From sequence record MN445184: DNA of 64,000 bases; one strand, 5' to 3'. The notes beneath the pieces were generated by a model. That model did not search any database. It saw nothing but the letters and a program-made list of their open reading frames with translations, and was not told where the DNA came from. Shown here one piece after another: positions 1 to 64,000 of the stretch. The translations under genes were made by a program, and so were the position numbers. This stretch comes from Escherichia phage vB_EcoA_4HA11. How positions within the stretch are numbered: the first letter of the stretch is position 1; the number at the start of each line of letters is the position of its first letter.

Positions 1-2757
1 ATGAAAATGCGCAAGTCCGAGCACTTTATCCGCTCGTCGTCTTCCATTCAGGGGCAGGCGTTCAACGTTAAAATGAACGATAAGATGTTTGAGACTCTGT
101 TCTCATCTTTGTATCGTTACAAAGAGGCTGCAGCCCTGCGCGAAACCGTCTGTAACGCCATCGACTCCCATGGCATGCGTGATCGTATGCACCGTATGGT
201 AGCATCCCACTACGCGCCTCTCACTCCCCCTCCACAGCGCCATAGTAAGTTCCTGGCACCGAAGGGTACACCAGTCATCGTCCATCTGCCTGACGACTTT
301 GAACCATGGCTGGAAATCCGTGATTACGGTATCGGCCTGCCACTTGAGAAGATCATTGGCGAGCCTATCCCAGCGCAGGAAGATGAAGTGCTGCTGGAAG
401 GCAACATGGTGGTCAAGGAAGATGAGATCCCTGACTCAGCTGAGGTCATCGGCGTTCCTGCGTTCTACAATGGGTCTTTAGTGTTCCGTCGCGAAGATGG
501 TGAAATCATTCGTACGCCTGGGTTGTATACCACTCTCTTCCACAGTACGAAGGAAGAAGATGATGATCAGATTGGGGCATTCGGTCTTGGCTCCAAATCA
601 CCATTTGCGGTATCGGATTCGTTCACTGTGGAAAGCCGCATGGACGGTAAACTCCATCGCTTCCTGATGTACCTGAACGCCAAGCGCATCCCGACTGTTG
701 ATCTGATCACCAAAGATCTTGAAACCCGTGATCCTAAGCCGGAAGACACCGATGAGTTCAACGGCATGACGGTGAAGATCCCGGTGAAGAACGCTCGTTT
801 CTCTGCATTCTCCGATGAGCTGGTTCGCCTTGGTCGAGTCATGCGCCCTGAGCAACGTCCAATTGTTGAGAACGCTTCATACCGCTTCAGCTGGGAAGAT
901 ATCAGTTATGAATTCAAGGTCAACAACACGTACATCCAGCCGAAAGGCCAGGGGAACACCCATTATGCTGTAATGGGTGGCGTGTCGTACCCGATTGACC
1001 TGGACCAGCTGGACCCGGACACTGCTTCCATCATGAGCAAGTTTCCATCGTCCTATACGTTCTTCGAACTTGGCTCGCTGAACGTACCACCGTCGCGTGA
1101 AGACCTTTCATATGACGAATTCACGCGTGAGACGCTCTCTGAGGAGTTTAAGGGCACCGCCAATGCAATCTTGACAGAAAAGATGCGTGACCTGGAGCTG
1201 GCGTGTAAGCGTGGTCCTCTTGCCCTGTATATGGAGAAGGTAAAACTGAGTGAAATGTTCGGCAGTGGGTTCCGCAAGATGGTTGAAAAGGAATACCCGG
1301 CTGATAAGCGCTTTCATGATTCATATTACCGTTACCCGCTGCCTATTGAGATCGACCGTGACTATGACCACACCGCACCGTTCAATGAATTGTCATCGCC
1401 GTTCTCTATGGAGATCTTCTATGATTGGGGTGAGTCCAGTAATTTGACCATTTCAGAAATCCAGAAGTGGATTGATCGCGGTCAGCATGTTACTGTGGTG
1501 ATCGAAGATAGTGTTCGTGCTCGTAACCTGAAGATCAAGCAGCTGAAAGATACAGGGACGATAGTCATCGTGGCCAAGCCGAACACATCCTATGTCACCA
1601 AGCGCAACCAATCTAAGGACAACCCTGCGTTCAAGAATTCTCAGGCTCTCTATGATTTCTTTGAAACTTGGATTGGTAAAGAAGAAACGACGGTTGATTA
1701 TCTGTGCTTCGCCGACAAGTTCGTCGATTGGCTGAGTGCGGTGCTGGAGCCTGCTGAAGTTAAGTTAATGAACGAACTGGCGTATGTCACGCCCCCGGTC
1801 ACCAAAGACCCTGGTCTGTTTCCGTTCACGCGCAGCAACTTCGACATATACCAGTATGAAGAACTGACGGGCGACCAGATCTCAGATATCATCAACAAGG
1901 GCGAGCGCATCGTCTATATTGAGGTGTCTGGCCATGCGTGTATCCATCAGGTGATGGACAGAACGTTGACGACTGCGGCGGCGCGGGGTATTCGTAAATC
2001 TCTGTATGAGCACGCAGTCAGTGTCGACGATGAAGGCAAGCCAGTGTATATCAGCGATATGTTGAACGTTCACAACCGAATCTTCTTGGCTCGTCGTAAA
2101 TCCGTTCCAATGATGAAGAAGTTCCCAGAGGTCTTCATACCGATCGATGAAATCCTGAAGATCATGTTGGAAAACGTGAAGCCTATGATGGAACGCGATA
2201 GCGCCAGACGCATACTGGAATCATACCACCGCATGCGCCTTGGGGCGGATCGATTAAAATACGGGAGCCATCTGGTTCATCAGGCGTTTGGTGATGTTGA
2301 AGACGATCGTTATGGCAAATTGGTCAGTCGTTACAACAAGTTAATGAAAGTCGTGGACGATATCTTGGATGAGCAGACTGTACGTCATTACCAAAGCCTG
2401 GCGAAAGCCCCGGTTTCAATCAATGACAAGCGTCGATTTAGCCATTTCCAGGACACAATACATTCTCTTAACGTGAATTTGTACGCCAACGAGCGTGACG
2501 AAAAGATCTTCCGTTCAGAACATCAGATGCTACAGATCTTTGAATGCGCTTCGGATGTGTTGCGGTCTCATGGATTTACACCGTTTGATATATCGAGGAC
2601 TCCGTCATTGAAAGCAAGGCGGGAAAACCGATTGACCATCGAGCGTCATCGTGTTGTCCGGTTCTTGAAAGAGAATTACAAACCAAGCGCCCTGAACCCG
2701 ATTGAAAATTCTTCGGATTACTTGGACGTTATTTCAAATTCCATTATCAGGGCATAA
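1..2757 (+). CDS. rIIA: rIIA-like membrane-associated GHKL-type ATPase (may begin upstream of window)
   Basis: 918-aa ORF starting at base 1; Bergerat-fold motifs in translation: RETVCNAIDS (E..N..D), EIRDYGIGL (DxGxG), GAFGLGSKSPF (GxxGxG); followed directly by rIIB-like gene. Confidence 0.6.
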   Translation: MKMRKSEHFIRSSSSIQGQAFNVKMNDKMFETLFSSLYRYKEAAALRETVCNAIDSHGMRDRMHRMVASHYAPLTPPPQRHSKFLAPKGTPVIVHLPDDFEPWLEIRDYGIGLPLEKIIGEPIPAQEDEVLLEGNMVVKEDEIPDSAEVIGVPAFYNGSLVFRREDGEIIRTPGLYTTLFHSTKEEDDDQIGAFGLGSKSPFAVSDSFTVESRMDGKLHRFLMYLNAKRIPTVDLITKDLETRDPKPEDTDEFNGMTVKIPVKNARFSAFSDELVRLGRVMRPEQRPIVENASYRFSWEDISYEFKVNNTYIQPKGQGNTHYAVMGGVSYPIDLDQLDPDTASIMSKFPSSYTFFELGSLNVPPSREDLSYDEFTRETLSEEFKGTANAILTEKMRDLELACKRGPLALYMEKVKLSEMFGSGFRKMVEKEYPADKRFHDSYYRYPLPIEIDRDYDHTAPFNELSSPFSMEIFYDWGESSNLTISEIQKWIDRGQHVTVVIEDSVRARNLKIKQLKDTGTIVIVAKPNTSYVTKRNQSKDNPAFKNSQALYDFFETWIGKEETTVDYLCFADKFVDWLSAVLEPAEVKLMNELAYVTPPVTKDPGLFPFTRSNFDIYQYEELTGDQISDIINKGERIVYIEVSGHACIHQVMDRTLTTAAARGIRKSLYEHAVSVDDEGKPVYISDMLNVHNRIFLARRKSVPMMKKFPEVFIPIDEILKIMLENVKPMMERDSARRILESYHRMRLGADRLKYGSHLVHQAFGDVEDDRYGKLVSRYNKLMKVVDDILDEQTVRHYQSLAKAPVSINDKRRFSHFQDTIHSLNVNLYANERDEKIFRSEHQMLQIFECASDVLRSHGFTPFDISRTPSLKARRENRLTIERHRVVRFLKENYKPSALNPIENSSDYLDVISNSIIRA

Positions 2758-2788
2758 TAGTCCTGTTAACCAACGTGGGAACTACAAG

Positions 2789-4354
2789 ATGAACAAGATT
2801 GACGAAAAGATCCTGAAATATTTGAAGGAAGGCAAAAGCCAGAGCGCAATTGCTACTCTGTTGGGCATACCCCGCTCGACTGTACAACGTGTTTCCGACA
2901 CGGAACTCGGTGTTGACCCTACTTCGCTGAAATCTCTGACAACAGATCAGATCGCCAATATCCAAAGGGATTCGGCGGTAGGTAATGTCAGCAATGCATT
3001 CTTGGCCAAGGTGTACGGTGTGTCCACCAAGACCATTGCTCGCGCTCTGTTGGTCCGGATTACCGAGGAGGAAAACAAGGTAACTGTGATCTCTCCTATC
3101 AAGCCGGAAGAGCAGGAAGTATTCGAGGTCCAACCGGGCGGCACGGCCAAAGACAAAGATGACACAGAATGGTATGTTGGGGCATATCTGCCGAACCACA
3201 ACAAGTATCTGTGTCTCACCAATGACGGCAATTTCAAAGGGGCTCTCTTTGAAAAATCCGAACTGGCTCCTGTGGAAGGTAATAGTCGCGCTTTCGGTGT
3301 TGAAGCTGTCGGTAAGATGGCAGAAATTTCTGTGGCGCTGACAGAAGGCTCTGACAAAGTTCCGAGCAACGTTGAAATCAGCGTTGTGGTTGACGGGGAA
3401 ACCTATCCTATCCGTGGATCCTTGGATGCCCGTCGCCGTGTTGGTTACTTCGATGCCATCCTCGGTCGCACTCTTCGCCTGGCTCTGTCTTCTGTGGAAT
3501 TCGCTGTTGTTATCAAAGAAGTTGAAGAAGCGGCTGATAACAAGAAAACCAAACAGGACTTCGGGGCGAAAGACCTGGACGTGTTCCTGAACGAACACCA
3601 GATCCTGATTCTGCCTGACAGCGTTGTTATCGCGATTGACGGCAAGCCGGAAACGATCACCACTTCACACCCGGCCTATGACCGCATCGTACAGGCGATC
3701 AAAGACAAAGACGTGAAGCTGGCATACTCGCTGATGCGTCCTCGTGAAGCCATCGCGAAGTACGCTGCTGGTCTGGTAGACGTGTCTGACAACCGTGTCC
3801 GCTGGTCCGGTCATGACATCACAGGCACATCCATCGCCAAGCGTGTACTGGCGCTGATGCTGAAGGGTGACTTCCACAACCTGGACCGCATGGCGAAGTT
3901 TATGGACAAAATGTTCCAGAACCCGTCAGCTGCTCTGGTTCAGTCTGGGCGCATCTATGAGTTCATGGCGTACTCCGACATCGAAATTGACGACGATGGT
4001 GACATCATCCTCTACAAATCGGTGCGCGGCAACTACATGGACAAGCACAGCAACACGATCAGCAACGCCCCAGGCACTATCGTGCGGATGGCTCGCTCAT
4101 TCGTGAACGACAACAACTCCGACCTGTGTTCATACGGTCTGCATGTGTGCTCCCTGGCCTACCTGAAGGAGTGTTTCGGTTCTGTGGGACAACGTGTCGT
4201 TCGCTGTAAGCTGAACCCGCGTGACATCGTGTCGGTCACCGATGATTTTGGTTCAAGCAAAATCCGCTGCTGTGAATACCTGGTGTTGGATGACTACACT
4301 GCTGAGTACAACCGCCAGCACAAGTCTATTGACGTGACAGGTCTGTACAAGTAA
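2789..4354 (+). CDS. rIIB: rIIB-like protein with N-terminal helix-turn-helix
   Basis: ATG at 2789 in frame of ORF 2702..4354 just after the rIIA-like stop; N-terminal HTH-like segments (KSQSAIATLLGIPRSTVQRV); C-terminal block SYGLHVCSLAYLKECFGS..RVVRCKLNPRDIVSV resembles recalled T4 rIIB C-terminus. Confidence 0.5.
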   Translation: MNKIDEKILKYLKEGKSQSAIATLLGIPRSTVQRVSDTELGVDPTSLKSLTTDQIANIQRDSAVGNVSNAFLAKVYGVSTKTIARALLVRITEEENKVTVISPIKPEEQEVFEVQPGGTAKDKDDTEWYVGAYLPNHNKYLCLTNDGNFKGALFEKSELAPVEGNSRAFGVEAVGKMAEISVALTEGSDKVPSNVEISVVVDGETYPIRGSLDARRRVGYFDAILGRTLRLALSSVEFAVVIKEVEEAADNKKTKQDFGAKDLDVFLNEHQILILPDSVVIAIDGKPETITTSHPAYDRIVQAIKDKDVKLAYSLMRPREAIAKYAAGLVDVSDNRVRWSGHDITGTSIAKRVLALMLKGDFHNLDRMAKFMDKMFQNPSAALVQSGRIYEFMAYSDIEIDDDGDIILYKSVRGNYMDKHSNTISNAPGTIVRMARSFVNDNNSDLCSYGLHVCSLAYLKECFGSVGQRVVRCKLNPRDIVSVTDDFGSSKIRCCEYLVLDDYTAEYNRQHKSIDVTGLYK

Positions 4355-4372
4355 CTAAACCCCATCCATCAA

Positions 4373-4392
4373 GGAGGCTCCGGCCTCCTTTC
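4373..4392 (+). terminator. hairpin GGAGGCTCCGGCCTCC followed by TTTCAGTT; probable intrinsic terminator after rIIB-like gene
   Basis: perfect inverted repeat immediately 3' of stop at 4354. Confidence 0.55.
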
Positions 4393-4576
4393 AGTTCGAA
4401 GGCGAGACCAGGGAATACTCCCACAAGAACTTTCCTCCCCGTGAAGTTTATGACCAACAGTTCGTGAAATTGTTCTGTCGCTGTGGTGGGTGTGATTTCA
4501 CGGATGATGGTTACGCAATGCGTATACTGCTGCAATTGCTGTGGTAAATACGTAACAGTCTATAGGAGAACCGAAC

Positions 4577-5002
4577 ATGGCGAAGAAACCTGAAACCAAG
4601 AAAGTTGAAATTAAAACCGAAGCCCCAGTCGATGACATCCAGGCGAAGGAGGAAGGTGTGTTGCCTACCTACCTACAACGCGCCATCGATAACATCCCTC
4701 CAGGGGGAGACGGAGGCGTCGTCTACGCTGGCGGGTACGGTTGGGTGTGTGAATACCAAGACGGCACGAAGGAACTCCTCCAGGAGCTTCCAGGGCTGGC
4801 TGCGACCCTCAAGCGTTATGGTCGCGACAAGTTCGGCAAGCCGTTTGAAACCGGGGCTGTGATTGAAACCAACATCACAGTCGAGACTCTGAACCTGCTG
4901 GGTGAAGATGATCTCAAGTTGTTGGCTGCGCCGCTGGGTATCACAGAAGAAGATCGCATTCAGCTGATTGCGAAGCTGATCGAAAAATTGCAGATTAAAT
5001 AA
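4577..5002 (+). CDS. hypothetical protein
   Basis: 141-aa ORF with upstream TAGGAGAA RBS. Confidence 0.5.
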   Translation: MAKKPETKKVEIKTEAPVDDIQAKEEGVLPTYLQRAIDNIPPGGDGGVVYAGGYGWVCEYQDGTKELLQELPGLAATLKRYGRDKFGKPFETGAVIETNITVETLNLLGEDDLKLLAAPLGITEEDRIQLIAKLIEKLQIK

Positions 5003-5032
5003 GCCGATGTACAACAGCTGAACTTATTCAAT

Positions 5033-5425
5033 ATGCCTATCGTTGACGAAAGCAACTTTATGTATTATGCACTGAGGCATTATATTGTAGATTCTGTCTC
5101 GTGGGATGAACTGCTGGTAGACATTCAGCGGATTTCGCTAATTAATCAATCATTGAAGAGATTTGTCCCTGGTAAGAGTCCTCGGTTGATTCTCAATCAA
5201 TTGATTACTGTCTTCAATACGTTCGAAACAGAGGCCGCTTGCCGTATGCTCGTTTTGAAGGTGGATAAGCCCCAGTTGCCACGCCTCAAGGCTGCTTTGT
5301 TGACATTAGGCGTATGGCGCGATGATTTATGTTCCGGTTCATACGAACCAGATAATGAGCTGATGATGGCTCTGAACAACGATTTGGATGAGTGGAGGAA
5401 ACCATGCCAACGATCACTGTATTAG
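5033..5425 (+). CDS. hypothetical protein
   Basis: 130-aa ORF in same-strand gene train. Confidence 0.45.
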   Translation: MPIVDESNFMYYALRHYIVDSVSWDELLVDIQRISLINQSLKRFVPGKSPRLILNQLITVFNTFETEAACRMLVLKVDKPQLPRLKAALLTLGVWRDDLCSGSYEPDNELMMALNNDLDEWRKPCQRSLY

Positions 5426-6216
5426 TAGCACCGGAAGTTGTTCGCAACAAACCGGAAACTGAGCGTCTTCACACTGTAACAGGTACTGCTCGGGGTTGGG
5501 AAAAGACCAGTCTTAACCAAGACCCAGACGAGATCCTGACTGAGTGTAAAGGTCTGGATGCACTGCTGACCAAGAGCAATTTGCAGGCCGATGGCGTCAC
5601 CAAAGTGGATCCAACCAAGCCCGTTGGCTTCCAGCTGTCTTATGAAATCCACGACCCAAGCGCTGTGCTGACCACTGGCCTGACCATCACCCCTGAAACT
5701 GCTAATGGTGAAGTCGGTCAGGTTGTTGAACTGAAGGCGGTCGTCGCTCCGGAGAACGCGACCTACCAGGGTGTCAACTGGTACTCTGGCGATCTGACCA
5801 AAGCTGTGCACATCGGTGGTGGTAAATTCAAGCTGCTGGCGCCGGGTTCAGTGACTGTTTACGGTGTAACCATCGAAGGTGACCACACTGACTCTACCGT
5901 CATCACAGTGGCTGGCGCTCTGTCTCTGTCTACCGATCTGGCTGCTTCTCAGGATGTAACAACAGGTGAATCCGCAACCTTCACCATCGCTGCTACAGGC
6001 GGCACTACCCCATACAAACACACTTGGTACTTCTCTGATGTCCCTGGTGGTGAAGAAGGTGAGGTGATCGATGCTGGCACTAACCCCACTGCTGCAACTG
6101 CGAGCCTGGTTATCACTGCAGTTGCTGCCGAAAACGAGGGTGAGTACTGGTGTGTTGTTGAAGACGCTGACGGCCACTCTGTGACCTCTACTCGTTGCGA
6201 AATGGCTGCGGTCTAA
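5404..6216 (+). CDS. Ig-like domain protein (BIG2-like plus Ig-like repeat); possible Hoc-like capsid decoration or adhesin
   Basis: internal ATG at 5404 preceded by GGAGGA; translation shows bacterial Ig-like patterns (GEVGQVVELKAVVAPENATYQGVNWYSGD.., ..ENEGEYWCVVEDADG..). Confidence 0.5.
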   Translation: MPTITVLVAPEVVRNKPETERLHTVTGTARGWEKTSLNQDPDEILTECKGLDALLTKSNLQADGVTKVDPTKPVGFQLSYEIHDPSAVLTTGLTITPETANGEVGQVVELKAVVAPENATYQGVNWYSGDLTKAVHIGGGKFKLLAPGSVTVYGVTIEGDHTDSTVITVAGALSLSTDLAASQDVTTGESATFTIAATGGTTPYKHTWYFSDVPGGEEGEVIDAGTNPTAATASLVITAVAAENEGEYWCVVEDADGHSVTSTRCEMAAV

Positions 6217-6218
6217 TC

Positions 6219-6449
6219 ATGAAGGGCTTCCAGGACTTCCTTGAAGACTCGGCAGCCCCTGGAACCACGACCGCCGATGTGGGGAAACCCGAAGGCGGTA
6301 TGGTGAAAGAGCCTGTCAAGAAGCCCAAGGATCTTGAGGAAGAACAAGAGCAGACCTCCTTCCAAAAGATCTTTGGAAACATCTTCAAAGACCTCGACCT
6401 GAAGAATGCAAGAAAGTGGAACTTCAGGACAGGCAAATATGAAGACTAA
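6219..6449 (+). CDS. small protein with T4 internal-protein-like capsid-targeting N-terminus (MKGFQDFLE)
   Basis: ATG at 6219 in frame of ORF 6195..6449; N-terminus MKGFQDFLEDSA resembles T4 IP capsid-targeting sequence MKTYQEFIAE; lysine/acidic-rich body. Confidence 0.45.
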   Translation: MKGFQDFLEDSAAPGTTTADVGKPEGGMVKEPVKKPKDLEEEQEQTSFQKIFGNIFKDLDLKNARKWNFRTGKYED

Positions 6450-6450
6450 A

Positions 6451-6471
6451 AGAGGCTCCGGCCTCTTTTTC
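6451..6471 (+). terminator. intrinsic terminator (AGAGGCTCCGGCCTCT + TTTTTC)
   Basis: perfect hairpin followed by T-run; near-identical core to hairpin at 4373. Confidence 0.75.
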
Positions 6472-6494
6472 ATTTCCAGCATTTGGTGTATAAT
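6466..6494 (+). promoter_or_regulatory. candidate sigma70-type promoter (TTTTCA-N16-TATAAT)
   Basis: TATAAT at about 6489-6494 with weak -35; about 45 nt upstream of ATG 6538. Confidence 0.3.
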
Positions 6495-6537
6495 GGAACC
6501 GTTCCCCATGAGCGGAACCTAACTGAGGATACACCAA

Positions 6538-7038
6538 ATGAAATCCATGGTCAAACGTAAAGTCGAAATCTCCCTGACTGCCCATATTGAAATGGTCCAA
6601 CAACTTATCCTGGATGCGTATGAAATCCAGAAAGATCGCCAATCGAGGGGAGGTGTGACGGACCCCACCTGTCCTGGAAACATACTGTACTATCGCATGC
6701 TGCGCCAGACTGGGCACACCGCCGCGCTGAAGAAGATTCTGTCCTATGATTTCCAGACAGAGAACAACCTCAACATCATGGGTGTCTTCCATAGCGTTAG
6801 TGAACGCGATTCTTTCTTCCGCTCCCGAGCAGGCGCGGATGTATCATTGCCCGATGTAGACAAGAAACAGCACACGACAACCATCTCCCATTACATGGGC
6901 ACGGGCATCGATAAAGCAAATATCATCGTGTTCTCTGATACGTTGCATGACCCCAAGCGCCTTGCATCTGCGCATGAAATGCTGCGGGAAGGTCGCAGCG
7001 CCCTCACTAATTTGACTTTAGTAGTGTTTCTGGGCTAG
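6538..7038 (+). CDS. hypothetical protein
   Basis: 166-aa ORF. Confidence 0.5.
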   Translation: MKSMVKRKVEISLTAHIEMVQQLILDAYEIQKDRQSRGGVTDPTCPGNILYYRMLRQTGHTAALKKILSYDFQTENNLNIMGVFHSVSERDSFFRSRAGADVSLPDVDKKQHTTTISHYMGTGIDKANIIVFSDTLHDPKRLASAHEMLREGRSALTNLTLVVFLG

Positions 7039-7083
7039 ATAGTTACAGGGGAGGAAACTCCCCGCTTCAACCAGGAGGCGCAT

Positions 7084-7281
7084 ATGTTCAGGTTCAAGAT
7101 CTACAAAGAACGAAACTCGTTCAAATTCGGTGTCGTCGCTGGGGTGTGTTTCTTCCTGACGATCGAAAACGTGATCGGGCTGCTCACAATATCACAAATG
7201 CAGATAACCCGATTTGTCCTTGCTATCGTATTCGCCGCTATCGGCTTGGCCTGTAGTTATATGGGCTGCATGAAGAAGTAA
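7084..7281 (+). CDS. small membrane protein
   Basis: 65-aa ORF, two hydrophobic segments, AGGAGG RBS. Confidence 0.45.
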   Translation: MFRFKIYKERNSFKFGVVAGVCFFLTIENVIGLLTISQMQITRFVLAIVFAAIGLACSYMGCMKK

Positions 7282-7308
7282 TTTCACTACACACAGCAAT
7301 ACTTTGAT

Positions 7309-7812
7309 TTGAGAAACTACATCATGATGCTGTTAATGAACGTTCCACAGAACAAGATGACCCCTGCAACAGAGGGTAAGAATCACTTCAACATCTACAG
7401 CCGGAGCCAGACGGAACTCGGGCGCTTCCTCTCGCATTTTACCCATCATCCAATGACTACCCATGAACATGGTGTGTTTAACTCCATGGAGGGGTACTGG
7501 TATTGGCTGAAGTATAGGGATGACAACCTGCGCCTGCTCGACGGTTATGAGGCCAAGCAATATGGACAGAGGTTGGCGGCCACTCGCATCGCTGTCATTG
7601 ATCCATCATCCGAAGAATTCAAGCGCGATATCCTATTTGCAACTAGCATGAAACTCCAGACAATGCCTGAACGTCTGAAGATCAGATTGGCTTACAGTCG
7701 CCTACCCCTGATCCATGCATATGTTCAGAACGGGAAATACAGTTTTCAAAACTCTATGGACTATATCATTGCCCACATTAATCGTCTCCGCATACAAGGA
7801 ACTTTGAAATGA
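7309..7812 (+). CDS. hypothetical protein
   Basis: 167-aa ORF; start may be a few codons downstream. Confidence 0.45.
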   Translation: MRNYIMMLLMNVPQNKMTPATEGKNHFNIYSRSQTELGRFLSHFTHHPMTTHEHGVFNSMEGYWYWLKYRDDNLRLLDGYEAKQYGQRLAATRIAVIDPSSEEFKRDILFATSMKLQTMPERLKIRLAYSRLPLIHAYVQNGKYSFQNSMDYIIAHINRLRIQGTLK

Positions 7813-8390
7813 AATTTCTACATACTATCGTCGACACTTCTTATGACTGCACTGCTCATACCCCAGACCGTTCGCCTGTGTTTGTTCTGAACAAACTAGG
7901 TGAAGAGATCTGTGAACTGTCTGATGTGTTTCATGGTATAGTATCTTCCGAGCCGTTGAATGGCGAAGTTGCTGATGTCATTATCTCTGCTATTGACCTT
8001 CTGTACATTATGGATTTCAATGACCAGCAGCTGCATGGTTGCATGACCAAAGAAGAGTTGGCCGACTCAGTCCAGACATGTTTGGCATTGTGCAGCGATT
8101 GTTCTCCCGAATATCTTGAAGAAGATTGGTTCCGTCTGATCGATCGTGATCCCCAGAAGCACCTGAACCTCATCCATCATTATCACGGCCGGATTATCCG
8201 ATTGTGTAATCAGCCATATCGCAGCCAAGACGTCCTAGAGCGACTCGTTGCCAATTTGATCAAACATGTCGCACGGATGGCTTGCGGTGAAGGTGCCTTA
8301 CACAGCGTGAACATGTTGAGCACACGCATCAAAGTAGAGCACGCCATTGAACACAAAGTTGAAAAGTGGCGTACTAAATTTGGCTTATGA
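7809..8390 (+). CDS. hypothetical protein; weak resemblance to all-alpha (MazG-like) NTP pyrophosphatase
   Basis: 193-aa ORF; LNKLGEEICELSDV..EVADVIISAIDLLY pattern; low-confidence family guess. Confidence 0.4.
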   Translation: MKFLHTIVDTSYDCTAHTPDRSPVFVLNKLGEEICELSDVFHGIVSSEPLNGEVADVIISAIDLLYIMDFNDQQLHGCMTKEELADSVQTCLALCSDCSPEYLEEDWFRLIDRDPQKHLNLIHHYHGRIIRLCNQPYRSQDVLERLVANLIKHVARMACGEGALHSVNMLSTRIKVEHAIEHKVEKWRTKFGL

Positions 8391-8565
8391 AATACGAAAT
8401 CATCTTAGACGCTCTCTGTATGAGAGCAATATTGTTTAATGTTGAAAGAAACCGGGTTAAGCTCTGTGTGTTCTAAGGCCACAGCTCAAACTTGTATATC
8501 TAAATTTCAGGAATGTTGGATACCAAAAGAAGATCCCGCCTGGTTGAAATTTTACGGAGATAATA

Positions 8566-10467
8566 ATGGTTGATGTAAACAGAAAATACAAAAAGCTCTC
8601 ACACATCGAGCATATACTCCTTCGCCCAGAGCGCCATCTGGGGAGTATCCGTTCTTCTGTCGGCATGGCTTGGGTATATGATCCCAGCAAAGACAAAGTT
8701 GTGTTTAAAGACAATTTTGAATATAACCCCGCCCTTATCAAACAGTTTGATGAAATCATCACCAACTGTGTTGACCACAGCAAGACCCCTGAGGGAAAAT
8801 CCCTGACGGAAATCACCATTACCATCTGCCCTATGAACGGACAGATCATCGTGGCGGATAACGGGGGTATTCCTGTGGTAAAACATGAATCTGGTATGTG
8901 GTTGCCAGAAATGTTATTTTCAGAATTGTTTGCGGGATCAAACTTCAACGACGATGACGAAGAATACAACAACCAGAAGTCCGGCGGCCAGAACGGTGAA
9001 GGGGCGTCCCTCGTCAACGTGTTCTCAAAATGGTTCCGCGTCGCGACCAGTGATGGCAAGAAGTCTTATGCTCAGCTGTTTGAAGACAACATGAGCAAGA
9101 AGTCCAATCCGGTCATCAGCAATACGCCGAAAGAGTTCGGCACCACGATTGCCTGGATCCCTGATTATGCTCGTCTGGGTGTCAAGGGGCTTGACCAGAA
9201 CAACCTGCTGATGATCTATCGCCGCGCGTTTGAAGTGGCTGCGTGTAATCCGCGCCTGAAGATTGTTCTCAACGGGAAGCAAATCCGGATTGACCGCTTT
9301 GGTCACTTCGTTGATTACTTCCATGCTGGCTCGGCTGTTGACGAAACCGGGGATTGGTCTGTTGCTGTAGCCCCTTCATCCGGTACGTTCATGCACGCAT
9401 CATACGTGAACTCTATTGCCACCCACATCGGTGGTCCTCACGTTGATTATGTTGCCGACCAGATCGTGGCAGCGATTCGTCCTCAGCTGGTGAAGAAGTT
9501 CAAGACCGAACTGAAGCCAGCAATGATCAAGAACCACATGTCCTTGTTCATCGCCGCCGACATCAACAACCCGCGCTTTGACAGCCAGACCAAGGAGCGC
9601 ATGACCACTCCTGTCAGCCAGTTCGGTACGTCGTACAAGCCCAGCGATAAACTGATCCGCAAGGCGCTTGAGTTCGTTACGGCTGGTCTGAGCAAAGAAC
9701 TGGCTTCCCTGCGCAATGAGCAGGATGGTGCTGAGTTTGAAAAGGCCAAGAAGGACATCAGCAAGCGGGATTATCGTGAGATTGAGAAGTATTACCCGGC
9801 GACCGCCCGTGGTGACCGCAGCGGATGCTCCCTGCTACTGACAGAGGGTGATAGTGCCTCCAATCCTATCCTGAACGCCCGCGACACCAAGAAGATCGGG
9901 TTGTTCCCGCTTCGTGGTAAGTTCATCAACTGCCTGAACGCCCCGCGCTCAAAGGTGATGAACAATGAAGAGTTCAAGAACCTGTGTACGATCCACGGCG
10001 GCGCAGTGCCAGGCCAGCCCCTTGATATCACCCGTTACCCACAGACTGTTGTGGCTACCGATGCGGACGATGACGGCATCCACATCCGTGGGTTGTTGAT
10101 CACCCTGTATTGCACCTACTGGCCGGAGTACGTCCGTCAGGGCAGGCTGAAGCTCCTGCGCACCCCTTACATGCGTGTGTGGTGTGGTAAGGTGATGCAT
10201 GAGTTCATGAACAACGCAGAGTATGAGGAGTTCCTGAAGACGCCTGATGCCAAGAAGATCACGAAGAAGAAATATCTGAAAGGTCTGGGTGGTAACAGCA
10301 CTGAAGACTTCAAGCGTATTCTAAACAACCTAGATGCGTATACTACGACGGTCACGCTGGACGATGGCTATCAACAGTCACTGAAGAATGGCTTCGGTGA
10401 TGAGGCCGCCGATTACCGCAAAACCTGGTTTAGCGATGTTTGTCTATTTGAAACCGAGGATGAATGA
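8566..10467 (+). CDS. DNA topoisomerase II large (ATPase, GyrB-like) subunit, gp39/gp60-like
   Basis: 633-aa ORF; N-terminus LSHIEHILLRPERHLGS, GHKL motif ADNGGIPV, TOPRIM-like EGDSA. Confidence 0.85.
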   Translation: MVDVNRKYKKLSHIEHILLRPERHLGSIRSSVGMAWVYDPSKDKVVFKDNFEYNPALIKQFDEIITNCVDHSKTPEGKSLTEITITICPMNGQIIVADNGGIPVVKHESGMWLPEMLFSELFAGSNFNDDDEEYNNQKSGGQNGEGASLVNVFSKWFRVATSDGKKSYAQLFEDNMSKKSNPVISNTPKEFGTTIAWIPDYARLGVKGLDQNNLLMIYRRAFEVAACNPRLKIVLNGKQIRIDRFGHFVDYFHAGSAVDETGDWSVAVAPSSGTFMHASYVNSIATHIGGPHVDYVADQIVAAIRPQLVKKFKTELKPAMIKNHMSLFIAADINNPRFDSQTKERMTTPVSQFGTSYKPSDKLIRKALEFVTAGLSKELASLRNEQDGAEFEKAKKDISKRDYREIEKYYPATARGDRSGCSLLLTEGDSASNPILNARDTKKIGLFPLRGKFINCLNAPRSKVMNNEEFKNLCTIHGGAVPGQPLDITRYPQTVVATDADDDGIHIRGLLITLYCTYWPEYVRQGRLKLLRTPYMRVWCGKVMHEFMNNAEYEEFLKTPDAKKITKKKYLKGLGGNSTEDFKRILNNLDAYTTTVTLDDGYQQSLKNGFGDEAADYRKTWFSDVCLFETEDE

Positions 10468-10910
10468 TGGAATATCCACTAACTCATCAGATGCAGCCAA
10501 CAAAAGACACGTGTATGTCAACGTGCCTGGCGATGTTACTTGAGCGTCCGGTCGCCGAGGTTGCTGAAATATGGCATGAAAGTTTCGCGAATTGGGAAAC
10601 CACGATTGGTGACGTTCTTTGTATGGAAGGGGTTCCGTTCTTGCAAGGGAAAGGGGTCAACCAAACTTCCACCATCTATCATGATTATGTTTATCTGCTT
10701 TGCGTGCCAAGTCCAGCAACGCCAGGATTATTGCACCAGATCATCTTAGACACTCGTCATGAAAAACTTGTTGTGTACGACCCACTGAAGGGTACTGGCA
10801 AAAGATATTACACCCTGGATGAAGACAAATCTCCTCTGGCGGTAAAACTTGAAACTTGGATTGTGGACTACATTGTCGATCCATATGAAGTGGGAGGTTA
10901 TCGTGGGTAA
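10464..10910 (+). CDS. papain-like (peptidase C39-like) cysteine peptidase domain protein
   Basis: 148-aa ORF overlapping both topo genes by 4 nt and 1 nt; HQMQPTKDTCMSTCLAMLL (Gln..Cys) and HQIILDTRHEKLVVYDP (His..Asp) resemble C39 catalytic motifs. Confidence 0.4.
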   Translation: MMEYPLTHQMQPTKDTCMSTCLAMLLERPVAEVAEIWHESFANWETTIGDVLCMEGVPFLQGKGVNQTSTIYHDYVYLLCVPSPATPGLLHQIILDTRHEKLVVYDPLKGTGKRYYTLDEDKSPLAVKLETWIVDYIVDPYEVGGYRG

Positions 10911-10911
10911 G

Positions 10912-12243
10912 ATGGTTGCCAAGAGCATTACTGTAACGGACTTTGTCAACACTGACCATAAGCAGTTTTCTGTGGTCAACAGCATCCGTCAAATCCCTCA
11001 GCTGATTGACAGCCTGAAGCCAAGCCAGCGCAAGATACTCTTCGCTGCTCTTGAATACAACAAGGAGGAGATTGTTGACCGCCTTGGCATGTTCGCCGCC
11101 GCTCGCACCAACTACAAGTCTGGTGGTGAGAACATGAGCGGCACTATCGTGAACATGGCTCAGGGGTTCCCAGGAACGAACAACATCCCGTACTTTGACC
11201 GCGATGGCCAGTTTGGTTCTATCATGGGGCGTGATGCTTCATCTGCCCGATACATATCCGTCGCTGTATCTGACGTTATCCGCAAGATCTTCCGCAAGGA
11301 GGATGAGGGTATCTTGGAATACAACTACCTTGGTGAAGAAAGGCTGGAGCCGAAGTTCTTTCTGCCCATCCTGCCCATGTTCCTGGTGAATGGGATCAAT
11401 GGTATCGGCACCGGATATTCCACCGACACCCCGTGTCATTGCGTTAAGTCCGTGCTCAGTGCCCTGAGAGCGCTTCTCCGTGGCGAAGATCCGAAAGACT
11501 TAAAACCGTACTGGAACGGCTTCAAAGGAGAGACAGGCTATACTGAGGAAGGAAGAGCATACAGTCGCGGCATCTTCCGTCGCGTCAATGCCACCACCCT
11601 GCATATCACCGAAGTCCCAGTGGGTTGGTTCGCCAAAACCTATGAGACCAAGGTGTTGCTACCTCTGTATAAGGCAGGTATCCTGACCGAGTACGCCAAC
11701 GACACGACGGAAGATGGCTGGGATATCACGGTTGTGTTTAAGCGCGGCGAACTCTCTAAGCTGAGTGACGAGCAGGTTGAGCAGATGTTCAAGCTGTATT
11801 CAGCCACCAAGCCTGTGTGGACAGCATGGGATGAAGACGGTGTTATTCATCGTTATTCTGGTTGGCGGGATATGTTGCTGCCGTTCTTCAATTATCGCCT
11901 GTCACGGTACGAAGACCGTCGCCAGTATCTGTTGAAGGACATGGCAGACAGAATTCGTAAGCTGAACAATCGTGCCCTGTTTATTGCATGGGCTGTGGTG
12001 ACTGACCTACGACGCAGTCTTGATGAGCTGAAGGCATTGTTCCAAACAGACTACCCAGACTTTGATGGTGACCTTGACGAGTTGTTCAAGATGCCTCTGT
12101 CGTCTATTACTCTGGACGCCCGTGAGCGCCTACTGAAGCAGATTGAGAACCTTGAAGCACAGCACAAGGAATTAAGTAAGAAAGAGGACATCGATCTTTA
12201 CACTGAAGACCTTGATGACCTTGAAAAGGCTCTTGGCCTATAA
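10912..12243 (+). CDS. DNA topoisomerase II medium (GyrA-like) subunit, gp52-like
   Basis: SLKPSQRKILFAAL and FDRDGQFGSIMGRDASSARYI resemble gp52/GyrA motifs; start ATG 10912 (or GTG 10903). Confidence 0.8.
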   Translation: MVAKSITVTDFVNTDHKQFSVVNSIRQIPQLIDSLKPSQRKILFAALEYNKEEIVDRLGMFAAARTNYKSGGENMSGTIVNMAQGFPGTNNIPYFDRDGQFGSIMGRDASSARYISVAVSDVIRKIFRKEDEGILEYNYLGEERLEPKFFLPILPMFLVNGINGIGTGYSTDTPCHCVKSVLSALRALLRGEDPKDLKPYWNGFKGETGYTEEGRAYSRGIFRRVNATTLHITEVPVGWFAKTYETKVLLPLYKAGILTEYANDTTEDGWDITVVFKRGELSKLSDEQVEQMFKLYSATKPVWTAWDEDGVIHRYSGWRDMLLPFFNYRLSRYEDRRQYLLKDMADRIRKLNNRALFIAWAVVTDLRRSLDELKALFQTDYPDFDGDLDELFKMPLSSITLDARERLLKQIENLEAQHKELSKKEDIDLYTEDLDDLEKALGL

Positions 12244-12247
12244 CATC

Positions 12248-12265
12248 GGAGGGGTTCGCCCCTCC
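12248..12265 (+). terminator. stable stem-loop GGAGGGG-UUCG-CCCCTCC after topoisomerase gene (terminator or RNA-stability element; no U-tract)
   Basis: perfect 7-bp stem with UUCG tetraloop 4 nt after stop. Confidence 0.35.
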
Positions 12266-12567
12266 TCACCTGGAGGGTTGTGCTATGTTCTATCTCCGTT
12301 CTGAAGCACCTATGGTATTCATCATTTCCTATTTGATTTCCTGGTTCCTCGCTTTATCAAAGAAGAGGTAGCGTTTGGTCTCTATGGTGAGACGGAAGAC
12401 CCAGAGGTCGATGAGTATTACCCAATGTGCGCCCTGAAAGATATCGAGGAAGGGGAAGATGTTGCAATGGTCGGCACCATGCGTTCTTTCAATCTGTTTG
12501 GGCTTGCACTCTTTCCGAAACTGGTTGGTGAACTGCGCCCCTACAATCCTGAAGCCGCTGTAGAGGG

Positions 12568-12885
12568 TTGATCATGCCACAGCTTCTGAGTCCTAAACTT
12601 CTGTCTATGGGTGATTCCCTGTATTTTCACTGCCCTGGATGTGATATACTTCACCCATATCGCATTAAGGGCGAAGTCCAAGGTCCGGCGTGGTCGTGGA
12701 ACAACAATGTCGTTGCTCCTACGTTCACGCCGAGCCTGCTGGTGAATGCATCTGATCTAGCATCACGTTGCCATCTGTTCCTGACCGACGGCAAAATACA
12801 ATTCCTCGGCGACTGTTTCCATGATCTGAAGAACCAGACAGTGGATATGGTCGACATCTCTGAACCTGAAATTTGGATTGAATAG
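12568..12885 (+). CDS. small Cys/His-containing protein (zinc-binding?)
   Basis: 105-aa ORF with HCPGC and CH/H pairs. Confidence 0.45.
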   Translation: MIMPQLLSPKLLSMGDSLYFHCPGCDILHPYRIKGEVQGPAWSWNNNVVAPTFTPSLLVNASDLASRCHLFLTDGKIQFLGDCFHDLKNQTVDMVDISEPEIWIE

Positions 12886-12888
12886 ATT

Positions 12889-13299
12889 ATGAAATTACTT
12901 GGATATTTTCGTGAACTCCCAACGGGAACTGAAGGCAAGTTGTTCTCACAGGTGAAGGGGGATGACATCGGTGATACGATGATTCCCCTGTACACTCGTG
13001 AACTTCCTGCCGAAGGTGCCTGGGAGCGCCGTGTGGTCGCTGCCGCCAACAAATATGGTGACGTGATCGTCGTTGCCGACCGCCACCATAGCAAATTCAT
13101 GAACAGCCAGCTCAAGATCCTGAAAGAAGCAGGCGTCATTAAATCCACCCATACCCGCGAACAGGGTTTCATCGACAACCAGGGCAACTTCCTCACTCGT
13201 GAAGAGGCATGCATCGTAGCCCGTGAAGCTGGACAGATCAATCAGGTGCGCCTGAAGACAACCCCTTTCCGCGAACTCTTTTCCGAAGACCTCTATTGA
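12889..13299 (+). CDS. hypothetical protein
   Basis: 136-aa ORF, 4 nt after previous stop. Confidence 0.5.
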   Translation: MKLLGYFRELPTGTEGKLFSQVKGDDIGDTMIPLYTRELPAEGAWERRVVAAANKYGDVIVVADRHHSKFMNSQLKILKEAGVIKSTHTREQGFIDNQGNFLTREEACIVAREAGQINQVRLKTTPFRELFSEDLY

Positions 13300-13349
13300 A
13301 GAAAAAGGCGGTATTATTACCGCCTCGACCTCTTGTTTGGTAACATCGA

Positions 13350-13592
13350 ATGAGCCCAGAATTTGAAAACCTGTTCGAGCGATGCTTCGAACCAGGTTCT
13401 GTGTCCGGTTACATGGACCGCCTTTGCACTGCCATTGTAATACGCCTTGCTGCCAAGGGTATCGTTGTCAACACCATTATCCGCAATGGGAACAACTTTA
13501 TCATGCAGATGACTGATTATCACCGCCGCACAGGCATCATCCAGGTGTCATGTGTTGACAACAGCATTATTGAATGGAGACAGTACGCATGA
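13350..13592 (+). CDS. hypothetical protein
   Basis: 80-aa ORF. Confidence 0.4.
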   Translation: MSPEFENLFERCFEPGSVSGYMDRLCTAIVIRLAAKGIVVNTIIRNGNNFIMQMTDYHRRTGIIQVSCVDNSIIEWRQYA

Positions 13593-14188
13593 CAACCTAT
13601 GTAATCAATGGCGGCGATTTACTGAAAGCCGCCTGTAGTTTCAATCTGATCGACATCTTTGCCCACGGTGCCAACTGTTGGTCTACCATGGGCGCGGGTA
13701 TTGCCCTGCACATCGGCAACAACTTCCCAGCGCTGCGCGAAGTCGATGCGAACGACCCTCGTGGTCCAGAGCAACGCCTGGGTGGCATGTCCTATGCATT
13801 TGACCACAGCACTGGTGTCTGGGGTGCGAACCTCTACACTCAGTTTTATCCAGGTCCGAACGCTCGCATGCCGTCTGTCATCAGTTCTGTTCAGATGTTG
13901 TTTGAGCAGGTTCACGAAATTGTGGAAGCAACTAAAGACGAAACTGTCTATGTCGGACTGCCTGCTATCGGCTGTGGTATTGGTGGTCTGAACCTCTACA
14001 GTGTAGTGCGCCATATCAATCGAATCTCTGAAAGCGTGTATGAAGAGACCCGCCGTCGTGTCGTCCCAGTCTTCTATATCAGGGAAGGAGACGGATTCGA
14101 TGATGATCTGATGGAACTTTCCCATCTGGACACAGAAGGTATCATGATTGTCGAAGATGAGCAAGAAATCATCGACGAGGAGGGGTGA
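13589..14188 (+). CDS. macro domain protein (ADP-ribose binding/hydrolase fold)
   Basis: ATG 13589 with GGAGA RBS; motifs AHGANCWSTMGAGIALHI and GLPAIGCGIGGL match macro-domain glycine-rich loops; acidic C-tail. Confidence 0.55.
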   Translation: MTTYVINGGDLLKAACSFNLIDIFAHGANCWSTMGAGIALHIGNNFPALREVDANDPRGPEQRLGGMSYAFDHSTGVWGANLYTQFYPGPNARMPSVISSVQMLFEQVHEIVEATKDETVYVGLPAIGCGIGGLNLYSVVRHINRISESVYEETRRRVVPVFYIREGDGFDDDLMELSHLDTEGIMIVEDEQEIIDEEG

Positions 14189-14191
14189 ATA

Positions 14192-14443
14192 ATGATGTGT
14201 GCGTTTGATCAAGAATTTTATAAAAAGGTCAATATTCTAAAACTTGTCATGTCTGGATCTAGTTCGAAAGAAGTATCAGAAATTTATTGTATTTCACAGG
14301 CCAGGGTGAGCCAGATTTTGAGGGAAACTATAGGGTTACTTTGCCCAGAGATAGAAATTAAGCGCGTCAACAAAAAGTTCATTGATGAAAATTATTATAC
14401 AGTAAAAGCCAAAATAAAGTGTTGGGAGAATAAACATGTATAA
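14192..14443 (+). CDS. small HTH DNA-binding protein
   Basis: 83-aa ORF; SSKEVSEIYCISQARVSQILRE helix-turn-helix. Confidence 0.5.
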   Translation: MMCAFDQEFYKKVNILKLVMSGSSSKEVSEIYCISQARVSQILRETIGLLCPEIEIKRVNKKFIDENYYTVKAKIKCWENKHV

Positions 14444-15068
14444 ATCAAATTTTTTGGCTGTGGCCGACAGTGAAACCTTGGGGCGCTGGGATGATGCAGT
14501 CATGCTGTCTTGGGCACACACCATCGCTGACCTGACCAAGCGTTATACTCTTCAGCAGCTGGTTGAGGAGCGCACGACGTTCATTAAGCTGAATGTCAAA
14601 GAGCAGCTCGAACTTGGTCGCGTGAAGGACGCTGGGACGGTAGAATGGTGGTTGGGGGCGGGCAAGCGCAACCCGTGTGATGCGGCTCGCGCCGTCAGTC
14701 TGTACCCGACTGAGCAGGACATCTCTATCTTCCAGCTGGCCGATGAAATCCGCAAGGGTTGTCATCGTCTTGGGGTAGACCCGCGCTCGGTTGACTGGTG
14801 TGATCGCAACCTGTTTGATCTGCGCAAGGCTCAGCACATCATTGAGGTGACGTGTAAGCAGGACTCCAACGAGCCTTGGGATTACCACCACACCTTCGAC
14901 ATCGTGAGCTGGCTGAAGGGTGTTGGGCAACAGGATCGCTACGCTGGTATCAAGGCGTGGGAACTGGAAGGTATGGTCTATCACGACCCTCGTTATGACG
15001 CTGCGCTTGACTGGCTGCGTATTCAGAAGACCATGGAAGATCTGATGGGGCTGGAGGTTGTGGGGTGA
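14436..15068 (+). CDS. DEDD-family 3'-5' exonuclease (DexA-like)
   Basis: FLAVADSETLG (Exo I D-x-E) and C-terminal YHDPRYD motif. Confidence 0.5.
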   Translation: MYKSNFLAVADSETLGRWDDAVMLSWAHTIADLTKRYTLQQLVEERTTFIKLNVKEQLELGRVKDAGTVEWWLGAGKRNPCDAARAVSLYPTEQDISIFQLADEIRKGCHRLGVDPRSVDWCDRNLFDLRKAQHIIEVTCKQDSNEPWDYHHTFDIVSWLKGVGQQDRYAGIKAWELEGMVYHDPRYDAALDWLRIQKTMEDLMGLEVVG

Positions 15069-15367
15069 TTGTATTCACTGTCATCGGTGTGATCGTAACA
15101 GCTGGGGTATTCACAGCCATATTGGGCTACCTGTACTTCATGTTCCTTCATCCGTTATTTCAGGCGTTCAGTCTCACGAATTGGTACTTGGCCTGCCTAA
15201 AGGCCGACGGCGGCGTGAACATGGCCTCTCTTCCTTACTGGCGGCTGGTGGCGCATTACTACTCGGTCGGTGGCTGGCCTGGGGAAAGGACATGGAACTC
15301 TATCGGTGAGTGGTATGGAATAGGTCGATGGCGTATATTCCCTGATGAAGACGATCAAGCCCCGTGA
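15065..15367 (+). CDS. membrane protein
   Basis: 100-aa ORF with N-terminal transmembrane helices. Confidence 0.45.
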   Translation: MIVFTVIGVIVTAGVFTAILGYLYFMFLHPLFQAFSLTNWYLACLKADGGVNMASLPYWRLVAHYYSVGGWPGERTWNSIGEWYGIGRWRIFPDEDDQAP

Positions 15368-15378
15368 GGGCTTTTCTA
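15357..15378 (+). terminator. hairpin AAGCCCCGTGAGGGCTT + TTTC overlapping stop
   Basis: inverted repeat followed by T-run. Confidence 0.5.
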
Positions 15379-15430
15379 TATCCGGGATAGAGTATCATTG
15401 GTTCACCAACGAATCCTCGGGAGAGGCGAT

Positions 15431-15772
15431 ATGAAACGTTCAGTTGTTGTAAATGACATCACGAGATTGATAAACCTTGTCAAAGATGTGTTTCCACAAC
15501 AGGTGGATGTCGAGTATGTTGGGAAGAACGGAAAGTGTTATCAGGTTGCTCTGTTGTTGAAGCACGTGTACCCCCAAGCAGAGATCCATTACAGTCAGAT
15601 TGAAGGCCATGTGTATACTCTGATTGATGGGAATTATTACGACATCGACGGCATCCACTTCAGTGTCCCACCAGACACGTGTTTGCTCGAACATAATAGA
15701 GGCCACAAACCCCATCGCTGGCATAAAGGGTTTGTGAACGTACCGATTTTAGAATGGCTGAGGAAACCATAA
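15431..15772 (+). CDS. hypothetical protein
   Basis: internal ATG 15431 after GGGAGAGG RBS. Confidence 0.45.
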
Positions 15773-16332
15773 TGGCCGGAATTGTAAAGTACCTGGGTGA
15801 CACCCACCTCGGACACAAGAAGATCTTCAAGCCCCGTGGGTTCGACACACAGGAAGCCCACGACGCTGCGGTCATCGACAGTATCTTTCAGGGGCTGAAG
15901 TCTCGAGACGTCCTTGAACTGGCTGGGGACATCTGCTTCATCGGGGCTGAGGGGTTCATTCGCCTGATGCGGGAGGGTGCCAAGCGAAACATTGATGAGT
16001 TTAAGCGACGCCCCGTTCCCGATGACTGGCGTCCGAACTTTATCATCAAGGTGGCACAAGGCAACCATGACAGCTTTAAGATGTTGTTGTCTCTGTATCT
16101 GGACGGCTGGATTAGCTCCTTCGGCGCTATGTATGAACGTGACACGCCTGTTGGCCGTGTGTTGACAACACATGTTCCTTATCAATTAGACCGTTGGGCG
16201 TATAATATCCATGGTCATCTTCACGAAAATATTCGCGAAGAGCGCGAATACCTGAACTGCAGTTGGGAACAATTCAAGCGTCCTGTAACCCTGGCTGAGT
16301 TATTATACACAAATTTAGGAATTGTGTTATGA
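15772..16332 (+). CDS. calcineurin-like metallophosphoesterase
   Basis: GDTHLG, GNHD and HGHLH motifs; ATG 15772 after GAGGAA. Confidence 0.6.
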
Positions 16333-16661
16333 GAATATTCTTTCCTGGTCAGAAAGTACCCGAAGAAATACAAAAGGTCGAGTTATTTGGTTATAAAAGC
16401 GGTGATCCGTTCCTGCGATTTTCTTCACCATGTATCGTGAAGCGCAATCATGAAGGGCATTATGTGCGCCCAATCATCCTCATGGGTTCTGTCATGACGC
16501 TGAGAGCCAAAACAGACTCCGTCGTTATTACCGGAAGTCCCAACATACCCAATGGAAAGACTACGCTAAATTGCAAGCCCATCCTGTCGTCTTGGGTGTT
16601 AATTGGATTTCTGTCTATAATCTTGTTTTATCGTTACCTTACTGACTTGGGGATCTTATGA
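16329..16661 (+). CDS. hypothetical protein with C-terminal membrane anchor
   Basis: 110-aa ORF. Confidence 0.4.
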
Positions 16662-17008
16662 AAAAGCCACGCATCACAGGACATCAACTCTGCGTCCTTT
16701 TAGGAATGTTGAATTTTGAAAAAGGTGAAGCTAGACGCCTTTGTCATTGGTATTTCAATCCCAAATCTTGGACGAACGATAAAGGGAAAACGGTTTGGAC
16801 TTTTCATGCGCCACCGATATCTGGCGGGTTTCGTTCTGTAAAGGGTGATCCATGGGATACGCGTTCAGGTCAATCCTTGTTGTCTAAAGGTCTGATAGAA
16901 CCTGCGTTTACAATGGTTCATGACAACTCTGAAGAGTATAAGCATTGGCCGAAGTCTGAAGTAACATTCTATAGACTTACAGACCTCGGTAAAGCATGTA
17001 CTGAATAA
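16658..17008 (+). CDS. hypothetical protein
   Basis: 116-aa ORF. Confidence 0.4.
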   Translation: MKKPRITGHQLCVLLGMLNFEKGEARRLCHWYFNPKSWTNDKGKTVWTFHAPPISGGFRSVKGDPWDTRSGQSLLSKGLIEPAFTMVHDNSEEYKHWPKSEVTFYRLTDLGKACTE

Positions 17009-17071
17009 TATTTTAGGTTATTGAAGAAAGGGGAAGGTATACTTCCCCTTAATTTATTGGGAGAGACAAAC

Positions 17072-17413
17072 ATGATTTCATTAAAAGAAATGTACGAACG
17101 CCTCGAAGAACTGAAATCTAAAGAACGTCTGTATTCAGAAGAGAATGCAGAAATGTCAGATCTTATCGAAAAAATTGCGTTGCGTGAAAAGTATCTTCAA
17201 CGTTATATCAATCATCCACCTCACATTGTTGAACGTGTGAACGTTGAACTGGAAAAACTGTCCCCAATCACGTATGACAAATTGAGTATGGATAAAGTCC
17301 ACACGGCTATCTCTGGTGTTGTGAACTCTATGTTGGCGTTGGGACAAGTATTTGGTCGCCAGGACCATGATGATCTTATTTTCTACATTGAGAAAAATGT
17401 GGTGGTCAAATGA
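17072..17413 (+). CDS. hypothetical coiled-coil protein
   Basis: ATG 17072 after GGGAGAG; hairpin at about 17030-17050 upstream. Confidence 0.4.
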   Translation: MISLKEMYERLEELKSKERLYSEENAEMSDLIEKIALREKYLQRYINHPPHIVERVNVELEKLSPITYDKLSMDKVHTAISGVVNSMLALGQVFGRQDHDDLIFYIEKNVVVK

Positions 17414-17817
17414 AACGTTATCGCCTGAAGTTTGAGTTAACTCGAAGGGAAGACAACGAACTCATATATGGGGAAATTTTCATATATGATCCTTATGATA
17501 CGGAATACACTGAATGGCTGAAGATAATATTGGCTGGTGAAGTCGATAAAGTATACCGTGCCATTGAAAAGGACGCCAAAGGAGTATTAAGTTTTGGTCA
17601 TCTTCGAGTCGCGGCCATGATTGGTTCAGCTTTAGAAATAGTGTCTGAAGCGTTAGCCATAGATCTACCAGGGGAACATATCTTCATCCGTGAATCTAAA
17701 GTTGATATGGCAACGAATTATGTGATGAAATTGACCTTGACAGAAAATATGGAAAATAACAAACCAAGCATTTTCCGCCGTTTCATGAACAAATTAAAGG
17801 GTGTTAAAAATGATTAA
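17410..17817 (+). CDS. hypothetical protein
   Basis: 135-aa ORF. Confidence 0.4.
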   Translation: MKRYRLKFELTRREDNELIYGEIFIYDPYDTEYTEWLKIILAGEVDKVYRAIEKDAKGVLSFGHLRVAAMIGSALEIVSEALAIDLPGEHIFIRESKVDMATNYVMKLTLTENMENNKPSIFRRFMNKLKGVKND

Positions 17818-18328
17818 ACCACGTATGATGTTCGCCCATATGCGATCAGCTGCAGCATATGGTGTAACCAGTTATGCTCGGCGTCTGCAAGTCGGTTGTG
17901 TTATCGTAAACCCTGAAACTGATCAGCCTGTGGCTATCGGATGGAACGGAACGCCTCCTGGTATGCCGAATGTTTGTGAGATGGAACAACACGGGCAAAT
18001 TGTTACAAACCCGTGTGTCATTCATGCGGAGGAAAATGCTCTAATGCGTATCCCCGAAAATGCAGATGATTTCACAGGGTTGGTTATGTTTGTGACACAT
18101 AGCCCATGCCCTGATTGCACTCAGAAGATCATCGACAACGGCAAGATCGATAAAGTATATTATCAAGAGCCATATCGTATCATGGATGGAATCAAAAGAT
18201 TGATGAACGCCGGAATTGAAGTTTACCGGATGGTGGGCGATATGGCGATCCTTAAACACGTTTTCGACGATCAAGGCGAAGTCGGATACGAACAAATCTT
18301 ATCCAACCCAGACAAAGTAAGGAATTAA
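17810..18328 (+). CDS. cd: dCMP deaminase
   Basis: zinc-binding deaminase motifs HAEENAL and PCPDC. Confidence 0.8.
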   Translation: MIKPRMMFAHMRSAAAYGVTSYARRLQVGCVIVNPETDQPVAIGWNGTPPGMPNVCEMEQHGQIVTNPCVIHAEENALMRIPENADDFTGLVMFVTHSPCPDCTQKIIDNGKIDKVYYQEPYRIMDGIKRLMNAGIEVYRMVGDMAILKHVFDDQGEVGYEQILSNPDKVRN

Positions 18329-18329
18329 A

Positions 18330-18737
18330 ATGCGTTATGTAGACCGCATGCTCGGTGAAAATGAACATGTCATCGCTTTCACCCGCCCGACTTGGTGGAG
18401 CGGTTTTTGGATTTATGTTCTGGTTATTTTAACGATTATCCCAACATTTGGATTCAGCTTGTTATTTCTGATACCAACAATTTTAAATGTATTGACAACT
18501 GAATTCGCAGTCACCAACAAGCGTGTTATTGTCAAACGGGGATTTATTCGTCGTGATGCTGATGAACTCCGTCTTGGTAAAGTAGAAACCATTAAGGTGG
18601 ACCAGTCTATTACAGGCCGTATCCTGAAGTTTTCGACCATCAGTGTTATTGGTACGGGCGGTACTCGCCTGTTGGCTACAGGTTGTGCTAAAGGGAACGA
18701 ATTCCGTCAAAAAATTTATGATCATCTGGGTGACTAA
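18330..18737 (+). CDS. membrane-anchored bacterial PH-domain (YdbT-like) protein
   Basis: two N-terminal TM helices then FAVTNKRVIVKRGFIRRD..ISVIGTGG pattern. Confidence 0.4.
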   Translation: MRYVDRMLGENEHVIAFTRPTWWSGFWIYVLVILTIIPTFGFSLLFLIPTILNVLTTEFAVTNKRVIVKRGFIRRDADELRLGKVETIKVDQSITGRILKFSTISVIGTGGTRLLATGCAKGNEFRQKIYDHLGD

Positions 18738-18956
18738 ATGATTACTGCAGGATACACCGTCGATTTGTATTGTGAGTGTGTTGAATGCAAATCTTGTAAT
18801 TGGGCTTGGGAAGAACATCACCCCAGATGTGGGATGAAGTCTTATGCTGGTGAATCTTGGGGAGACTGTGCTAGACAAGCCCGTGCTGATGGGTGGATGA
18901 TATGCAGGGACAAACAAACTTGCTTTGCCCCTGGACATCCAAGGAAATCAGGGTAA
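18738..18956 (+). CDS. small cysteine-rich protein
   Basis: 72 aa with 8 Cys (CECVECKSC..). Confidence 0.4.
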   Translation: MITAGYTVDLYCECVECKSCNWAWEEHHPRCGMKSYAGESWGDCARQARADGWMICRDKQTCFAPGHPRKSG

Positions 18957-19568
18957 TAACAAACCATCATCTTCCGATTGCGTTGGTTGTTTATTAGCAG
19001 TTTCCTTCTTCATTTGCTCTTTCAACGCATTAATCCTTTGAGCGCGGCGTCGATCTTCCATTTCGACTTCGCGCTTTTTCTTAGAACGAAGAGCAAATTG
19101 TTTTTTAACTTCTGGGTCTTCACCTGGCACCAAATGTTCTTCTGTCCAGATAATGAATTTCCAACCTACCTTTGCGCAATGTTCTTTAGTTGCTGTCCAC
19201 TTTGCCTGATTTACCAACCAAGTGCGCATTGAATTATTGAATGTTGATTCCTTCATCGTTTTAGTTTTGCGAGGTTCTTTAATCTGGTCTTTGGGTTTTA
19301 TTTCAATAAGAGTAATTTGTAATTCATCGGAATCCTGCCGACGAGTCCAAACCTTCAAATCCATGAAATAACGATGGGCGCGGCCATCAACCGGAGATAT
19401 GTAAGGGATTACAGTTTCTTCTGAAGACCAATAGACGATAGCAGGATTCATATCACAAAATTTAAAGGCGACAAGTTCTAGCGAAGAACGAAATACTATT
19501 TTGTTCACGTCGCCTTTATATTTCTTGGGATTTACGGGAACATACTTCCCCTGCAAATACATAGCCAT
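18948..19568 (-). CDS. PD-(D/E)xK-motif protein; possibly gp4-like head completion protein
   Basis: YFMDLKV..ITLIEIKP (D..E.K); divergent from baseplate/tube genes as T4 gene 4 is. Confidence 0.3.
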   Translation of the reverse strand: MAMYLQGKYVPVNPKKYKGDVNKIVFRSSLELVAFKFCDMNPAIVYWSSEETVIPYISPVDGRAHRYFMDLKVWTRRQDSDELQITLIEIKPKDQIKEPRKTKTMKESTFNNSMRTWLVNQAKWTATKEHCAKVGWKFIIWTEEHLVPGEDPEVKKQFALRSKKKREVEMEDRRRAQRINALKEQMKKETANKQPTQSEDDGLLLP

Positions 19569-19621
19569 ATTCTAGTCCTAAATAGTGTCATCACTCTATT
19601 CTAATTAAAGGGCTTCAGACC

Positions 19622-20590
19622 ATGGCGAATTTCAAGTCGACCATCGATAAGATCAAAGTTCTGAACACAAAAGGCTTGGCCAAGTCTCAGAAGCAATTGG
19701 TCTATCCATTAGACATAACAGGGGGTAAAACCCTCGGCCATTATGTTCTATTCAACATCAACCGAATATCTGGTTCTTCATATGGGGACACCACAACCCA
19801 AACCGTCGAAAATCCGATACAAAATCCATTGGGTAAGACTCCTGTGGTTTACGGTTCTAAATCGGGTTCTATTAGCAAATATGCTTGGGCGCGTCATGTC
19901 CGCTCTAACGAGTCAATTGTGTTGTGTATGCCCGAATCCATTACAACCAACTATGGCGTTGGCTGGAACGGCTCCGAGTTGGGATTAGCAGGTATGGGTG
20001 CCCAATTCTTATCACGCGCCGCCCAAGATATGAGTCAATTCAAACTTGGGGATGCTTTGAATGTTGGGAAAGAAATGGGGAGATTTGCGGCAACAAAGGC
20101 CATTCAATCTGCTTCGGAAGCAATTCCTTTCTTGCCGACAATTAATGCTCATGATACATTAGAATTGTTTACAGGTACAATGACCAACCCGTATGTGGAG
20201 ATGATTTTCCAAGGGGTGCGCAACCGAGAAATCCCGTTCACATTCAAATTCACTCCAAGATCGCAAAAAGAGGCGAAAATGGTGCGGGAGATTATCCGTT
20301 TATTCAAGATGCACATGTATCCAGAATACAAATACAACAAGAATTCCAGCGCATTCTATCTTCATCCATCCACGTTTGATATCACGTTCATGGTCCAGGG
20401 AGAACGCAACAAATGGTTGCATCGGATATCGACTTGCGTCCTATCAAATATGTTTGTCAACGAGACGCCTGACTCTTCATATGCCGTACACAAAGATGAC
20501 AGCATCGTGTCAACCCAGATTGATATGACATTTATCGAACTGGAACCGTTGCACAAAGGCCGCTTTGATACCGAAGGCGACAGCTTCTAA
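19622..20590 (+). CDS. baseplate tail-tube junction protein (gp48/gp54-like)
   Basis: 322 aa (T4 gp54 is 320 aa); tube-initiator-like conserved block; leads a structural operon. Confidence 0.4.
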   Translation: MANFKSTIDKIKVLNTKGLAKSQKQLVYPLDITGGKTLGHYVLFNINRISGSSYGDTTTQTVENPIQNPLGKTPVVYGSKSGSISKYAWARHVRSNESIVLCMPESITTNYGVGWNGSELGLAGMGAQFLSRAAQDMSQFKLGDALNVGKEMGRFAATKAIQSASEAIPFLPTINAHDTLELFTGTMTNPYVEMIFQGVRNREIPFTFKFTPRSQKEAKMVREIIRLFKMHMYPEYKYNKNSSAFYLHPSTFDITFMVQGERNKWLHRISTCVLSNMFVNETPDSSYAVHKDDSIVSTQIDMTFIELEPLHKGRFDTEGDSF

Positions 20591-20602
20591 GGGGAAGATG
20601 CC

Positions 20603-21160
20603 ATGAAATATTTTGAGAAATTTCCACTCGTGTGGCATCAATTAATTGGTGTCAAAGAGGATGACCAAGTCCTGTTGCAGAACTTAACACGACGGGTTAT
20701 GGTTGTTAAGAAAATTAGGGACATAGAAGGGCTTCTCCTGCCGTATACTGTTTTCGATGGGGAAACCCCAAGGTCTTTTGCCGAACGCGTCTACGGTTCC
20801 TTCGAGCTGTTTTGGATCCCATGTCTTATCAATGGTATTATGGACATCGCAGAGGACTGGCCAAAACCAGAGCGCCGTATCATTGAAGAACTGACGGCTC
20901 GATACGGCCTTGACGGAATGTGGGATGTGAAATACTACGTTGACGAATTCGGTCATGAAACAGATCCTAGAGCAATACGTTTAGCATATGGCCTTGGTTC
21001 TATGGATGATTCCACGATTATCGCCAACTATGGTCTGACAGGTATTACATATCATGATGATGCTATAAACAAAAACGAAGCCAAACGGAATATTCAGGTT
21101 CTAGACCCAGATTATGTTTCTTCCTTTGTTAATCAGCTGGAACAGGAGCTGACCAAATGA
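20603..21160 (+). CDS. baseplate-associated protein (gp28/gp53-like?)
   Basis: 185-aa ORF inside structural operon; assignment by position only. Confidence 0.3.
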   Translation: MKYFEKFPLVWHQLIGVKEDDQVLLQNLTRRVMVVKKIRDIEGLLLPYTVFDGETPRSFAERVYGSFELFWIPCLINGIMDIAEDWPKPERRIIEELTARYGLDGMWDVKYYVDEFGHETDPRAIRLAYGLGSMDDSTIIANYGLTGITYHDDAINKNEAKRNIQVLDPDYVSSFVNQLEQELTK

Positions 21161-22545
21161 TCGAAAATAAAGAATCCCAGGACGGAATTTTAACTCCGTC
21201 CACAACATTTGATTTGAAATATATGGCGATATTACCACACACGCCTGAAGGCGGTACTCCCAAGCCTTATGACCTTTCATCGTTGTTTCAAGAATTCAAC
21301 GTATATCAGGATCTTGGTCTGGAAGGGAATGCTTCACCGTCGCTGACAGCTAATATTCTGATCAAAGAAGGCTGGGATATATTGGATACAATGCCAATCC
21401 TCGGAGGTGAGGAAGTAGTGGTATCGTTCAAATCACCTGCGGCTTCCGACTACACTACGCTTTCATTGCGAGTCAGTCGGGTGGGGAGAGTTGCTGACGA
21501 ATCGAACTCTTCTTCGAAAAAGGCATTTTGGTTACACTTGGTGACAACAGACGCGTATCGAGATAGCATGTTGCGTAAATCTGTTGGATTAAGCGGTTCT
21601 TATTCTGAGATGGCAGCTAAGATCTTTGAGCAACTGAATTCACGCACCAAATTTGAAGACATAGATCCTTCATATGGGATACAAGAAAGGTTCGCCACCC
21701 CTCTTTGGCCTGTACTTCGCTCCATAGATTATATGGCCAGCCGTGCATATGACGAATTATTCATGCCATTCGTTTTCTATGAAGACTTCACAGGCTATCA
21801 CTTCAAGAGCATGACGACATTGTTCAACCAGGGCAATCAGTCCATGACTGCTGAAGAGAAACAAGAGGCAAGCGCGGAAAAGAAATTCTTCCGTGATCCT
21901 CAAGATGCCCCGTTAATGCAAGACAATAACTTCAACTCCGAACGTTTTATGCGGACGATCATCAAGGCTGAAAAGAAACTGGCGCGTGATCAGTACATGG
22001 CGAATTATCGGGATATCTTGGCAGTGAACGAGCGCGTGTATGACTTTAGTACAAAATCCACGACAGCGACCCAACGCATTTATTCAGAATGGTTTGACAG
22101 CACTGCTCACCTTGATCCGTTCCCTTTGTTCTCGGATCAATTTGATCGTGAAAATGTTCGTTATATCGAGGCACAACCAGATGGAGCTGAACAAATAGAT
22201 TATGCTCGCCGCGTAATAGAATTCAGTCTAGCATCTACGGTTATGCGTTTGCTCGTGGTCGGCGATAACCGCCTGAACGTTGGTCAGGTTTATTATATTG
22301 AAGATTTGTCGAACCGCCCGAAATCTAATGAAAACATTGCCGAGTTAAGTAAGTTATCAACAGGCCATTATATCGTCACAAAGATACGCCACAAGATTTC
22401 ACGCCTGACAAATGATTATCAATGCGTCGCTGAGATTGCCAAAGATAGTATGATCCAGAAGGTCTTACCGCCTCAGACTGGTCAAACTGTGGCTTCTACA
22501 CCAACTCCGACGCCAATAGAGAAAGGACAAGCCCAGAAGGTCTGA
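21157..22545 (+). CDS. baseplate hub-like structural protein (gp27-like?)
   Basis: 462-aa ORF between tube-initiator-like and tape-measure-like genes. Confidence 0.3.
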   Translation: MIENKESQDGILTPSTTFDLKYMAILPHTPEGGTPKPYDLSSLFQEFNVYQDLGLEGNASPSLTANILIKEGWDILDTMPILGGEEVVVSFKSPAASDYTTLSLRVSRVGRVADESNSSSKKAFWLHLVTTDAYRDSMLRKSVGLSGSYSEMAAKIFEQLNSRTKFEDIDPSYGIQERFATPLWPVLRSIDYMASRAYDELFMPFVFYEDFTGYHFKSMTTLFNQGNQSMTAEEKQEASAEKKFFRDPQDAPLMQDNNFNSERFMRTIIKAEKKLARDQYMANYRDILAVNERVYDFSTKSTTATQRIYSEWFDSTAHLDPFPLFSDQFDRENVRYIEAQPDGAEQIDYARRVIEFSLASTVMRLLVVGDNRLNVGQVYYIEDLSNRPKSNENIAELSKLSTGHYIVTKIRHKISRLTNDYQCVAEIAKDSMIQKVLPPQTGQTVASTPTPTPIEKGQAQKV

Positions 22546-22555
22546 GAGGTGACAA

Positions 22556-24496
22556 ATGGCAGATAACAATCAACCGACACCAGGGCAGCAAGACATCGTC
22601 AAGGTTTTGGATAAAATCAAAAAAGAAATGATGGAGCGCAAGCAATTGCGCGCCCAATCCGAGACGAATAAACAGCTCGCAGATGTCAACAAACAACTGC
22701 AATCTCTGAAGACACGCCAGGCGTCTAATCAGGAGCAGAAAGTCCCGCCAATTAAATTCCCATCGGTGAATGATATTGTTGGTGGGTTTGTCCGCGTCAG
22801 TCCTATTTTCACAAGGGATTACAGCACTTGGATGAAAGACACCGTCAGTCTTTCCAAGGACGGAAATGAAGAACTGATGCGAATCGCAACCAAAATAGAA
22901 AAATTTGGCGAAGCGGCGAATGGTCCGGTTGACGACATGTCAGTTGAATATCTTGACATGATATCAGATCAATTGGGCGCGGCCAACGAAGATAGTCTTG
23001 AACGCCTTGATGGATTAAAGGATAAGCTGGCGTTGGTCGGAGGGGAGATCGTAAACCTGACTGACATAATGCTTCAAACGCATAAGGACACGCTGGATTT
23101 CAATAAAGATGCCAGTAACGAAACTGTTACCCGCCTCGACAGCATTGATGACAAATTGGGATACATGAACGAAGATCTTAATGATACTCTGACACGTATC
23201 TATGAAAGTGATCAAAAATATAGAGAAGAAGAGAAATTCCGTCGTGGCGAAGAAGGTAAGGAAAACAAGAACAACCCAGAGGCTGGTTCTATCCCTCCGT
23301 CTGAGCCTAAACAAGATGGTCAATCTTCTGGGTTAGGCGCGGCGCTGGGGGCACTCCTTGGACTGGGTGCGTTAAAACTCCTGATGTCCCCATTAAAACT
23401 TGTTGGTGGCTTCATTAAATTATTCATGGGGTTTGGTGCTGGGATCGGCGGGTTGCTTGCGCCTCTGAAAGCAGCAACCAAGATGCTTCGAGTTGGACCT
23501 CTGGCGTTAATAACATCTGTATTTGAATTCGGTAAAGGTTTCTTTAATGCTAAAGAAATCCTTGGTAAAGCGCAAGTATCGATCGTTGATCGGGTTCAGG
23601 CAGGGATAACAGAGCTGGTCGGTAGTTTCGGGGATCTCGCTGATTGGGTTGCTGAAATATTCGGATGGAACAATGCTGGGTTTGGAAAGGCGTTCCGTGA
23701 ACAAGTGCTGAAAATGACCGAAGCGCCCGTGCGTTGGTTGAACTCGATTGTTGATTGGGTCACCAACGATTTGTTTGCGGGTATCGGGAAGAGTACATCA
23801 CTGACCGAAATCCCTGGTAAACTTGCAGACAACTTACAAGGCCAATTGATAAAATTGGTTGATTGGGTAACGGGCGGGATATCAGGATTGATTGATGATG
23901 GCATGGCGGCTGCAAATAAAGTCGTTGAAGATATGAAGAAAGGATTTGCGGAAAACGTGAAGAAACCATTCTTTAATATGTTGAATGCCATAACCAATGC
24001 CATGTTTGATATCGTGGATAAATTCGTGAGTATCATACCTGATGCTCTGGGTGGTGAAGCAGCCAGGAACAAAATGGCGGAAGCAAGACAGTCTATGCTA
24101 ATCAGCCAAGACGATAAGGCTCCTGAGAATGCGTCTACGCCGCCAAGCAGCCAATCACCAGCACAACCCAATGCCAATATCAGCACGTTAACTCCAATGC
24201 CTTCTGGGGTGTCCTCAGACGCTGTCAACGTTACGGATAGAACTTCACAATTGAAAGACGCATACGCAGGGATTGGGGGAGGTACTCTGGGCGGGGCTTA
24301 TCCGGTTCAAGGAAGAGCAGCCAATAACATCGAAGAAGTTAAATCCGCCTATGCTAACCCGCCAGCCAGTGTTGTGGTTCCAGTACAACAAAATGTGGAC
24401 AACTCGAAGAAAGTCAGTACGACGAACAACTTCAATAGTTCACAGTTGGAGCCGTCCAACCGTACTGATACAGGGCGCATTCTCTGGGATTGGTAA
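22556..24496 (+). CDS. tail tape-measure / baseplate hub protein (gp29-like)
   Basis: 646 aa; N-terminal coiled coil, central glycine-rich hydrophobic stretch (GLGAALGALLGLGALKLL), long helical remainder. Confidence 0.4.
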   Translation: MADNNQPTPGQQDIVKVLDKIKKEMMERKQLRAQSETNKQLADVNKQLQSLKTRQASNQEQKVPPIKFPSVNDIVGGFVRVSPIFTRDYSTWMKDTVSLSKDGNEELMRIATKIEKFGEAANGPVDDMSVEYLDMISDQLGAANEDSLERLDGLKDKLALVGGEIVNLTDIMLQTHKDTLDFNKDASNETVTRLDSIDDKLGYMNEDLNDTLTRIYESDQKYREEEKFRRGEEGKENKNNPEAGSIPPSEPKQDGQSSGLGAALGALLGLGALKLLMSPLKLVGGFIKLFMGFGAGIGGLLAPLKAATKMLRVGPLALITSVFEFGKGFFNAKEILGKAQVSIVDRVQAGITELVGSFGDLADWVAEIFGWNNAGFGKAFREQVLKMTEAPVRWLNSIVDWVTNDLFAGIGKSTSLTEIPGKLADNLQGQLIKLVDWVTGGISGLIDDGMAAANKVVEDMKKGFAENVKKPFFNMLNAITNAMFDIVDKFVSIIPDALGGEAARNKMAEARQSMLISQDDKAPENASTPPSSQSPAQPNANISTLTPMPSGVSSDAVNVTDRTSQLKDAYAGIGGGTLGGAYPVQGRAANNIEEVKSAYANPPASVVVPVQQNVDNSKKVSTTNNFNSSQLEPSNRTDTGRILWDW

Positions 24497-25159
24497 TCAA
24501 ATTCCGTGGGCAAGGATTAGCTCACGGAGTTTTCCTTTTGTGTATTCTGTGTTTTCATCAGGAACAACTGAATTGGTTTTCTTTAATAAAAAAGACTCAG
24601 AGTTCCAATAGATGTCATCCTTGAGTATTGTATCATATAAATGGATGAACCCCACTACTTTATTCAATCCAACGAGAAACCAAATTGGATAGCGTTTAAC
24701 AATAATATCTGTCAGTAAAGGTGGATGCCCATTACCATTTCCTTTGATATATTGGATAAAATTCACGCCTCTTTCTTTTATCTCAGGGATCATATATCTC
24801 TCAAAATGTTCAAGAAAATTATATGAGAAGTTGTCATACAGGCGGCGATATTCATTATAATTTTCTTGAGCCTGACGGGTGAGTAATGTTGTCACCCATG
24901 TTTTTGGTGATTTAACAAAGTTGGCGATGATATAATTTTCCACCACTTCACCCTGGGAAGATTCAAACCGACGAGCAAGTTTGGCAAATTGTTTGGCCAC
25001 ACCCTGTTTAGAATAGAACGTTTCAAACTTGTAATTGTTCATCGGCCCATACAGGCCATAATCAAAATCTTTGGTGGTGAAATGCAACTTGATCGCCATA
25101 TATATGCAATAAACGTTAAATGCACGTTCGTATTGCATTTTCTCCCACTCAGTTATCAT
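24497..25159 (-). CDS. gp59-like helicase loader (tentative)
   Basis: 220 aa; size and N-terminal basic helical pattern similar to recalled T4 gp59. Confidence 0.35.
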   Translation of the reverse strand: MITEWEKMQYERAFNVYCIYMAIKLHFTTKDFDYGLYGPMNNYKFETFYSKQGVAKQFAKLARRFESSQGEVVENYIIANFVKSPKTWVTTLLTRQAQENYNEYRRLYDNFSYNFLEHFERYMIPEIKERGVNFIQYIKGNGNGHPPLLTDIIVKRYPIWFLVGLNKVVGFIHLYDTILKDDIYWNSESFLLKKTNSVVPDENTEYTKGKLRELILAHGI

Positions 25160-25566
25160 GGCGTTTCTCCCTGCTTTTCTGTTTCTGTAATCTGCGGCGT
25201 TCAGAACAGAACTGATTGAACTCCGTCACCAATCCTTTCTCCTTTATAAAGAGAATGGCGTTTCGAAAAGCAATTCCAATTTTGGCATATGACGGCGGAT
25301 TTTTACCAACCACGTGATCTCTCCTCTGTGCGAACGAAACGTTGAAACTCTTCTGTCTTCCCTTGTCGGTGAATAAAAACCAACGCCAGAATAAAACGGC
25401 GAAAAGATTTTGGTATGAGACGATATCCGTTGGTCCAATTATAAACGACATCAGAACAATTCATCATCTTCATCATCTGTAATTCAGAAACTCCCAATTC
25501 CCTCATAATGTTTATAAGGTGAAGAGAATCATTGTCTTTCCTTGGTTTCTTATCAATAAGTTTCAT
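25149..25566 (-). pseudogene. HTH protein gene interrupted by a 1-nt frameshift at an A5/T5 homopolymer (25375-25379)
   Basis: ORFs 25303..25566 and 25149..25451 overlap 149 nt in adjacent frames; removing one T from GGTTTTTATT joins ..RFILALV to LFTDKGRQ.. giving about 138 aa; downstream frame ends with ATGATAACTGA coupling to next gene. Confidence 0.45.
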
Positions 25567-25643
25567 AATAACACCTGGTAATGATTTCTTGGAATTATAC
25601 TGCTACTGACTTTATTGAATGGGGTTCCGAAGAACCCCAATTT

Positions 25644-27071
25644 TCATGCCGCTTCCAACAACACCAAAATATTTTCGATATATGCTTTCTGGATAGCATA
25701 GACTTCAGCCAGTGTATTAGCGACTTTCTTGTCTGTGCGTACTTCAACGAGACGTGGAAGGAATAGAGACTTCATGGCGTCATCGGTTTTATCCTGTACG
25801 CCATTAGAGAGCACGGCGGCAATCTTACCAATGAAGTCCTCTTGGTTTTCCCACATTCGTAGTCTCAACTCATCCGAGATCCCCGATACGCCAACAACTA
25901 AGAGGCCATCAGAGGTCTTGCAGAGGAGAGATCCAAATGTCTTGGCGTGCTTCCCTTTCTTATCGGCCTCATTGAAGCCAACTATTTCAAGGTCACATTC
26001 TACTTCCATTTTTAGCTTTAACCCTTCAGATGATGTTCCATCTTCCCAAGGCATATCTGCAGCCTTACAAATCGTGCCTTCTTCCCGACGAGCCAAAGCA
26101 TCTTTGAAGTGTTCGACAGCTTCTTCAAATGAATGAACAACACGGGTTTCTTGAACCTGAACCAGGCCGTCATCCCCTTCGAACAACTGTTGTATGATAT
26201 CAAAACGGCGATCATATGGGGTGTCCACACGCTGAGCATTGAACCAATTATCATACGGCACAACATCCCATACCCGATAGATCACCTTGTAACGATCTTC
26301 CAGGGGTTCACCCGTTTGGATAACACTGTTGAGCTTACCATTGCCGATAGCCCGAGGCAACACTGTATTCGTTTTCAGATCAATGACGAGCAGTTCACCA
26401 TGGAAGACGCTTTCACCAATCCCCGCATCATAGATCAGGTCTTTGAAAACCAATGACAGGTTATCAACGGAACCACCCGCAATAAGAGAACCGGAACGAG
26501 AACGAATCTCTGGGTCTCTTCCATAACGACAGATGATGTTGGCGAACATGCCATCTGACTTCAGCTGGCTGAAGACGCCACGCTTAAAGTCCATCTTCTT
26601 CAGCAAGTCAATCGTCATGTTATCATAACGGTGATATGGAAGGATATTAATCAGACGCCCTGTACCACCTGCTGCGTTGAATGCTGCGTTTATACCTTTC
26701 TCGGCAATTCCCGCTTTGATGTCTCTGTCGAGTATAATTTGTATCAGGGTATGGTAATCCGGATGAATGTTGGTTGCAGCCTTCGCAAGTTCTTGATCTG
26801 CCTTCATCCCACCGATCTTGCGTTCGGCCATCATATCGAGAACGTCATAAACCTGATCCCAGCTACCAACAACGCCGCGCGAGAGCATGCGAGGGAATGC
26901 GTTTAGATTGAATTGAGTGCGGTAATAAGAACGCATCGGGTCGTAGACGTATTGAAGGAAATCAACCAATTCTGGGTTGTTTCTGAACGCCTCGGTCAGC
27001 ACAGCTTTCTTGGCGTTGGTGCCTTTGGTATCGCGAAGATTTTGAATTATTTCTAAAAGAGGAAGCATCAT
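25644..27071 (-). CDS. ATP-dependent DNA ligase (gp30-like)
   Basis: 475 aa; N-terminus resembles T4 ligase; adenylation motif LKSDG (KxDG). Confidence 0.75.
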   Translation of the reverse strand: MMLPLLEIIQNLRDTKGTNAKKAVLTEAFRNNPELVDFLQYVYDPMRSYYRTQFNLNAFPRMLSRGVVGSWDQVYDVLDMMAERKIGGMKADQELAKAATNIHPDYHTLIQIILDRDIKAGIAEKGINAAFNAAGGTGRLINILPYHRYDNMTIDLLKKMDFKRGVFSQLKSDGMFANIICRYGRDPEIRSRSGSLIAGGSVDNLSLVFKDLIYDAGIGESVFHGELLVIDLKTNTVLPRAIGNGKLNSVIQTGEPLEDRYKVIYRVWDVVPYDNWFNAQRVDTPYDRRFDIIQQLFEGDDGLVQVQETRVVHSFEEAVEHFKDALARREEGTICKAADMPWEDGTSSEGLKLKMEVECDLEIVGFNEADKKGKHAKTFGSLLCKTSDGLLVVGVSGISDELRLRMWENQEDFIGKIAAVLSNGVQDKTDDAMKSLFLPRLVEVRTDKKVANTLAEVYAIQKAYIENILVLLEAA

Positions 27072-27124
27072 GTGTCTCCAGGGTTATTCGTCATGCTATT
27101 ATAACCCTAGAGACTTCAATAGAT

Positions 27125-27484
27125 TTATTTGCTGCGTCTTTTTCTGTTGTTCGGTGGTGTGGCAGAGGTGAAAGATTCCTTCCAACTCTTGAATTTTTCA
27201 ATCAGGGATTCTTTCCCCATCTCACCGTTGGAAACATCATGGATATAAGCAAATGCGTCATACCCATATCCTGGTAAAGCAGAACAGATTCGAAGGTGAA
27301 CCAAAGATTCTCCCACAGAAACCAAATAATGATCGCGACGATCATTCAGAGCATAATGATTGTCATGGAATTTGTCGATAACAACACAGTTCTGGGGTTC
27401 GGCGTCAATTGCCAGCCCGTTGGCTTCGCTACCGCCGCGCCCAAGGGTGCATCCTGGGAATAATGTTTCTACAAGTGTGGTCAT
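27125..27484 (-). CDS. hypothetical protein
   Basis: internal ATG 27484 with GAAGGA RBS. Confidence 0.4.
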   Translation of the reverse strand: MTTLVETLFPGCTLGRGGSEANGLAIDAEPQNCVVIDKFHDNHYALNDRRDHYLVSVGESLVHLRICSALPGYGYDAFAYIHDVSNGEMGKESLIEKFKSWKESFTSATPPNNRKRRSK

Positions 27485-27531
27485 AGTCTGATCCTTCTGT
27501 AAAGTTCCCATGCATTATATGGGTAAATTGT

Positions 27532-27951
27532 TTATTGAAAATCGTGATGGCCGTATGCGCCCTCTTCGGCTTCATCGCGTTCAGCTTCTCTTATCTCAGC
27601 CTTTGAAGCCCCAAGGACTCTGAGCTGGCGAGAACTGAACAGAGGATAGTCCATTCCGTCGAATCGGATATGACCACAACCCGCCTTATTGAGTTTGTCC
27701 ATCTGCTCTTCAGTGAGGCCAGCAGAAAGGCGGACAGACTCTTTCCGCAAATCAGAAAGGATTGCCTGCGCCGATTTAGGTCGCTTGCCATTCAGGGACA
27801 GGTCTGTTGGGGTATCTTTACGACACCCAAAGGTCTTCCAGTAGGCGGCGCAAGACTTAGAACAGAACAACCCCCAGCCACGGTCAATGTCGGCCTGGCG
27901 AACCATCTTCTTGTTCGGACAGCATTTGCATTGGATTTCAACTTTTGACAT
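27532..27951 (-). CDS. zinc-ribbon protein
   Basis: internal start MSKVEIQCKCCPNK; CxC..C..C N-terminus. Confidence 0.4.
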   Translation of the reverse strand: MSKVEIQCKCCPNKKMVRQADIDRGWGLFCSKSCAAYWKTFGCRKDTPTDLSLNGKRPKSAQAILSDLRKESVRLSAGLTEEQMDKLNKAGCGHIRFDGMDYPLFSSRQLRVLGASKAEIREAERDEAEEGAYGHHDFQ

Positions 27952-28291
27952 TGTGACACCCCAGAGCTTTGCGGACTTTTTCACGGTCATATGTATCGAC
28001 CTGAATTGCTTCACGATTAATCCGACGCCTGTGATGTCGGGTGAGCGCTTTATACACGGCCTTGGCCTCATGGTATGGCAGACAATCGAAACAAAAACCG
28101 ATATCGACTCTATACCCTGCGCTGCTATTGACTGTATATGCACATACCCTTACGCCGTTATAGATGACAGCATCGATACCGACAAAGCGTTCACCATTCC
28201 ATTCAACGTCATCAGCGTCGATGGCATCAATAAGACAACGGATTTCGACGCTTAGGGGTTTCCCCAACAACCAGTTAAAATATTTGCGCAT
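27938..28291 (-). CDS. hypothetical protein
   Basis: 117-aa ORF. Confidence 0.4.
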   Translation of the reverse strand: MRKYFNWLLGKPLSVEIRCLIDAIDADDVEWNGERFVGIDAVIYNGVRVCAYTVNSSAGYRVDIGFCFDCLPYHEAKAVYKALTRHHRRRINREAIQVDTYDREKVRKALGCHNVKS

Positions 28292-28292
28292 G

Positions 28293-28505
28293 TCATTTAC
28301 TCATCAGTGAAAGAAGATTGACTTTATCTGAACGTGCGTTTGGTGAGTAATGCACGTCCTGAGAGTGCCTCTTACAGCACGGACAATCCTTGGTGGCAAT
28401 TACACAGGGAGCCTTATCCACGGCATATCCGGCTTCTTCGGCTTCCTTCACGGTGTTAAATGGCAAGTATGCACTTGTGCCTTGCCCTCCGCATGAACAT
28501 TCCAT
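28293..28505 (-). CDS. small cysteine-rich protein
   Basis: 70 aa, CSCGG..CPCC. Confidence 0.4.
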   Translation of the reverse strand: MECSCGGQGTSAYLPFNTVKEAEEAGYAVDKAPCVIATKDCPCCKRHSQDVHYSPNARSDKVNLLSLMSK

Positions 28506-28705
28506 TAGAAATCCTCCTTGGTAATGAAGAGCAAATCAGATTTCAGATTTTGGCGCTTGACACGGCGGACATGTCGATGCTCCTTTTTAATACCGTCTGA
28601 ACGTTTTGATTTAGAGCGGCGATTTTTGTATGTGTCCGCTGGGTACTTGTCATGGCCTGGACAACAAGATCCAGGGTAGTAAACATCCAAGATTTCCCGT
28701 TTCAT
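28505..28705 (-). CDS. small basic Cys/His protein
   Basis: 66 aa, CCPGH, Lys/Arg-rich. Confidence 0.4.
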   Translation of the reverse strand: MKREILDVYYPGSCCPGHDKYPADTYKNRRSKSKRSDGIKKEHRHVRRVKRQNLKSDLLFITKEDF

Positions 28706-28821
28706 TAACGTTTCCTCTTAAATGGGATGATCAGGGCTATGATTAACAGCATAGCTGTGATCACTCCGCATGCGATAAGACCGAATGCAAATGCTTTCAA
28801 AACAAATTGTAAAAGAATCAT
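28705..28821 (-). CDS. unlisted 38-aa single-pass membrane peptide (MILLQFVLKAFAFGLIACGVITAMLLIIALIIPFKRKR)
   Basis: read by eye; GAGGAA RBS; start overlaps upstream stop (ATGA) and stop overlaps downstream ATG (TAATG); below 60-aa ORF cutoff. Confidence 0.4.
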   Translation of the reverse strand: MILLQFVLKAFAFGLIACGVITAMLLIIALIIPFKRKR

Positions 28822-30011
28822 AATTTCCTCAGTTTTGCCCTTGTAATCTGAGTTTGTTTAATACCTTTGAATTCGGTCAATTCTTTGACACGACCTCGAA
28901 TGATCATATCGCCTTCTAAAAACTCGGTTTCCATATAGGAAGTCTTCCATGTAATGGTATTGCCTTCCTTGGTTTTGAAAGTATACAGATACGTGTCACC
29001 ATAATCAGATGAATACAGGAAAATCCTTGCTTCAAATTTGACCTGTGCTTCTAACATTTCACCAACTTCACCAACCCAATTTGATACAGTGCGCGTTTGG
29101 CGGGGGGTGTGGATATAATCATAATACTTTGCTGCTCCCCAACGAACTGTTGTTGAGTCTTTAACAAGGTGATAACCAGGTTCGCACATACGTTTCAGCC
29201 GGACGTTGAAATCGTTATTTTCAGACAACGATGCGATGAAAAGCATCATATGATACATCTCTGATTGAGCATCTTCACGGGCTTTAACAGCCTTGTTATA
29301 GAATATATCAATGTCAGAACCTTTCTCCGGACGAGTACCGCTAGAGATATGACCAAGAACTCGACCAAAATCATCACTTTTAATGCTCAGGCCGGACAGC
29401 AAAACCTGAAAGCATTTACACAAATATCCTTCCGTGTCAACATAATCTGGTTCATTAACCCGATAAATTCCTTCTGGGTCATCTTCATCGGGGGTAAACA
29501 TTTCGTGAATAGACATGTAATAAGACATAACCGCATCAAGGGATTTCTGATGCGGGACATAATGATGCATACAGCTGCTACCCACGAGCATCTGTGCGCC
29601 AGATTGTTCGTTACGAACGACATATGTGTTATGACGACGCACAGATTTGTTGCAATGCTCGCACCAAGATACGTTTTCAGCTTCAAATCTTTGAACGAAA
29701 TTTGGGTGGATGTCATCTGACAGTTTATTCAGAATGACTTTTGGATACTGGTGGTTGAATTGTCCAATGATACTCCACCCACCATAAGAAACGGGGCGGT
29801 CGATGCCTTCACCAGTTAGAGTACAATCTTGCCACCAACGATAAAATTTTTCGCCAGTGATAGAATCGCGGTGTTGTGTTTTGTATGGTTCACTGAACTC
29901 AACAAGAGGGAACTCGAGTTTCAGGCGGTTTGCCGTTCTTTCAAGTTTGGCAAGACGTTCCTTGACACGACCAATGTTATCAATTGGGATGCTGAAGGTC
30001 TTGGCTTTCAT
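28818..30011 (-). CDS. hypothetical protein with Cys/His cluster
   Basis: 397 aa; WCEHCNKSVRRHN..SSCMHHYVPH. Confidence 0.5.
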   Translation of the reverse strand: MKAKTFSIPIDNIGRVKERLAKLERTANRLKLEFPLVEFSEPYKTQHRDSITGEKFYRWWQDCTLTGEGIDRPVSYGGWSIIGQFNHQYPKVILNKLSDDIHPNFVQRFEAENVSWCEHCNKSVRRHNTYVVRNEQSGAQMLVGSSCMHHYVPHQKSLDAVMSYYMSIHEMFTPDEDDPEGIYRVNEPDYVDTEGYLCKCFQVLLSGLSIKSDDFGRVLGHISSGTRPEKGSDIDIFYNKAVKAREDAQSEMYHMMLFIASLSENNDFNVRLKRMCEPGYHLVKDSTTVRWGAAKYYDYIHTPRQTRTVSNWVGEVGEMLEAQVKFEARIFLYSSDYGDTYLYTFKTKEGNTITWKTSYMETEFLEGDMIIRGRVKELTEFKGIKQTQITRAKLRKL

Positions 30012-30054
30012 TTTTGCCTCTCATGATGTAGTGAAACTTTTCAATGTAGGTTAA

Positions 30055-30100
30055 ATGATAGCCGCAAGTTTTATTGAAGTAAAGTTTTATTGAAGTAAAG
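30055..30100 (-). promoter_or_regulatory. early-type promoter with duplicated -35 box (2x CTTTAC) and TATCAT -10
   Basis: minus strand reads CTTTACTTCAATAAAA twice, then -10 about 18 nt downstream. Confidence 0.4.
30067..30098. repeat. perfect 16-bp tandem repeat x2 (AGTTTTATTGAAGTAA)
   Basis: direct inspection; lies between a hairpin (30097-30120) and the -10 element. Confidence 0.8.
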
Positions 30101-30128
30101 CCCAACAAATGTTGGGCTTTAACCGATA

Positions 30129-30431
30129 TTATTCATCCGTGCGATCAGGCGCGGCGTTAGGATACAGCGACTCATAAAGATCTTGGTATTTGGCGCTGGT
30201 CTCGATGGTCTTGGTATAAGTTCCACCAGCGCGATCGGTAACGACTTTGCGCAGATCAACGGCTTTGATGCCTGTTTCTTTTGCCAATTCAGCCAGGGCT
30301 TCGGTAACAAAGGTCTGTTCAGACTTGATACGGATCTGGGCGGCACGACAATTTTCTAAAGTCTGCATCATCTTTTGACGCAGTTTTGGATCAGAAGGGA
30401 GTTGATAAAAACCAATTTGTTCAACTGACAT
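30129..30431 (-). CDS. hypothetical protein
   Basis: 100-aa ORF; hairpin 30097-30120 downstream as terminator. Confidence 0.45.
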   Translation of the reverse strand: MSVEQIGFYQLPSDPKLRQKMMQTLENCRAAQIRIKSEQTFVTEALAELAKETGIKAVDLRKVVTDRAGGTYTKTIETSAKYQDLYESLYPNAAPDRTDE

Positions 30432-30443
30432 AATATATCCTCA

Positions 30444-30776
30444 TTAATGACGAGAACCGAGTGGACCGATACTAGTTCCCAAACGGCGCAGGAAGAAATA
30501 AACGATACTGTGAAAACCAAACTTAGGAATAATATCAACGCCTTCAACATTGTAATATTCCTGAGTGTTGGTCTGTACTGGCAATGGAAAAGACGGAAGA
30601 TCAAGCTGAACCAATTCACCTGGTTCGCAATGTATCTTGACATTCTTACCCCAATGCCGACGATTCTTATAAAATTCTAGAGTCTGCTCTGTAGTGAGTT
30701 TGAGACTGGTTTCTCCAGACTGGCACACCTGTTGTGCCGCCCGAATCAGGTCAGCTATAAATGCAACATCCGACAT
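30444..30776 (-). CDS. hypothetical protein
   Basis: 110-aa ORF; TATAAT on minus strand just upstream. Confidence 0.45.
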   Translation of the reverse strand: MSDVAFIADLIRAAQQVCQSGETSLKLTTEQTLEFYKNRRHWGKNVKIHCEPGELVQLDLPSFPLPVQTNTQEYYNVEGVDIIPKFGFHSIVYFFLRRLGTSIGPLGSRH

Positions 30777-30839
30777 GATGTGCTCCTGGGTTAATATTCA
30801 GATCATAGAGATTATACCCTATGATCACCATTATTGAAG

Positions 30840-32192
30840 TTAACCGAAATTCCAATTATTCACGGTCTCGGCTTTCTTGACATCATTTACGTCGCCTGTT
30901 TTGTTTAAGTCATGTTTGATATGAACATTCTCAACATAACGGGCTTCCTCTTCTGTCAGGTCTCGCTTGACTTCATTCCAATCCAAGTCAAACAATATCT
31001 GTTTATCTTGATCCATACCGAACAAGAACGATTTGAGTTTCTGTTTATTGGCATAACGGTTTTTCAAGATAGACGCTCGGGCTTTCTTAACAGCCGCCAG
31101 TTCATCAGGGGCATAGAACGCCATGATGAAGTCTGCAACCTTCGGAATACCGATAGCATCTGCCAGGTCGCTAATATCACCATCAGTCGCCGATTGTTTT
31201 TCACGGTTAAATTGCATACCTGTCCATACAGGGCAATCAAATTCAAATCCAAGCGCACGGAATTCACGCGCCACCGACGTATAATACACGTTGGTGTTCT
31301 GCATTAAATGGGCAGGAAGGCGAGAAGACGCTGATTCACCCAAGTAGTCTATAATAATGACGTCCGGCGTAATTCCCGTGGATGTCGCGTAATCAAGGAT
31401 ATCGCGGCGATACAGTCCTGTATGCCCAGCGCCTGAAGGATATTCCTTGATAACAATATCACCCTTCATGGAACCGTCTTGACGGGTTCGCAACTTTTGT
31501 ATCGTAGCGACATATTCATGTCGTGAGAGCTTCTCTAAGGACTCGAAGTCCCTGCGCATCATACGGGCATCAAGGCGGTGACGCCAGACGTTCTCAGCCA
31601 CTTCTAGGGTAAATACGAATACGTTCAACCCTTGCTCGGAGTAACCAGCAGCCAAATCAATCAGAGTTGTTGTCTTACCCGCATTAATTGCACCCGTCAC
31701 GATGTTCAGCGTTTTCTTACCAACACCACCACGAGTCGCTTTGTTGAATATCTCTACAGCGAAAGGAATCTTCGCTTCATTAGAGTTCATGTGGTCGTAT
31801 TGTTGTTCAGCCATTTCCCAATAGATATGGCCAAGATAAGAATCAAAACTTATCGCCAACGCCTCTTGTAGGAGAGTTGGAATCGTGTTCATCTCATCTT
31901 TACGTTTCTCATCACCATAGATGTTGACGGCGTGTTTGATCGCATTATGAACAGCTTTCTGCCGCGCCCAACTTTCTGTTTCTTTTACAAGCCATTCCTG
32001 ATGGAATGTGTTGTCATTGATATTCTCAAGAGCAGAAATAGCTTGTTCAAATACGTGTTCGTTGAGCGAAGTCTTTTCCAGCATAATAGACAACGCTTCA
32101 ACCGAAGGACGAGCATTATATTCGCAAGTGTAATGGTCAATGAGACCGAATATAATTTTCTCGCCTTCGTTATCGAAATAATCGGCTTTCAA
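30840..32192 (-). CDS. DnaB-like replicative helicase gp41, main body (N-terminus displaced by tandem duplication)
   Basis: Walker A GAINAGKTT; ORF begins at a non-ATG codon inside the duplicated segment. Confidence 0.8.
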   Translation of the reverse strand: MKADYFDNEGEKIIFGLIDHYTCEYNARPSVEALSIMLEKTSLNEHVFEQAISALENINDNTFHQEWLVKETESWARQKAVHNAIKHAVNIYGDEKRKDEMNTIPTLLQEALAISFDSYLGHIYWEMAEQQYDHMNSNEAKIPFAVEIFNKATRGGVGKKTLNIVTGAINAGKTTTLIDLAAGYSEQGLNVFVFTLEVAENVWRHRLDARMMRRDFESLEKLSRHEYVATIQKLRTRQDGSMKGDIVIKEYPSGAGHTGLYRRDILDYATSTGITPDVIIIDYLGESASSRLPAHLMQNTNVYYTSVAREFRALGFEFDCPVWTGMQFNREKQSATDGDISDLADAIGIPKVADFIMAFYAPDELAAVKKARASILKNRYANKQKLKSFLFGMDQDKQILFDLDWNEVKRDLTEEEARYVENVHIKHDLNKTGDVNDVKKAETVNNWNFG

Positions 32193-32201
32193 ATACGGCT
32201 G
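31885..32201. repeat. 317-bp direct repeat, copy 1 (inside helicase gene)
   Basis: identical to 32202..32518 by inspection. Confidence 0.8.
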
Positions 32202-32587
32202 GTGTTCATCTCATCTTTACGTTTCTCATCACCATAGATGTTGACGGCGTGTTTGATCGCATTATGAACAGCTTTCTGCCGCGCCCAACTTTCTGTTTCT
32301 TTTACAAGCCATTCCTGATGGAATGTGTTGTCATTGATATTCTCAAGAGCAGAAATAGCTTGTTCAAATACGTGTTCGTTGAGCGAAGTCTTTTCCAGCA
32401 TAATAGACAACGCTTCAACCGAAGGACGAGCATTATATTCGCAAGTGTAATGGTCAATGAGACCGAATATAATTTTCTCGCCTTCGTTATCGAAATAATC
32501 GGCTTTCAAATACGGCTGGATCTTTCTTTGATATTCTTCGTTATAGATTAATTGGGAAAGCACGACAGATTCGAGTAACATTGGCAA
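32189..32587 (-). pseudogene. gp41 helicase N-terminal fragment (true start plus first copy of duplicated segment, ends 3 codons after junction)
   Basis: residues KADYFDN..KDEMNT identical to start of main ORF, then SRI-stop. Confidence 0.7.
32202..32518. repeat. 317-bp direct repeat, copy 2 (perfect tandem)
   Basis: identical to 31885..32201; period not a multiple of 3. Confidence 0.8.
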
Positions 32588-32917
32588 CTACCCCACCAAA
32601 ATTTTGTTGTAATCCTGAGCATTTTGCTGTATCAGATCAACTAAGATATCCCCAGACACCACAGTGAACAAGTCATTTTCTTTCAAATTAACAAATAACA
32701 AACGCCATGGTTTCTTCAATATATCTGTTGTAAAGGATAACCGAGGCTCTCCATTATCTAAATGGACACCCACTTTCCCTATACGAAATTGAACACCGCG
32801 GAACTTGCCTTCCGTTATTTCGATAATAGCTAACTGATCAGAACCAGGGTCGATGATTTTGTAATTAACGGGGGAGTCTCCTCCCCCTGCAATATTACTC
32901 GGTTGTTTTGATGACAT
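32588..32917 (-). CDS. hypothetical protein (occupies the gene-40 position between gp41 and uvsX)
   Basis: 109-aa ORF; assignment by position only. Confidence 0.35.
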   Translation of the reverse strand: MSSKQPSNIAGGGDSPVNYKIIDPGSDQLAIIEITEGKFRGVQFRIGKVGVHLDNGEPRLSFTTDILKKPWRLLFVNLKENDLFTVVSGDILVDLIQQNAQDYNKILVG

Positions 32918-33980
32918 TATCGAGGCGCTCCAGCATATCTGCAGGCATAACCGAACTCTGAGAGATACCGAACATGTTGTTCACATCGTCAACAAAGTCT
33001 GGGTTTTCCAGCAACGGATACCAGAAGTCATCCCCCAGCTCTGCCTTACGATATTTCTTTTCTTTTTCTGGATCAAACCCGCCTTTGGCAGTACGTTGAT
33101 ACCAAGAACCACTCACCAAATCCACATACCCCAGCATGCGCGCAATTTCTAACATACCGGACCAACGGTCAATACCGCCTTCATACAACACAGTGACAGG
33201 GAACTTGGCTTTTTCACGGACAAAGCGGCCTTTCATAATGTTGACTGTAAACTGCCATCCCAAAAGGTCTTTGTCTTCTTTTACTTGAGAACGCGTGATG
33301 AACCACAATTGGTTAGAAGACAGGAACCCCTGTTTACCGCCTTTGATGTTCGGCTCGGCGTATTGGTTCCCGATTTCATCATAGTACGAGTTGATCCATA
33401 CCAAAACGAATTTCTTTTCAGTGACCAACGGGGTGATAACACGCCAAAAACTATTGAGAGCGCGAGCGCGGGTCATATCTTGTGTGTCTTTGCCCGCGAT
33501 GGCATCATCAACTTCTTTGGTAGACGGCAACTGGCTGATTGAGTCAATGAATACGATGATCTTGTCACCTTTCTGAGCATCATTCAGAAGCTGTGTCAGT
33601 TTGATCTTCGTCTTTTCAACGTTTTCAATCGGCAGATACAAGACACGGTCCATGTCAATACCCATAGATGTCCAGTAGTTTTCATTCGCACCGCCTTCTG
33701 AATCCGCGAAGATACAAATTGCATCAGGAAACTTATCCATGTAAGCCTTAACATCCACCAGCCCAAACATGGTTTTGAATGTACGAGAATCCCCCACCAA
33801 CTGTTTGATGCCTGATATCAGACCACCATCAATACGACCGGACCAGGCCAAATTCAGAATAGGAATACCCGTACTGCAAATAATGTCAGGCTTCAGCGCA
33901 TCGGTCTTTGACAGCACTTCGGCATTCGGGTCCAGTTTCTTTGCTGTCTTGAGCATGCGAGCCATCAATGAATCGGCCAT
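32895..33980 (-). CDS. uvsX: UvsX RecA-like recombinase
   Basis: 361 aa; RecA-fold pattern; adjacent to gp41 as in T4. Confidence 0.8.
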   Translation of the reverse strand: MADSLMARMLKTAKKLDPNAEVLSKTDALKPDIICSTGIPILNLAWSGRIDGGLISGIKQLVGDSRTFKTMFGLVDVKAYMDKFPDAICIFADSEGGANENYWTSMGIDMDRVLYLPIENVEKTKIKLTQLLNDAQKGDKIIVFIDSISQLPSTKEVDDAIAGKDTQDMTRARALNSFWRVITPLVTEKKFVLVWINSYYDEIGNQYAEPNIKGGKQGFLSSNQLWFITRSQVKEDKDLLGWQFTVNIMKGRFVREKAKFPVTVLYEGGIDRWSGMLEIARMLGYVDLVSGSWYQRTAKGGFDPEKEKKYRKAELGDDFWYPLLENPDFVDDVNNMFGISQSSVMPADMLERLDNVIKTTE

Positions 33981-34495
33981 TTCGTTTCCTCTTGCTTGTT
34001 GATCGTAATTAATAAATCGGTGCCCAAGACTTTCTTGGACAATATATTGATTGCTTCGTGAATCGCCATTATTGACGGGAGTTTTTCATCGTTAATTTCG
34101 GAACCCCCGCGTTCTGTTAAATACATATTACGCAGACGATTGTGCTGTGCCCTGTTGACACAAGAAACATTCAATGCGATATTCAGGATATACATCATTT
34201 GTTCAGTTGTAACATCCTTTGGAATAGCATGAACATAATATATCGCATCTTCAAAATAGATATGCTGCAATGACTCTGGAATTTCTTCCCCGCCAAAAGC
34301 AAAATCTTCAATGCGTTTAAAAAGTGTTTCCGGCTCTGGTGTTGTAATATGTTGTGTTACAGTAGCCGCACCATTTGGCCCTTTCTTGAAATTGGTCGCA
34401 ATAACGACATGACCGCCTGGTTTAATAAACTCAGCGAAGTTCTCTGCCATGTACGGGGCATGTTCCGCATAATATGATACGACGACTGTAAACAT
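33965..34495 (-). CDS. hypothetical protein (occupies position of T4 beta-glucosyltransferase; no glycosyltransferase motif seen)
   Basis: 176-aa ORF; FIKPGGHVVIA motif of unclear significance. Confidence 0.4.
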   Translation of the reverse strand: MFTVVVSYYAEHAPYMAENFAEFIKPGGHVVIATNFKKGPNGAATVTQHITTPEPETLFKRIEDFAFGGEEIPESLQHIYFEDAIYYVHAIPKDVTTEQMMYILNIALNVSCVNRAQHNRLRNMYLTERGGSEINDEKLPSIMAIHEAINILSKKVLGTDLLITINKQEETKWPIH

Positions 34496-35040
34496 TAGAA
34501 CTCCAGAGTCAGAGGGGTTTCGGCAGACTTGTCATAGTTCGCACCGCCAGCAGCACGTAGACGATTGCGATCGTTCTTGCGCTTGTGCGCCAGCATGTAG
34601 GTTTCGGCATCCAGTCCCAAATAACCACAAGCATACGCAAGGAAAGCAGCCAGCACATTGCGCTCTGGATGAGACATAAAATGCGTAAACAGATTTGTCA
34701 CATGGAGGAAATCTGGCTTTCTCTGAATAGGTTGGTCAGACACATAACCCGTCATGTCGTACATATCATGCGGCTCTGCTTCTTTTTGTATAACGGCACA
34801 CAGCATGAAGTGGACAACATCGACCAATTCATAGACTGCATTAACTTGGTGCCATTGCTGATCATTTCCATAGATCTTCCAACTGGTCGAAACTTCATCA
34901 AGAAATTCCGCCCACTCGCGGTAGATGGAATTCGCCACCGCTACATCGGTCCAATACTTCTTCCACTCTTCCCCAAAATAGGCCACGTTGGTGGCCTTTT
35001 GAAGTTCGAGCAGATTTTTGATATGCTCTGCTGTGATCAT
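34495..35040 (-). CDS. all-alpha (MazG-like) dNTP pyrophosphatase, gp56 dCTPase/dUTPase-like
   Basis: 181 aa; helical, acidic metal-binding-like segments and C-terminal KRKNDRNRLR pattern similar to recalled T4 gp56. Confidence 0.45.
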   Translation of the reverse strand: MITAEHIKNLLELQKATNVAYFGEEWKKYWTDVAVANSIYREWAEFLDEVSTSWKIYGNDQQWHQVNAVYELVDVVHFMLCAVIQKEAEPHDMYDMTGYVSDQPIQRKPDFLHVTNLFTHFMSHPERNVLAAFLAYACGYLGLDAETYMLAHKRKNDRNRLRAAGGANYDKSAETPLTLEF

Positions 35041-35621
35041 TTCCGATCCCTATAAAATTTGACGAATGGTTGCCAACCTTCAAATGGGTTAACAAATTCA
35101 TAATCAACTTCCATCTTATCAATGAAAGCCTCAATGTCATCCTCTATGATACCACCGCGATCCGCCTTTGAAATGCGGGTGATGGGACATTTAGTGCTCA
35201 GCGCCCATTCATATTCCTGAGGGGTGCGCAAATCACTCACGATATAATGAACGTGTGGGTTCTGCTCCACCAAAGGAAGTTGATATCGTTTAAAGAATGA
35301 CAGGAACAGGTCTGGTTGTACATAACGCAAGCCCGTATCGCTGCCCAGATGAAGCCAGATCTGCCGTGGGGTTAAGCCCTTGGGGTTATCAGGGTGTACG
35401 AATGGAACGTCCTTCACAGCATCCTCCACCTCCGCTGGTAGCCATGGGTAGATGAAATTGGCGACACGTCGCAGTTCATCTGAGAAAGACAGACGACGAA
35501 TATCCTTATCACCCTGAATATGATGAAAACTGATCAGGGACTCCAAACAGAAGTCCTTGCCGGAGCGCTTGCGCCCCGTGAAGAATTCAAGGTTCTGGTA
35601 CATCATTCGCCATACCCCCAC
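35037..35621 (-). CDS. deoxynucleoside monophosphate kinase (gp1-like)
   Basis: N-terminal GRKRSGKD matches T4 gp1 GVKRSGKD P-loop. Confidence 0.6.
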   Translation of the reverse strand: MGVWRMMYQNLEFFTGRKRSGKDFCLESLISFHHIQGDKDIRRLSFSDELRRVANFIYPWLPAEVEDAVKDVPFVHPDNPKGLTPRQIWLHLGSDTGLRYVQPDLFLSFFKRYQLPLVEQNPHVHYIVSDLRTPQEYEWALSTKCPITRISKADRGGIIEDDIEAFIDKMEVDYEFVNPFEGWQPFVKFYRDRK

Positions 35622-36646
35622 ATAAATTTCTGATCAACAGGGGAATGCAGTAATGCAGTACGAAGACCGTCATCAGCGATACGGCGTTTGTCAATTTTGG
35701 TATCATTGAGGCGACACCACAGGCAATATGACATATCCATCATCAATCCCGTGTCTGCTTGATATCCTTTCAGATGTTCTCTGATTTTACCAAAATCACT
35801 GCCGATGTCACAGTGATGTAACACGCCGAGGAATAGATTACAAATATCTTTTTGCGACTTCACTTTTTCTGAAGAGAATTCCAGCAAAGAATTGTACATC
35901 CCAGAAGAAGTTTTGGTCTTCTTAGTGATACCCCCGAGTTGTTTCCGACTAACTTCATTGTTGTAATAATGAAGATTGTTAGAAAACAGTTTGTAATACC
36001 CAACTTCGACATTCAGCACTTTCGCCAGAACTTCTTGCAGGATAGAGAATTCAATGAAATTGATTGAACTCATGCCCCACAAGACATCTTGGCTGCGGTT
36101 AATGACAGTGATATTCAATCGCCCTTCTGTTATACTGAACAATAGAGCAAGATTACAGATCATGTCCTTGGTCTTGGCTTCTCCAGTTTCACTATGGGCG
36201 GCCAAACCTTCATCTGAGTCCAGCGCCGGATCATAGATGGTGAGATACGCCTGACGGGTGTTGGGATTATTACGCAGACGGCTGATGACACTATCCAACT
36301 GGCCATTATTGTACAGACGTGGGCCATACGCGCCTCGCCAGGTTACACCGTCATCAGAGAAGTTGGCGGCGCGGGGTAAGACTTTCGAAAGGAAACGGAT
36401 ATCATTACGTCCGGACAACACCCAGAATGTCTCACCGATGGCAGCAATTGCCGACGAGTTGCGGCCTTCAACGGAAAGCCAACGGTCACGTGGATCTGAT
36501 ACTGTAATTGTTACACCATCAATGAAACGAGTGCCGTCAGTGTTAATCTCTGCGTTGCCAGGATCTGACTCAATGCCGTGTTCACGGATGGCCAACACAG
36601 CCTTCTTCAGCATATCATTATTGTTTAAAGCAAAAATTTCCATCAA
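35603..36646 (-). CDS. thymidylate synthase-fold deoxypyrimidylate hydroxymethylase (gp42-like, unusually long)
   Basis: 347 aa; NRSQDVLWGMSSINFIEF matches TS-family block QRSxDxxLGxPFNIASY; candidate catalytic Cys in DMICNLA; no LPPCH motif; YLTIYDP resembles gp42 IMIYTRP. Confidence 0.6.
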   Translation of the reverse strand: MMEIFALNNNDMLKKAVLAIREHGIESDPGNAEINTDGTRFIDGVTITVSDPRDRWLSVEGRNSSAIAAIGETFWVLSGRNDIRFLSKVLPRAANFSDDGVTWRGAYGPRLYNNGQLDSVISRLRNNPNTRQAYLTIYDPALDSDEGLAAHSETGEAKTKDMICNLALLFSITEGRLNITVINRSQDVLWGMSSINFIEFSILQEVLAKVLNVEVGYYKLFSNNLHYYNNEVSRKQLGGITKKTKTSSGMYNSLLEFSSEKVKSQKDICNLFLGVLHHCDIGSDFGKIREHLKGYQADTGLMMDMSYCLWCRLNDTKIDKRRIADDGLRTALLHSPVDQKFMWGYGE

Positions 36647-37317
36647 TCAATACTCCCAAAATCACGATTGAGAAACGCAAAAACAGCCTGCTCTATAGTC
36701 AGGCCATTGGACTTCATCATACCTGCGGGAACGGTAGGGAACAAGCCTTTATGCCGTTGGCGGTGGTCATGAACTCTCTCCCACTTTTCGACAACCAGGC
36801 TTTCATTGAAGTCTGCGCCGCCGTTGCGTGATTTCACACGGGAAACACAGGTTTCAAGCGGGGTGTCCATGAAGAGCACGACTAATTCGCGCGGTGGGCG
36901 CGTCAGGCGGGGAATCCATGAGCTGAGCAAAGTTGAAGGGATGATTCCTTCAAACAACACGTCATATTTCAGATATTCCGGCTGATCAGCAATGGACAAG
37001 GCGAACAACATCTGCTCGGTATCTTTCAGGGAATCAACACCTTTAGACTTAGACTTGTCATATTTACCAATACAGATAATGTTATAGGAAGGGCAAACTG
37101 TGAGCATGATCTTGCCATTGTAGGTCACGACATACGCCTGAGGATCATTCTCCGCCAGATAGGAAGGGACAGTGGACTTGCCGCTACCGTTGGAGCCTTT
37201 AACGTAATACAACTCTCCTCGTGCCGGATATTCCCCTTCGACAGCAGGTGGTTTTACAAATAGATGTACGGGGCGCTTCAACAACCCTTTGAGCGAATAC
37301 GACATGGTGTGCTCCAA
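36643..37317 (-). CDS. P-loop kinase (candidate 5-hydroxymethyl-pyrimidine DNA kinase or extra nucleotide kinase)
   Basis: 224 aa; Walker A GSNGSGKST; translationally coupled to hydroxymethylase gene. Confidence 0.55.
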   Translation of the reverse strand: MEHTMSYSLKGLLKRPVHLFVKPPAVEGEYPARGELYYVKGSNGSGKSTVPSYLAENDPQAYVVTYNGKIMLTVCPSYNIICIGKYDKSKSKGVDSLKDTEQMLFALSIADQPEYLKYDVLFEGIIPSTLLSSWIPRLTRPPRELVVLFMDTPLETCVSRVKSRNGGADFNESLVVEKWERVHDHRQRHKGLFPTVPAGMMKSNGLTIEQAVFAFLNRDFGSID

Positions 37318-37377
37318 TAAACAAAAGGAGCTGCTATTATAGCAGCCCCTTCATCTATTGAATGCTTCTGAATTAAA

Positions 37378-38337
37378 TTACGCAGCAGCTTTCGCTTCGG
37401 CCAACGCCTGTGGCAACCATTCATTGATTGCTTTCACCAGAGATTCGGCATCAGTTTCTTTGATTTTCTGGCGTTTGGTGAATGATTTACCATTCACATA
37501 CAGACTGAACCCCCAGCCGCCGGAAACGATCGGCGCCAGATCAACATAAGTATTGGTGCGGGCGTGTGGATTGGCTTCATCTGCCAGTTCGGTAACAGGG
37601 AACTGGAACCAGCGCATATCCGGATTCACATAGCTCAAATAAACCCCAGGCACAACCCCCGATTCAACCGCAGCCAGGATAGGACCATAATTGGATGCGC
37701 GAGCCGCTTCAACCATTTCTTCACGCTTGTTATGACGACGCTTGCGTTCTTCGGTAGAAGATGCAGGGCGCATTTCAGAAGATTTCTTGGCCAGAACCGC
37801 CTTCGCGTTCGCTAAAGCCTGATCATCCTTCGGATTTTCAACGTCGGCGATTGCTTCAGCAACGGTTGTGCCCAGCATACGACGGCGAACTTCTTCAGCA
37901 CGGGCTTGCGCTTCTTCGTCAAGAACTTCTTCGCCTTCAACTACCAGGGAAATGGAACCGTCTTTGTTGACTTCAAGAGAACCGTCTTCGACGGTCTGGG
38001 AATTTTGATCACCGACAGGTTGCCCAACCGTTTCTTCGGCGTCAATCACCGGATTTGATTCACCGTCGCCCTGTTTAACCCCCGCATCTTCGGTCGGTTT
38101 AACTTTTTCGGCTTCAGCGCGGTCAAGAGCTTCGAGAGTCTCTTCTTTCTCTTCCTGGCTCAGACCTTCAATGAGTTCAAAGCCGTTGGCTGACTGGAGG
38201 ACGCCTTCCATCATACGGCGTAACGTGACGTTGCCGATGATAAGGTCTGCACCTTTGATTTCTGCTTGAAGATCAGCAGCGGTTTTACCATCAATTTCAA
38301 ATTTCAGGCCGGACTCGATATGAAGAATATAGGACAT
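37378..38337 (-). CDS. acidic hypothetical protein
   Basis: 319 aa with long Glu/Asp-rich low-complexity region. Confidence 0.5.
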   Translation of the reverse strand: MSYILHIESGLKFEIDGKTAADLQAEIKGADLIIGNVTLRRMMEGVLQSANGFELIEGLSQEEKEETLEALDRAEAEKVKPTEDAGVKQGDGESNPVIDAEETVGQPVGDQNSQTVEDGSLEVNKDGSISLVVEGEEVLDEEAQARAEEVRRRMLGTTVAEAIADVENPKDDQALANAKAVLAKKSSEMRPASSTEERKRRHNKREEMVEAARASNYGPILAAVESGVVPGVYLSYVNPDMRWFQFPVTELADEANPHARTNTYVDLAPIVSGGWGFSLYVNGKSFTKRQKIKETDAESLVKAINEWLPQALAEAKAAA

Positions 38338-38404
38338 AATAAAAACCCTTTTGTGTAGTAACCTTCTTTGGCAGTCTAATGTTCAACTGTGCGTCTGGAA
38401 CATT

Positions 38405-38433
38405 AATATACTGCCTTTTTAGAAGATGTAAAC
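38405..38433 (-). promoter_or_regulatory. early-type promoter GTTTAC-N17-TATATT
   Basis: minus strand reads GGTTTACATCTTCTAAAAAGGCAGTATATTAATG about 60 nt upstream of start 38337. Confidence 0.5.
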
Positions 38434-38510
38434 CACTTTTTATTGAAAAGTTGGTTAACACTTCTGTGTTAGACAACGGAACGCTGTATCAGCGCGGACT
38501 GGCGTGAATA

Positions 38511-38798
38511 TTAACTTTGTATATCAATATTGAAAACTGTTTCAGGTGGCCACATGGCAGACAACTCGATCTGTGTGAACTTCGGTTGAACATACTGATC
38601 TAACACTTCATCCCAGAGAGCATGTTCTATGTTAGCAATCAACAATTCGTCGTCCACTATTTCGACGGAATGAACCACTATCCGGTGGTCATAAGTCAAA
38701 GCATCGCTCACATGATCATTTTCTGCTCTCAGGTGCTGCATTATGAAATATTCGATTACAGATTCCAGTACCGTGTTCAGACGAACATATTTCTTCAT
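38511..38798 (-). CDS. hypothetical protein
   Basis: 95-aa ORF. Confidence 0.4.
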   Translation of the reverse strand: MKKYVRLNTVLESVIEYFIMQHLRAENDHVSDALTYDHRIVVHSVEIVDDELLIANIEHALWDEVLDQYVQPKFTQIELSAMWPPETVFNIDIQS

Positions 38799-38815
38799 AC
38801 AGCCCCCTGCTTGTG

Positions 38816-39562
38816 CTACAGATAGAAATTAGGGATTTCGCCGGATTCACAACCAAACCCGTTAAAATTCTGCTCAACGTGTAAGCGAATTTTATTCACC
38901 ACTACCTGACGATGCTCTTCTTCCATACAACGTTCAATCAAAGAATACGCTGTGTATGACAGACTGTTGAACAATCTGGAAATAACAAGGCAATTCTCTT
39001 CATTGTAAACGACTTCAGTATGGATTGCGAAAGCGTGGTCTTCGTCGGTAAGAATTTTACAGCCTTTGACCACAAATGGTTTTTCAAAGAAATCACGAGC
39101 TGAATCAGTGCCAGATTCTGGCATCAAACGGAAATCACCTTCTTCGCCGAAAACTGCTTTCAGATTTTCTTTACTGAATTCCGCTTCCATCTGTATACGT
39201 TTGTCGGCAAGATATTTCGCCGCAAAGTAGAATTTACCCACTGCATCATTAGCAGCGCGGCGGTTCGTAGCGGCTTGGGTATAACCAGAAACGAAGTCTT
39301 CAATGAATTCCAATGCTTCTGGTTTGCCAAAACGAATTTCGTCGCCCAGATCCAAGCTGGCTTCAGAATCAAGTTCAATACCCATAACCTTAAGAAGATC
39401 CGTTTCATTCAGCCTGTGCTGATTGAACAATTGTTCCTTGGAATATCCCAACTGGCTACCGAGTTCATATCCGGTTTTACCACCCGAATCTTTATGGGTG
39501 CGATCATAACGAACGCAATTAGAACTGAATTCAATACCAAAAATACGATGTAGCTGTGACAT
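38816..39562 (-). CDS. hypothetical protein
   Basis: 248-aa ORF. Confidence 0.45.
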   Translation of the reverse strand: MSQLHRIFGIEFSSNCVRYDRTHKDSGGKTGYELGSQLGYSKEQLFNQHRLNETDLLKVMGIELDSEASLDLGDEIRFGKPEALEFIEDFVSGYTQAATNRRAANDAVGKFYFAAKYLADKRIQMEAEFSKENLKAVFGEEGDFRLMPESGTDSARDFFEKPFVVKGCKILTDEDHAFAIHTEVVYNEENCLVISRLFNSLSYTAYSLIERCMEEEHRQVVVNKIRLHVEQNFNGFGCESGEIPNFYL

Positions 39563-39623
39563 ATCATAACCTCATGTTTATAGAAAGCCGTTCGCGAATT
39601 ATCACGTAGAACGACTTTTAGAA

Positions 39624-40328
39624 CTAACCATTTTTGTGTTTACGACGTGCGTCCTTCCAAACAGACATCTGACTCTGTTTCTGGAATCGAGCAGTACGCA
39701 TAAACAAAACGACCTCCCAATATTGCGGTTCAATTTCATAAAGTTGTGAACGAAATTGATCTGCGCGGTATAATTTGACACAATGATTGTACAAAGGGTG
39801 ATTCGCAAACCGCTTTAGCGCATCCCAGGTAAGTCTCAAACGTGTTTTAGAACGATATGCCCGTTCATTTCTCAATTTAATGAGATCTTCAAATACCAAC
39901 AATCTGAGTTTAGGCGGTAAATAATGGAGGTTTAGGCCATAAAGATAGGTCACACCACGTTCACCGAATTTCACCCCGTCCCCCTTCACAAAATTGAAGA
40001 AGAACACCAGAGGATACATATCCCAATACGGGAGTTCATCTTTAGTCAGCGCATCATATTTGAAATAATACATGCGACCAACAATATAACGCACACCCTG
40101 AACAGGACGTTTATTTTCAGCGAATGCTTTCATCATGTGATTCGGAGATAAGTTAGCATCTTTCGACACGCGCTCCATAAACCACACATGAGAACGACGG
40201 ATATTACGCTTCGCTTCCGGCCCAAAATGTTGACGATATTTGCGGATGTAACGCTTGACCAGTTCTGGGGCGTCCATCTCGGCGGGAAGCAACAACGGGT
40301 CTTCTTCACCCATAGCGTTCTTAGCCAT
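39624..40328 (-). CDS. hypothetical protein
   Basis: 234-aa basic/aromatic-rich ORF. Confidence 0.45.
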   Translation of the reverse strand: MAKNAMGEEDPLLLPAEMDAPELVKRYIRKYRQHFGPEAKRNIRRSHVWFMERVSKDANLSPNHMMKAFAENKRPVQGVRYIVGRMYYFKYDALTKDELPYWDMYPLVFFFNFVKGDGVKFGERGVTYLYGLNLHYLPPKLRLLVFEDLIKLRNERAYRSKTRLRLTWDALKRFANHPLYNHCVKLYRADQFRSQLYEIEPQYWEVVLFMRTARFQKQSQMSVWKDARRKHKNG

Positions 40329-40340
40329 TTGTCAACTCCT

Positions 40341-40348
40341 TATAAATA
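40341..40348 (+). promoter_or_regulatory. T4-type late promoter TATAAATA
   Basis: exact octamer about 35 nt upstream of GTG 40383. Confidence 0.5.
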
Positions 40349-40382
40349 TCAACAGATATATTATTTAAATGGAGTCCTCATC

Positions 40383-41324
40383 GTGGAAGACTATCGCAAT
40401 TTTCTAACGCAACTGCTTCAACGGGGTATTTCCCGCAAGAACAGATTTCGTGTTACAATTCCGTTGCCGCCTGGGATATTTGATTCCAATGCAACACTAG
40501 CAAATGATGGGAACGCATATCCTTCATCTTCATTCGGCGATTTATTCAAACAAAGCGCCCGTATTGTAAACGCATTCTTTGGAGGGACAAACCAAACATC
40601 CCGTTCCCTGCAAATGATGTGTATGGTCGCATCTTTACCTGGTACAGGGATTGACACTACTCCCATGACCAACAACGGCAACCACATTAAAATGCCGAAC
40701 AACAAGACGAACATTGATCTGGAGTTGTCGTTCCTCCTCGCCAACGATTATTATGAAAAGTCGGTCATGGACAAATGGAAGAATCTGATATTCGACCCAT
40801 ACACAACCAAGATGGGTTATTATGAAGATTTCGTGACCGATATTTGTATAGAACAAATGGATACAGAAGATCAGGTTGTTCATCGCGTTTATGTGACTGA
40901 GGCTCACCCCATCAACTTCAGTTCTATAGATCTGGATAAAAGCGCCGCCGATCAATTTAATCAGTACAACATTTCCTTTTCTTATAACAAAGTATTATCG
41001 GAGACTGAATATGAAACGCGCAGCCTCGCCAGCGATTTTCTTCCTTTGGGTATTACTGATGCTCTTGCTTCCGGAGACTGGGAAACCGCTGCGTCAAAAG
41101 CCGGACAGCTGTATAAAAAGATCAAAGAAGGAAACTTCACAGGTGAAGCCCTGCTGGCTTATAAGCAACTCGATCAGCTTGTAAACAATCTGGCTGGTAT
41201 CAGCTTGGCTGATTTCGAAAGGATCTCTATCGGCATCCAGAGGGATATATTAGGCAATGATAACCTGACGGCGTCTGAGAAGAGTAGTCTGTTGGGATTG
41301 TTACAGGATGTTGTCAAAAACTAA
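40383..41324 (+). CDS. late-expressed protein, probably virion structural
   Basis: GTG start after GGAG RBS; behind TATAAATA. Confidence 0.45.
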   Translation: MEDYRNFLTQLLQRGISRKNRFRVTIPLPPGIFDSNATLANDGNAYPSSSFGDLFKQSARIVNAFFGGTNQTSRSLQMMCMVASLPGTGIDTTPMTNNGNHIKMPNNKTNIDLELSFLLANDYYEKSVMDKWKNLIFDPYTTKMGYYEDFVTDICIEQMDTEDQVVHRVYVTEAHPINFSSIDLDKSAADQFNQYNISFSYNKVLSETEYETRSLASDFLPLGITDALASGDWETAASKAGQLYKKIKEGNFTGEALLAYKQLDQLVNNLAGISLADFERISIGIQRDILGNDNLTASEKSSLLGLLQDVVKN

Positions 41325-41344
41325 AAAGCCCCCGAAGGGGCTTT
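41325..41344. terminator. bidirectional hairpin AAAGCCCCCGAAGGGGCTTT between convergent genes
   Basis: perfect 8-bp stem; U-rich flank on minus strand after gp32 gene. Confidence 0.6.
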
Positions 41345-41351
41345 AGTGAAA

Positions 41352-42383
41352 TTAGTCTTGCTTCAGGAACTGCTCGAACTCATCAATGGAAGCCGTCTGT
41401 TTCGCATCGGCACCACCATTATTGGCTGGAACAGATTGCTGTGCATTAGAAGGCTGAGATTGTTGTTGGTTCAGACTTTCCTGCGCTGTTGGGCGCTGGG
41501 GTTCCTGAGACTGGGTAGGCGCATGTGCCATAGTAGAAGCACCACCTTCAACCAGAGGCTGATTATCAGGGATGGCCAGAACTTTGCGCAAACGTTTTTC
41601 CAGATCTTCGTACGATTTGAAGTTGGCTGGATTAAAGAACTCAAACAGACTGTGTTCTTTTTCCCAGATCTCTTCAATGTATTCGTCGGTTCCCAGCGGT
41701 GCTGGATTATCCCACTTCACGTTGGTGAAGTTGGCAACCAGGCCTTTCCAGTTTCCGAACTCTTTCTCTTCGCCGTACAGATTCAGAATCAGATTCGCGC
41801 CTTCCCACATATCGAACGGGTCGAATTTCGGGTCGGTTGAGAACTTAGGATTCTGAGCCGAATCCAGGATTTTCTTGACGGCATTACCGAACTCAAGCAA
41901 GAAGACCTTGCCGTTGTTTTCCGGATTGTTGCCATCTTTGATCACCAGGATGTTGGCGTAGTATTTGGTGTCCGGCAGACGCTTTTTGAGAACTGTTTTC
42001 AGCTTTTCATCATTCGTTTCTTTCTGTTGTGCCCACAGAGGACGGTCATGGTCACGAACAGGATCATCGTTACCGAAAGTCTGCGGAGAGTTTTCGATAT
42101 ACCAACCACCAGCGCCCTGGAATGCGTGTTTCATGATCATGGCACACGGAGTTAACACAGCATCTTCAGGGATGGTGCCTTCTTCTTTAGCCTTCATGTC
42201 CACCAAAGGGATCGACAGGAAACGAATGATGTTTTCAGAAGTACCCTTGTCATTCCAGGTCCACTTCCAGATGCGTGGGTCACGACCGCCACCAACACGC
42301 TGGCCTTGCTGAGCGAGTCGCTGTTGCATAGCTTCGGCTTGTTGGCCACGAGATTGTTTAAGACGATCAAATAAATTACCCAT
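41352..42383 (-). CDS. single-stranded DNA-binding protein gp32
   Basis: YYANILVIKDGNNPENNGKVFLLEFG and WEGANLILNLYG match T4 gp32 blocks; acidic C-terminus. Confidence 0.85.
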   Translation of the reverse strand: MGNLFDRLKQSRGQQAEAMQQRLAQQGQRVGGGRDPRIWKWTWNDKGTSENIIRFLSIPLVDMKAKEEGTIPEDAVLTPCAMIMKHAFQGAGGWYIENSPQTFGNDDPVRDHDRPLWAQQKETNDEKLKTVLKKRLPDTKYYANILVIKDGNNPENNGKVFLLEFGNAVKKILDSAQNPKFSTDPKFDPFDMWEGANLILNLYGEEKEFGNWKGLVANFTNVKWDNPAPLGTDEYIEEIWEKEHSLFEFFNPANFKSYEDLEKRLRKVLAIPDNQPLVEGGASTMAHAPTQSQEPQRPTAQESLNQQQSQPSNAQQSVPANNGGADAKQTASIDEFEQFLKQD

Positions 42384-42455
42384 TTTAATATTCCTCTATA
42401 ATCCGCCCCTTCGGGCTATTCTGTAAATGTATTTGTCAATTATTCCGACGGTGTA

Positions 42456-42484
42456 ATTATACTGCGTTTTGCTATTGAGTTAAC
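42456..42484 (-). promoter_or_regulatory. early-type promoter GTTAAC-N17-TATAAT upstream of gp32 with hairpin-containing 5' leader
   Basis: minus strand GTTAACTCAATAGCAAAACGCAGTATAAT; leader has GCCCC-UUCG-GGGC stem-loop. Confidence 0.4.
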
Positions 42485-42719
42485 CCGCAATCATTTGTTT
42501 TGCTGGGTCTATTTCAATAATGTCGTACACATCCGAGAAGGTTTTGTGTCCTTCCAAGAATGTATGGTATTCGATGACATAGGATTTACCTTCCGGCGTC
42601 GTGTAACGTACACGATCCATATCATCAGCATGTTCATTGAGGCTACCGTGACGCCAGCGGATAGAACCTGGCAGATACTCTTGCGCCTTCAACATTTTAT
42701 AGATTTGCTCTTTGCTCAT
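42480..42719 (-). CDS. hypothetical protein
   Basis: 79-aa ORF. Confidence 0.4.
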   Translation of the reverse strand: MSKEQIYKMLKAQEYLPGSIRWRHGSLNEHADDMDRVRYTTPEGKSYVIEYHTFLEGHKTFSDVYDIIEIDPAKQMIAG

Positions 42720-42728
42720 GTTACAACC

Positions 42729-42971
42729 TTAAATGAGTTTTTTAGATTTCAATTCACCCTTCAACAACCGAGCATCAGAACATTCAGCTGTTAGCCTTGA
42801 CAGAAGAGGAGGCGTGATCAATTTTTTGACCTTTGCTTCTTCGATGTCATACTCTTCACAAACACTGGCCATCGTTTCAAGGATTGATTCCTTGCGTTGG
42901 CTTGCTCTCATCAACACCAATTCGGAAAAAGAATCTGGTGTGAGCACTTGTGCTATTTGTTGATCAGACAT
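42729..42971 (-). CDS. hypothetical protein
   Basis: internal start MSDQQIAQV. Confidence 0.4.
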   Translation of the reverse strand: MSDQQIAQVLTPDSFSELVLMRASQRKESILETMASVCEEYDIEEAKVKKLITPPLLSRLTAECSDARLLKGELKSKKLI

Positions 42972-43209
42972 CGATTGTATTCCCCTTCCCTGATTGCTTC
43001 TTAATATGACGCAAAACGTCTTTGAAGCCATCAGGCGCGGACTGAGGACCACGAACACCAGATACGATCTTTGGTGCTCCGATAATCATTTTTATTTCGC
43101 CGCCACATTCAGAACATGGCTCTAATTCAGGCGTGTGACGTTCAGCACAAGATTTTCGAGCACTAAACGAATTTCCACAACCTGTACAGGCATAATCATA
43201 AAACGGCAT
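42964..43209 (-). CDS. FmdB-family zinc-ribbon protein
   Basis: internal start MPFYDYACTGCGNSFS..CSECGG. Confidence 0.5.
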   Translation of the reverse strand: MPFYDYACTGCGNSFSARKSCAERHTPELEPCSECGGEIKMIIGAPKIVSGVRGPQSAPDGFKDVLRHIKKQSGKGNTIDV

Positions 43210-43492
43210 GAATCGCCTCCAATACGTGTCGTAGAAATATAATAACTGCTCCCACCAGCGTAGAAAACAGGACAATCCTGCTTGCTTTATCACGCAGCAA
43301 AACATATTCGGCCAACATATCAGATTGATTTGCAGCTCTTACATTGACGTCACTATGTGGTGAAACCGCATAGAAAGATACCATGGCACTTAATGAATGA
43401 AGGAATGTCAAGAATCCCTTAATCCAAACAAACGCCGTCATCAACAGCAAGGCGAAAAGCAGTATATCTGCCAGCAGCCAGTAGTTAATCAT
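43196..43492 (-). CDS. membrane protein
   Basis: 98 aa, three hydrophobic helices. Confidence 0.45.
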   Translation of the reverse strand: MINYWLLADILLFALLLMTAFVWIKGFLTFLHSLSAMVSFYAVSPHSDVNVRAANQSDMLAEYVLLRDKASRIVLFSTLVGAVIIFLRHVLEAIHAVL

Positions 43493-44096
43493 TTCTTACA
43501 CCTCTATTGAAATCAGGATAATTTTCTATGAAGTAAGGACCAGAAACCATATTTGCAAACGAATCCACGAGGTCATCGATTGGCTTTGGATCCTTCACAT
43601 CCAACATGTCCATTATACCGCGCATCTTAACGTTGAACAGCTTCTCAAAGTGATCTATCATGACCAATTTGTCGGCATTTCCTTTACCACAAAAATGTTT
43701 CTTAACAAAAGACGGGGTAACAATCTGAAATTCCATATTGTTACGGCGCATCGCTTGTTTCAATAGAGATGTGTTCTCGGCGGTTTGGCATATGTTGTTG
43801 GAGTTTTTTGAATTCCCCATAGCATAGCCTTCTAGGGTGATGAAATCCGGCTTCTCTGTAAGAAGTACGGCTTCAGCCCATTTGGAAATGTTATAAAACC
43901 GTTCTTCGGGGGATTCATATTTGGGTTGACGTAAAATAAGAATATTGTGTCGCACTTGACGACAGTGCTTCTCAACGGTATGATGTGCATAGAAATGAAG
44001 ATGATCAAAATCCAGAGGATCTTTGTCGTCCCAGAAGCACATGGCTGGACAGCCGTAAGAATAGTCGATTCCGCAAAATTTCATAAAAATACCCAT
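43485..44096 (-). CDS. putative RNase H-fold (RuvC-like) nuclease
   Basis: N-terminal MKFCGIDYSYG resembles RuvC/YqgF GID motif; start 44096 or 44084. Confidence 0.3.
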   Translation of the reverse strand: MGIFMKFCGIDYSYGCPAMCFWDDKDPLDFDHLHFYAHHTVEKHCRQVRHNILILRQPKYESPEERFYNISKWAEAVLLTEKPDFITLEGYAMGNSKNSNNICQTAENTSLLKQAMRRNNMEFQIVTPSFVKKHFCGKGNADKLVMIDHFEKLFNVKMRGIMDMLDVKDPKPIDDLVDSFANMVSGPYFIENYPDFNRGVRND

Positions 44097-44133
44097 AACG
44101 AAGTTTCATTGTGTTATGGGTATTTAGACCGGA

Positions 44134-44619
44134 TTATCTGGTGACGATTTTGCTTTCCGGTAAAATCAGGCGAGGTTTGGAGTCCATTTCTTCTTGCATC
44201 TGACGTATCTGTTGCAGTAATGCAGAAGTGTCCACATGACGTTTGATCCCCCGCGCTTCATCACCATATGACACATGGCCGTTGGCGTCCACATAATGCG
44301 CGGTGCAAACCATCAAAACATAACCCAACTCACCAACGGCAACCGTTAAATCAACCACTTCGGAAGCCAAAGATTCTCCGTCAACACTGAGATTGGGTGA
44401 ATAATGGATTTTACCATCAGCCATAAATTCGCTATTCAGCATAATCATGCCAGCGATCGTTTGTACAACGGGGTTCCCCTGATCATCAGCAACGAAACCG
44501 TCGAATGCGCCTTCAAACCCTGGCGCAATTTCTCCCTTTTCATTTGTGATCACAGCGCGAAGGCGTTGAAGGATGACGTCTTGTACCTGCTGAATATCAG
44601 CGCGTTCTACGTTTGGCAT
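44134..44619 (-). CDS. hypothetical protein
   Basis: internal ATG 44619 after GGAGAA RBS. Confidence 0.4.
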   Translation of the reverse strand: MPNVERADIQQVQDVILQRLRAVITNEKGEIAPGFEGAFDGFVADDQGNPVVQTIAGMIMLNSEFMADGKIHYSPNLSVDGESLASEVVDLTVAVGELGYVLMVCTAHYVDANGHVSYGDEARGIKRHVDTSALLQQIRQMQEEMDSKPRLILPESKIVTR

Positions 44620-45121
44620 TATTGTTCTCCAGTTCATAATCCCGTTCTTTAACATATTCATAAAGACGAGAAGTAATTCGGTCGGCATTGCCTGTGGTAT
44701 TCTTCACAACCCAACCGCTCGTAAGGACATCCATTTTATATCCACAATCATTATCTTGAAAATAACTTTTAATTGATTCAAGCCGACGACGTTTATGAAA
44801 ATATGGTATTAATTCGCCAATGATGACACAATCGGGATAATGCTTATCCAGAGTGTTTATGTCTCGTTGCACCCAAACCGGAATAACATCATCATCTTCA
44901 ATTGGGCTGTACGTTGGATCAACGATAATCACATTGAATCCATAATTCAATAAATCTTTAACTCCCAGCCACCCGAATTTCATATCGGACACGGTCATGG
45001 CGACATTCTTTATCCCCAATTTATTTGCAAAATCTGTGAGTAATACAAAAAAGTCCGTGTTTGCATCCGGATAATTAATTGCGAGTTGCTCCCCCACTTT
45101 ACTGAAACAGAACGCGTGCAT
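44597..45121 (-). CDS. hypothetical protein
   Basis: 174-aa ORF. Confidence 0.4.
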   Translation of the reverse strand: MHAFCFSKVGEQLAINYPDANTDFFVLLTDFANKLGIKNVAMTVSDMKFGWLGVKDLLNYGFNVIIVDPTYSPIEDDDVIPVWVQRDINTLDKHYPDCVIIGELIPYFHKRRRLESIKSYFQDNDCGYKMDVLTSGWVVKNTTGNADRITSRLYEYVKERDYELENNNAKRRTR

Positions 45122-45134
45122 TTTCAGTCCTCGT

Positions 45135-45142
45135 TATAAATA
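45135..45142 (+). promoter_or_regulatory. T4-type late promoter TATAAATA
   Basis: exact octamer about 29 nt upstream of ATG 45171. Confidence 0.5.
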
Positions 45143-45170
45143 CAATTACAATATACCGTGGAGATACATT

Positions 45171-45977
45171 ATGAATTTACCATCATTGCCCAAAACTGAG
45201 AGAACACATAAAAGTGATTTCTGGCCGACTGTGATCAAATACCGCGCCTTTACAGCAGGGCAACAGACCATGTTACTTCAGGTTGCTGATCCGAACACTC
45301 CTATGAGTGAGCGCGTGGCAACATTGGAGCAACTATTTGACAGTTGTGTTGATGCTGGCGTTCCCTTTAGTAAACTGCCAATCGGTGTTACTGAAGAAGT
45401 ATTTTTAAAGATGCGCTGTATATCTATCGGCGAGGTCATGAAGATACGTTACAAATGTAATAACAAAGTTCAAGCCGAAACCAATGAAGGTGGTGAAGAA
45501 CCAGTTTCTGGCCTTAAAGATTGTGGTCAAGAGCTTGTGTTACCGATCCCGCTCAATCAGGTAAAATGCGTGTCCCCAGAAGGCTTCAGGGAGACGTTTG
45601 ATCTACCAGGTGGTTATCATATAAAGATGCGCCAGCCGTCCTTCTCGGATGCCTCAGTGCTTAATGAAGCATCCTCTGTTGAACAAATGATTGCCACCTT
45701 TATCGATTGTCTGTATGACGACGATGGTCAGGTTTGGAAGGTGGAAAATCCGGCTGAACCTGGTATCGATCCAGAAGTTGCTAAAGAACGCCAACGCATT
45801 AAGGATGAATTTGTCAAATGGGTCGGGGACAATATTGAATCTGAGATTGTTCAGGACATTTCGAATGATTTCTTTAAAAAGATTCCGCGTATTCGTTACG
45901 CGACAAAAATTAAATGCCCTTCGTGTGGGAAAGAACACGAAGTCAAATTTAACAGTGTCACCGAGATTTTCATTTAA
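45171..45977 (+). CDS. late protein with C-terminal zinc ribbon; possible baseplate assembly protein
   Basis: 268 aa; CPSCGKEH near C-terminus; late promoter upstream. Confidence 0.4.
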   Translation: MNLPSLPKTERTHKSDFWPTVIKYRAFTAGQQTMLLQVADPNTPMSERVATLEQLFDSCVDAGVPFSKLPIGVTEEVFLKMRCISIGEVMKIRYKCNNKVQAETNEGGEEPVSGLKDCGQELVLPIPLNQVKCVSPEGFRETFDLPGGYHIKMRQPSFSDASVLNEASSVEQMIATFIDCLYDDDGQVWKVENPAEPGIDPEVAKERQRIKDEFVKWVGDNIESEIVQDISNDFFKKIPRIRYATKIKCPSCGKEHEVKFNSVTEIFI

Positions 45978-46126
45978 TTTTTGAAATTGATTTACTCTCC
46001 TATTTTGTGATGTGTGACGAATTAAAGGCACACGGCTATAGCATATTTGAAATCAGTGAATCGATGCCGTGGCATCTTGATTTGCTTACCGAGACACTGA
46101 AAATTAGATTGTCTAAGAAATCTTCC

Positions 46127-46153
46127 AACCCCACGTAATGTGGGGTTTTCTTT
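46127..46153 (+). terminator. intrinsic terminator (AACCCCACGTAATGTGGGGTT + TTCTTTG)
   Basis: perfect hairpin and T-rich tail inside the 45978-46483 gap. Confidence 0.6.
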
Positions 46154-46454
46154 GCTTACCTGTATTACCGTTTAAGAAAGGATTGTTTAACCCGAAATTG
46201 CTATAACACCATTGTTCCTGATGTGAATGTTGTGTAAATCTGTTTTGAATTTGTTTTGAAACAAAAATAATGCTTTTCTACGCATGTTCTGAGGTGTACA
46301 GTATTTTCCTCGCCTTTATGCCTCCATGGCATTGGAATGGGACTGCCTGTCAAGGCGGTGTTACGAGCTTCAGCGAGTAGGAACGAAAAGAATAAAGGTT
46401 GAACGGAAGCAGAGCTTCCTATAATATATTATTCGACAGATTTCAAATCCCCGC

Positions 46455-46462
46455 CATAAATA
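46455..46462 (+). promoter_or_regulatory. late-promoter-like CATAAATA
   Basis: 7 of 8 match to TATAAATA, about 22 nt upstream of ATG 46484. Confidence 0.3.
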
Positions 46463-46483
46463 TCACATGATTCTAATTGACTA

Positions 46484-48109
46484 ATGGGTTTCAATATGTT
46501 AGACAACTTGCGTTGGTTTTACGGGCGCGTTGAAGACGTGAATGATCCCGATCAAAACGGGCGCGTCGCAGTACGCATCTATGGGGTACACACGGAGGAT
46601 ACCACTCTCCTGCCTACAGAATTATTGCCTTGGGGTAAAATGCTTATGCCAGCATCTAACGCCTCCTCGGCAGGTTTAGGCTGGTCTCCGACGGGTATCA
46701 CTGTCGGCTCTGACGTTATGGGGTTTGCTTTGGATGAAGCATATCAGAACATCCGTATTGCATGGGTATGGCCAGCAGCAACACCAACAGATGGGTCAGA
46801 TACAAACCCATTGGCGCTGGGTCAGGTCGTTCAATCTATAGAAAGACAGAAGTATAATGCCGTCGAGAATGTTCCTGTTAAGATTGAGGATGAACCACAA
46901 CCGGATCCACAACCACCAGTAGACGGATATGATCCTGAGAAGTGGATGACCGTGGCTCGTGGGGAATTGGGTGTCAAAGAATATTCTGGTAAGTTCAATA
47001 ACAACCCAAGGATATTGGAATATCATAAGACAACTTCCCTGGGGGCGTCAGAAGATGAAGTTAGTTGGTGTGCGTCGTTTGTCGGATGGGTTCTGATACA
47101 GGCCGGATATACATCAACACGTTCTGCTTTGGCTCGTTCATATTTACAATGGGGGTCTCCTCTGTCAGAACCACGTTACGGCGCTGTTGTAGTGTTCCGG
47201 CGCGGGAACAACCCGACATTCGGTCACGTTGCATTCGTTCAGAAATTTGACGCCAACTACGTTTGGTGTATCGGGGGAAACCAATCCGATTCTGTGAAGG
47301 TGAGCCGTTTTAGCCGCTCATCCGTGTTGGGTTATCGTTGGCCAGGTCCAGCAACTACAGCTTCAGCAGCTCCGGCACAACAAAACGGTAAATGGTCTGA
47401 ACCTATTCCAGATCGTACCCCGAAAGTCCAAGAAACACCGCCTCCTTCTGGTCGTGTTCAGGATATTGACAACACAGGAGAGGTATCGGTTCCTTCGGCT
47501 GGAGGGTCTCGTTATCCATACAACAATGTTATGGCTTCTCGAGCTGGGCATATTATGGAGGTCGATGACACTCCAGGCGGGGAACGTTTGCATTGGATGC
47601 ACTCTTCTGGGTCTTACAAGCAAATGCTTCCTGACGGTGATGTTGTTAATAAATCAGTCAAAGATCATTATGACCTGACGATGTTCGACAAACGTTATTA
47701 TGTGGGGGGTGATCATAACCTGACAATTGGTGGGACTGAAGTACAGCGCAAGAAAGGAGAAGTTTACCACTTACACTCTTCTAACTATTCCAATGTGGTC
47801 GCTGGAACAGCGTTGATGAAATTTTCCCAATTGGCTGAGATACAGGCACAGAACGTGTTGCGTCTCATCTGTGAAATGTTGGAAGTTTCCAATACTTTGA
47901 AAGTGCCTAAAATACTGGCTAGTGAAATAGTTTGTGATAAGTTGTCGGTGGCGCAGACTATTGAAGGCAACATCAAATATGCTGAAGGCGCTGGCCGCGC
48001 CGCCTCACGTGCGGGGGCAACTCCTGTAACAACTACAGGCCCAGGTCCAATTGATATAAAACCGGAGTTAGAGGATAACGGCGGCAATTTTGGTGGTAAA
48101 GGCGCATGA
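46484..48109 (+). CDS. gp5-like baseplate central spike with NlpC/P60-CHAP-like peptidase domain
   Basis: N-terminal VNDPDQNGRVAVRIYGVH (gp5 OB-domain-like); central WCASFVGWV and GHVAFV (Cys/His peptidase motifs); Gly-rich C-terminus. Confidence 0.6.
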   Translation: MGFNMLDNLRWFYGRVEDVNDPDQNGRVAVRIYGVHTEDTTLLPTELLPWGKMLMPASNASSAGLGWSPTGITVGSDVMGFALDEAYQNIRIAWVWPAATPTDGSDTNPLALGQVVQSIERQKYNAVENVPVKIEDEPQPDPQPPVDGYDPEKWMTVARGELGVKEYSGKFNNNPRILEYHKTTSLGASEDEVSWCASFVGWVLIQAGYTSTRSALARSYLQWGSPLSEPRYGAVVVFRRGNNPTFGHVAFVQKFDANYVWCIGGNQSDSVKVSRFSRSSVLGYRWPGPATTASAAPAQQNGKWSEPIPDRTPKVQETPPPSGRVQDIDNTGEVSVPSAGGSRYPYNNVMASRAGHIMEVDDTPGGERLHWMHSSGSYKQMLPDGDVVNKSVKDHYDLTMFDKRYYVGGDHNLTIGGTEVQRKKGEVYHLHSSNYSNVVAGTALMKFSQLAEIQAQNVLRLICEMLEVSNTLKVPKILASEIVCDKLSVAQTIEGNIKYAEGAGRAASRAGATPVTTTGPGPIDIKPELEDNGGNFGGKGA

Positions 48110-48173
48110 TTACACTGGTGAGGGCAGATAATGCCCTCTCGTGCTGGAGAGGCAATATCCAAAGGGGTTTAAC

Positions 48174-48554
48174 ATGAAAGAGTACAAGGACATTGACCTG
48201 AAGTTTGGCATGCATCCGGTCACCAAAGATGTCACTAAGAAAACAGGCATTTATGCTGTACTACAATCTGTGCGTAATATAGTGATGGCGACGGTAGGTG
48301 ATTGGCCGACGTATCCGAGTATTGGGGCGGGGTTGTATACCATGCTGGGAGAAAATACAAATCCCACGATACAGGTCGACGTGAAGAACAAAGTTGAAGA
48401 TGCCATTGCTCTTTTTGAGCCAAGAGCTGAATTGCAATCTGTTGATGTATCATTGTCGGACGATTATCATTCTCTGGGCGTAACCATCACGTTCTATGTG
48501 GTCAACAACCCAGAGCCGATAACAGACACCATATGGTTGAAACGGACAAATTGA
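48174..48554 (+). CDS. gp25-like baseplate wedge protein
   Basis: ATG 48174 after AAGGGG; size and pattern of gp25/lysozyme-like baseplate protein. Confidence 0.55.
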   Translation: MKEYKDIDLKFGMHPVTKDVTKKTGIYAVLQSVRNIVMATVGDWPTYPSIGAGLYTMLGENTNPTIQVDVKNKVEDAIALFEPRAELQSVDVSLSDDYHSLGVTITFYVVNNPEPITDTIWLKRTN

Positions 48555-48893
48555 TTAAAGAACGTCCGTGGCAGAGCATTTTGTCACCAACTCAAAATGA
48601 GTTAATAAACGATATAATATTTTCCCACCCGTTCTGTGGACTATGGTGGTTGGTTTCAGATTAACCACCATACCGTCCAGATTACCTGTCAACACAAATG
48701 TCAGACGGATGCGTAAGACGTTGGTGCCTTCAGAACGCATTATTTGGCAGTCATGGCTATATCCTATTTGCTTTCCCTTTAGAACCAGAGGGATACGGAC
48801 ATTTTCCTTTAACAGAATATCCAAATTTTCAAATAATGGACCTTCCTTTTTGTGAACAGAGTACACTGTTTCTAATATCGGGAATTTGTACAT
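48555..48893 (-). CDS. hypothetical protein
   Basis: 112-aa ORF. Confidence 0.35.
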   Translation of the reverse strand: MYKFPILETVYSVHKKEGPLFENLDILLKENVRIPLVLKGKQIGYSHDCQIMRSEGTNVLRIRLTFVLTGNLDGMVVNLKPTTIVHRTGGKILYRLLTHFELVTKCSATDVL

Positions 48894-48894
48894 A

Positions 48895-49356
48895 TCACGG
48901 CACCAAAGTAATGACGATCATATTGAGTACTGTATCAACCGCGACACCAGAATCTTCTTCATGGATAGTTGATGCACGTAAATGAATGTCAGAAATATAA
49001 TTGTCTATATGCATCGACGTCAAATAAGGACGGTGTTGATACACAGGACGGTTGACCTGAACATATTCACGCAGAATGCTGAATGAAAAGTCTTCACATT
49101 GAGTGGTGTCAATGCGCAAAAATCTTTGAGCATGGCAGGTCTTTAACTCGGTCACTTTCCCCAAATAATGGAGGTCTCCGGATGAACCGATGCGGAACAT
49201 CACGTCTACTTCAGATTTGAAAATTTCGCGTTCAATAAGAGTCGCTGGTGCCCAACAAACTTCTTCCTTGTCTTCTGGGAATAACGTATCGATCACTTCA
49301 GGCAATTGGATGTAACCGAAGTTGTGACGAGGGTTGGTGAGTAATTTGTTGGACAT
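48895..49356 (-). CDS. hypothetical protein
   Basis: 153-aa ORF. Confidence 0.4.
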   Translation of the reverse strand: MSNKLLTNPRHNFGYIQLPEVIDTLFPEDKEEVCWAPATLIEREIFKSEVDVMFRIGSSGDLHYLGKVTELKTCHAQRFLRIDTTQCEDFSFSILREYVQVNRPVYQHRPYLTSMHIDNYISDIHLRASTIHEEDSGVAVDTVLNMIVITLVP

Positions 49357-49357
49357 G

Positions 49358-49612
49358 TTATGCTCCTATTACGTGCTGTTTGGCTTGTTCATAGGCTGTG
49401 CGGAGTTCAAGATAAGAATCTGCCAACAACGGTGATTTGTCGTTTTTCCGATTCATGATTATTTGGTGGTTAACGACAGCACGGCGTAATCTGAGTTCTG
49501 CCACCCAGAATGCTTTTTGTTTTGCGTGTCCTGGACGGGCGCGTAGGTCGTGATAATGCATAGAAGCATGATATATTTCAGAGTTGGTCATGATATAGTT
49601 CCTGCTATTCAA
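49358..49612 (-). CDS. hypothetical protein
   Basis: 84-aa ORF. Confidence 0.4.
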   Translation of the reverse strand: MNSRNYIMTNSEIYHASMHYHDLRARPGHAKQKAFWVAELRLRRAVVNHQIIMNRKNDKSPLLADSYLELRTAYEQAKQHVIGA

Positions 49613-49642
49613 TTTGTGGCGTTTGCCAATAAATTACTGGGA

Positions 49643-49691
49643 AGTATAGGCGGAAAGGTTTCAAAAGTAAAGCCCCTCATTGAGGGGCTTT
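49643..49691 (-). promoter_or_regulatory. terminator-promoter cassette: hairpin AAAGCCCCTCATTGAGGGGCTTT overlapping -35 CTTTAC, then TATACT -10
   Basis: minus strand GGGGCTTTACTTTTGAAACCTTTCCGCCTATACT. Confidence 0.45.
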
Positions 49692-49697
49692 GAAAGA

Positions 49698-49922
49698 TCA
49701 GCGTTTCAAACTTGCGGCGAGTCCAGTAACGTCGGTCACGGTTTGATCAGCCAGGACAATCACGGGCATAGACATGCGCTGTTTACCAGTGATTTTCTGT
49801 AATTCTTCCAGCTTGTAATCTTTATCAAGTTTCAGAATCTTATGTTCAATACCGCGAATGCGACAGATGTTTTCAGCTTGTAAACATTGCGCACAACCTT
49901 GTTTGGAATAAATCGTAATCAT
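49698..49922 (-). CDS. glutaredoxin/NrdH-like redoxin
   Basis: 74 aa, CAQC active-site motif, next to nrdAB. Confidence 0.6.
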   Translation of the reverse strand: MITIYSKQGCAQCLQAENICRIRGIEHKILKLDKDYKLEELQKITGKQRMSMPVIVLADQTVTDVTGLAASLKR

Positions 49923-49931
49923 TTCTCACCT

Positions 49932-51035
49932 TTAGGCAAATTTCAGACCGTCGGAGACTGATCCAGTAAGGACACCAGTCAGATAATCAGGGGCTTCCGC
50001 TTCCTGTAATGCATATTGCATTGTTTTATTATCTAGCCACTCATTTATCCATGGCACCGGATTGTCTTTACGGGCTTGTCCTGGATATGGGTGGCCAATA
50101 GCTCCCATACGGTGTGTTGCCAACCAGTCCACCATTTGATGAAGGATATTTGCATTCAGTCCCAGCATTGAGCCGTCTTTGAACAGATAATTCGCCCATT
50201 CTTTTTCTTGGTTGACAACGTCGACATACATCTGGGTCATTTCGCCGCGCAGTTCTTCTCTAATAATGGCAAAATCAGGGTCCATCAGTGGCAGACGGTT
50301 CAGGAAAGTCTGGGTCAGGATGAGGTGATCTTGCTCATCACGAGCAATCTGACGGATGATTTTAGCGTTGCCTTCCATTTTGTTGAGGAATTGCATGAAT
50401 GCCCAAGAACACGCAAATGAAACATAGAAACGGACGCCTTCGAGGGAGTTGGCGGCAAACAGAGCACGCCAGAATGCACGCTTGGCGTTCATGATGTCTT
50501 CACGGGTGAACGCGCGTCCAGCCATACGCATCCCGCTGTAACGCACCATGTCGTCGTAGTATACGCTGATCTGTCCGGCGCAATCGACGATCTCCTGAAC
50601 GTCCAGAACATGGTCAAAAACGATACCAGGATCATTCACTGTGTTACGAAGGATATGCGTGTAAGATAGTGAGTGGATGGCTTCTTGGCGCGTCCACTCC
50701 AGAATAGCAAATTGCGCTTCTGGTGTTGATGCCCATGGGCCAAACGCTTCGAACGGAGCAGCACCCTGGATAGAATCCAGCATGGTCTGTCGTTTCAGGT
50801 TGCTGAAGTAGATGTGTTGTTCCGCAGCGGATAGAGTGGCAAAGTCTGCTTTGTCTTTGGTGACATCCACTTCTTCCGGACGCCAGAATTGGCTGAGGCC
50901 TTTTTCATACCATTTTTGAACAAAAGGCCAAGCCACTTTGTCATAACGCTGGATACTTACAGGGTCGCCAAAGAATGGCAGTCCTGTATTATTTGAAGAT
51001 GGATCGAATACTGAGAATTGCTTTTGTTCGTTCAT
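49932..51035 (-). CDS. nrdB: ribonucleotide reductase class Ia small subunit
   Basis: 367 aa; di-iron helix pattern; immediately downstream of nrdA. Confidence 0.85.
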   Translation of the reverse strand: MNEQKQFSVFDPSSNNTGLPFFGDPVSIQRYDKVAWPFVQKWYEKGLSQFWRPEEVDVTKDKADFATLSAAEQHIYFSNLKRQTMLDSIQGAAPFEAFGPWASTPEAQFAILEWTRQEAIHSLSYTHILRNTVNDPGIVFDHVLDVQEIVDCAGQISVYYDDMVRYSGMRMAGRAFTREDIMNAKRAFWRALFAANSLEGVRFYVSFACSWAFMQFLNKMEGNAKIIRQIARDEQDHLILTQTFLNRLPLMDPDFAIIREELRGEMTQMYVDVVNQEKEWANYLFKDGSMLGLNANILHQMVDWLATHRMGAIGHPYPGQARKDNPVPWINEWLDNKTMQYALQEAEAPDYLTGVLTGSVSDGLKFA

Positions 51036-51105
51036 GTTTCTTTCCTGATGAATAAGGGGTGACGAATCACCCCTGATATTAAACGTTTGTGTTGTATAGA
51101 CCTAA

Positions 51106-53382
51106 TCAAACAACACAGGTATCACAAATTTCTTCAACTTGTTTCAACTCTTCATCTTCCTTGGAGTCTTTGTTGGTGTTGTAATACAGAGTTTTACCAC
51201 CCCACATGTAGAAAGACAGAATATCCTGCATCATAAGAGAGCGCGGGATCTTGCCTTCTGGATATTTCTCTGGGTCATACCATGTGTTGGTGCTGATAGA
51301 TTGATCTACCCAACGTTGTATGACCGCAGCCGTCTTCAGGTATTCAATACAATCCAGATTCCATTTCAGGTCATATAGAGGACCAAGGGTTTCTACATCC
51401 GGAACGATCTGTTTATAGACGCCGTCCTTGCTGCCTTTGATGCTGATGAGACCTTTTGGTGGCTCTATACCGTTCGTTGCGTTCAGCACCTGAGAGGAGC
51501 TTTCAGTTGGTGCTACGGCTAACAACGTGGCGTTACGGATCCCATACTCGGATAGGTTCTGCTTAAGACCTTCCCAGTCAAGACCATAGGCTTGCCCAAC
51601 AGGCTTTTTGCCATTGGGTAGGATGTCCAGCGGGAGAGGCTGAAGGTCGGCTGTTACAAATCCGGAATCATGGATAGTTGATTTCTTACAAGATCCGAAA
51701 CGCATGGCCAGACGGTTGGACGCTTTGACCAAGTAGAAATGAAGATGCGCCATCCACTTGTCTAGAAGTTCTAATCCGATAGGCGATCCATAACCCGTGA
51801 AATTCTTGGCCAGGAAATGTGCGACGTTGACGATACCGATACCCAGAGGACGATATTCTTCTACGGCCAAACGGGCTTGGCGAGCTGGGTAGTCCTGATA
51901 TTCCAACAACATATCCAAAGCTGAAACCAGAACGAAAGCAACATCTTCCATTTCTGTTGGATCTTCAAATGCCGTCAGGTTAAATGATGCGAGTGTACAC
52001 AGGGCAATGCGACCATCTTCATCATCATACTGTTGGAACTCACGAGTCGGGAGCGCGATTTCTAAACACAGATTAGAGCTATAAATCGTGTCCAAATTGA
52101 ACGGACTATACTCGTTCATGTGATCAACGAATGCGATGTAGATCCGTCCAGTGTCAGAACGCTGGTCTAGTAGCATTTGGAACACTTCTTCAGCTTGCAG
52201 CTTTTTGGAACGACAAAATCCGGCGTCGGCGGCCTTGATCATATTGTCGTACATTTCGCGGAATTTATTGACGTCTGCGAAAAATGCTTCATACATTTCG
52301 CGGTTGTCTTTTGGATCAAACAGGTATAGAGGCTGTTTGTTCACCAGGCGCTCGAACATGACGCGGTTAATCTGAATCCCATAGTCGATACGACGTTCAC
52401 GGTTCTCTTCCAATCCACGGTTGTTTTTGAGAACAACGACATCATCAAATTGATAATGCCAGATGGGAACATAGCATGTTGCCGATCCACCACGGATACC
52501 GCCTTGAGAGCAAGACTTCAGGGCACCAGTCAAATACTTGATGAATGGAACCAGACCTGTATGGACCATTTCTCCTTTACGGATAGGGCTACCGATGCCA
52601 CGAATTGCCCCAACATCGAATCCGATGCCAGCACGTTTGGAAACATAATCCACGATGCTTTTCGCAGTGGCATTAATTGAGTCCAATGTGTCACCAGTTT
52701 TGATCAATACACAAGAGCTGAACTGTCGGGTCGGGGTGCGGACGCCGGACATAATAGGTGTTGGAAGACTGAATTTGCCTGTACTGGCGTATTCATAGAA
52801 CTTCTTCACCATTGTCAGTCTGCTTTCTTTATCCCACGCTGAGAATAATGCCATAGCGATTGCCATGTACATGACTTGAGGGGTTTCATAATACACTTTG
52901 CTGTCAGAAGAACGATCACGCAAAAGATATTTTTGAGTCAGCTGGCCCATTGCTGCCCAAGTGAAATTCTTGTCGCGTTTGTGGTTGATGACTGTGTTAA
53001 GTTCTTCGAATTCTTCTTTAGAGTAAAGTTCGAGGAATTCGCGGTCATAAACACCCAGCTTGGTGTTCTTTGCAAAGATATCCAGCAAATGAGGTGGCTT
53101 GTACTGACCATAGACAACCTTGCGCAGGTCATACGACTTCAGGCGGGCAGCAACATATTGATAGTTGGGTTTATCAACAGAAATTAAGGTGGCCGCAGCT
53201 TGGATAATGATATCCTGAATGCGTTCGGTTTTCATGTTATCGGTGAATTGGATCTTCGATGCAGCTTCCACCTCAGACACCGATACTCCTTCAAGGCCGT
53301 CACATGCTCGTTCAATAACGGTATGGAGTTTTTCAATGTCAAAGGGGACAGAAGATCCGTCCCGCTTTATGATGTTAATCAT
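51106..53382 (-). CDS. nrdA: ribonucleotide reductase class Ia large subunit
   Basis: ATP-cone N-terminus MINIIKRDGSSVPFDIEKL; ATG 53382 after GAGGA. Confidence 0.9.
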   Translation of the reverse strand: MINIIKRDGSSVPFDIEKLHTVIERACDGLEGVSVSEVEAASKIQFTDNMKTERIQDIIIQAAATLISVDKPNYQYVAARLKSYDLRKVVYGQYKPPHLLDIFAKNTKLGVYDREFLELYSKEEFEELNTVINHKRDKNFTWAAMGQLTQKYLLRDRSSDSKVYYETPQVMYMAIAMALFSAWDKESRLTMVKKFYEYASTGKFSLPTPIMSGVRTPTRQFSSCVLIKTGDTLDSINATAKSIVDYVSKRAGIGFDVGAIRGIGSPIRKGEMVHTGLVPFIKYLTGALKSCSQGGIRGGSATCYVPIWHYQFDDVVVLKNNRGLEENRERRIDYGIQINRVMFERLVNKQPLYLFDPKDNREMYEAFFADVNKFREMYDNMIKAADAGFCRSKKLQAEEVFQMLLDQRSDTGRIYIAFVDHMNEYSPFNLDTIYSSNLCLEIALPTREFQQYDDEDGRIALCTLASFNLTAFEDPTEMEDVAFVLVSALDMLLEYQDYPARQARLAVEEYRPLGIGIVNVAHFLAKNFTGYGSPIGLELLDKWMAHLHFYLVKASNRLAMRFGSCKKSTIHDSGFVTADLQPLPLDILPNGKKPVGQAYGLDWEGLKQNLSEYGIRNATLLAVAPTESSSQVLNATNGIEPPKGLISIKGSKDGVYKQIVPDVETLGPLYDLKWNLDCIEYLKTAAVIQRWVDQSISTNTWYDPEKYPEGKIPRSLMMQDILSFYMWGGKTLYYNTNKDSKEDEELKQVEEICDTCVV

Positions 53383-53466
53383 AGCGATCCTCGGTTTGTG
53401 TTTATGCAGGCTGTTATTATACGCCGCCTCCATGGATTGAAGGCGGCGGGGAAGTTCGTGTGGTAT

Positions 53467-54342
53467 TTAAATGTTGTACAGGTCGTTAATTTCTAACATC
53501 AGGCGGGTGAAGTTGCCGCGACCATTACGATCAGACTTATCGAATTCGATGATGCTGAATGGTTGAACCCACTCTGGATATTCATCCCCGATTTCTACAC
53601 CGTCAATTTGCAAGGAACCTGTTTCCAGCTTGTTGTTGAAGTCTTTAAAGGAATCCACATACGTCTGTAACGCACTATCACGCAGTCGCTTGTTAGACTG
53701 TTTGATATCTCCATTCACGAAGATGTACGAAGAATCTGAAGCACGGGTCAGTAAGTTCTTCAGCTGCTCCATATCGCATTCCTGCGCCTCTTCGATAATC
53801 AGGAAACAATCATCGAAAGTCATCCCTTTTACAGTTTCAAGGTCTTGAATTTCTATGATGCGTTTCTCCCACAGATAGTTGAAGAAACCGTCGGAACCCG
53901 TATCTGTTTTGAGAACCTTTTTGAATGTCTGTATGAGCGGCATCAAATAAGGCATCAGCTTTTCATATGTGTCACCAGGCCGGAACCCTGCTGTGGTGCC
54001 AGTTGGAAGGGGAGAACGCGTGATGATAATCTTGTTGATGGTTTTGTCAATCAGATGTTTTGCTGCAGCAGATGCACCACAATAGGATTTGCCTGTACCT
54101 GCCGGACCGATAGCGATAGTGAGATGTTCATTGAGTGCGGATTGATATGCGAGGTTCTGATTTTCTGAGAGGCCATTGAACGGAGCAATTTTGAAATCGC
54201 CTTTGGAAAACTTCATCCAGTCTTCTTCCTTCTGGATGGTGTCTTTCTTACGAGCAGATTTTGTCTTCGCTGGCTTCATGGATACAACTTTAGACGCAGA
54301 TTGCATGTTGAACCTTCCTATATCTACAGGGGTTGTCGACAC
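53467..54342 (-). CDS. phoH: PhoH-like ATPase
   Basis: Walker A GPAGTGKS and PhoH-like layout. Confidence 0.75.
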   Translation of the reverse strand: MSTTPVDIGRFNMQSASKVVSMKPAKTKSARKKDTIQKEEDWMKFSKGDFKIAPFNGLSENQNLAYQSALNEHLTIAIGPAGTGKSYCGASAAAKHLIDKTINKIIITRSPLPTGTTAGFRPGDTYEKLMPYLMPLIQTFKKVLKTDTGSDGFFNYLWEKRIIEIQDLETVKGMTFDDCFLIIEEAQECDMEQLKNLLTRASDSSYIFVNGDIKQSNKRLRDSALQTYVDSFKDFNNKLETGSLQIDGVEIGDEYPEWVQPFSIIEFDKSDRNGRGNFTRLMLEINDLYNI

Positions 54343-54390
54343 CTTTAATTAAGCGACACGCCCAGCATACCTGTATATCAGATAAAGAAA

Positions 54391-54408
54391 AAGGCCGTTT
54401 CCGGCCTT
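54391..54408 (-). terminator. intrinsic terminator after endolysin gene (hairpin AAGGCCGGAAACGGCCTT + TTTCTTT on minus strand)
   Basis: perfect hairpin with U-rich tail. Confidence 0.6.
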
Positions 54409-54413
54409 GAGAA

Positions 54414-55208
54414 TTAGCAGAAACTCTTGTATGCTGCCGCCAGTTTAGTATCATACTGGTTTTTCGCATATGCCGGACCATTGTACCGACGAGCAAACTC
54501 GGCCCAATTCTTATTCTTCAGGGCTTTCCACATATTGGCGTCAGCTTTGATGAATTTCACAAATGCCAGAAGATGAGCGCGTTCACCAGTCAGGAAATCA
54601 GTGAACATCTCTTTGGCATTTGAATAGCCACAGATTTGGCAGTTGAACCCCATGATCTGGAATAGGCCGTAGGAAGCACTCTCGTAAGCGCAGTCCTCGT
54701 CAAGGGCGATTGCACCCTGAAGGCGTTCCAACTCCGCGTCTCCGCCGATATACCCGCCAGAATTGGGGTTAACCAATGTTGGGTAGAGTTGGTACAGAGC
54801 ATTGGCTCTTGCTTGCCCGAATTTGGCCGTCACCTTTTTGTACATGATGTGGCGCTCAAACAGAGTTTTGATCTTGCCAGTTTTGGTAAAACCCGTGCCA
54901 CGGGATTCTACCTGATTCACAGCTTTCATACTGGCCAGCTCAACACCAAGTTCACGTGCTGCGTCAACCAAGTCCGCTTCGGTCAGATGTTCCTGGTGAG
55001 CGTCTCCAGCGTTGCGGATAGCATAGAAGGTCTTTGGCCCAGCAATACCATCAATAACCAATCCAGCACCTGCCTGAACGGATTTGACGGCATTCTCTGT
55101 TGCCTTACCAAATATGCCATCGGCTGTAAGAGAGAAACCGATTTTGTTGAGGCTTTGTTGAAGTGCTTTGACTTCAGAACCTCGGTTGCCAAGTTTTAGA
55201 ATGGCCAT
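54414..55208 (-). CDS. endolysin: N-terminal peptidoglycan-binding domain plus N-acetylmuramidase-like catalytic domain
   Basis: ATG 55208 after GGAGG; PG_binding_1-like LKLGNRGSEVKALQQSL..DGIFG; C-terminal GLFQIMGFN. Confidence 0.6.
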   Translation of the reverse strand: MAILKLGNRGSEVKALQQSLNKIGFSLTADGIFGKATENAVKSVQAGAGLVIDGIAGPKTFYAIRNAGDAHQEHLTEADLVDAARELGVELASMKAVNQVESRGTGFTKTGKIKTLFERHIMYKKVTAKFGQARANALYQLYPTLVNPNSGGYIGGDAELERLQGAIALDEDCAYESASYGLFQIMGFNCQICGYSNAKEMFTDFLTGERAHLLAFVKFIKADANMWKALKNKNWAEFARRYNGPAYAKNQYDTKLAAAYKSFC

Positions 55209-55277
55209 AAGAAAATACCTCCGCAATGTATGCGAAGGTATTTAAAGTGAAAGTCGAACTTGAGGATTTAGTGTCGA

Positions 55278-55466
55278 TTATCTGACTACGACGATAGGCA
55301 TGATTTCTTTGAAGGAAGTCCTAACTTCGGAATCATACCCATATTTTTCAAATATTTTCAACATCGCTTGTTCCAGTTCCTCTTGGAACTGAGGAAAGTG
55401 CGCGTTGGGAATTCGGTCGGCAACCCATAGAGCGCCAGGAGAGGCTTGGATAATTGCTCTACTCAT
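55278..55466 (-). CDS. hypothetical protein
   Basis: 62-aa ORF. Confidence 0.35.
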   Translation of the reverse strand: MSRAIIQASPGALWVADRIPNAHFPQFQEELEQAMLKIFEKYGYDSEVRTSFKEIMPIVVVR

Positions 55467-55516
55467 GTCTCATTCTCCTACCAAAACTTTGAAAGGGGGA
55501 GGTTTCCCCCTTGCGG

Positions 55517-56005
55517 TTAAGCCAGTTTGTTCACCAGAGTTTCTACTGCGTCGGCGCTCAGTTTACCCATTTTGACATACTGGGATTTCGCTTCACCGCC
55601 AGCGGCTTTCACGATATCGCTGTTGTCATAACCCTTTTTCGGGAATACCATCACGGAGAAGGTTCCGTTGTTCAGCGGGTTCAGCTGAATGCGACCTTTA
55701 CCGACTACGATGGTGCCGTAAGTTTCGGTGTTCGCTTCGACAACGTGGATGTCATGGCCCAGGTCTTTCAGCATGCCAACCTTGTCAGCAGTCTTGGCAA
55801 CCACGGCTTTGTCTACGACAACCTGCTCTACCAGGGTGAAGCCGTTGGTCGCTTTCACTTTGCCGTTCAGCAGATTCATGAAGGAAGTTTTGCCACCAGT
55901 GAAGCCAGCTGCCTGAGCGATGCGGAACATTTCAACTTTTGCAACTTCGGTGTTCAGTTCAAAAGAGATGGTGCCGTTGGTGATCAGAGTTTTGGTAGTA
56001 GCCAT
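55517..56005 (-). CDS. hypothetical protein, likely abundant early protein
   Basis: ATG 56005 after GAGGAA; near-consensus promoter and leader hairpin upstream. Confidence 0.5.
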   Translation of the reverse strand: MATTKTLITNGTISFELNTEVAKVEMFRIAQAAGFTGGKTSFMNLLNGKVKATNGFTLVEQVVVDKAVVAKTADKVGMLKDLGHDIHVVEANTETYGTIVVGKGRIQLNPLNNGTFSVMVFPKKGYDNSDIVKAAGGEAKSQYVKMGKLSADAVETLVNKLA

Positions 56006-56082
56006 GATGTAATTCCTCATAATGTAGTTGGGTCGTTTCACTTTTCATTCGGCGGGGTGTTGTGTACCGCCCTATGTGAACT

Positions 56083-56112
56083 ATAATAGTGCATGATTAT
56101 TGAAGAGTAAAG
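56083..56112 (-). promoter_or_regulatory. early-type promoter CTTTAC-N18-TATTAT
   Basis: minus strand CTTTACTCTTCAATAATCATGCACTATTAT; GC hairpin (about 56051-56072) in leader. Confidence 0.45.
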
Positions 56113-56204
56113 TCTTTTTCAATAAATTTTTAAATTATTTTTGAAGTATTTTAAAAGGCCTCGTAGAATGAGGCCTAGAGAGAAGGTTTTTGAGTTAAAA
56201 AGTT

Positions 56205-56414
56205 TTAGGTCGGCTTCTTTTTCAAATACTGGCGAGCCAAATCCATTTGTTCTTCAGTGATAGGACAACCGCCGAAGTCCACCATTCCATTCCTCCAACC
56301 ATGGATGAAACTCTTAGATTCTAAGCCAGATAGGACATATCCTTCACGGGCTTGCATATACCCGCGAAGAATCTCTTCATCGTCCATACTATTCAGTTCT
56401 TTCAAATCCATCAT
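56205..56414 (-). CDS. hypothetical protein
   Basis: 69-aa ORF with 4-nt overlap to primase gene; hairpin at about 56155-56178 downstream. Confidence 0.4.
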   Translation of the reverse strand: MMDLKELNSMDDEEILRGYMQAREGYVLSGLESKSFIHGWRNGMVDFGGCPITEEQMDLARQYLKKKPT

Positions 56415-57475
56415 ATCTTCCTCAAGTCAGAAAATCGTAAGGACGCCGACAGTCCCTGATATACGTTCTTGGCTATGATCTGAAGCAGATCACGTATCGG
56501 GATATTTCCCTTGTCGGGGCGAACCATATCATTGATATCCTTCCACGGTATTTCCGGTGGAAACAGAACGACTTTGACTCCGCTGTCTATCATCTTCTGT
56601 ATACCGTCACAAACTTGTTTGTTCCTGTATTGGTTATCGGGGATATAGATGTCTCCCTTAGCACTTAATAAGTCGGCATCGGCAGTCGCAAGACAATTGG
56701 GTAGAAACAAGCTATCAATTGGACCTTCTACTACCAACTTTGTTTTGTTCCAAATGATGCGCTCTTCCCCGTAGATCTTAGTATCTTCGTTCTTAGGCTT
56801 GACAGTGGCATACCGTAATACCCCATCAGGAAGGTTATCGCCGAATGCGCGCCCCTGAACTATCTTCATGCGCCCGTCTTGGGTCCAGAATGGGATTACC
56901 AGCCGCTCATCTTCGGGTATCTTCTTCTGCTTCTCAACATCCGTTTCGAAACTCAGAAGATCTTGACGAAAATTTCTGCTGTAATACAACAAAGATAACG
57001 TGCTCTCCGGCATTCCCCTGCCTTCAACGTAACGACGGGCGATATGATCACGGTCAAGAAGATCAAGGCGTATCATATTCCCAAGGTGCTCTTCATCTCG
57101 TTTGGCGACCTGAGAACCGATACGCGCTGTCTGGGTCAGGCGCTGTAATGGTTTGAGTTTTTGTAACGGGCGGGAACTGGTATCCCCCATGATTCTGAAT
57201 TTTTCAAGGTTGTATTCATTATACAGACGCTCGTCAAACTTCTTCAACCAGAATTCAAACGCCCAACCGCTCATTTCATTACAGTTGTGGCACTTGAAAC
57301 GAAACACATCGTCATCACGATCATAAAAGAAGTGACCACGACGCTTGTTGGCACTCTTCTTAGAATCCCCACATAATGGGCAACGAAATTTGGCGACAGC
57401 GCCAACACGTTCCCAACTGAATTTATCAAGTCGGGGGGCGAGAAAATTGATGTATTGTTCGTCCAAGAATTTCAT
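56411..57475 (-). CDS. DNA primase gp61-like
   Basis: FRCPLCGDSKKS zinc ribbon, VEGPIDSLF and KDINDM match T4 gp61 blocks. Confidence 0.8.
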   Translation of the reverse strand: MKFLDEQYINFLAPRLDKFSWERVGAVAKFRCPLCGDSKKSANKRRGHFFYDRDDDVFRFKCHNCNEMSGWAFEFWLKKFDERLYNEYNLEKFRIMGDTSSRPLQKLKPLQRLTQTARIGSQVAKRDEEHLGNMIRLDLLDRDHIARRYVEGRGMPESTLSLLYYSRNFRQDLLSFETDVEKQKKIPEDERLVIPFWTQDGRMKIVQGRAFGDNLPDGVLRYATVKPKNEDTKIYGEERIIWNKTKLVVEGPIDSLFLPNCLATADADLLSAKGDIYIPDNQYRNKQVCDGIQKMIDSGVKVVLFPPEIPWKDINDMVRPDKGNIPIRDLLQIIAKNVYQGLSASLRFSDLRKI

Positions 57476-58092
57476 TAGATATTTGGCCTCTGGAACACTT
57501 CTGTCACATTATAATCCACCCCGCGACTTTGAGCTATGCAAAGCTGTCGCCAAGCCCCATACAGAATATTTTGTTCCGCAACCTGATTGCGTTCAAAGTG
57601 GGCGAATTCTTCCAGCATCTGTTTGTACCCTAATAGATAAGGAGGGATATCTGTATGTCTTCTTTTGCCCAAAGATTTAGACAAATATGATGCATAATGT
57701 TCCGGTGAAGACAAAGAGGAATATTGCATATTCGGAACGTGAACGGGCTTCAAAGATTTTCTAGGGGTGAAGTACAACAAACCCCACTTGGGAGGGAGGT
57801 CTTCAATTTTAATAACATCTGCTGGGCAAACATAGAAACGATATGCTCCCATGCCTATGGAAGGATTCATGCGATGAGGTTTCTTTTTGTCTGTCAGGAA
57901 GTCGGCGCGGGAGACTTTAACTTCCATTAATATAGAACAACCTCCAGGTCTGAACCCGATGGCGTCAGGGGATTCACGATTATCGAATGAATTTGGTTCT
58001 ACGAACACAGCACCACAATTCATTTGTTTGTGTAGAAATTTTGCAGCGATTTGACAACCTTCTGAGTGAGAAGGTATAAAGATTTTGCCCAT
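57475..58092 (-). CDS. PD-(D/E)xK-type nuclease (VRR-NUC/restriction-endonuclease-like fold)
   Basis: PDAIGF..ILMEVKV (D..E.K) motif. Confidence 0.4.
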   Translation of the reverse strand: MGKIFIPSHSEGCQIAAKFLHKQMNCGAVFVEPNSFDNRESPDAIGFRPGGCSILMEVKVSRADFLTDKKKPHRMNPSIGMGAYRFYVCPADVIKIEDLPPKWGLLYFTPRKSLKPVHVPNMQYSSLSSPEHYASYLSKSLGKRRHTDIPPYLLGYKQMLEEFAHFERNQVAEQNILYGAWRQLCIAQSRGVDYNVTEVFQRPNI

Positions 58093-58155
58093 TGTTATCT
58101 GTATCCTATTGATGACGAATGGGCAAAATTATAACCTGATGATGATCCTATTGAG

Positions 58156-58509
58156 TTAGGACAATTGCTTCAGTTTGTAAATCGTTTGATAGCACAAAGT
58201 TTTGATTTCGTCAAGCGTGTTTTGTAAATGGCTATCACACTGATTGTAGATCCCATTAACGTCGATGACCACGCTGTTGATATACGATATCGGTTCAGGA
58301 TTGTATAATTTGATGTTCTCGAATCCTGGAATGTATATACCACCCGCACCAATATACGCTTCCGTAAAGGTGTCTAGCAAGTCCTCCAGTTCCCCGTAGA
58401 ACTCCCCGAGTGCCTTGTGCTTGGCATAGGACGTTGTAACGAAGTGGAGGGCATGAGAGTGGGCTATAGCAAGCAGTCCACGGTTGATGAATATACTCGC
58501 ATTGACCAT
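58156..58509 (-). CDS. hypothetical protein
   Basis: 117-aa ORF. Confidence 0.4.
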   Translation of the reverse strand: MVNASIFINRGLLAIAHSHALHFVTTSYAKHKALGEFYGELEDLLDTFTEAYIGAGGIYIPGFENIKLYNPEPISYINSVVIDVNGIYNQCDSHLQNTLDEIKTLCYQTIYKLKQLS

Positions 58510-58526
58510 GATATTTACCCCTAAAA

Positions 58527-58550
58527 AGAAAATCCCCCTGTATTTAGGGG
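58527..58550 (-). terminator. intrinsic terminator after internal-protein-like operon (ATCCCCC-loop-GGGGGAT + U-rich)
   Basis: hairpin just below stop at 58559. Confidence 0.5.
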
Positions 58551-58558
58551 GATTGTAA

Positions 58559-58801
58559 TCACGGCTTGACCAGAGTCATCTTGACGGTTTCACCCGTGTC
58601 GGTGTCTGTCAGGGTCATGATGTCTTGCGCGTTCACGGACTTCACTTTCCCCTGCCGCTTATCACCGTTGCGATTGTAGTAATCGATCAGCTCGCCTTTG
58701 GTTGGACGACCAACATCCGTGATGTCGTACATGCCCTGCTGCCCAAGGCGGCGATGGTCAACCTTTGCTTCCTTCAAGAGGAAGTCCTGGAATCCTTTCA
58801 T
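58559..58801 (-). CDS. internal-protein-like small protein with capsid-targeting-like N-terminus (MKGFQDFLLKE/A)
   Basis: 80 aa; N-terminus resembles T4 IP targeting sequence with L-x-E cleavage context; basic body. Confidence 0.5.
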   Translation of the reverse strand: MKGFQDFLLKEAKVDHRRLGQQGMYDITDVGRPTKGELIDYYNRNGDKRQGKVKSVNAQDIMTLTDTDTGETVKMTLVKP

Positions 58802-58810
58802 ACAACCTCC

Positions 58811-59380
58811 TTAGACAGGTTTAACGCCAATATATTTGGCAATGTCCGCAGCTAGGGTTTTCCCCTTACTGATGTCATGCTGTTTGCCAGCGACTGTGAC
58901 AATTACATATGGATCGTCTTCTCCGCCGAAGTCGATTGCGACAGGTTTTCCAATACCAGGAATACCGGAATATTCAAACTCTGTACGACCGCTTTTACGA
59001 GATTTGCCAACGCCCAGCGCTTTACCGATCATCTTATCCATGTTCGCCAATTCTTGGGCATAGGATTCTGTGACCTGACCTTTGCTGGCATCTTTCCCAA
59101 AGAAGAACTCAAAACCGTCATGAACGGCAACAACATCTTTGCCCACAGAAACCGCATGAACCTGGTCCGGTGTGAGTTTTACTTTGGTGGTGTTGCCGTT
59201 AGTCAATTCCAGATTATAGATGTCGGCCTGATTATCTGGAGTGATCTGGGTCACGGTGGCACCAGTACACCATTGGGTTCCGTCGGCCTGTTTGGTGATG
59301 GTTACACCTTTGCCTTGTATGCCGCCATGAGTTTGCGGTTGTTGAGCTTGTTCTTTAAAATATTCGATAAACGGTTTCAT
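58811..59380 (-). CDS. internal-protein-like protein with capsid-targeting-like N-terminus (MKPFIEYFKE/Q)
   Basis: 189 aa; same operon. Confidence 0.45.
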   Translation of the reverse strand: MKPFIEYFKEQAQQPQTHGGIQGKGVTITKQADGTQWCTGATVTQITPDNQADIYNLELTNGNTTKVKLTPDQVHAVSVGKDVVAVHDGFEFFFGKDASKGQVTESYAQELANMDKMIGKALGVGKSRKSGRTEFEYSGIPGIGKPVAIDFGGEDDPYVIVTVAGKQHDISKGKTLAADIAKYIGVKPV

Positions 59381-59431
59381 CGTGGATCTCCTAAGGATTT
59401 TGATGTATTTAGCCCCCGAAGGGGCTATGAC

Positions 59432-61819
59432 TTATTTCAGACTAATCTGAAGATTACCACCCAGTGATTGTTCATATTCACTGTATGCACTATCACCATT
59501 ACTCATAGCCCATTCGTCGGATTGGCGAGCGCGTTCAAGAGTCATGAGATTTGGCTCGGTAGGATTATAGCCTTTAGATTTCGCGTCGTTGTATACCGTT
59601 TGCAGGTATTGGTTGGCACGGTTGATCTGATCCTTGAATTCACGATATGCTCCTTCGGTCGTATTGCGACGGAAAGTGATATCCCAAGCAACATTCAGAA
59701 CTGTACCATTACTGGCTGTGTATACCTGCCAATCCAGATCTCGTCCATTAGGAGCGCTGTCACGAATGGATTCGGCATAGGTGGCCAGATCACCTGCATT
59801 CTTACCTCCAGCAGCCTGATCTTTAGCCCGAGCCAAAGCATCAATGACTGCCGTGCGGTTCCTGGACTGTGCCAAATCTTTGTCTTGGAACATAATCGCG
59901 CCAAATTTACTGACAGTGATGTCATTCAGGAACAGATTGTTAGGGTTATAGTTTGATGAACTGAGATGGCTCAGTTGCGAAGCCGCGTCTTTCAGGCGTC
60001 GAGAAATCTCATCCAATGCATCTTGCACTGATTTGACAGACAACGAAATATCATATCCATTGCTGTCTACCACATTTCGACCATTTTCAGTCAACATGGT
60101 GGTGATGTTGGCTTTATTTCGATCAAAATCGTAAGTTACGTTGGTAACGAATCTTGCGGCTTGCAACTTGCTACCAGCAGGGAACTGGAAATCCCACGCT
60201 ACAGAGAAGCCATGAACGGTTTCACCAAAAAATTTAGCGTTGCTTGGTACTTTGATGTTTGCAGTGATCACTGCATTTTCACTGGAATTGGTGTTGATTT
60301 CACCAAAGATAGTACGCTCGTCGGAAGATTGAACCAACAGAGTATCTTTTCCACGCCAATCATAGCGGACTTTGAATGTTGTACGAGGAAACTCTTTCAT
60401 CAGATCAAGTTTGACCGCCTTGCCCAAGGTAAACCGATTCAGCAGAGCGTCAGCGATCTTCAATGTGAAAGAACCACAATCAACGTAAGAATATCCCTGA
60501 GAACGGGAAATTTTTTGAATCGGATATGGGGCACCATTGATAGGAACCACACGGCATTCTACTTCTCCCGCAAATTGAGAATCGGCTGCACGGGAGATTG
60601 CGCCCACTATTTCATAAGCGGCGTTTTTCACGTCTCCTTCCAGCATAAGTTGGTAATGACCAGACAAATCTGATACTACTTCTACAGAAAGTTTTCCGTT
60701 GACAATTCCCCAGAAATAAACCTGAATGTCCAGACCACCCGAAGTACGATATTTGCCCGCGCCGATTCGTGTTAGTTTTTCACCTGCATACATACCGACC
60801 TGTTGTGGAGCATATGTGTCTACAATCCCCAGAAGGCGAGCAATATAACCCTGATTTCGTAAGTCATCCACAGATCCTGTTTTTGGCAAAGTCTGCATGT
60901 CTATTTTTCCAGAATCTCCCGTCATCTCTTTCCAGAAGATGGACGACTGCTTGGTGAAATCATTCAGAATATTCACAGGGATCTGCGGTAATCCCAGTTG
61001 GCGTACAATAGCGTCTGGGGATTGAGCGCGGATCCGTTTCTCGTTCATGATACTACCAGCATACACACCAGGTTCATTCGCGTGAGGTGCGATATTGGCG
61101 GTAATAGTCCGCCCACGTTCTTTACCAGACCAGACCAGCATAGGCTGAGTATGATCAGCCTTGGTCAGAATCCAGCGAGAATCGGCATTTATGGCTTGGC
61201 TCAAATCATCCATGTCACCTTGTAGTGCGGCGTCACGAGCAGCCTGGTCAGGAACGTCGCCGACTTTGTCTGGGTCGTCCCAAGTCACGCCTTTCATTTT
61301 CGGACCATCGAATACCTGAGCAGGATCCTTACCTTTACGCACAACCCATACGAATGCACGATCAGGGATAGGGGTATACGTCAGGTCCATGACATTGAGC
61401 TTCTGCTTCAGGCCGGACTGACGGATGATCTTCGGCAGGAGGGTAACACCACGTTCCAATGCTTTCTTGGAGAAGTTAATTGCAAAGCCGTCAATGGTTT
61501 TCCCCAAAGGCGTCGCCATGAATTGCTTTGTTGCTTCGATCATGGATGCGATGACACGCATTGGGTTTTTGAAACGACCGATTGCGTCTGGATAGGTCGA
61601 ACCACGTTTCTGGCCTATGAAGACCTGACGAACGTTCTTGCCCAGCCCCTGCGGGGTATAAAATTGGATGCGGAATTCTTTTTCGTCTTCATCAACAAAT
61701 GTGAAGAAAATGTCACCAGCGTTCTTCTTACCGAATGTCAATTCATACGGGGATGAGTTAAACGCTTCGTCTAATTGTTTAGACTCTTCAAGAAAGTTCA
61801 AGAAAGATGGGATGGCCAT
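59432..61819 (-). CDS. large protein leading the internal-protein-like operon; possible packaged/injected protein
   Basis: 795 aa; N-terminus MAIPSFLNFLEE/S has a possible L-x-E site; no enzymatic motif recognised. Confidence 0.4.
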   Translation of the reverse strand: MAIPSFLNFLEESKQLDEAFNSSPYELTFGKKNAGDIFFTFVDEDEKEFRIQFYTPQGLGKNVRQVFIGQKRGSTYPDAIGRFKNPMRVIASMIEATKQFMATPLGKTIDGFAINFSKKALERGVTLLPKIIRQSGLKQKLNVMDLTYTPIPDRAFVWVVRKGKDPAQVFDGPKMKGVTWDDPDKVGDVPDQAARDAALQGDMDDLSQAINADSRWILTKADHTQPMLVWSGKERGRTITANIAPHANEPGVYAGSIMNEKRIRAQSPDAIVRQLGLPQIPVNILNDFTKQSSIFWKEMTGDSGKIDMQTLPKTGSVDDLRNQGYIARLLGIVDTYAPQQVGMYAGEKLTRIGAGKYRTSGGLDIQVYFWGIVNGKLSVEVVSDLSGHYQLMLEGDVKNAAYEIVGAISRAADSQFAGEVECRVVPINGAPYPIQKISRSQGYSYVDCGSFTLKIADALLNRFTLGKAVKLDLMKEFPRTTFKVRYDWRGKDTLLVQSSDERTIFGEINTNSSENAVITANIKVPSNAKFFGETVHGFSVAWDFQFPAGSKLQAARFVTNVTYDFDRNKANITTMLTENGRNVVDSNGYDISLSVKSVQDALDEISRRLKDAASQLSHLSSSNYNPNNLFLNDITVSKFGAIMFQDKDLAQSRNRTAVIDALARAKDQAAGGKNAGDLATYAESIRDSAPNGRDLDWQVYTASNGTVLNVAWDITFRRNTTEGAYREFKDQINRANQYLQTVYNDAKSKGYNPTEPNLMTLERARQSDEWAMSNGDSAYSEYEQSLGGNLQISLK

Positions 61820-61897
61820 TGTAATTCTCCTGATTATAAAATCGGTGCGGTTTCCCTTAATTAGCGAAAAGAAAGGGATGCTAACACCCCTTTATTC

Positions 61898-62173
61898 TTA
61901 ACGACGGAACGGGCGAGACGCGTTTTGGCGATTGTTGTAATTCTTATCAAATTGTGCCAACGCCGCCGGACTCCATTCGCGTTCCCATTCTTTGTCAACT
62001 TCGGTTTGGTTGGCAGGTTCAATCATTTCAACAGTAGGAAAATCGCGTTTCATAATTTCACGCAATTGTTCAGAAGGGGCGGTTTGGGCGTGGACTAATT
62101 CTTCACCGTCGTAAACTTTGGCCATCAACCATTTGCTGCCGTAACGGATATATGCGTCGAGGATGATTTTCAT
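61898..62173 (-). CDS. hypothetical protein
   Basis: internal ATG 62173 after AGGAA. Confidence 0.4.
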   Translation of the reverse strand: MKIILDAYIRYGSKWLMAKVYDGEELVHAQTAPSEQLREIMKRDFPTVEMIEPANQTEVDKEWEREWSPAALAQFDKNYNNRQNASRPFRR

Positions 62174-62221
62174 AATGTAGTTCCTGCTTTTCAAGTTGGT
62201 GTCGTACTGCTTATGTTTAGA

Positions 62222-62266
62222 ATTATACGTGGGTTATTGAAGAAGTAAAGGGGCTTTTGCCCCTTT
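62222..62266 (-). promoter_or_regulatory. terminator-promoter cassette: hairpin AAGGGGC-TTTT-GCCCCTT overlapping -35 TTTACT, then TATAAT
   Basis: minus strand CCCCTTTACTTCTTCAATAACCCACGTATAAT. Confidence 0.5.
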
Positions 62267-62277
62267 TATTGAATATT

Positions 62278-62916
62278 TTAAGGTGTTGGATTGACAACGG
62301 GAATATGGAACCTGATTCCAGAGACAATGTCCTTCAGCTGAGGCTTCCAGCCGTCCACCAGGCGGGACAACGCGTTAGAACCAGGATAGACAATAATGAT
62401 ATCGCTTCCGGTTACATTATGTTGAGGGAATTGTGACATGTATTGCTCCATCGTCACCCCTGGGTCTATCAACACAGGACCGACATCCGAAGATGCATAT
62501 GTTGCCCCCAAACCGTCGACGCCCCATGCTAGTATTCCATAATCAGGAATATTCGCTTCAGAAGTTATGGTGAATCCGAAGATACGATTCAGCGCAGAAA
62601 AATCATACACGCTGTGAGCACTGTCATATGTCAGATAACCCTTTGACAGCATATCGGCGAATATCGCGTCTGTGTCACCAGTTGCCGGAGTCGGTATGGT
62701 AAACAATAACTCACCAGCAGGAGGGGATGGATACGTGCCGAGTGCATAAAGGCACCAAGCGTCGATGCATTTCTTGATGAATGCTTCCGGCGCGACATAA
62801 TCCGCAAGGCGCATTGTACCGGAATATTCTGAAGTAATGATCCCTTCCTTCGCGCCCTGAATAGCCAGAAACACCATTATGTGTTCATATCCGGTCTGAG
62901 ATGGAGTGATATTCAT
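62278..62916 (-). CDS. hypothetical protein
   Basis: 212-aa ORF. Confidence 0.45.
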   Translation of the reverse strand: MNITPSQTGYEHIMVFLAIQGAKEGIITSEYSGTMRLADYVAPEAFIKKCIDAWCLYALGTYPSPPAGELLFTIPTPATGDTDAIFADMLSKGYLTYDSAHSVYDFSALNRIFGFTITSEANIPDYGILAWGVDGLGATYASSDVGPVLIDPGVTMEQYMSQFPQHNVTGSDIIIVYPGSNALSRLVDGWKPQLKDIVSGIRFHIPVVNPTP

Positions 62917-63533
62917 TATCTGGTCCTCTTGAGTTTCTCAATCGTGCGCTTATTCATGGCGATCACTCCTGGGTCGACCTTTGGGTTTATTGCCATGCTT
63001 TTGAAAGACACACATCGTTGAAGATATTTAGCCTTCTTCACGACGTCGGCTGCATAAGAATTGGATTTCTGGTTACGATTGAACCCAGCATTGTAAGAGG
63101 AAAGGGATTTGCGGATGTTTTGGTTGTGATATTCTAGCCAGAAATTCATTTCATCAAGGGCAGCATTGGCAGCATATTCTTGATTGACCAGTAATTTGAT
63201 CGCGACATTGGCGTAACACTTCTGTGTTTTGCATCCCTCCCGTTTCCCGACGGTTTGGACGCGATTTTGAAATGCCCCCATATTAGCCGATTTGAGGTTA
63301 TTCCGCATGGATACAACATCTTCTCCGGCGCGGCTTTCCCTCCATGATATTGCGGCGAGGGTGAAACCAAGGTCTTGTTGTTTTCCCACGTGATAGGCTG
63401 TGGCCATGGTTGAAAGTTGTTGATCAGAAAACTCATAATCACATTGGGTGGTACTTTGGGAAGCGTGCACACTCCCGCTGGCAATGGTAAAGGTCACGGA
63501 CAAGGCCATGGCCTTCAACGTTGTCATCGTCAT
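62916..63533 (-). CDS. secreted lytic transglycosylase (SLT-domain) protein with signal peptide
   Basis: N-terminal MTMTTLKAMALSVTFTIASGSVHA; SLT-like motifs RES, GAFQ, SYNAG. Confidence 0.5.
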   Translation of the reverse strand: MTMTTLKAMALSVTFTIASGSVHASQSTTQCDYEFSDQQLSTMATAYHVGKQQDLGFTLAAISWRESRAGEDVVSMRNNLKSANMGAFQNRVQTVGKREGCKTQKCYANVAIKLLVNQEYAANAALDEMNFWLEYHNQNIRKSLSSYNAGFNRNQKSNSYAADVVKKAKYLQRCVSFKSMAINPKVDPGVIAMNKRTIEKLKRTR

Positions 63534-63629
63534 GATGGCGTTCCTTATGTGTTTGTCGACTTGCAGCTCGCTGGAGCCTCCTGACAGGGTTAAAAGATAA
63601 AGGGCACGTGATATTTAGTGCCCTTCACC

Positions 63630-63914
63630 TTATTCGTAGATCAGATGGTATGATTCCTCGATGCATTCCAACCAACCGTAGACAAATTCCATAGGATCAT
63701 CCCAAGCTGTATTGGAAGCAATAGTGAAATTCCCGTCCAAGATTTGCATGTCAGTATATTTGTTGAAACCTAACACGGCATCAACGACTATTAAGCCACC
63801 TTGCTCTAGATAACGCTTTGGGGTCAACGTCACCTGATAATGTTTGTTTCGCTGATTCCATAACTCGACAGCGATATCACAAGCAATCTGAATTTCATCT
63901 TTCTCTTCTGACAT
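63630..63914 (-). CDS. hypothetical protein
   Basis: 94-aa acidic ORF. Confidence 0.4.
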   Translation of the reverse strand: MSEEKDEIQIACDIAVELWNQRNKHYQVTLTPKRYLEQGGLIVVDAVLGFNKYTDMQILDGNFTIASNTAWDDPMEFVYGWLECIEESYHLIYE

Positions 63915-64000
63915 ATGTTTGTCTCAAATATTCAGTAAAAGATTTACCCAACTTACGGAATAGTTTAATACGACCGATCACTTTGACATAAACATCTCCA

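Follow-up and report, generated by a model that had tools for sequence, protein, structure and literature searches.

A predicted capsid-targeting leader of the T4 type on a small conserved protein encoded beside a Hoc-like gene in an Ackermannviridae phage

The internal proteins (IPs) of phage T4 are basic, and the mature form of one of them, IPI*, has 76 residues; T4 gp67 and gp68 are prohead core proteins, most of which leaves the head after cleavage. Biocontrol and phage engineering make wide use of phages of the family Ackermannviridae (e.g., CBA120, Det7, ViI, and LIMEstone), and about half of the genes in these phages are without known function. In T4, residues 1–10 of IPIII are enough for packaging, and the capsid-targeting sequence (CTS) can be further divided into residues 4 and 7, which carry targeting, and residues 8 and 10, which carry processing; the protease gp21 cuts after L/I-x-E, and an Asp at position 10 prevents processing while leaving targeting intact (PMC9026906). 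Giant phages (SPN3US and phiKZ-like phages) process their head proteins with a prohead protease related to that of T4 (PMC5694885, PMC7411985). A search for capsid targeting together with Ackermannviridae or its genera returned no paper; as far as the searchable literature shows, a T4-type targeting system is so far undescribed in this family.

The window analyzed here, a stretch of 64,000 nucleotides from Escherichia phage vB_EcoA_4HA11 (MN445184), derives from an Ackermannviridae (ViI-like) phage. Over 5–8 kb, it shares 98.5% identity with Escherichia phages PC3, PH4, and vB_EcoM-ZQ1 and 98.3% with A221; over 58–62 kb, it shares 98.7% with Kuttervirus EP75. The gene for the 76-aa protein considered below is 100% identical to that of one IMG/VR contig, where identity falls to 85% for the 189-aa gene, and the 189-aa gene of the window is 99% identical to that of EP75, whose 76-aa gene is 82% identical; these opposite patterns point to a mosaic ancestry, in which the two ends of the window have different closest relatives.

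The 76-aa protein gene (phrog_4805; positions 6219–6449, + strand) starts with ATG and has no database assignment of function; the ORF begins MKGFQDFLEDSA, and its longer N-terminal stretch reads MKGFQDFLEDSAAPGTTTADVGKPEGGMVKEPVKKPKDLEEE. The sequence-only reading had described an ORF at this position that shares its eight N-terminal residues with the gene starting at 58801, continues into an unrelated Lys/Glu-rich body, and is followed by a strong intrinsic terminator, with the ATG at 6219 chosen over an in-frame TTG at 6195, and it proved accurate in every particular. The eight residues are the same in the 76-aa protein and in the 80-aa protein of the 58801 gene, as read from both ORFs; of the 76 residues of the protein, 11 are Lys, 8 Glu, and 7 Asp; and BLASTP against the 80-aa protein finds no real similarity past the leader. 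The protein is acidic, with a pI of 5.16 at full length and 5.44 after E9. As for the start codon, the TTG is present in the window and missing in 16 of 19 related loci (IMG/VR), in which an in-frame stop lies 6–36 nt upstream of the ATG (for 15 of these loci, at 6–21 nt); all 19 loci have the ATG, which is also annotated as the start in five GenBank records of relatives. The absence of the TTG from so many related loci thus identifies the ATG at 6219 as the real start. No Shine-Dalgarno sequence was seen by eye upstream of this ATG, which lies 2–3 nt past the stop of the preceding Ig-domain gene (TAA-TC-ATG in the window), and in distant relatives the two codons overlap as ATGA; because the start abuts or overlaps the Ig stop in this way and no Shine-Dalgarno sequence was seen, translation of the 76-aa gene is most likely coupled to that of the Ig gene. 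The terminator that closes the block (6448–6475, +) consists of a 9-bp stem (6448–6456/6461–6469), a 4-nt loop, and a U run, with a dG of −13.6 kcal/mol and z = −4.06, and none of 200 shuffled sequences folded as well. A sigma-70-like promoter for the next gene follows at 6467–6494.

The block closed by this terminator begins with a predicted late-promoter-like motif, GTAAATAC (4544–4551, +), 26 nt before the ATG at 4577, and proceeds through genes for proteins of 141 and 130 aa to the Hoc-like Ig gene and then the 76-aa gene. A "putative late promoter" is annotated at the matching position in the LIMEstone1 record, and the motif CTAAATAcCcc has been reported for EspM4VN (PMC7283392). The first gene (4577–5002, +) encodes a 141-aa conserved protein with a full-length match to phrog_3795, and a DUF7440 gene occupies its position in distant relatives; the second (5033–5425, +) encodes a 130-aa conserved protein, with a DUF7207 gene in its place in distant relatives. 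The third (5392–6216, +) encodes a Hoc-like Ig-domain virion protein with Pfam and PHROG matches (Big_2 plus Ig_3/I-set), the orthologs of which have been detected in virions as LIMEstone1 ORF6, Sajous1 gp83 (43 spectra), and AG3 ORF006. Three distant relatives show the same order of DUF7207 gene, Big_2 Ig protein, and 76-aa homolog, and in two longer contigs of those relatives, rIIB and a DUF7440 gene precede this block. The best reading is that the 76-aa gene is a real, conserved late gene and the last of its block, its late timing being suggested by the predicted promoter.

Two further observations concern the block and its promoter. The N-terminus of the Hoc-like Ig protein matches phrog_3795 weakly, with DUF7440 below the Pfam cutoff, and a phrog_3795/DUF7440-like stretch may be a capsid-binding module common to the 141-aa and Ig proteins. 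In addition to GTAAATAC at 4544–4551 (+), the exact sequence CTAAATAC occurs at 59405–59412 (−), 58540–58547 (−), and 44120–44127 (−); late-promoter-like motifs lie 25–31 nt upstream of the 189-aa gene, a 117-aa gene, and the 4577 block, and putative late promoters are annotated in LIMEstone1 at the equivalent positions.

The 76-aa protein matches the phrog_4805 profile at E = 2.6e-47 over residues 1–76, and its homologs are found in 279 phage records, from phages of Salmonella, Klebsiella, Escherichia, Dickeya, Serratia, Shigella, Enterobacter, and other hosts. In a 22-member alignment, E9, D10, S11, and T16–M28 (TTTADVGKPEGGM) except A19 are invariant, and M1, K2, F4, L8, A19, and V29 are nearly so; the conserved core, TTTADVGKPEGGMV, covers residues 16–29 (6264–6305, +), and distant relatives retain it as AP-x-(T/S)...VGKP-x-GG. 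When 1.8 billion representatives were searched exhaustively with a profile, only 12 proteins emerged, all of them short (46–87 aa) save one of 1432 aa with a weak partial match; these relatives have in common the leader and the AP...VGKPxGG motif, with divergent C-termini. The motif [AT]DVG[KR]P, at 6273–6290 and 58703–58720 (−), occurs in both the 76-aa and 80-aa proteins as a possible second common motif and was rejected as a sign of homology, as it is not conserved in the 80-aa family; it sits at different offsets in the two proteins and is probably due to chance.

The leader MKGFQDFLED occupies codons 1–10 of the 76-aa gene (6219–6248, +), is of the T4 CTS type, and is predicted to be helical at residues 4–9; AlphaFold places a helix at these residues and disorder elsewhere, at low confidence (pLDDT 61, pTM 0.21). 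Among 2146 candidate ORF starts compared pairwise, its eight residues form the longest N-terminus common to unrelated loci, the next best being six; longer shared N-termini arise only from a 300-nt tandem duplication at 31.9–32.5 kb. This duplication (31885–32501) is perfect, with 100% identity and a 317-nt spacing, repeats the first 103 codons of the gene at 30840–32192 (−), and may be of recent origin or else an artefact of assembly. Within the eight shared codons, the 76-aa and 80-aa genes differ at three synonymous third positions. Across about 20 genomes, the N-termini read MK[SGT]F[QK]D[FY]LED for the 76-aa gene, MK[GNS]F.D[FY]L(L)[KT]E for the 80-aa gene, MK[PTSK]F.[EQD][YF][FL].E for a 189-aa gene, and M..[PQL].FL.F[LMI].E for a 795-aa gene. 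Across genera, codon 4 of the 76-aa gene is fixed, codons 6, 7, 8, 9, and 10 show synonymous variation (or an F-to-Y change, at 7), and other amino-acid changes occur only at positions 3 and 5. Synonymous changes at constant residues argue for selection on the leader at the protein level, as opposed to recent gene conversion or a nucleotide signal. A regular expression for the leader, written after the sequences had been seen, matched only the four flagged genes among the 2146 candidate starts of the window, and the same expression applied to the rebuilt 157-kb genome of Salmonella phage Sajous1 returned only the four orthologs, gp116, and one internal ATG. At least five genes in each genome accordingly carry the leader, each on a body unrelated to the others. 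Pfam and PDB searches with the 76-, 80-, 189-, and 795-aa proteins gave nothing. An 80-aa ORF at 13350–13592 (+) starts with MSPEFENLFER, which is loosely leader-like, in a region that looks non-structural.

The T4 leaders, as read from NC_000866, are MKTFKEF for ipI and MKTYQEFIAE for ipII and ipIII, and the 76-aa leader has the same form, M-K-x-[YF]-x-[ED]-F-[IL]. A log-odds matrix derived from Ackermannviridae leaders only (positions 2–8) was scored on 66 kb of T4 and ranked ipI, ipIII, and ipII 2nd, 3rd, and 4th of 1221 candidate starts; rank 1 fell on an internal ATG in nrdB, and the T4 IPs were the best true gene starts. The resemblance to the T4 IP targeting consensus that had been suspected is thereby borne out as one and the same motif, and the 76-aa leader, judged by its sequence, genuinely belongs to the T4 CTS class. 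The T4 targeting residues are kept, with F4 and F/Y7 invariant or conservatively varied across the 22 family members and the distant relatives, and L8 is kept in the 76-aa leader. The gp21 site, L/I-x-E with Glu10, is lacking: the leader reads L8-E9-D10, with both E9 and D10 invariant, and the leaders of distant relatives end in FLESE, FLEETE, FLNESE, or YVESD. Under the T4 rule, the invariant Asp10 suggests that the 76-aa protein would be targeted and left uncut at the canonical place. The sibling leaders, unlike the 76-aa leader, have [LFY]-x-E, and the F-K-E and Y-R-E among them suggest that an aromatic residue at P3 may suit the protease; F-D-E of T4 Alt was dropped as a precedent, because the T4 review gives a 7-residue Alt propeptide. 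Three options may therefore be envisaged for the 76-aa protein, namely cleavage after E9 (F-L-E), cleavage at the conserved L38-E39-E40, or no cleavage. No clear protease cleavage site could be derived from the N-terminus of the major capsid protein. The protease itself is found outside the window in a close relative, where Sajous1 gp155 matches Peptidase_S77 (the T4 gp21-type prohead protease) at 1.3e-27, and a Peptidase_S77 protease is also listed for the family elsewhere (PMC3220722). The scaffold of the same relative, gp156, likewise outside the window, starts with MKPELQNLFE.

The three siblings in the window lie together on the opposite strand: the 80-aa gene (58559–58801, −), with the start MKGFQDFLLKEA and the leader MKGFQDFLLKE (L-K-E site); the 189-aa gene (58811–59380, −), with the leader MKPFIEYFKE and the exact CTAAATAC upstream at 59405–59412 (−); and the 795-aa gene (59432–61819, −), with a leader shifted by two residues, MAIPSFLNFLEE (L-E-E site). 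In CsCl-purified Sajous1 virions examined by LC-MS/MS (PMC10892097, Table 6), their counterparts gp214 (795-aa protein), gp215 (189-aa protein), and gp216 (79 aa; 80-aa protein) gave 196, 32, and 20 spectra, respectively, and gp116, which lies outside the window, gave 10. The last-named protein, an ART-PolyVal ADP-ribosyltransferase (Pfam 9e-11) with the leader MKTFLEFYRE (Sajous1 MW021757, 71641–72090, −), is likely, by analogy, a packaged and injected enzyme comparable to T4 Alt. LIMEstone1 ORF080, the 189-aa homolog, is a confirmed structural protein. At LIMEstone1 HE600015 59415–61011, two ORFs, ORF081 (375 aa, GTG start) and ORF082 (163 aa, carrying the leader MSKPSFLQFMQE), stand in place of the 795-aa gene as a shorter, split counterpart, and both are confirmed structural proteins. 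The 795-aa ortholog has been published as a "tail completion protein", and the operon as a tail "ferrojan horse" iron module (PMC10892097). Against this tail reading, the operon at 58156–61819 (−) looks like head-internal cargo, since CTS-type leaders stand on three of its four genes. The 117-aa DUF5856/Dps-like protein of the operon (58156–58509) is without the leader and was nonetheless found in virions.

For the 76-aa protein itself, the evidence from virions is of a different kind. In Sajous1, the whole-virion LC-MS/MS list, although it reaches down to proteins with one spectrum, does not include its ortholog gp82, and its ortholog ORF7 is absent from the gel-based LIMEstone1 virion list, in which the 80-aa sibling ORF079 was missed too. 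The LIMEstone1 result is weak, since that study also overlooked the sibling; more weight falls on the Sajous1 result, given the detection of the 79-aa sibling there and the fact that gp82 would give ordinary detectable tryptic peptides, such as DSSAPATTTADVGKPEGGMVQEPVK, DLEEESGFK, and IFGNIFK. The proteomes of phiD3 (10 proteins identified), AG3 (6 bands), and EspM4VN (18) relied on excised gel bands only and are uninformative for a protein of 7–8 kDa, and the ViI GenBank record holds no proteomic notes. The sequence-only reading had taken the shared leader as the signature of a modular family of packaged proteins: this is well supported for the family, given the leader on unrelated bodies and the siblings in virions, and only in part for the 76-aa member, which is missing from the Sajous1 and LIMEstone1 lists. 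The claim that the 76-aa protein is itself packaged in the virion is thus unsupported, as the ortholog appears in neither published list; its Asp10 also departs from the processing rule.

Taken together, these results favor, with a probability of roughly 0.55, a late, translationally coupled, mostly disordered protein that is targeted to the prohead core and is probably not abundant in the virion. Residues 1 to 9–10 of the leader would fold into a short amphipathic helix, one face of which carries F4, F7, and L8, and through this leader the protein would dock onto the scaffolding core during prohead assembly. The Peptidase_S77 prohead protease would then act after E9 (F-L-E) or at L38-E39-E40, or would make no cut, and the mature product may be degraded and expelled in the manner of core proteins or retained in low copy number. 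Its absence from both proteomes and its non-canonical processing site suggest that finished virions, although they contain the three siblings at 58.5–61.8 kb, probably hold little of the mature 76-aa product.

Alternatively, the 76-aa protein could be a true internal head protein like T4 IPI, which is targeted, trimmed, kept with the DNA, and injected, and which the proteomes simply missed. The leader of the Klebsiella- and Serratia-phage forms, MKTFKDF, almost equals MKTFKEF of T4 IPI, and pairwise BLASTP of the Klebsiella-phage form against IPI gives E = 9e-05 over 46 residues, mostly leader; T4 IPI is also without L/I-x-E at residues 8–10 and has I-T-E at 17–19, and it is of similar size (95 aa against 76 aa). 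Small proteins are, in addition, easily lost, as the 80-aa sibling detected in Sajous1 and missed in LIMEstone1 illustrates. This reading is nevertheless rather unlikely, because the protein is acidic and not basic, and the Sajous1 LC-MS/MS, which saw one-spectrum proteins, does not list it; coupled translation with no Shine-Dalgarno sequence seen by eye also suggests modest expression. The undetected protein in Sajous1 and LIMEstone1 virions would also suit a leader that serves as an interaction helix for a use other than entry into the head, such as docking to the co-translated Hoc-like Ig protein or to another late assembly factor, in which case the protein would have a role outside the capsid or serve as a chaperone of assembly; strict conservation of the coupling with the Ig gene, the ATGA overlap in distant relatives included, is in line with this. 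Such a use is improbable, since proteins with no tie to the Ig gene bear the same leader, which agrees with the T4 CTS as defined by experiment.

The invariance of E9 and D10 invites another thought, namely that the protein acts on the prohead protease as a decoy or a regulator, loosely like T4 Inh. It would be core-targeted and uncleavable at the canonical site and would occupy the protease or time its action. In T4, Asp10 permits targeting and blocks processing, and inh adjoins hoc just as the 76-aa gene adjoins the Hoc-like gene; the argument is purely analogical, however, and F-L-E after E9 may be a good site, considering F-K-E and Y-R-E in the siblings, which makes a decoy quite improbable. 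Very improbable, and already disfavored, is a shared N-terminus without a function of its own, left by duplication or gene conversion or acting as a nucleotide-level element of translation initiation: 14 consecutive nt (TTCCAGGACTTCCT) are indeed identical between the 76-aa and 80-aa genes, but across genera both leaders diverge independently and stay within the motif, and the motif is common with T4 at the protein level only. At long odds, finally, the preferred core-targeted protein could be a deliberately uncleavable or differently cleaved CTS protein that reaches the core in step with the Hoc-like protein and in which E9-D10 and VGKPxGG modulate or time the protease or mark a sub-site of the core, within a wider T4-like packaging system. 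If this were true, the Ackermannviridae would possess a complete, T4-like, so far undescribed packaging system, including an injected ADP-ribosyltransferase, and a ten-residue tag could load cargo into Kuttervirus or Agtrevirus heads.

With a T4-type tag recognized, at least five hypothetical proteins in each genome acquire a location and a route of assembly that can be tested, and a ten-residue tag could serve to package foreign proteins, for which T4 sets the precedent. The 76-aa gene, with its Asp10 and its absence from the proteomes, offers a natural test case for separating the part of the tag that targets from the part that decides on retention.

Among the known systems, the giant-phage ejection proteins follow another cleavage logic, with large propeptides. 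T4 Alt is matched in that Sajous1 gp116 is a leader-bearing ADP-ribosyltransferase found in virions; gp116 differs from Alt in its size (149 aa against 682 aa) and its ART family, and its gene lies outside the window. The core proteins gp67 and gp68 resemble the 76-aa protein in their small size and in a possible core targeting followed by degradation, with one conserved internal L-E-E site in the 76-aa protein, and such a fate would account for the absence of the 76-aa protein from virions. They differ in that the 76-aa gene lies outside the portal-protease-scaffold cluster, where Sajous1 has gp153 and gp154; on the Sajous1 map, gp82 is located near 50 kb, by rIIB and the Hoc-like gene, and gp155 near 111 kb, about 60 kb apart. 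No sequence similarity between gp67 or gp68 and the 76-aa protein was found, Pfam having given nothing. From the T4 IPs, the 76-aa protein departs in having Asp10 instead of Glu in its leader, in being acidic instead of basic, in being unseen in the two virion proteomes checked, in having a body without convincing homology to any T4 IP, and in being encoded by a gene coupled to a Hoc-like gene and not in an IP locus. At the same time, the T4 IPs share with it an M-K-x-[FY]-x-[DE]-F-[LI] leader on unrelated small bodies (MKTFKDFLED in the Klebsiella-phage orthologs), a gp21-family protease in the phage, and several dispersed genes that carry the leader.

What the first reader, a model, noticed from the sequence alone, without database searches (positions are those of the whole stretch)
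10464..10910. Papain/C39-like cysteine peptidase gene between the two topoisomerase II subunit genes
The 148-aa ORF overlaps the large-subunit stop and abuts the medium-subunit start. It shows a Gln..Cys (QPTKDTCMSTCLAMLL) and a His..Asp (HQIILDTRHEKLVVYDP) arrangement typical of C39-type peptidases, with no export or bacteriocin context. In T4 this interval holds mobile or unusual elements (gene 60 bypass, homing endonucleases), so an inserted accessory gene here is plausible; its target is unknown.
Basis: partly seen in the sequence, partly recalled or inferred. Interest (0 to 1): 0.45.

Follow-up and report, generated by a model that had tools for sequence, protein, structure and literature searches.

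The report
Phage C39-like cysteine peptidase cassette
A small gene between the two topoisomerase genes of this Salmonella/E. coli-type phage very probably encodes a stand-alone cysteine protease from a large, uncharacterised phage family, carried as a swappable accessory cassette whose target is still unknown.

Summary
ORF 10464-10910 (+; more likely start 10467) overlaps the stop of the topo II large-subunit gene. It ends 1 nt before the medium-subunit ATG (10912).

The C39-like reading is supported:
- Across 90 homologues, Gln11, Cys17, His91 and Asp106-Pro107 are essentially invariant.
- The AlphaFold2 model is confident (pLDDT 90).

It is nevertheless a divergent family. It is PHROG 4049 (unknown function), falls below Pfam C39 thresholds, and is always stand-alone (about 140 aa). 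It has at least 1,091 50%-identity clusters, in phages and prophages of Gammaproteobacteria.

It is an accessory cassette. Only 38 of 282 Ackermannviridae carry it in this slot, and most have the two topoisomerase genes abutting. Its synonymous divergence and GC3 disagree with its flanks.

The target is unknown. I infer a cytoplasmic protease acting on a host protein during the replication phase. One lead comes from the C39-like toxins Cpe1 and StbD-CT, which cleave GyrB/ParE. The phage enzyme might disable host topoisomerases in the same way, but profile and fold comparisons give no specific link (about 12%).

The parts
8566..10467 (+). Topoisomerase II large subunit gene (T4 gp39+gp60-like, GyrB-like), 633 aa. 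Its ATP-lid motif reads LFAGSNFNDD where GyrB has HAGGK.
   Evidence: Pfam HATPase_c, DNA_gyraseB, Toprim and TOPRIM_C. 94% aa identity to Maynard gp39-like. Motif located at residue ~122.
10456..10460 (+). GAGGA Shine-Dalgarno-like sequence, 6 nt upstream of ATG 10467. In phages with an empty site, the same GAGGA serves the medium-subunit gene.
   Evidence: Sequence and junction comparison with PH4, SFP10 and Vi01.
10464..10910 (+). Stand-alone C39-like (clan CA) cysteine peptidase gene, 148 aa (147 aa if it starts at 10467). PHROG 4049.
10494..10496 (+). Codon of Gln11, the predicted oxyanion-hole residue.
   Evidence: Present in 88/88 full-length homologues. Aligns with the Gln of the Cpe1 'KQ...C' motif.
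10512..10526 (+). Codons of Cys17 (predicted nucleophile, at the N-terminus of helix 17-26) through Cys21, forming the CxxxCLAM motif.
   Evidence: Cys17 in 87/88 and Cys21 in 90/90 homologues. Helix boundaries from the model.
10734..10736 (+). Codon of His91, the predicted general base, in strand 90-96.
   Evidence: Present in 90/90 homologues. Strand from the model.
10779..10784 (+). Codons of Asp106-Pro107, the third triad residue within the DPxxG motif.
   Evidence: Present in 90/90 homologues. The same motif occurs in Cpe1 and PeiR.
10908..10917 (+). TAAGATGGTT. This is the right cassette junction and is identical to the core of the empty site (GAATAAGATGGTTGC) in phages lacking the ORF. 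The same string forms the left junction in phage Maynard.
10912..12243 (+). Topoisomerase II medium subunit gene (T4 gp52-like, GyrA-like), 443 aa.
   Evidence: Pfam DNA_topoisoIV, E = 1.3e-66. 90% aa identity to Maynard.

Best explanation
Shown. The ORF encodes a soluble, cytoplasmic, stand-alone cysteine peptidase of the papain-like clan. Its fold, catalytic-residue order (Gln11, Cys17, His91, Asp106) and local motifs (CxxxCLAM, H-x-[IV]-[IV], DPxxG) are those of C39 double-glycine peptidases. It belongs to a large, phage-restricted and uncharacterised family (PHROG 4049). In Ackermannviridae the gene is an optional cassette sitting exactly between the topo II subunit genes. It uses the ribosome-binding site that otherwise serves the medium-subunit gene. 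Its history differs from that of its flanks, so it has been exchanged horizontally by recombination through the conserved topoisomerase genes.

Inferred. The gene has overlapping or abutting stop and start codons on both sides. No promoter- or terminator-like site separates it from its neighbours on the + strand. It is therefore co-transcribed, and probably translationally coupled, with the replication-phase topoisomerase genes. The enzyme then acts inside the infected cell, most likely as a site-specific endopeptidase or isopeptidase that cuts next to small residues (Gly-Gly type). Its substrate would be a host protein, serving host takeover or counter-defence. On this reading its position in the topoisomerase operon reflects a permissive insertion hotspot, not a functional tie to the phage topoisomerase.
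For: Fold and active site.
- AF2 model: pLDDT 90.2, pTM 0.87. Cys17 sits at a helix N-terminus, His91 on a beta-strand, and Asp106 just after the next strand.
- Conservation of Q11, C17, C21, H91, D106, P107 and G110.
- Sub-threshold but consistent C39 and C39_2 hits.
- Two family members are named 'Peptidase C39 domain-containing protein' by UniRef. One phage record is annotated as a papain-like protease.

Family size and stand-alone architecture..

Cassette behaviour.
- 38 of 282 records are occupied.
- The indel boundaries are exact.
- Other occupants of the same slot: an AP2-domain ORF in Limestonevirus and a signal-peptide ORF in Serratia phage Kevin.
- Against Se-J, ORF dS is 0.39 while the flanks give 1.19 and 0.97. 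Against Maynard, ORF synonymous sites are saturated (pS 0.79) while the flanks give dS 0.69 and 1.18.
- GC3 is 0.45 in the ORF against 0.61-0.64 in the flanks.

Purifying selection. dN/dS is about 0.17.

Expression context.
- Overlapping stop and start codons.
- No + strand promoter-like site, and only two weak + strand terminator-like hairpins, both inside the topoisomerase coding sequences (8890-8909, 11836-11854). None lies at the ORF boundaries.
- Elsewhere the homologues sit in early or replication-recombination modules: RecT/Dam/int in prophages, overlapping a helicase gene, and among small early genes.
Against: - No biochemical data exist for any family member.
- No Pfam, NCBIfam or PADLOC model is matched above threshold.
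- No conserved neighbour, substrate gene or inhibitor gene was found that would point to a target.
- A catalogue of 268 phage anti-defence proteins mentions no protease. A counter-defence role would therefore have no precedent.
- I could not inspect the model's coordinates to measure Cys-His distances.
Confidence: 0.6

Rival explanations
1. Host-topoisomerase killer. Like the C39-like toxins Cpe1 (T6SS) and StbD-CT (CDI), the phage peptidase would cleave the ATP-lid HAGGK motif of host GyrB and ParE. The phage's own topo II, encoded on either side of the gene, has a different motif (FAGSN) and would take over DNA topology. The cassette would then be functionally tied to the topoisomerase operon.
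For: - Cpe1 and StbD-CT are C39-fold peptidases shown to cleave GyrB/ParE between Gly101 and Gly102 (PMC12136450; bioRxiv 10.64898/2026.05.07.723447).
- The only PDB sequences the family profile touches are Cpe1 (9l5u, E = 0.42) and PeiR. In the Cpe1 alignment Gln, Cys, His and Asp-Pro all line up.
- The gene sits between, and is translationally linked to, the phage topo II genes.
- The phage large subunit has LFAGSNF where GyrB has HAGGK.
- Phages lacking their own topoisomerase are known to inhibit host gyrase (Gip, Igy; PMC10886550).
- Several homologues lie in replication modules.
Against: - hhalign of the phage family against a Cpe1-family alignment gives only 24% probability over 28 columns.
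- The E = 0.42 profile hit is not significant.
- Most family members are in phages with no topo II of their own. CAjan was checked by tblastn, and lambdoid prophages are another case.
- 86% of Ackermannviridae have the same topo II operon without the peptidase.
- The FAGSN motif is, from my own knowledge, the general T4/eukaryote-type motif and not an adaptation. A single G102S change did not block StbD cleavage.
- There is no delivery domain and no immunity gene.
Confidence: 0.12
2. Maturation protease for a phage protein or peptide. It would remove a double-glycine-type leader or propeptide from a phage-encoded substrate, as transporter-linked C39 domains do for bacteriocins.
For: The closest structural relatives (PCAT1, ComA, LahT) are leader-peptide processing enzymes. 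In one metagenomic phage the gene lies between the lysis and terminase genes.
Against: - No conserved neighbouring small ORF or substrate candidate appears across contexts.
- The gene is dispensable in 244 of 282 Ackermannviridae with otherwise near-identical gene content.
- Its contexts are mostly early or replication genes, not morphogenesis genes.
Confidence: 0.1
3. A papain-fold enzyme that is not a protease. It could be an acyl- or acetyl-transferase, a deamidase, a transglutaminase, or an amidase acting on a small molecule (for example a glutathione or phytochelatin-synthase-like activity). It could also be a catalytically silent binding module like the C39-like domain of HlyB.
Against: - The Gln-x5-Cys oxyanion-hole arrangement and the CxxxCLAM and DPxxG motifs are those of C39 peptidases.
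- Invariant catalytic residues argue against a silent binding domain.
Confidence: 0.12

Closest known systems
Peptidase family C39: double-glycine leader peptidase domains of AMS/PCAT ABC transporters (PCAT1, ComA, LahT)
   Same: - Same order and spacing of Gln, Cys, His and Asp. Here Cys-to-His is 74 residues and His-to-Asp is 15. In StbD-CT (Cys183, His258, Asp275) the spacings are 75 and 17.
- Shared CxxxC-L-A-M and DPxxG motifs.
- Domain size of about 140 aa.
   Different: - Not fused to, or near, an ABC transporter or a bacteriocin gene.
- Phage-encoded and cytoplasmic.
- Below the Pfam PF03412 and PF13529 gathering scores.
- The Gly that follows the catalytic Cys in C39 ('CG') is Met, Val, Ile or Ala here.
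- Only about 13-15% identity.
Cpe1 (E. coli T6SS) and StbD-CT (Citrobacter CdiA-like): C39-like toxins that cleave GyrB/ParE
   Same: - C39-like fold and triad.
- They act in the bacterial cytoplasm on a host protein, not on a leader peptide.
- The family profile's best (non-significant) PDB sequence hit is Cpe1.
- The phage gene is embedded in a type II topoisomerase operon.
   Different: - No PAAR, Rhs or CdiA carrier, no entry domain and no adjacent immunity gene.
- hhalign probability is only 24%.
- Structural match is weaker than to the transporter domains.
- Cpe1-family proteins pass Pfam C39 models, and the phage family does not.
- The target here is untested.
PHROG 4049 (phage protein family of unknown function)
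   Same: The ORF is a full-length member: E = 1.4e-51, residues 5-142 on profile positions 2-142 of 145.
   Different: Nothing differs. The family simply has no assigned function.
Pseudomurein endoisopeptidase PeiR/PeiW (C71)
   Different: PeiR is a cell-wall lytic enzyme of archaeal viruses with extra binding repeats. The phage ORF has no wall-binding or export signal.
Mobile or optional genes in phage topoisomerase loci (T4 mobA/gene 60 cassette; homing endonucleases)
   Same: The slot between the topo II genes is polymorphic. It can be empty, hold this peptidase, hold an AP2-domain (homing-endonuclease-like) ORF, or hold a signal-peptide ORF. HNH genes also lie just upstream of the large-subunit gene in relatives.
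   Different: The peptidase has no nuclease domain, so it is a passenger that probably spreads by flanking homology and not by homing. From my own knowledge, T4's cassette interrupts the large-subunit gene itself.

Membership tests
Peptidase C39 (MEROPS C39 / Pfam PF03412, PF13529; clan CA) | Papain-like alpha+beta fold, with the nucleophile Cys at the N-terminus of a helix and His and Asp on adjacent beta-strands | tested here: met
   [not shown]
Peptidase C39 (MEROPS C39 / Pfam PF03412, PF13529; clan CA) | Catalytic Gln...Cys...His...Asp in that order, conserved across homologues | tested here: met
   Q11 in 88/88, C17 in 87/88, H91 in 90/90, D106 in 90/90.
Peptidase C39 (MEROPS C39 / Pfam PF03412, PF13529; clan CA) | Score above the curated Pfam gathering threshold | tested here: not met
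   PF13529 scores 13.4 bits against a cut-off of 24, E = 0.11. Only 12 of 90 members touch PF03412, with a best E of 0.0028.
Peptidase C39 (MEROPS C39 / Pfam PF03412, PF13529; clan CA) | N-terminal domain of, or genetic linkage to, an ABC exporter and a double-glycine leader substrate | tested here: not met
   Stand-alone proteins of 135-160 aa throughout. Neighbours are topoisomerase, replication or small early genes.
Peptidase C39 (MEROPS C39 / Pfam PF03412, PF13529; clan CA) | Cleavage after a Gly-Gly (or Gly-Ala, Gly-Ser) motif | not testable with these tools
   Needs enzymology.
Cpe1/StbD-CT topoisomerase-cleaving toxins | Specific sequence or profile relatedness to the Cpe1/StbD peptidase domain | tested here: not met
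   [not shown]
Cpe1/StbD-CT topoisomerase-cleaving toxins | Fusion to a delivery domain (PAAR, VgrG, Rhs or CdiA) and an adjacent immunity gene | tested here: not met
   No N-terminal extension. The flanking genes are the topo II subunits.
Cpe1/StbD-CT topoisomerase-cleaving toxins | Cleaves GyrB/ParE at HAGGK | not testable with these tools
   Needs in vivo or in vitro cleavage assays.
PHROG 4049 | Full-length match to the family profile | tested here: met
   E = 1.4e-51, 175 bits, covering profile positions 2-142 of 145.
Homing endonuclease / self-mobile element | Encodes a nuclease domain (HNH, GIY-YIG, LAGLIDADG) that could drive its own spread | tested here: not met
   The only domain signal is C39-like. 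The fold is papain-like throughout.

The most novel reading that the evidence does not exclude
The cassette is a phage 'replace-the-host-enzyme' module. The C39-like peptidase would proteolytically inactivate the host type II topoisomerases (GyrB/ParE) in the way the interbacterial toxins Cpe1 and StbD-CT do. The co-translated phage topo II, which carries FAGSN instead of HAGGK in its ATP lid, would be spared. This would be the first proteolytic host-takeover or anti-host enzyme of this kind described in a phage, and it would represent a family of more than 1,000 sequence clusters.
Probability: 0.12. Interest if true: 0.8.

Novelty: new variant of a known kind. Interest (0 to 1): 0.45.

Why it matters
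Phage-encoded, non-structural cytoplasmic proteases are almost unexplored. A current catalogue of 268 anti-defence proteins contains none.

This family is large, with at least 1,091 clusters at 50% identity. It is spread over lytic and temperate phages of Gammaproteobacteria. It has an intact active site, evolves fast, and is exchanged as a cassette. Those features fit a gene engaged in host-phage conflict.

Identifying its substrate would define a new class of phage effector. The recent finding that C39-like toxins cleave GyrB/ParE gives a cheap and sharp first experiment. If that fails, substrate discovery by N-terminomics is straightforward, because natural isogenic-like phages with and without the gene exist.

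Tried and rejected
Family and structure searches that added nothing.
- Pfam, NCBIfam and PADLOC scans of the ORF and several homologues gave nothing above threshold.
- The profile search of PDB sequences gave only non-significant hits, Cpe1 at E = 0.42 and PeiR at E = 1.3.
- The BFVD search returned only uncharacterised phage proteins.
- The afdb50 fold library was not available.

Test of a specific Cpe1 link. hhalign against a Cpe1-family alignment gave 24% probability, so a specific relationship is rejected as unsupported.

Clues from architecture and neighbours.
- Longer family members were scanned for informative fusions. Only Zn-ribbon or YunG-like tails turned up, probably fused neighbouring genes.
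- A search for a conserved neighbour across 12 contexts found none.

Literature. Searches for phage C39 or papain-like proteases in Ackermannviridae, or acting in anti-defence, found no relevant paper.

Ideas considered and rejected.
- A homing endonuclease or self-mobile element: there is no nuclease domain.
- A spurious ORF or an opposite-strand gene: rejected by the strong conservation on the + strand.
- A requirement of the peptidase for processing the phage topoisomerase: 244 of 282 relatives have the same topoisomerase genes without it.
Full report
**1. What is there**

The window is from an Ackermannviridae phage. Its closest record is Escherichia phage AV101, at 93% nt identity over the topoisomerase region and 97.8% over the junction. 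Shigella phage Ag3 is at 91.6%.

The layout is as follows:
- ORF 10464..10910 (+) lies between a 633-aa GyrB-like topo II large-subunit gene (8566..10467) and a 443-aa GyrA-like medium-subunit gene (10912..12243).
- The ORF's ATG overlaps the upstream TGA.
- Its TAA is one base from the downstream ATG.

The functional start is probably the second ATG at 10467. The GAGGA at 10456-10460 lies 6 nt upstream of it, and the Se-J orthologue begins MEYPL.

No + strand promoter-like site lies between the genes. The only + strand terminator-like hairpins in the stretch are weak ones inside the topoisomerase coding sequences (8890-8909, 11836-11854). The three genes are therefore most simply one transcription and translation unit. 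That last step is inference.

**2. It is a real, conserved gene**

- It matches PHROG 4049 (unknown function) at E = 1.4e-51.
- tblastn finds it in 178 phage records: Ackermannviridae, Queuovirinae (CAjan, 9g, JenP1), Samunavirus, Mydovirus, and many Vibrio, Pseudomonas and Erwinia phages.
- A profile search of 1.84 billion cluster representatives finds 1,091 at E <= 1e-3. Almost all are stand-alone proteins of 135-160 aa.
- Against the Se-J orthologue, dN is 0.067 and dS is 0.39, a ratio of about 0.17.

**3. What the protein is**

Conservation in a 90-sequence alignment:
- Gln11 in 88/88. The two missing sequences are N-terminally truncated gene calls.
- Cys17 in 87/88 (one Ser).
- Cys21, His91, Asp106, Pro107 and Gly110 in 90/90.

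Structure. AlphaFold2 with this alignment gives pLDDT 90.2 and pTM 0.87. Cys17 sits at the N-terminus of helix 17-26, His91 on strand 90-96, and Asp106 just after strand 103-105. That is the papain-like arrangement.

Comparison with solved structures:
- Next come pseudomurein endoisopeptidase PeiR (8.6), a 'C39-like peptidase' 3erv (8.4) and Alr0975 (8.1).
- The StbD-CT toxin scores 7.5-7.7, and Josephin, UfSP and AvrPphB about 6.5-7.
- Foldseek agrees.

The motifs Q-x5-C-x3-C-L-A-M and H-x-[IV]-[IV]...D-P-x-x-G are those of C39 enzymes. They align residue for residue with Cpe1 in the one HMM alignment obtained.

At the sequence level the family lies outside the curated models:
- PF13529 scores 13.4 bits against a cut-off of 24.
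- Only 12 of 90 members touch PF03412.
- NCBIfam and PADLOC give nothing.

The protein is therefore a divergent, stand-alone, C39-like clan-CA cysteine peptidase with a complete catalytic set. It has no signal peptide, no transporter and no bacteriocin context.

**4. The gene is an optional, horizontally exchanged cassette**

Of 282 Ackermannviridae records that contain the topoisomerase junction, only 38 carry the ORF. These are Agtrevirus-like phages and a Kuttervirus subset such as Maynard, Marshall, SeSz-1 and Se-J. Most of the rest have the two topoisomerase genes abutting.

Junction sequences:
- Empty sites read GAATAAGATGGTTGC in PH4, SFP10 and Vi01.
- The window's right junction (10908-10917) and Maynard's left junction both keep the TAAGATGGTT core.
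- The indel is therefore exact. It could arise by recombination between a 10-bp repeat.

The slot also holds other genes in other phages:
- A 190-aa AP2-domain ORF, homing-endonuclease-like, in Dickeya Limestonevirus.
- A 132-aa signal-peptide ORF in Serratia phage Kevin.

The ORF's history disagrees with that of its flanks:

| Comparison | ORF dS | Flank dS | ORF aa identity | Flank aa identity |
|---|---|---|---|---|
| Window vs Se-J | 0.39 | 1.19 / 0.97 | 89% | 91% / 89% |
| Window vs Maynard | saturated (pS 0.79) | 0.69 / 1.18 | 62% | 94% / 90% |

- Se-J and Maynard are both Kuttervirus, yet their ORFs share only 59.5% aa identity.
- GC3 is 0.45 in the ORF against 0.61-0.64 in the flanks.

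At least three deep alleles (window/Se-J, CRW-SP2, Maynard) therefore circulate through the same slot. This fits exchange by homologous recombination through the conserved topoisomerase genes.

**5. Context elsewhere**

- In Queuovirinae, Samunavirus and Mydovirus the homologue lies among small early genes.
- In Citrobacter and Serratia lambdoid prophages it sits in the early-left operon, between RecT/Dam methyltransferase and xis/int.
- In metagenomic phages it overlaps the stop of a helicase gene, lies near a clamp-loader-like gene, or lies between the lysis and terminase genes.
- No neighbour is conserved across these contexts.
- CAjan has no topo II gene. The link to topoisomerase is therefore specific to Ackermannviridae.

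**6. How it most likely works**

Shown: an intact C39-like active site, cytoplasmic location, co-organisation with replication-phase genes, rapid divergence, and cassette-like exchange.

Inferred: it is an active endopeptidase or isopeptidase that cuts a specific host protein next to small residues during infection, for host takeover or counter-defence. On this reading the topoisomerase slot is simply a permissive hotspot. I put about 0.6 on this overall statement. The fold and active-site part alone I rate at about 0.9.

**7. The topoisomerase lead**

Two recent papers show that C39-like toxins cleave GyrB and ParE between Gly101 and Gly102 of the HAGGK ATP-lid motif:
- Cpe1, PLoS Biol 2025 (PMC12136450).
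- StbD-CT, bioRxiv 10.64898/2026.05.07.723447.

A C39-like peptidase translationally coupled to a phage's own topo II genes invites the idea that it destroys the host enzymes while the phage enzyme is spared. The phage enzyme has LFAGSNF at that position. Phage inhibition of host gyrase has precedent in Gip and Igy (PMC10886550).

The specific tests do not support a special relationship:
- hhalign against a Cpe1-family alignment gives 24% probability over 28 columns.
- Most family members are in phages without a topo II of their own.
- 86% of Ackermannviridae lack the gene.

I keep this as the most novel reading that the evidence does not exclude, at about 0.12.

**8. Other rivals**

- Maturation of a phage protein or peptide (about 0.1). 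There is no conserved substrate gene, and the ORF is dispensable in close relatives.
- A non-proteolytic papain-fold activity or a silent binding domain (about 0.12). This is disfavoured by the Gln-Cys-His-Asp set, the C39-specific motifs and the peptidase-dominated structural neighbours.

**9. Novelty and verdict**

The C39-like nature of a few family members is already hinted at in public records. UniRef names two of them 'Peptidase C39 domain-containing protein', and one GenBank record reads 'papain-like cysteine protease'. No function is known, PHROGs lists the family as unknown, and I found no paper on it.

It is a new variant of a known kind: a stand-alone, phage-borne, cytoplasmic C39-like peptidase family. 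Interest is moderate at 0.45. This is a clean, testable candidate for a proteolytic phage effector, not an anomaly.

Noticed in passing
L003:2911-3483 (Dickeya phage XF4; also LIMEstone1, RC-2014): In Limestonevirus the same inter-subunit slot holds a different 190-aa ORF with a sub-threshold AP2 domain (E = 1.4e-6), typical of HNH/AP2 homing-endonuclease-like genes. This shows the slot is an insertion hotspot.
   Followed up: partly
L015:465-863 (Serratia phage Kevin, Miltonvirus): The slot holds a 132-aa ORF with a signal-peptide-like N-terminus (MKHLKTVIAVLALSSAYA). It is flanked by its own hairpin-containing intergenic regions, so it looks like a secreted or lipoprotein 'moron'.
   Followed up: no
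L002:678-1508 (Escherichia phage PH4) versus window 8391-8565: Several close relatives (PH4, PC3, RPN242, Dickeya phages) carry an HNH homing endonuclease gene immediately upstream of, and overlapping, the large-subunit gene. The window has only a 175-bp spacer there.
   Followed up: no
window 8566-10467 and 10912-12243 versus 10464-10910: The topoisomerase genes have much higher GC3 (0.61-0.64) than the window average GC (0.46) and than the peptidase ORF (GC3 0.45). Some Kuttervirus topoisomerase flanks are about 94% identical in nt to this Agtrevirus-like window, while Vi01's are about 84%. Together these suggest mosaic exchange of the topoisomerase genes themselves.
   Followed up: partly
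window 10893-10911: With the cassette present, the medium-subunit ATG (10912) has only a distant GGAGG, 13 nt upstream inside the peptidase ORF. Its original GAGGA now serves the peptidase. Medium-subunit translation may therefore depend on termination-reinitiation coupling to the peptidase ORF.
   Followed up: no
L004:4650-5114 (CAjan AJT60571) and L005:4786-5280 (ESCO3_00052): In both Queuovirinae genera a second gene, annotated 'putative protease' or 'proteasome subunit alpha type-2', lies two genes downstream of the C39-like homologue. A possible functional pairing was not examined.
   Followed up: no
L008:2698-4194, L009:7171-8667 (Citrobacter prophages): In lambdoid prophages the homologue overlaps the stop of a Dam-like D12 methyltransferase gene and is followed by an overlapping DUF4060 gene. 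Together they form a tight three-gene block next to xis/int.
   Followed up: no
window 12568-12885: The 105-aa ORF downstream of the topoisomerase genes matches DUF6527 (E = 1.4e-12). The other neighbours tested have no Pfam match: 6538-7038, 7309-7812, 7809-8390, 12889-13299 and 13574-14188. Relatives annotate the orthologues of two of these as MazG-like and macro-domain proteins.
   Followed up: partly
window 10880-10907 (C-terminal tail of the ORF): The low-confidence C-terminal tail ends ...EVGGYRG. It contains a Gly-Gly that is Gly-Ala, Gly-Ile or Gly-Val in other alleles. Cpe1 and StbD-CT auto-process at Gly-rich linkers, but self-cleavage was not assessed here.
   Followed up: no

What the first reader, a model, noticed from the sequence alone, without database searches (positions are those of the whole stretch)
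30840..32587. Perfect 317-bp tandem duplication breaks the reading frame of the essential gp41 helicase gene
Bases about 31885-32201 are repeated exactly at about 32202-32518 inside the helicase gene. Because 317 is not a multiple of 3, the gene splits into a 132-aa N-terminal fragment (true start, ends SRI-stop three codons past the junction) and a 450-aa body that starts at a non-ATG codon; both contain the identical segment KADYFDN..KDEMNT. Removing one copy restores a single ORF of about 476 aa, matching the T4 gp41 size (475 aa). This is either an assembly artefact at a repeat or collapsed terminus, a defective subpopulation, or a real recent duplication that would need an unusual rescue mechanism.
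Basis: seen in the sequence. Interest (0 to 1): 0.6.

Follow-up and report, generated by a model that had tools for sequence, protein, structure and literature searches.

The report
Duplicated contig overlap inside helicase gene
An exact 317-base back-to-back repeat splits the replicative helicase gene of this Kuttervirus-type phage genome, but it is most likely an untrimmed assembly overlap and not biology.

Summary
Window 31885-32201 is repeated exactly at 32202-32518 (period 317, 2.0 copies, 100% identity). It lies inside the minus-strand gp41/DnaB-like helicase gene. Because 317 is not a multiple of 3, the gene splits into a 130-aa N-terminal piece and a 450-aa body. Deleting one copy restores a 474-aa ORF that differs by one residue from phage PhaxI gp41.

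The repeat junction is unique. It is absent from 50,697 phage records, and the 40 relatives listed carry one copy. It is also absent from IMG/VR, JGI metagenomes and GTDB genomes. No other gene annotated in the two reference phages is split in the 64 kb, and there is no other repeat of 40 nt or more.

Window base 1 is the rIIA ATG, the start used by several related records. The record was therefore probably rotated after assembly. Kutterviruses package by headful, so contig ends are arbitrary and assemblers emit overlapping ends. A related record (AV101) carries the label "Dupl_ends_SPAdes" inside a gene.

Best explanation (about 0.8): an untrimmed contig-end or contig-contig overlap made internal by rotation or stitching. 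A real duplication (about 0.15) cannot be excluded without reads. Interest is low.

In passing: window 1-16,000 is Agtrevirus-like (about 50% GC) and the rest is Kuttervirus (about 44% GC).

The parts
31885..32201 (-). Repeat copy 1 (the downstream copy in gene orientation). It covers codons Gln22 to the second base of Thr127 of the helicase N-terminal domain, here within the 450-aa body ORF.
   Evidence: exact 317-nt unit; the unit occurs exactly once in PhaxI, at 32775.
32202..32518 (-). Repeat copy 2 (the upstream copy in gene orientation), 100% identical to copy 1, within the N-terminal fragment ORF.
32184..32215 (-). Novel junction, gene strand ...GATGAACAC|CAGCCGTATTTGA..., with the breakpoint between 32202 and 32201. 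There is 1 nt (C) of ambiguity or microhomology. Under the artefact model this is the point where contig end and contig start were concatenated.
   Evidence: one occurrence in the window; absent from IMG/VR, 50,697 phage records, JGI metagenomes and GTDB genomes; breakpoint contexts.
32189..32581 (-). N-terminal helicase fragment ORF: gp41 residues 1-127 plus Ser-Arg-Ile, 130 aa from the ATG (132 aa from the TTG at 32587).
   Evidence: weak DnaB N-terminal domain match. PhaxI annotates the equivalent ATG as the start.
30840..32192 (-). Helicase body ORF, 450 aa, equal to gp41 residues 25-474. Its nominal TTG start is the Leu25 codon and overlaps the TGA stop of the fragment ORF. It contains Walker A (GAINAGKT, restored residue 191) and the DnaB_C domain.
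1..2757 (+). rIIA ORF starting at window base 1. This is the start used by several related records and suggests the genome was re-oriented after assembly.
   Evidence: ORF 1..2757, ATG. PhaxI, Ag3, RPN242, CECAV_050, YX22 and Gloob begin at the same position.

Best explanation
The duplication is most likely a finishing artefact. Phages of this group package DNA by headful, so their genomes are circularly permuted and the reads assemble into a circle. An assembler then emits a linear contig whose two ends repeat the same sequence, or emits two contigs that overlap. Here that overlap would be 317 nt and would happen to fall inside the helicase gene. The sequence was then rotated, or stitched against a reference, so that it begins at the rIIA start codon. 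The overlap was not trimmed, so old contig end and old contig start were joined head to tail at 32201|32202. That would produce an exact tandem duplication and an apparent frameshift. Under this model the real phage carries one copy and an intact 474-aa gp41-type helicase. Shown here: the exact duplication, its uniqueness, the restored ORF and the rIIA start. Inferred: the assembly history.
For: (1) The two copies are 100% identical, strictly tandem and exactly 2.0 copies. This is what an untrimmed overlap looks like. (2) Deleting one copy restores a 1425-nt ORF whose product differs from PhaxI gp41 at one residue (V459A), and the unit is found exactly once in PhaxI. (3) All 40 records listed span 317 nt (one record 318 nt) less than the query, so each holds one copy. 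A 40-nt query across the junction finds nothing in 50,697 phage records. The 32-mer junction is absent from IMG/VR, metagenomes and GTDB genomes. (4) The break hits a gene that is essential by homology with T4 gene 41 (one search gives the homology; essentiality is established T4 genetics). No other gene annotated in PhaxI or CECAV_050 is split in the window, and there is no other repeat of 40 nt or more. The anomaly is therefore one structural event and not general sequencing noise. (5) Window base 1 is the rIIA ATG, identical to the record start of PhaxI, Ag3, RPN242, CECAV_050, YX22 and Gloob. The sequence was probably re-oriented, and that is the step at which terminal overlaps become internal. 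(6) PhageTerm classed the Kutterviruses SeF3a and SeF6a as having redundant, random, permuted ends. In the same paper raw contig sizes exceed final sizes by exactly 77 nt for three Kutterviruses, consistent with trimmed assembler overlaps (PMC9409062). (7) The related AV101 record carries a misc_feature labelled 'Dupl_ends_SPAdes' (127 nt) inside a CDS far from the record ends. This is a documented case in the same family of duplicated contig ends ending up internal, there correctly reduced to one copy. (8) The Phage Annotation Guide lists contigs extended beyond 100% of genome length, duplicated regions, terminal repeats in the middle of sequences and chimeric genomes as common submission errors (PMC8785237).
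Against: No reads are available, so the absence of junction-spanning reads is not shown. A length of 317 nt is not a standard de Bruijn k-mer overlap (55, 77 or 127). The model therefore needs an overlap-type or commercial assembler, a long-read assembler or manual contig stitching, and this is not verifiable. The source record could not be identified: exact products of the window are not on record. The assembly method is therefore unknown. The stop and start overlap at the junction (TTGA) gives a conceivable translational rescue, so lethality of a real duplication is not absolute.
Confidence: 0.8

Rival explanations
1. The duplication is real but present only in part of the sequenced phage population. 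Defective genomes with a broken helicase gene would be complemented in trans by wild-type co-infecting phage in a high-titre lysate, and the assembler followed the looped path.
For: Exact identity of the copies fits a very recent event. T4-type phages are known to generate tandem duplications by illegitimate recombination (own knowledge of the T4 rII duplication literature). Sequence alone cannot exclude it.
Against: Only 1 nt of microhomology lies at the breakpoints. The junction has never been seen elsewhere. By inference, a 317-nt direct repeat in a phage encoding UvsX and gp46/47 should collapse readily by homologous recombination, and single-copy segregants would have a large growth advantage. 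Assemblers usually collapse tandem repeats of minority variants rather than expand them.
Confidence: 0.1
2. The duplication is real and fixed in a viable phage. The helicase would be made in two pieces. Ribosomes would terminate the 130-aa N-terminal fragment at TGA and reinitiate at the overlapping TTG (aTTTGAa), giving gp41 lacking residues 1-24, possibly assisted by the free N-terminal domain fragment.
For: The stop of the fragment ORF and the TTG of the body ORF overlap by 2 nt, a geometry used in translational coupling. The body retains residues 25-474, including the whole DnaB_C/RecA-like domain and Walker A.
Against: There is no Shine-Dalgarno-like sequence within 5-12 nt upstream of the TTG; the only purine-rich stretch, GATGAGATGA, lies about 14-23 nt upstream. 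TTG is a weak start. The arrangement is absent from the 40 relatives listed and from every collection scanned, so it is not a conserved design. The first helix of the N-terminal domain would be missing. The repeat should be recombinationally unstable.
Confidence: 0.04
3. The 317 nt are a physical direct terminal repeat of the virion DNA, placed side by side when the linear genome was circularised in silico.
For: A DTR-DTR tandem is the expected picture if a genome with terminal repeats is circularised without trimming. The Phage Annotation Guide notes terminal repeats appearing in the middle of sequences.
Against: PhageTerm finds random, redundant, permuted ends in Kutterviruses, so there are no fixed termini. 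The window encodes a T4-like gp2 DNA end protector homologue in the PhaxI-collinear region, which fits T4-style headful packaging. A fixed terminus inside the coding sequence of the replicative helicase would leave the gene split on the infecting DNA.
Confidence: 0.02

Closest known systems
Untrimmed duplicated contig ends of circular or circularly permuted phage assemblies (for example the 'Dupl_ends_SPAdes' feature in Escherichia phage AV101, OQ973471; errors described in the Phage Annotation Guide, PMC8785237)
   Same: The repeat is exact, tandem and two-copy, and it is absent from relatives. It sits at an arbitrary place (inside a gene) in a record re-oriented to a conventional start. The phage family has permuted genomes.
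   Different: The length is 317 nt and not a k-mer length (77 or 127). In AV101 the duplicate was reduced to one copy, whereas here both copies remain. The assembly history of this sequence is unknown.
T4 gp41 / DnaB-like replicative helicase (PDB 8dtp; Kuttervirus PhaxI gp41, ADQ55824.1)
   Same: After removal of one repeat copy the gene encodes 474 aa and is 473/474 identical to PhaxI gp41. It is homologous to T4 gp41 over nearly its whole length and has DnaB_C and Walker A. Its neighbourhood is collinear with PhaxI, where uvsX, the gp59 loader and gp61 primase are annotated.
   Different: As written in the window, the ORF is interrupted by a frameshift at codon 127.
Real tandem duplications in T4-type phages (classical rII-region duplications)
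   Same: Both are head-to-tail duplications with novel junctions in a T4-like replication and recombination background.
   Different: The classical cases were kilobases long and selected because they restored function. This one destroys an essential reading frame, has only 1 nt of junction homology and has no conceivable selective advantage (own knowledge).

Membership tests
T4 gp41 / DnaB-like replicative helicase | Full-length sequence homology to T4 gp41 | tested here: met
   restored protein against PDB 8dtp (475 aa), E=4e-76, residues 5-444 against 3-443.
T4 gp41 / DnaB-like replicative helicase | DnaB_C (RecA-like) domain with Walker A P-loop | tested here: met
   PF03796, 53.2 bits (cut-off 27), residues 179-409. 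GAINAGKT at residue 191.
T4 gp41 / DnaB-like replicative helicase | Single uninterrupted ORF of about 475 aa | tested here: not met
   the gene is split into 130/132-aa and 450-aa ORFs in the window as given. It is met only after one repeat copy is removed.
Assembly or finishing artefact (untrimmed contig overlap made internal by rotation or stitching) | Copies exactly identical, strictly adjacent, two copies only | tested here: met
Assembly or finishing artefact (untrimmed contig overlap made internal by rotation or stitching) | Junction and second copy absent from close relatives and from independent assemblies | tested here: met
   the 40 listed records each hold one copy; no junction match in 50,697 phage records; absent from IMG/VR, metagenomes and GTDB genomes.
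Assembly or finishing artefact (untrimmed contig overlap made internal by rotation or stitching) | Sequence re-oriented after assembly (starts at a conventional gene start) | tested here: met
   window base 1 is the rIIA ATG, which is base 1 of PhaxI, Ag3, RPN242, CECAV_050, YX22 and Gloob.
Assembly or finishing artefact (untrimmed contig overlap made internal by rotation or stitching) | Genome type that assembles as a circle (circularly permuted, headful packaging) | tested here: inconclusive
   This is shown for related Kutterviruses only (PhageTerm on SeF3a and SeF6a; PMC9409062), not for this phage.
Assembly or finishing artefact (untrimmed contig overlap made internal by rotation or stitching) | No sequencing read spans the duplication junction; coverage of the unit equals the flanks when one copy is removed | not testable with these tools
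   No read data are available.
Physical direct terminal repeat | Fixed genome termini bounding the repeat | tested here: not met
   Relatives have random, redundant, permuted ends. This was not tested on this phage's own reads.
Genuine tandem duplication by illegitimate recombination or slippage | Microhomology at the two parental breakpoints | tested here: inconclusive
   only 1 nt (C) is shared, which is expected by chance about 1 time in 4.
Genuine tandem duplication by illegitimate recombination or slippage | Junction present in virion DNA | not testable with these tools
   This needs reads or PCR.
Programmed split gene or translational coupling design | Arrangement conserved among relatives | tested here: not met
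   the relatives listed have a single intact ORF and no phage record contains the junction.

The most novel reading that the evidence does not exclude
The duplication is physically present in a viable phage that makes its replicative helicase from a broken gene. A free N-terminal-domain fragment (residues 1-127) would be made alongside a body lacking residues 1-24, the body produced by termination-reinitiation at the overlapping TGA/TTG (aTTTGAa). This would be a freshly born split gp41 caught before recombination collapses it.
Probability: 0.04. Interest if true: 0.55.

Novelty: not a real feature. Interest (0 to 1): 0.08.

Why it matters
If it is an artefact, as the evidence indicates, the practical points are these. 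The record is about 317 nt too long. Its helicase would be mis-annotated as two genes or as a pseudogene. It should be corrected by removing 32202-32518. It is also a warning to check the rest of this genome, including the Agtrevirus/Kuttervirus mosaic noted in passing. If the duplication were real, it would be a rare snapshot of a nascent duplication inside an essential replication gene and a natural test of whether gp41 tolerates loss of its first helix. The evidence gives that little support.

Tried and rejected
(1) I looked for the junction elsewhere. A 32-mer exact scan of IMG/VR, JGI metagenomes and GTDB genomes found nothing. A 40-nt megablast across the junction against 50,697 phage records also found nothing. 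A 120-nt query matched relatives only as two pieces 318 nt apart in the rows shown.

(2) I tried to identify the source record or independent assemblies through exact protein look-ups. The 130-aa, 132-aa and 450-aa gp41 pieces, rIIA and the topoisomerase large subunit are none of them on record.

(3) I tested whether the window is a generally error-ridden assembly. It is not. Apart from gp41, the ORFs flagged do not correspond to annotated genes, or they lie in divergent or indel patches. I therefore rejected homopolymer or long-read noise as the cause.

(4) I looked for other long repeats that could mark further unmerged contig joins. There are none of 40 nt or more in the 64 kb.

(5) I considered a physical terminal repeat and rejected it, because relatives have random permuted ends.

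(6) I considered slippage promoted by flanking direct repeats. Only 1 nt is shared at the breakpoints.

(7) I considered a conserved programmed frameshift or split gene and rejected it, because no relative has it.

(8) I examined whether the Agtrevirus-to-Kuttervirus switch at about 16 kb is an abrupt stitch. It is a roughly 700-nt zone of mixed alleles in a region about 90% conserved between the genera. This does not discriminate natural recombination from graph crossing in a mixed sample.

(9) The Ackermannviridae review contained nothing on termini.

Full report
OBSERVATION

Tandem Repeats Finder reports one large array in the window: 31885-32519, period 317, 2.0 copies, 100% matches, no indels, score 1270. 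The repeat finder gives the same pair. A direct string comparison shows 31885-32201 equals 32202-32518. The identity extends 0 nt to the left and 1 nt to the right. This is the only direct repeat of 40 nt or more in the 64 kb. The junction 32-mer occurs once, against 0 in 100 shuffles.

The repeat lies on the coding (minus) strand of one gene, and ORF listing shows two pieces:
- ORF 32587..32189 is 132 aa from TTG, or 130 aa from the ATG at 32581. It ends ...KDEMNT-SRI-stop.
- ORF 32192..30840 is 450 aa with a nominal TTG start.

Both pieces contain KADYFDN...KDEMNT.

WHAT THE GENE IS

Deleting one copy in silico gives a 1425-nt ORF of 474 aa. It differs from the annotated gp41 'DNA primase-helicase subunit' of Escherichia phage PhaxI at one residue (V459A). 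The 317-nt unit occurs exactly once in PhaxI.

The restored protein matches T4 gp41 (PDB 8dtp, 475 aa) at E=4e-76 over residues 5-444. It has a DnaB_C domain at residues 179-409 and a Walker A motif at residue 191. The duplicated segment runs from codon Gln22 to the second base of codon Thr127, which lies entirely in the N-terminal domain.

The window is collinear with PhaxI around this gene. PhaxI annotates uvsX, the gp59 helicase loader, DNA ligase, gp61 primase and gp46/47 in the matching region.

WHAT THE GENOME IS

From about 16 kb onward the window is 97-100% identical to Kuttervirus genomes such as PhaxI, Cba120 and SFP10 (Ackermannviridae). Window base 1 is the ATG of rIIA. That is also base 1 of the PhaxI, Ag3, RPN242, CECAV_050, YX22 and Gloob records. 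The window is therefore probably the first 64 kb of a genome record that was rotated to the start used by these relatives.

IS THE DUPLICATION SEEN ANYWHERE ELSE?

It is not.
- All 40 records listed span 317 nt less than the query (318 nt less for phages 38 and SP1), so each holds one copy.
- A 120-nt probe across the junction matches relatives only as two pieces 318 nt apart in the rows shown.
- A 40-nt probe, which can seed only on the junction itself, finds nothing in 50,697 phage records.
- Exact scans of IMG/VR, JGI metagenomes and GTDB genomes are empty.
- Exact protein look-ups for the gp41 pieces and for rIIA and the topoisomerase large subunit found no record, so the source assembly could not be traced.

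IS THE ASSEMBLY GENERALLY POOR?

It is not. I compared all stop-to-stop ORFs of PhaxI and of an Agtrevirus reference with those of the window. Apart from gp41, the flagged ORFs do not correspond to annotated genes, or they lie in divergent or indel patches. The defect is therefore one isolated structural event.

MOST LIKELY MECHANISM

PhageTerm classed the Kutterviruses SeF3a and SeF6a as having redundant, random, circularly permuted ends, which means headful packaging. In the same study the raw contigs of three Kutterviruses are exactly 77 nt longer than the final genomes. I read that as trimmed assembler overlaps (PMC9409062).

Such genomes assemble as circles, and the linear contig the assembler writes has the same sequence at both ends. 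The Phage Annotation Guide warns of contigs extended beyond 100% of genome length, duplicated regions, terminal repeats in the middle of sequences and chimeric genomes (PMC8785237).

The related AV101 record carries a feature labelled 'Dupl_ends_SPAdes' (127 nt). It lies inside a CDS far from the record ends and is now present in one copy. That documents, in this phage family, duplicated contig ends ending up internal to a record.

The simplest history for the window has three steps:
1. A contig began at what is now 32202 and ended at what is now 32201, with a 317-nt terminal overlap.
2. Alternatively, two contigs overlapped by 317 nt.
3. The sequence was cut at the rIIA ATG and re-joined without trimming.

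The exact identity, the strict adjacency, the two-copy number, the arbitrary position inside an essential gene and the single base of 'microhomology' (chance about 1 in 4) all fit this history. I put it at about 0.8.

Against it:
- 317 nt is not a standard k-mer overlap.
- The assembly method is unknown.
- No reads could be examined.

RIVALS

(a) A real duplication in a defective subpopulation that is complemented in trans (about 0.1). Sequence alone cannot exclude this. However, a 317-nt direct repeat in a phage with a UvsX/gp46/gp47 recombination system should collapse quickly, and single-copy segregants would outgrow it. This is inference from T4 biology.

(b) A real, fixed duplication in a viable phage (about 0.04). 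The junction happens to place the TGA stop of the N-terminal fragment over the TTG (Leu25) of the second copy (aTTTGAa). Termination-reinitiation could in principle yield gp41 lacking residues 1-24 plus a free N-terminal domain. Against this, there is no Shine-Dalgarno sequence at a useful distance, TTG is a weak start, and no relative has the arrangement.

(c) A physical direct terminal repeat (about 0.02). This is contradicted by the random ends of relatives and by its location inside a coding sequence.

COMPARISON WITH KNOWN THINGS

The gene belongs to the T4 gp41/DnaB-like helicase family once one copy is removed. The duplication matches the known class of untrimmed-overlap submission errors. 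It does not match the defining features of a terminal repeat or of a conserved split gene.

VERDICT

The feature is most likely not biological, so interest is low (0.08). The decisive test is read mapping or PCR across 31800-32600, which should give about 484 bp if artefact and about 801 bp if real.

SEEN IN PASSING

Window 1 to about 16,000 is 92-99% identical to Agtrevirus genomes (subfamily Aglimvirinae) and has about 50% GC. The rest is Kuttervirus (Cvivirinae) at about 44% GC. The switch lies in a zone at about 15.4-16.1 kb that is roughly 90% conserved between the genera.

No phage record in the collection matches the first 15.4 kb at 99% or better; the best listed are 95.4% and 93.7%. 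The Kuttervirus KE31 shares the 14.2-15.6 kb segment at 96-99%, so natural exchange in this area is plausible.

Even so, the record also contains an assembly-type duplication. A chimeric assembly of a mixed lysate should therefore be ruled out with reads.

Noticed in passing
window 1-16,100 versus 16,100-64,000: The window is an inter-subfamily mosaic. The first ~16 kb (rIIA, rIIB, topoisomerase II subunits, dexA) is 92-99% identical to Agtrevirus genomes (CECAV_050, AV101, RPN242, Ag3), only ~70-89% identical to Kuttervirus PhaxI, and ~50% GC. The rest is 97-100% Kuttervirus and ~44% GC. The switch is a ~700-nt zone (15,430-16,137) of mixed alleles in a region ~90% conserved between the genera. 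It is either a very recent natural Aglimvirinae/Cvivirinae recombinant or a chimeric assembly of a mixed lysate.
   Followed up: partly
L005 (Escherichia phage AV101, OQ973471) 39760-39886 = record 52469-52595: The GenBank record carries a misc_feature labelled 'Dupl_ends_SPAdes', 127 nt, inside a CDS. The sequence is present only once in the 42-kb stretch read. It is a leftover annotation of trimmed assembler-duplicated contig ends in a re-oriented Ackermannviridae genome.
   Followed up: yes
window 14,200-15,600; L004 (Salmonella phage vB_STmST313_KE31, PP856729): KE31 is a Kuttervirus, yet it shares this otherwise Agtrevirus-like segment with the window at 96-99% identity. This suggests natural exchange between the two genera around dexA.
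   Followed up: partly
window 30066-30100: A perfect 16-nt tandem repeat (AAGTTTTATTGAAGTA x2.2) lies in the intergenic gap between the 397-aa ORF (28818..30011, -) and the 100-aa ORF (30129..30431, -). It is conserved exactly in PhaxI and was not found in the Agtrevirus stretches fetched. It may be a regulatory site.
   Followed up: partly
window 34,001-35,000, 48,001-49,000 and 58,557-59,066: These are local patches where identity to PhaxI drops to ~76-88%, or where there is no megablast match, within otherwise 97-100% identical sequence. They look like small module replacements typical of Kuttervirus mosaicism.
   Followed up: no
PMC9409062, Appendix A versus Table 1 (not in the window): Raw contig sizes of three Kutterviruses exceed the final genome sizes by exactly 77 nt (157,296 to 157,219; 157,317 to 157,240; 157,887 to 157,810). 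This is consistent with routine trimming of k=77 duplicated contig ends.
   Followed up: no

Follow-up and report, generated by a model that had tools for sequence, protein, structure and literature searches.

A described ViI-like gene block for 5-hmdUTP synthesis and in-DNA phosphorylation in Escherichia phage vB_EcoA_4HA11

A compact set of minus-strand genes in Escherichia phage vB_EcoA_4HA11 raises the question of which pyrimidine of the phage DNA is replaced, and how far the modification proceeds. The window, which is the whole stretch of DNA analysed (64 kb of sequence record MN445184), comes from a ViI-like Kuttervirus, and its DNA is about 95-98% identical to that of phages ViI, PhaxI, and Mutine. 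The gene block is the one described in ViI-like phages (Kuttervirus) for 5-hmdUTP synthesis and subsequent phosphorylation in DNA; such a block is usual in this phage family, and the whole system has already been published for ViI and CBA120 (Kutter 2011; Lee 2018; Lee 2021). Very probably, its genes make the nucleotide precursor for ViI-type thymidine hypermodification and perform the first step of that pathway at the level of DNA. A sequence-only reading had proposed an enzyme set for a 5-hydroxymethyl pyrimidine, which proved correct, and the module is a pre-replicative one. The matches of the proteins to PF00303, PF08761, phrog_139, and PF00383, given below, greatly exceed what chance would produce.

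All open reading frames of the block are present on the minus strand, in the order 5-hmdU DNA kinase, hydroxymethylase, dNMP kinase, gp56-family pyrophosphatase, and ACT-like gene. Each overlaps the next start-to-stop (junctions TGATG, ATGA, ATGA, and TAATG, respectively), and a 16-nt overlap leads on into uvsX. The translational coupling that had been noticed for three of these genes is confirmed by the overlap junctions and extends to five genes plus uvsX. Start codons were refined by comparison with the ViI orthologues, giving 35603-36643 for the hydroxymethylase (346 aa, where the earlier 35603..36646 had given 347 aa), 35037-35606 for the dNMP kinase (189 aa), and 36643-37305 for the 5-hmdU DNA kinase (220 aa). 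A terminator-like hairpin on the minus strand (37324-37352), which was found by consensus scan and from the sequence and has a stem of 13 pairs and, after it, a T-rich tail, lies just upstream of the kinase start and probably delimits the block on that side. As well, a sigma-70 promoter scan returned 14 candidates against 9.5 ± 3.4 in shuffled sequence, which is not above expectation, and was left unused.

The most telling gene of the block is the first one (36643-37305, minus strand), which encodes a 5-hydroxymethyl-dU DNA kinase (5-HMUDK). The coordinates of the sequence-only reading took in 36643-37317, but its text gave no description of this gene, which was thus overlooked. The protein matches PF18748 (HMUDK_HMUD1) over the full length of the profile (positions 1-196 of 196; E 1.7e-116, 387 bits against a cut-off of 27), carries a P-loop, GSNGSGKS, at residue 37, and is 99.5% identical over 220 aa to its ViI orthologue gp67 (Vi01_061c, YP_004327432), which has been shown biochemically to phosphorylate 5-hmdU in DNA (PMC8989533).

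The second gene (35603-36643, minus strand) encodes a predicted dUMP hydroxymethylase with a thymidylate synthase (TS) fold and a C-terminal helical domain, and is the orthologue of ViI Vi01_060c, annotated "thyA", with 100% identity over 346 aa. It matches PF00303 (E 1e-14) and contains the family block NRSQDVLWGMSSINFIEF at residue 182, as had been stated from the sequence; the absence of the LPPCH motif was likewise borne out, and the catalytic Cys lies within DMICN. Residues C163, E71, R183, D186, H225, and Y227 are invariant in both alignments. The AF2 model (pLDDT 93.9) gave a Foldseek probability of 1.00 to TS structures and to those of MilA, the CMP 5-hydroxymethylase of Streptomyces (PDB 5b6d, 5jnh; PMC5175136). 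MilA is the best match among solved structures in sequence (1e-17) as well as in fold, and its alignment spans the whole protein, the C-terminal helical domain with it (TMq 0.73-0.75, about 349 columns), while TS structures align with the core alone (about 240-270 columns, TMq about 0.5). The extra residues, about 100 in number, correspond to this helical domain common to MilA. The protein had been called oversized, which does not hold, because SPO1 gp29 has 383 aa, MilA has 325 aa, and most homologues listed have 320-390 aa, so that its size is normal for the clade. It falls among the "long" pyrimidine hydroxymethylases of the SPO1-gp29/MilA type.

Along with MilA, the enzyme closest to it is SPO1 gp29, a known deoxyuridylate hydroxymethylase (Wilhelm & Ruger 1992; X60728), which shares with it the TS fold, the catalytic Cys, the replacement of the TS Trp motif by FSDDG, an Asn at the uracil position after the same one-residue insertion, and a long C-terminal extension. 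They differ in their PHROG assignment (phrog_3676 against phrog_5131), their C-terminal domains are without BLAST-detectable similarity, and in SPO1 the base remains 5-hmdU. According to the specificity rule established with MilA, Asn indicates uracil and Asp cytosine, while Ser and Arg indicate deoxyribose, where MilA has Ala176 and Lys133 for ribose (PMC5175136). In the phage enzyme this position is N195, with a conservation of at least 90% across 43 homologues; E. coli (N177) and SPO1 likewise have Asn there, whereas T4 gp42 (D179) and MilA (D186) have Asp; the deoxyribose positions are S184 in NRSQD and R130 in NTRQA. These residues point to dUMP as the substrate, with Asn195 indicating uracil and Ser184 and Arg130 deoxyribose. 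From homology and the chemistry of the DNA product, we infer that the enzyme converts dUMP, CH2-THF, and H2O to 5-hmdUMP and THF.

Two other readings of this protein have to be weighed against dUMP hydroxymethylation. In GenBank and RefSeq annotation it would be an ordinary thymidylate synthase, and the block would just boost the supply of dTTP, which agrees with the Pfam match, with the label "thymidylate synthase" on related records, and with ViI DNA, which still carries thymidine at about 60% of its T positions. However, it reaches at most 52.9 bits against NCBIfam TS equivalog cut-offs of 108 to 405 (327 for the best-scoring model), its folate-site motif IWDEW (Trp80/Trp83) is changed to FSDDG as in SPO1 gp29 and MilA, and a TS-type C-terminal lid is absent. 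Moreover, SPO1 gp29 is closer to it than any TS by 30 orders of magnitude, 3H-thymidine is not incorporated by CBA120, and the adjoining kinase acts on 5-hmdU in DNA. A canonical TS, which the sequence-only reading had also disfavoured, was ruled out by the scores far under the cut-offs and by the missing Trp motif and lid, and the dTTP-supply reading as a whole is very improbable.

The sequence-only reading had leaned instead towards a T4 gp42-like dCMP hydroxymethylase, by which the phage would modify cytosine. Synteny with T4 uvsX, beta-gt, and 42 speaks for this, and so does the nearest solved structure, that of MilA, which hydroxymethylates cytosine nucleotides. The likeness to gp42 is not upheld by BLASTP, in which T4 gp42 gave E 3e-5 over just 99 aa while SPO1 gp29 gave E 5e-35 (35% identity); the family of gp42 itself, phrog_160, is the third-best match. 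With Asn as the specificity residue, where cytosine enzymes carry Asp, and such weak similarity to gp42, this candidate was ruled out, and the modified base is thymine/uracil rather than cytosine. In addition, ViI DNA has normal dC plus a modified dU derivative, and the window encodes a dCMP deaminase feeding dUMP. The chance that the enzyme acts on dCMP and the phage modifies cytosine is very low.

Downstream of the predicted dUMP hydroxymethylase, the dNMP kinase gene (35037-35606, minus strand) has an ATGA overlap at each end and a product 100% identical to Vi01_059c, "dnk". As had been suggested from its P-loop GRKRSGKD (at residue 11; GVKRSGKD in T4 gp1), the protein is gp1-like, belonging to the deoxynucleoside monophosphate kinase family phrog_139 (E 3.3e-48), to which T4 gp1 also belongs (1.8e-65). 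Pairwise similarity to T4 gp1 is limited to the P-loop; no match to PF21448 (DNMK) was obtained at E ≤ 0.01, where T4 gp1 scores 3e-107, and a PDB sequence search returned nothing useful. Its substrate is probably 5-hmdUMP.

The next gene (34495-35040, minus strand) encodes an NTP pyrophosphatase of the all-alpha dimeric-dUTPase family, in agreement with the gp56-like assignment made earlier. It matches PF08761 (dUTPase_2; E 4e-11, 43.8 bits against a cut-off of 22.9), which is matched by T4 gp56 too, and phrog_173 (E 2.4e-40, compared with 5.8e-39 for T4 gp56), and has weak PDB matches to dimeric dUTPases of C. jejuni and trypanosomatids. The enzyme would convert dUTP, possibly also dTTP, to the monophosphate, and a dTTPase activity was proposed by Kutter 2011 (PMC3184105). 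It is 100% identical to that of phage PM10 and 84% to Vi01_058c, with a range of 61%-100% among kutterviruses; because of this variability, its substrate range could differ from that in ViI. For ViI itself, homology is the only basis on which the papers cited here assign roles to the hydroxymethylase, dNMP kinase, and pyrophosphatase, and the substrates given here for their counterparts in the window are likewise predictions from homology and residues.

Outside the block, a dCMP deaminase that would supply dUMP is encoded on the plus strand at 17810-18328 (ATG at 17810), as reported from the sequence; it matches PF00383 (E 5e-17) and is 95% identical to Vi01_030. In the proposed pathway, this deaminase and the gp56-family pyrophosphatase would provide dUMP, and the latter would probably also clear dUTP, possibly dTTP, from the pool. 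Cys163 of the TS-fold enzyme would attack C6 of dUMP, a methylene would be taken from CH2-THF, and the exocyclic methylene would be hydrated, not reduced, to yield 5-hmdUMP. The dNMP kinase would then form 5-hmdUDP and host NDP kinase 5-hmdUTP, from which the phage polymerase would insert 5-hmdU in place of T. The 5-hmdU DNA kinase would transfer phosphate from ATP to the hydroxymethyl group within DNA, giving 5-PmdU, and the pathway would be completed by enzymes that ViI encodes outside the span of the window, namely the serine:DNA transferase gp247 and the PLP-dependent decarboxylase gp226. The end product would be 5-(2-aminoethoxy)methyl-dU (5-NeOmdU), replacing about 40% of T, with no glucosylation; the earlier suggestion that the final modification may not be glucosylation agrees with the ViI pathway, which ends in 5-NeOmdU.

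This scheme follows previous studies. The activities of gp67, gp247, and gp226 have been shown experimentally; the full ViI pathway was set out by Lee 2021 (PMC8989533); the co-occurrence of 5-HMUDK with dUMP hydroxymethyltransferase and the replacement of about 40% of T by 5-NeOmdU were reported by Lee 2018 (PMC5889632); and the TS, dNMP kinase, and dUTPase set of CBA120, together with the lack of 3H-dThd incorporation, was described by Kutter 2011 (PMC3184105). Compared with ViI and CBA120, the genes, their order, and their overlaps are the same, the proteins are 84-100% identical, and the DNA kinase has the tested gp67 as its orthologue (PMC3184105, PMC5889632, PMC8989533). Differences are at the allele level only, and include a pyrophosphatase of PM10 type, not of ViI type, and a duplication in a helicase gene.

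SPO1 leaves its base as plain 5-hmdU, and whether this phage might do likewise depends on the late steps. No match to ViI gp160, gp161, gp226, gp243, or gp247 was found by tblastn in the 64-kb window, and Kutter 2011 had first proposed hmdU without further modification of the phiW-14 type (PMC3184105), both of which would fit such an ending. The ViI late-enzyme genes, however, are located at 140-152 kb, outside the span homologous to the window, so their absence from the window says nothing about the genome; orthologues of gp160, gp226, gp243, and gp247 are assumed to be present from family-wide conservation. Furthermore, gp67, of which the window holds a near-identical copy, is known only for activating 5-hmdU so that it can be substituted further, and LC-MS found 5-NeOmdU in every ViI-like phage examined (ViI, CBA6, CBA120, 1.255.O, and phiHS2). 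An ending at plain 5-hmdU is very improbable, and hypermodification is the preferred reading.

The last gene of the block (33965-34495, minus strand) is coupled to the others and has no assigned step. The order here is uvsX, ACT-like gene, pyrophosphatase, dNMP kinase, and TS-fold gene, against uvsX, (segA), beta-gt, and 42 in T4, which bears out the remark that 33965-34495 holds the T4 beta-gt position. A glycosyltransferase at this position was ruled out, as neither a family nor a fold signal was found, in line with the motif search of the sequence-only reading, and a weak ACT resemblance appeared instead. The sole Pfam match is PF24021 (ACT_phage, E 4e-86). Residues 1-100 of the AF2 model are confident, with beta-alpha-beta-beta-alpha-beta order, and the C-terminal half is of low confidence; the fold search gave weak ACT-domain matches (E ≥ 1.8e-3, none ≤ 0.001), and a PDB sequence search gave no match. 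In the phage collection searched, homologues occur in 273 phage records, from enterobacterial Ackermannviridae only, and in all listed rows with an annotated region the gene has uvsX on one side and the dUTPase-like gene on the other, both of which it overlaps here. No homologue was found in the ViI-like Vibrio phages, though at least one of them (1.255.O) also makes 5-NeOmdU, which argues against an essential pathway role. From position and fold class, there is a slight chance that the protein works with the nucleotide module as a sensor of small ligands, for instance setting the amount of 5-hmdUTP, or is involved in the appearance of unmodified T in DNA made with 5-hmdU, a step still unexplained.

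The T4 hmC pathway (gp42, the dCTPase/dUTPase gp56, and gp1) follows the same logic, in which a TS-fold hydroxymethylase is combined with a pyrophosphatase and a dNMP kinase. The block also shares with T4 the PHROG families of gp56 and gp1 and the syntenic position of the genes next to uvsX. In T4, however, the target is C, where here it is U/T, gp42 is a short form of 246 aa with Asp179, and the post-replicative chemistry is glucosylation, while in ViI-type phages it runs from phosphorylation through serine transfer to decarboxylation. Thymidine hypermodification shields the DNA of ViI-like phages against many restriction enzymes, which is relevant to phage therapy and to laboratory DNA handling. 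The practical value of the present analysis is in annotation: the "thymidylate synthase" genes of ViI-like phages are predicted dUMP hydroxymethylases, and the RefSeq "terminase small subunit" adjoining the hydroxymethylase gene is a 5-hmdU DNA kinase.

Finally, the helicase-gene duplication, which lies near the block in the window, is a tandem duplication of 317 bp.

All of the ORFs named in the sequence-only reading are present on the minus strand, and the motifs it quoted were found in the window proteins. The block contains a TS-fold gene (35603-36646, minus strand; PF00303, E 1e-14), a dNMP kinase gene (35037-35621, minus strand; phrog_139, E 3e-48) and a pyrophosphatase gene (34495-35040, minus strand; PF08761 dUTPase_2, E 4e-11), and a dCMP deaminase is encoded at 17810-18328 (PF00383, E 5e-17). 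After comparison with the orthologues of Salmonella phage ViI, starts were placed at 37305 for a further kinase gene, 36643 for the TS-fold gene and 35606 for the dNMP kinase. Start/stop overlaps run along the whole block, namely TGATG between the kinase and TS-fold genes, ATGA at both the TS-fold/dNMP kinase and dNMP kinase/pyrophosphatase junctions, and TAATG between the pyrophosphatase and an ACT-like gene, which overlaps uvsX by 16 nt. Translational coupling was thus rightly proposed, but it involves five genes and uvsX rather than three genes. A strong terminator-like hairpin (37352-37324, 13 pairs followed by a T-rich tail) is located just upstream of the first gene, that of the kinase. 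Its loop reads TATAAT, and it lies between the kinase start and the stop of a gene (37378-38337) for a 319-aa acidic protein of unknown function (phrog_3905).

The gene at 36643-37305, which is key to the block and was overlooked in the earlier account, encodes a 5-hmdU DNA kinase according to PF18748, matched over the whole profile (E 1.7e-116). Its product is 99.5% identical to Vi01_061c (YP_004327432), the gp67 of ViI. Lee et al. (PMC8989533) demonstrated that 5-hmdU within DNA is phosphorylated by gp67, and reconstituted 5-NeOmdU with gp67, gp160, gp226, gp243 and gp247 together. In the RefSeq re-annotation of ViI and many relatives, the orthologue of this kinase is called "terminase small subunit", which is the label of phrog_800; in ViI the true small terminase is Vi01_162c, adjoining the large terminase.

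The TS-fold protein is 100% identical to Vi01_060c. A canonical thymidylate synthase is contradicted by the best NCBIfam TS equivalog, which gives 52.9 bits where its cut-off demands 327, and by the folate site, where IWDEW is absent and FSDDG stands in its place, as in SPO1 gp29 and MilA. The previously favored cytosine-directed, gp42-like enzyme proved incorrect as well: T4 gp42 is matched by BLASTP with E 3e-5 over 99 aa, whereas SPO1 gp29, the classical deoxyuridylate hydroxymethylase, shows 35% identity over 214 aa (E 5e-35), and the second-best PHROG is the family of SPO1 gp29 itself. According to the residue rules for pyrimidine and sugar choice in the MilA structure paper (PMC5175136), the pyrimidine-specifying position is Asn195, at least 90% conserved among 43 diverse homologues; Asn is also found here in E. 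coli TS (N177) and SPO1 gp29, unlike the Asp of T4 gp42 and MilA. The sugar determinants, Ser184 and Arg130, are those of deoxyribose-preferring enzymes, while MilA has Ala and Lys. The enzyme is predicted to act on dUMP, since these three residues, read by the MilA rules, and the conservation of Asn195 point to this substrate.

The supposed oversize of this enzyme is not unusual. SPO1 gp29 has 383 aa and MilA 325 aa, and lengths of 320-390 aa prevail among the 120 homologues listed. An AlphaFold model built with 43 sequences (pLDDT 93.9, pTM 0.93) has a helical C-terminal domain after the TS core; with Foldseek, the whole chain aligned to MilA (~349 columns, TMq 0.73-0.75), while canonical TS structures matched the core alone (TMq ~0.5). 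In MilA, which shares this domain, the five-helix region is distant from the active site and required for solubility (PMC5175136). Given the homologue sizes and the full-length MilA fold match, the extra length is a clade feature rather than an anomaly.

The pyrophosphatase and T4 gp56 both match phrog_173 and PF08761; among solved structures, dimeric dUTPases come closest, with weak matches. The dNMP kinase and T4 gp1 have phrog_139 and the G-x-KRSGKD P-loop in common, but the window protein gave no match to Pfam DNMK. The pyrophosphatase may be presumed to make dUMP and possibly destroy dTTP, and the dNMP kinase to phosphorylate 5-hmdUMP; exactly these roles were proposed for CBA120, which does not incorporate 3H-thymidine (Kutter et al., PMC3184105). 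The dUTPase-like gene (34495-35040) is also a local divergence hot spot. It shows 84% identity to ViI, 100% to phage PM10 and merely 61-65% to most kutterviruses, while both flanking genes are 100% identical to ViI, suggesting from these comparisons an allelic exchange confined to this gene. ViI possesses a second MazG-like pyrophosphatase, orf00161 (Vi01_131c), adjoining gp160 (aGPT-Pplase1), in a region outside the span covered by the window.

In the proposed pathway, dUMP would be supplied by the dCMP deaminase and pyrophosphatase, converted to 5-hmdUMP by the hydroxymethylase and raised to 5-hmdUTP by the dNMP kinase and host NDP kinase; 5-hmdU would then be put into DNA by the polymerase and phosphorylated to 5-PmdU by the DNA kinase. 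In ViI, serine is added via its hydroxyl group by gp247 and decarboxylated by gp226 (PMC8989533), yielding 5-(2-aminoethoxy)methyl-dU at ~40% of T positions (PMC5889632). The late pathway genes have no match inside the 64-kb window, and the ViI copies sit at 87-89 kb and 140-152 kb. The assignment to 5-hydroxymethyl pyrimidine supply, with a TS-fold hydroxymethylase, a gp56-family pyrophosphatase and a gp1-family dNMP kinase, is upheld, and the end product in ViI agrees with the suggestion of a modification other than glucosylation.

T4 has the order uvsX, (segA), beta-gt, 42, which bears out the synteny remark of the sequence-only reading, and the beta-gt slot in the window (33965-34495) indeed holds no glycosyltransferase: it is filled by a PF24021 ACT_phage protein (E 4e-86). 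The model is confident for residues 1-100 only, a beta-alpha-beta-beta-alpha-beta unit whose fold matches are ACT domains, weak ones (best E 1.8e-3). Homologues were found in 273 phage records, in enterobacterial Ackermannviridae alone, and in all listed matches with the region annotated the gene is flanked by uvsX and the dUTPase-like gene.

The finding as a whole is already known. By 2011 the module was on record for CBA120, ViI and AG3 (Kutter, PMC3184105). The 2018 paper (Lee, PMC5889632) reported that kinase and hydroxymethylase are associated and what the modified base is, and the 2021 paper (Lee, PMC8989533) the enzymology; a family review and a 2026 preprint present it as a standard Ackermannviridae feature. 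Overall, the sequence-only reading made a sound observation and was right on module type and non-glucose product, but not on cytosine and gp42, nor in passing over the kinase.

Megablast of 33900-37400 matched 269 phage records, the best at 95-97% identity and including ECML-4, Vi01, PhaxI, Maynard and PS5; a 25-kb stretch of the window shows ~98% identity to Mutine and PhaxI. Judged by these matches, the source is a ViI-like phage (Ackermannviridae, Kuttervirus), and collinearity with Vi01 extends from roughly 1.5 to 65 kb. GC is ~0.49-0.51 across 1-16000 and 0.42-0.47 after. Products encoded in the high-GC part are subunits of a type II topoisomerase (8566-10467 and 10849-12243), an HTH protein and one with an Ig domain; a 918-aa ORF without Pfam match begins exactly at base 1.

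Finally, a perfect 317-bp tandem duplication (31885-32201 and 32202-32518) lies within the gp41-type replicative helicase gene, where it shifts the frame and leaves two ORFs, 30840-32192 and 32189-32587, in place of one. None of the ten best-matching related phage records has it, their stretch measuring 1084 nt instead of 1401, and with one copy taken out the helicase again reads as a single ORF of 476 aa. The duplication probably arose in assembly or re-circularisation and is not biological.
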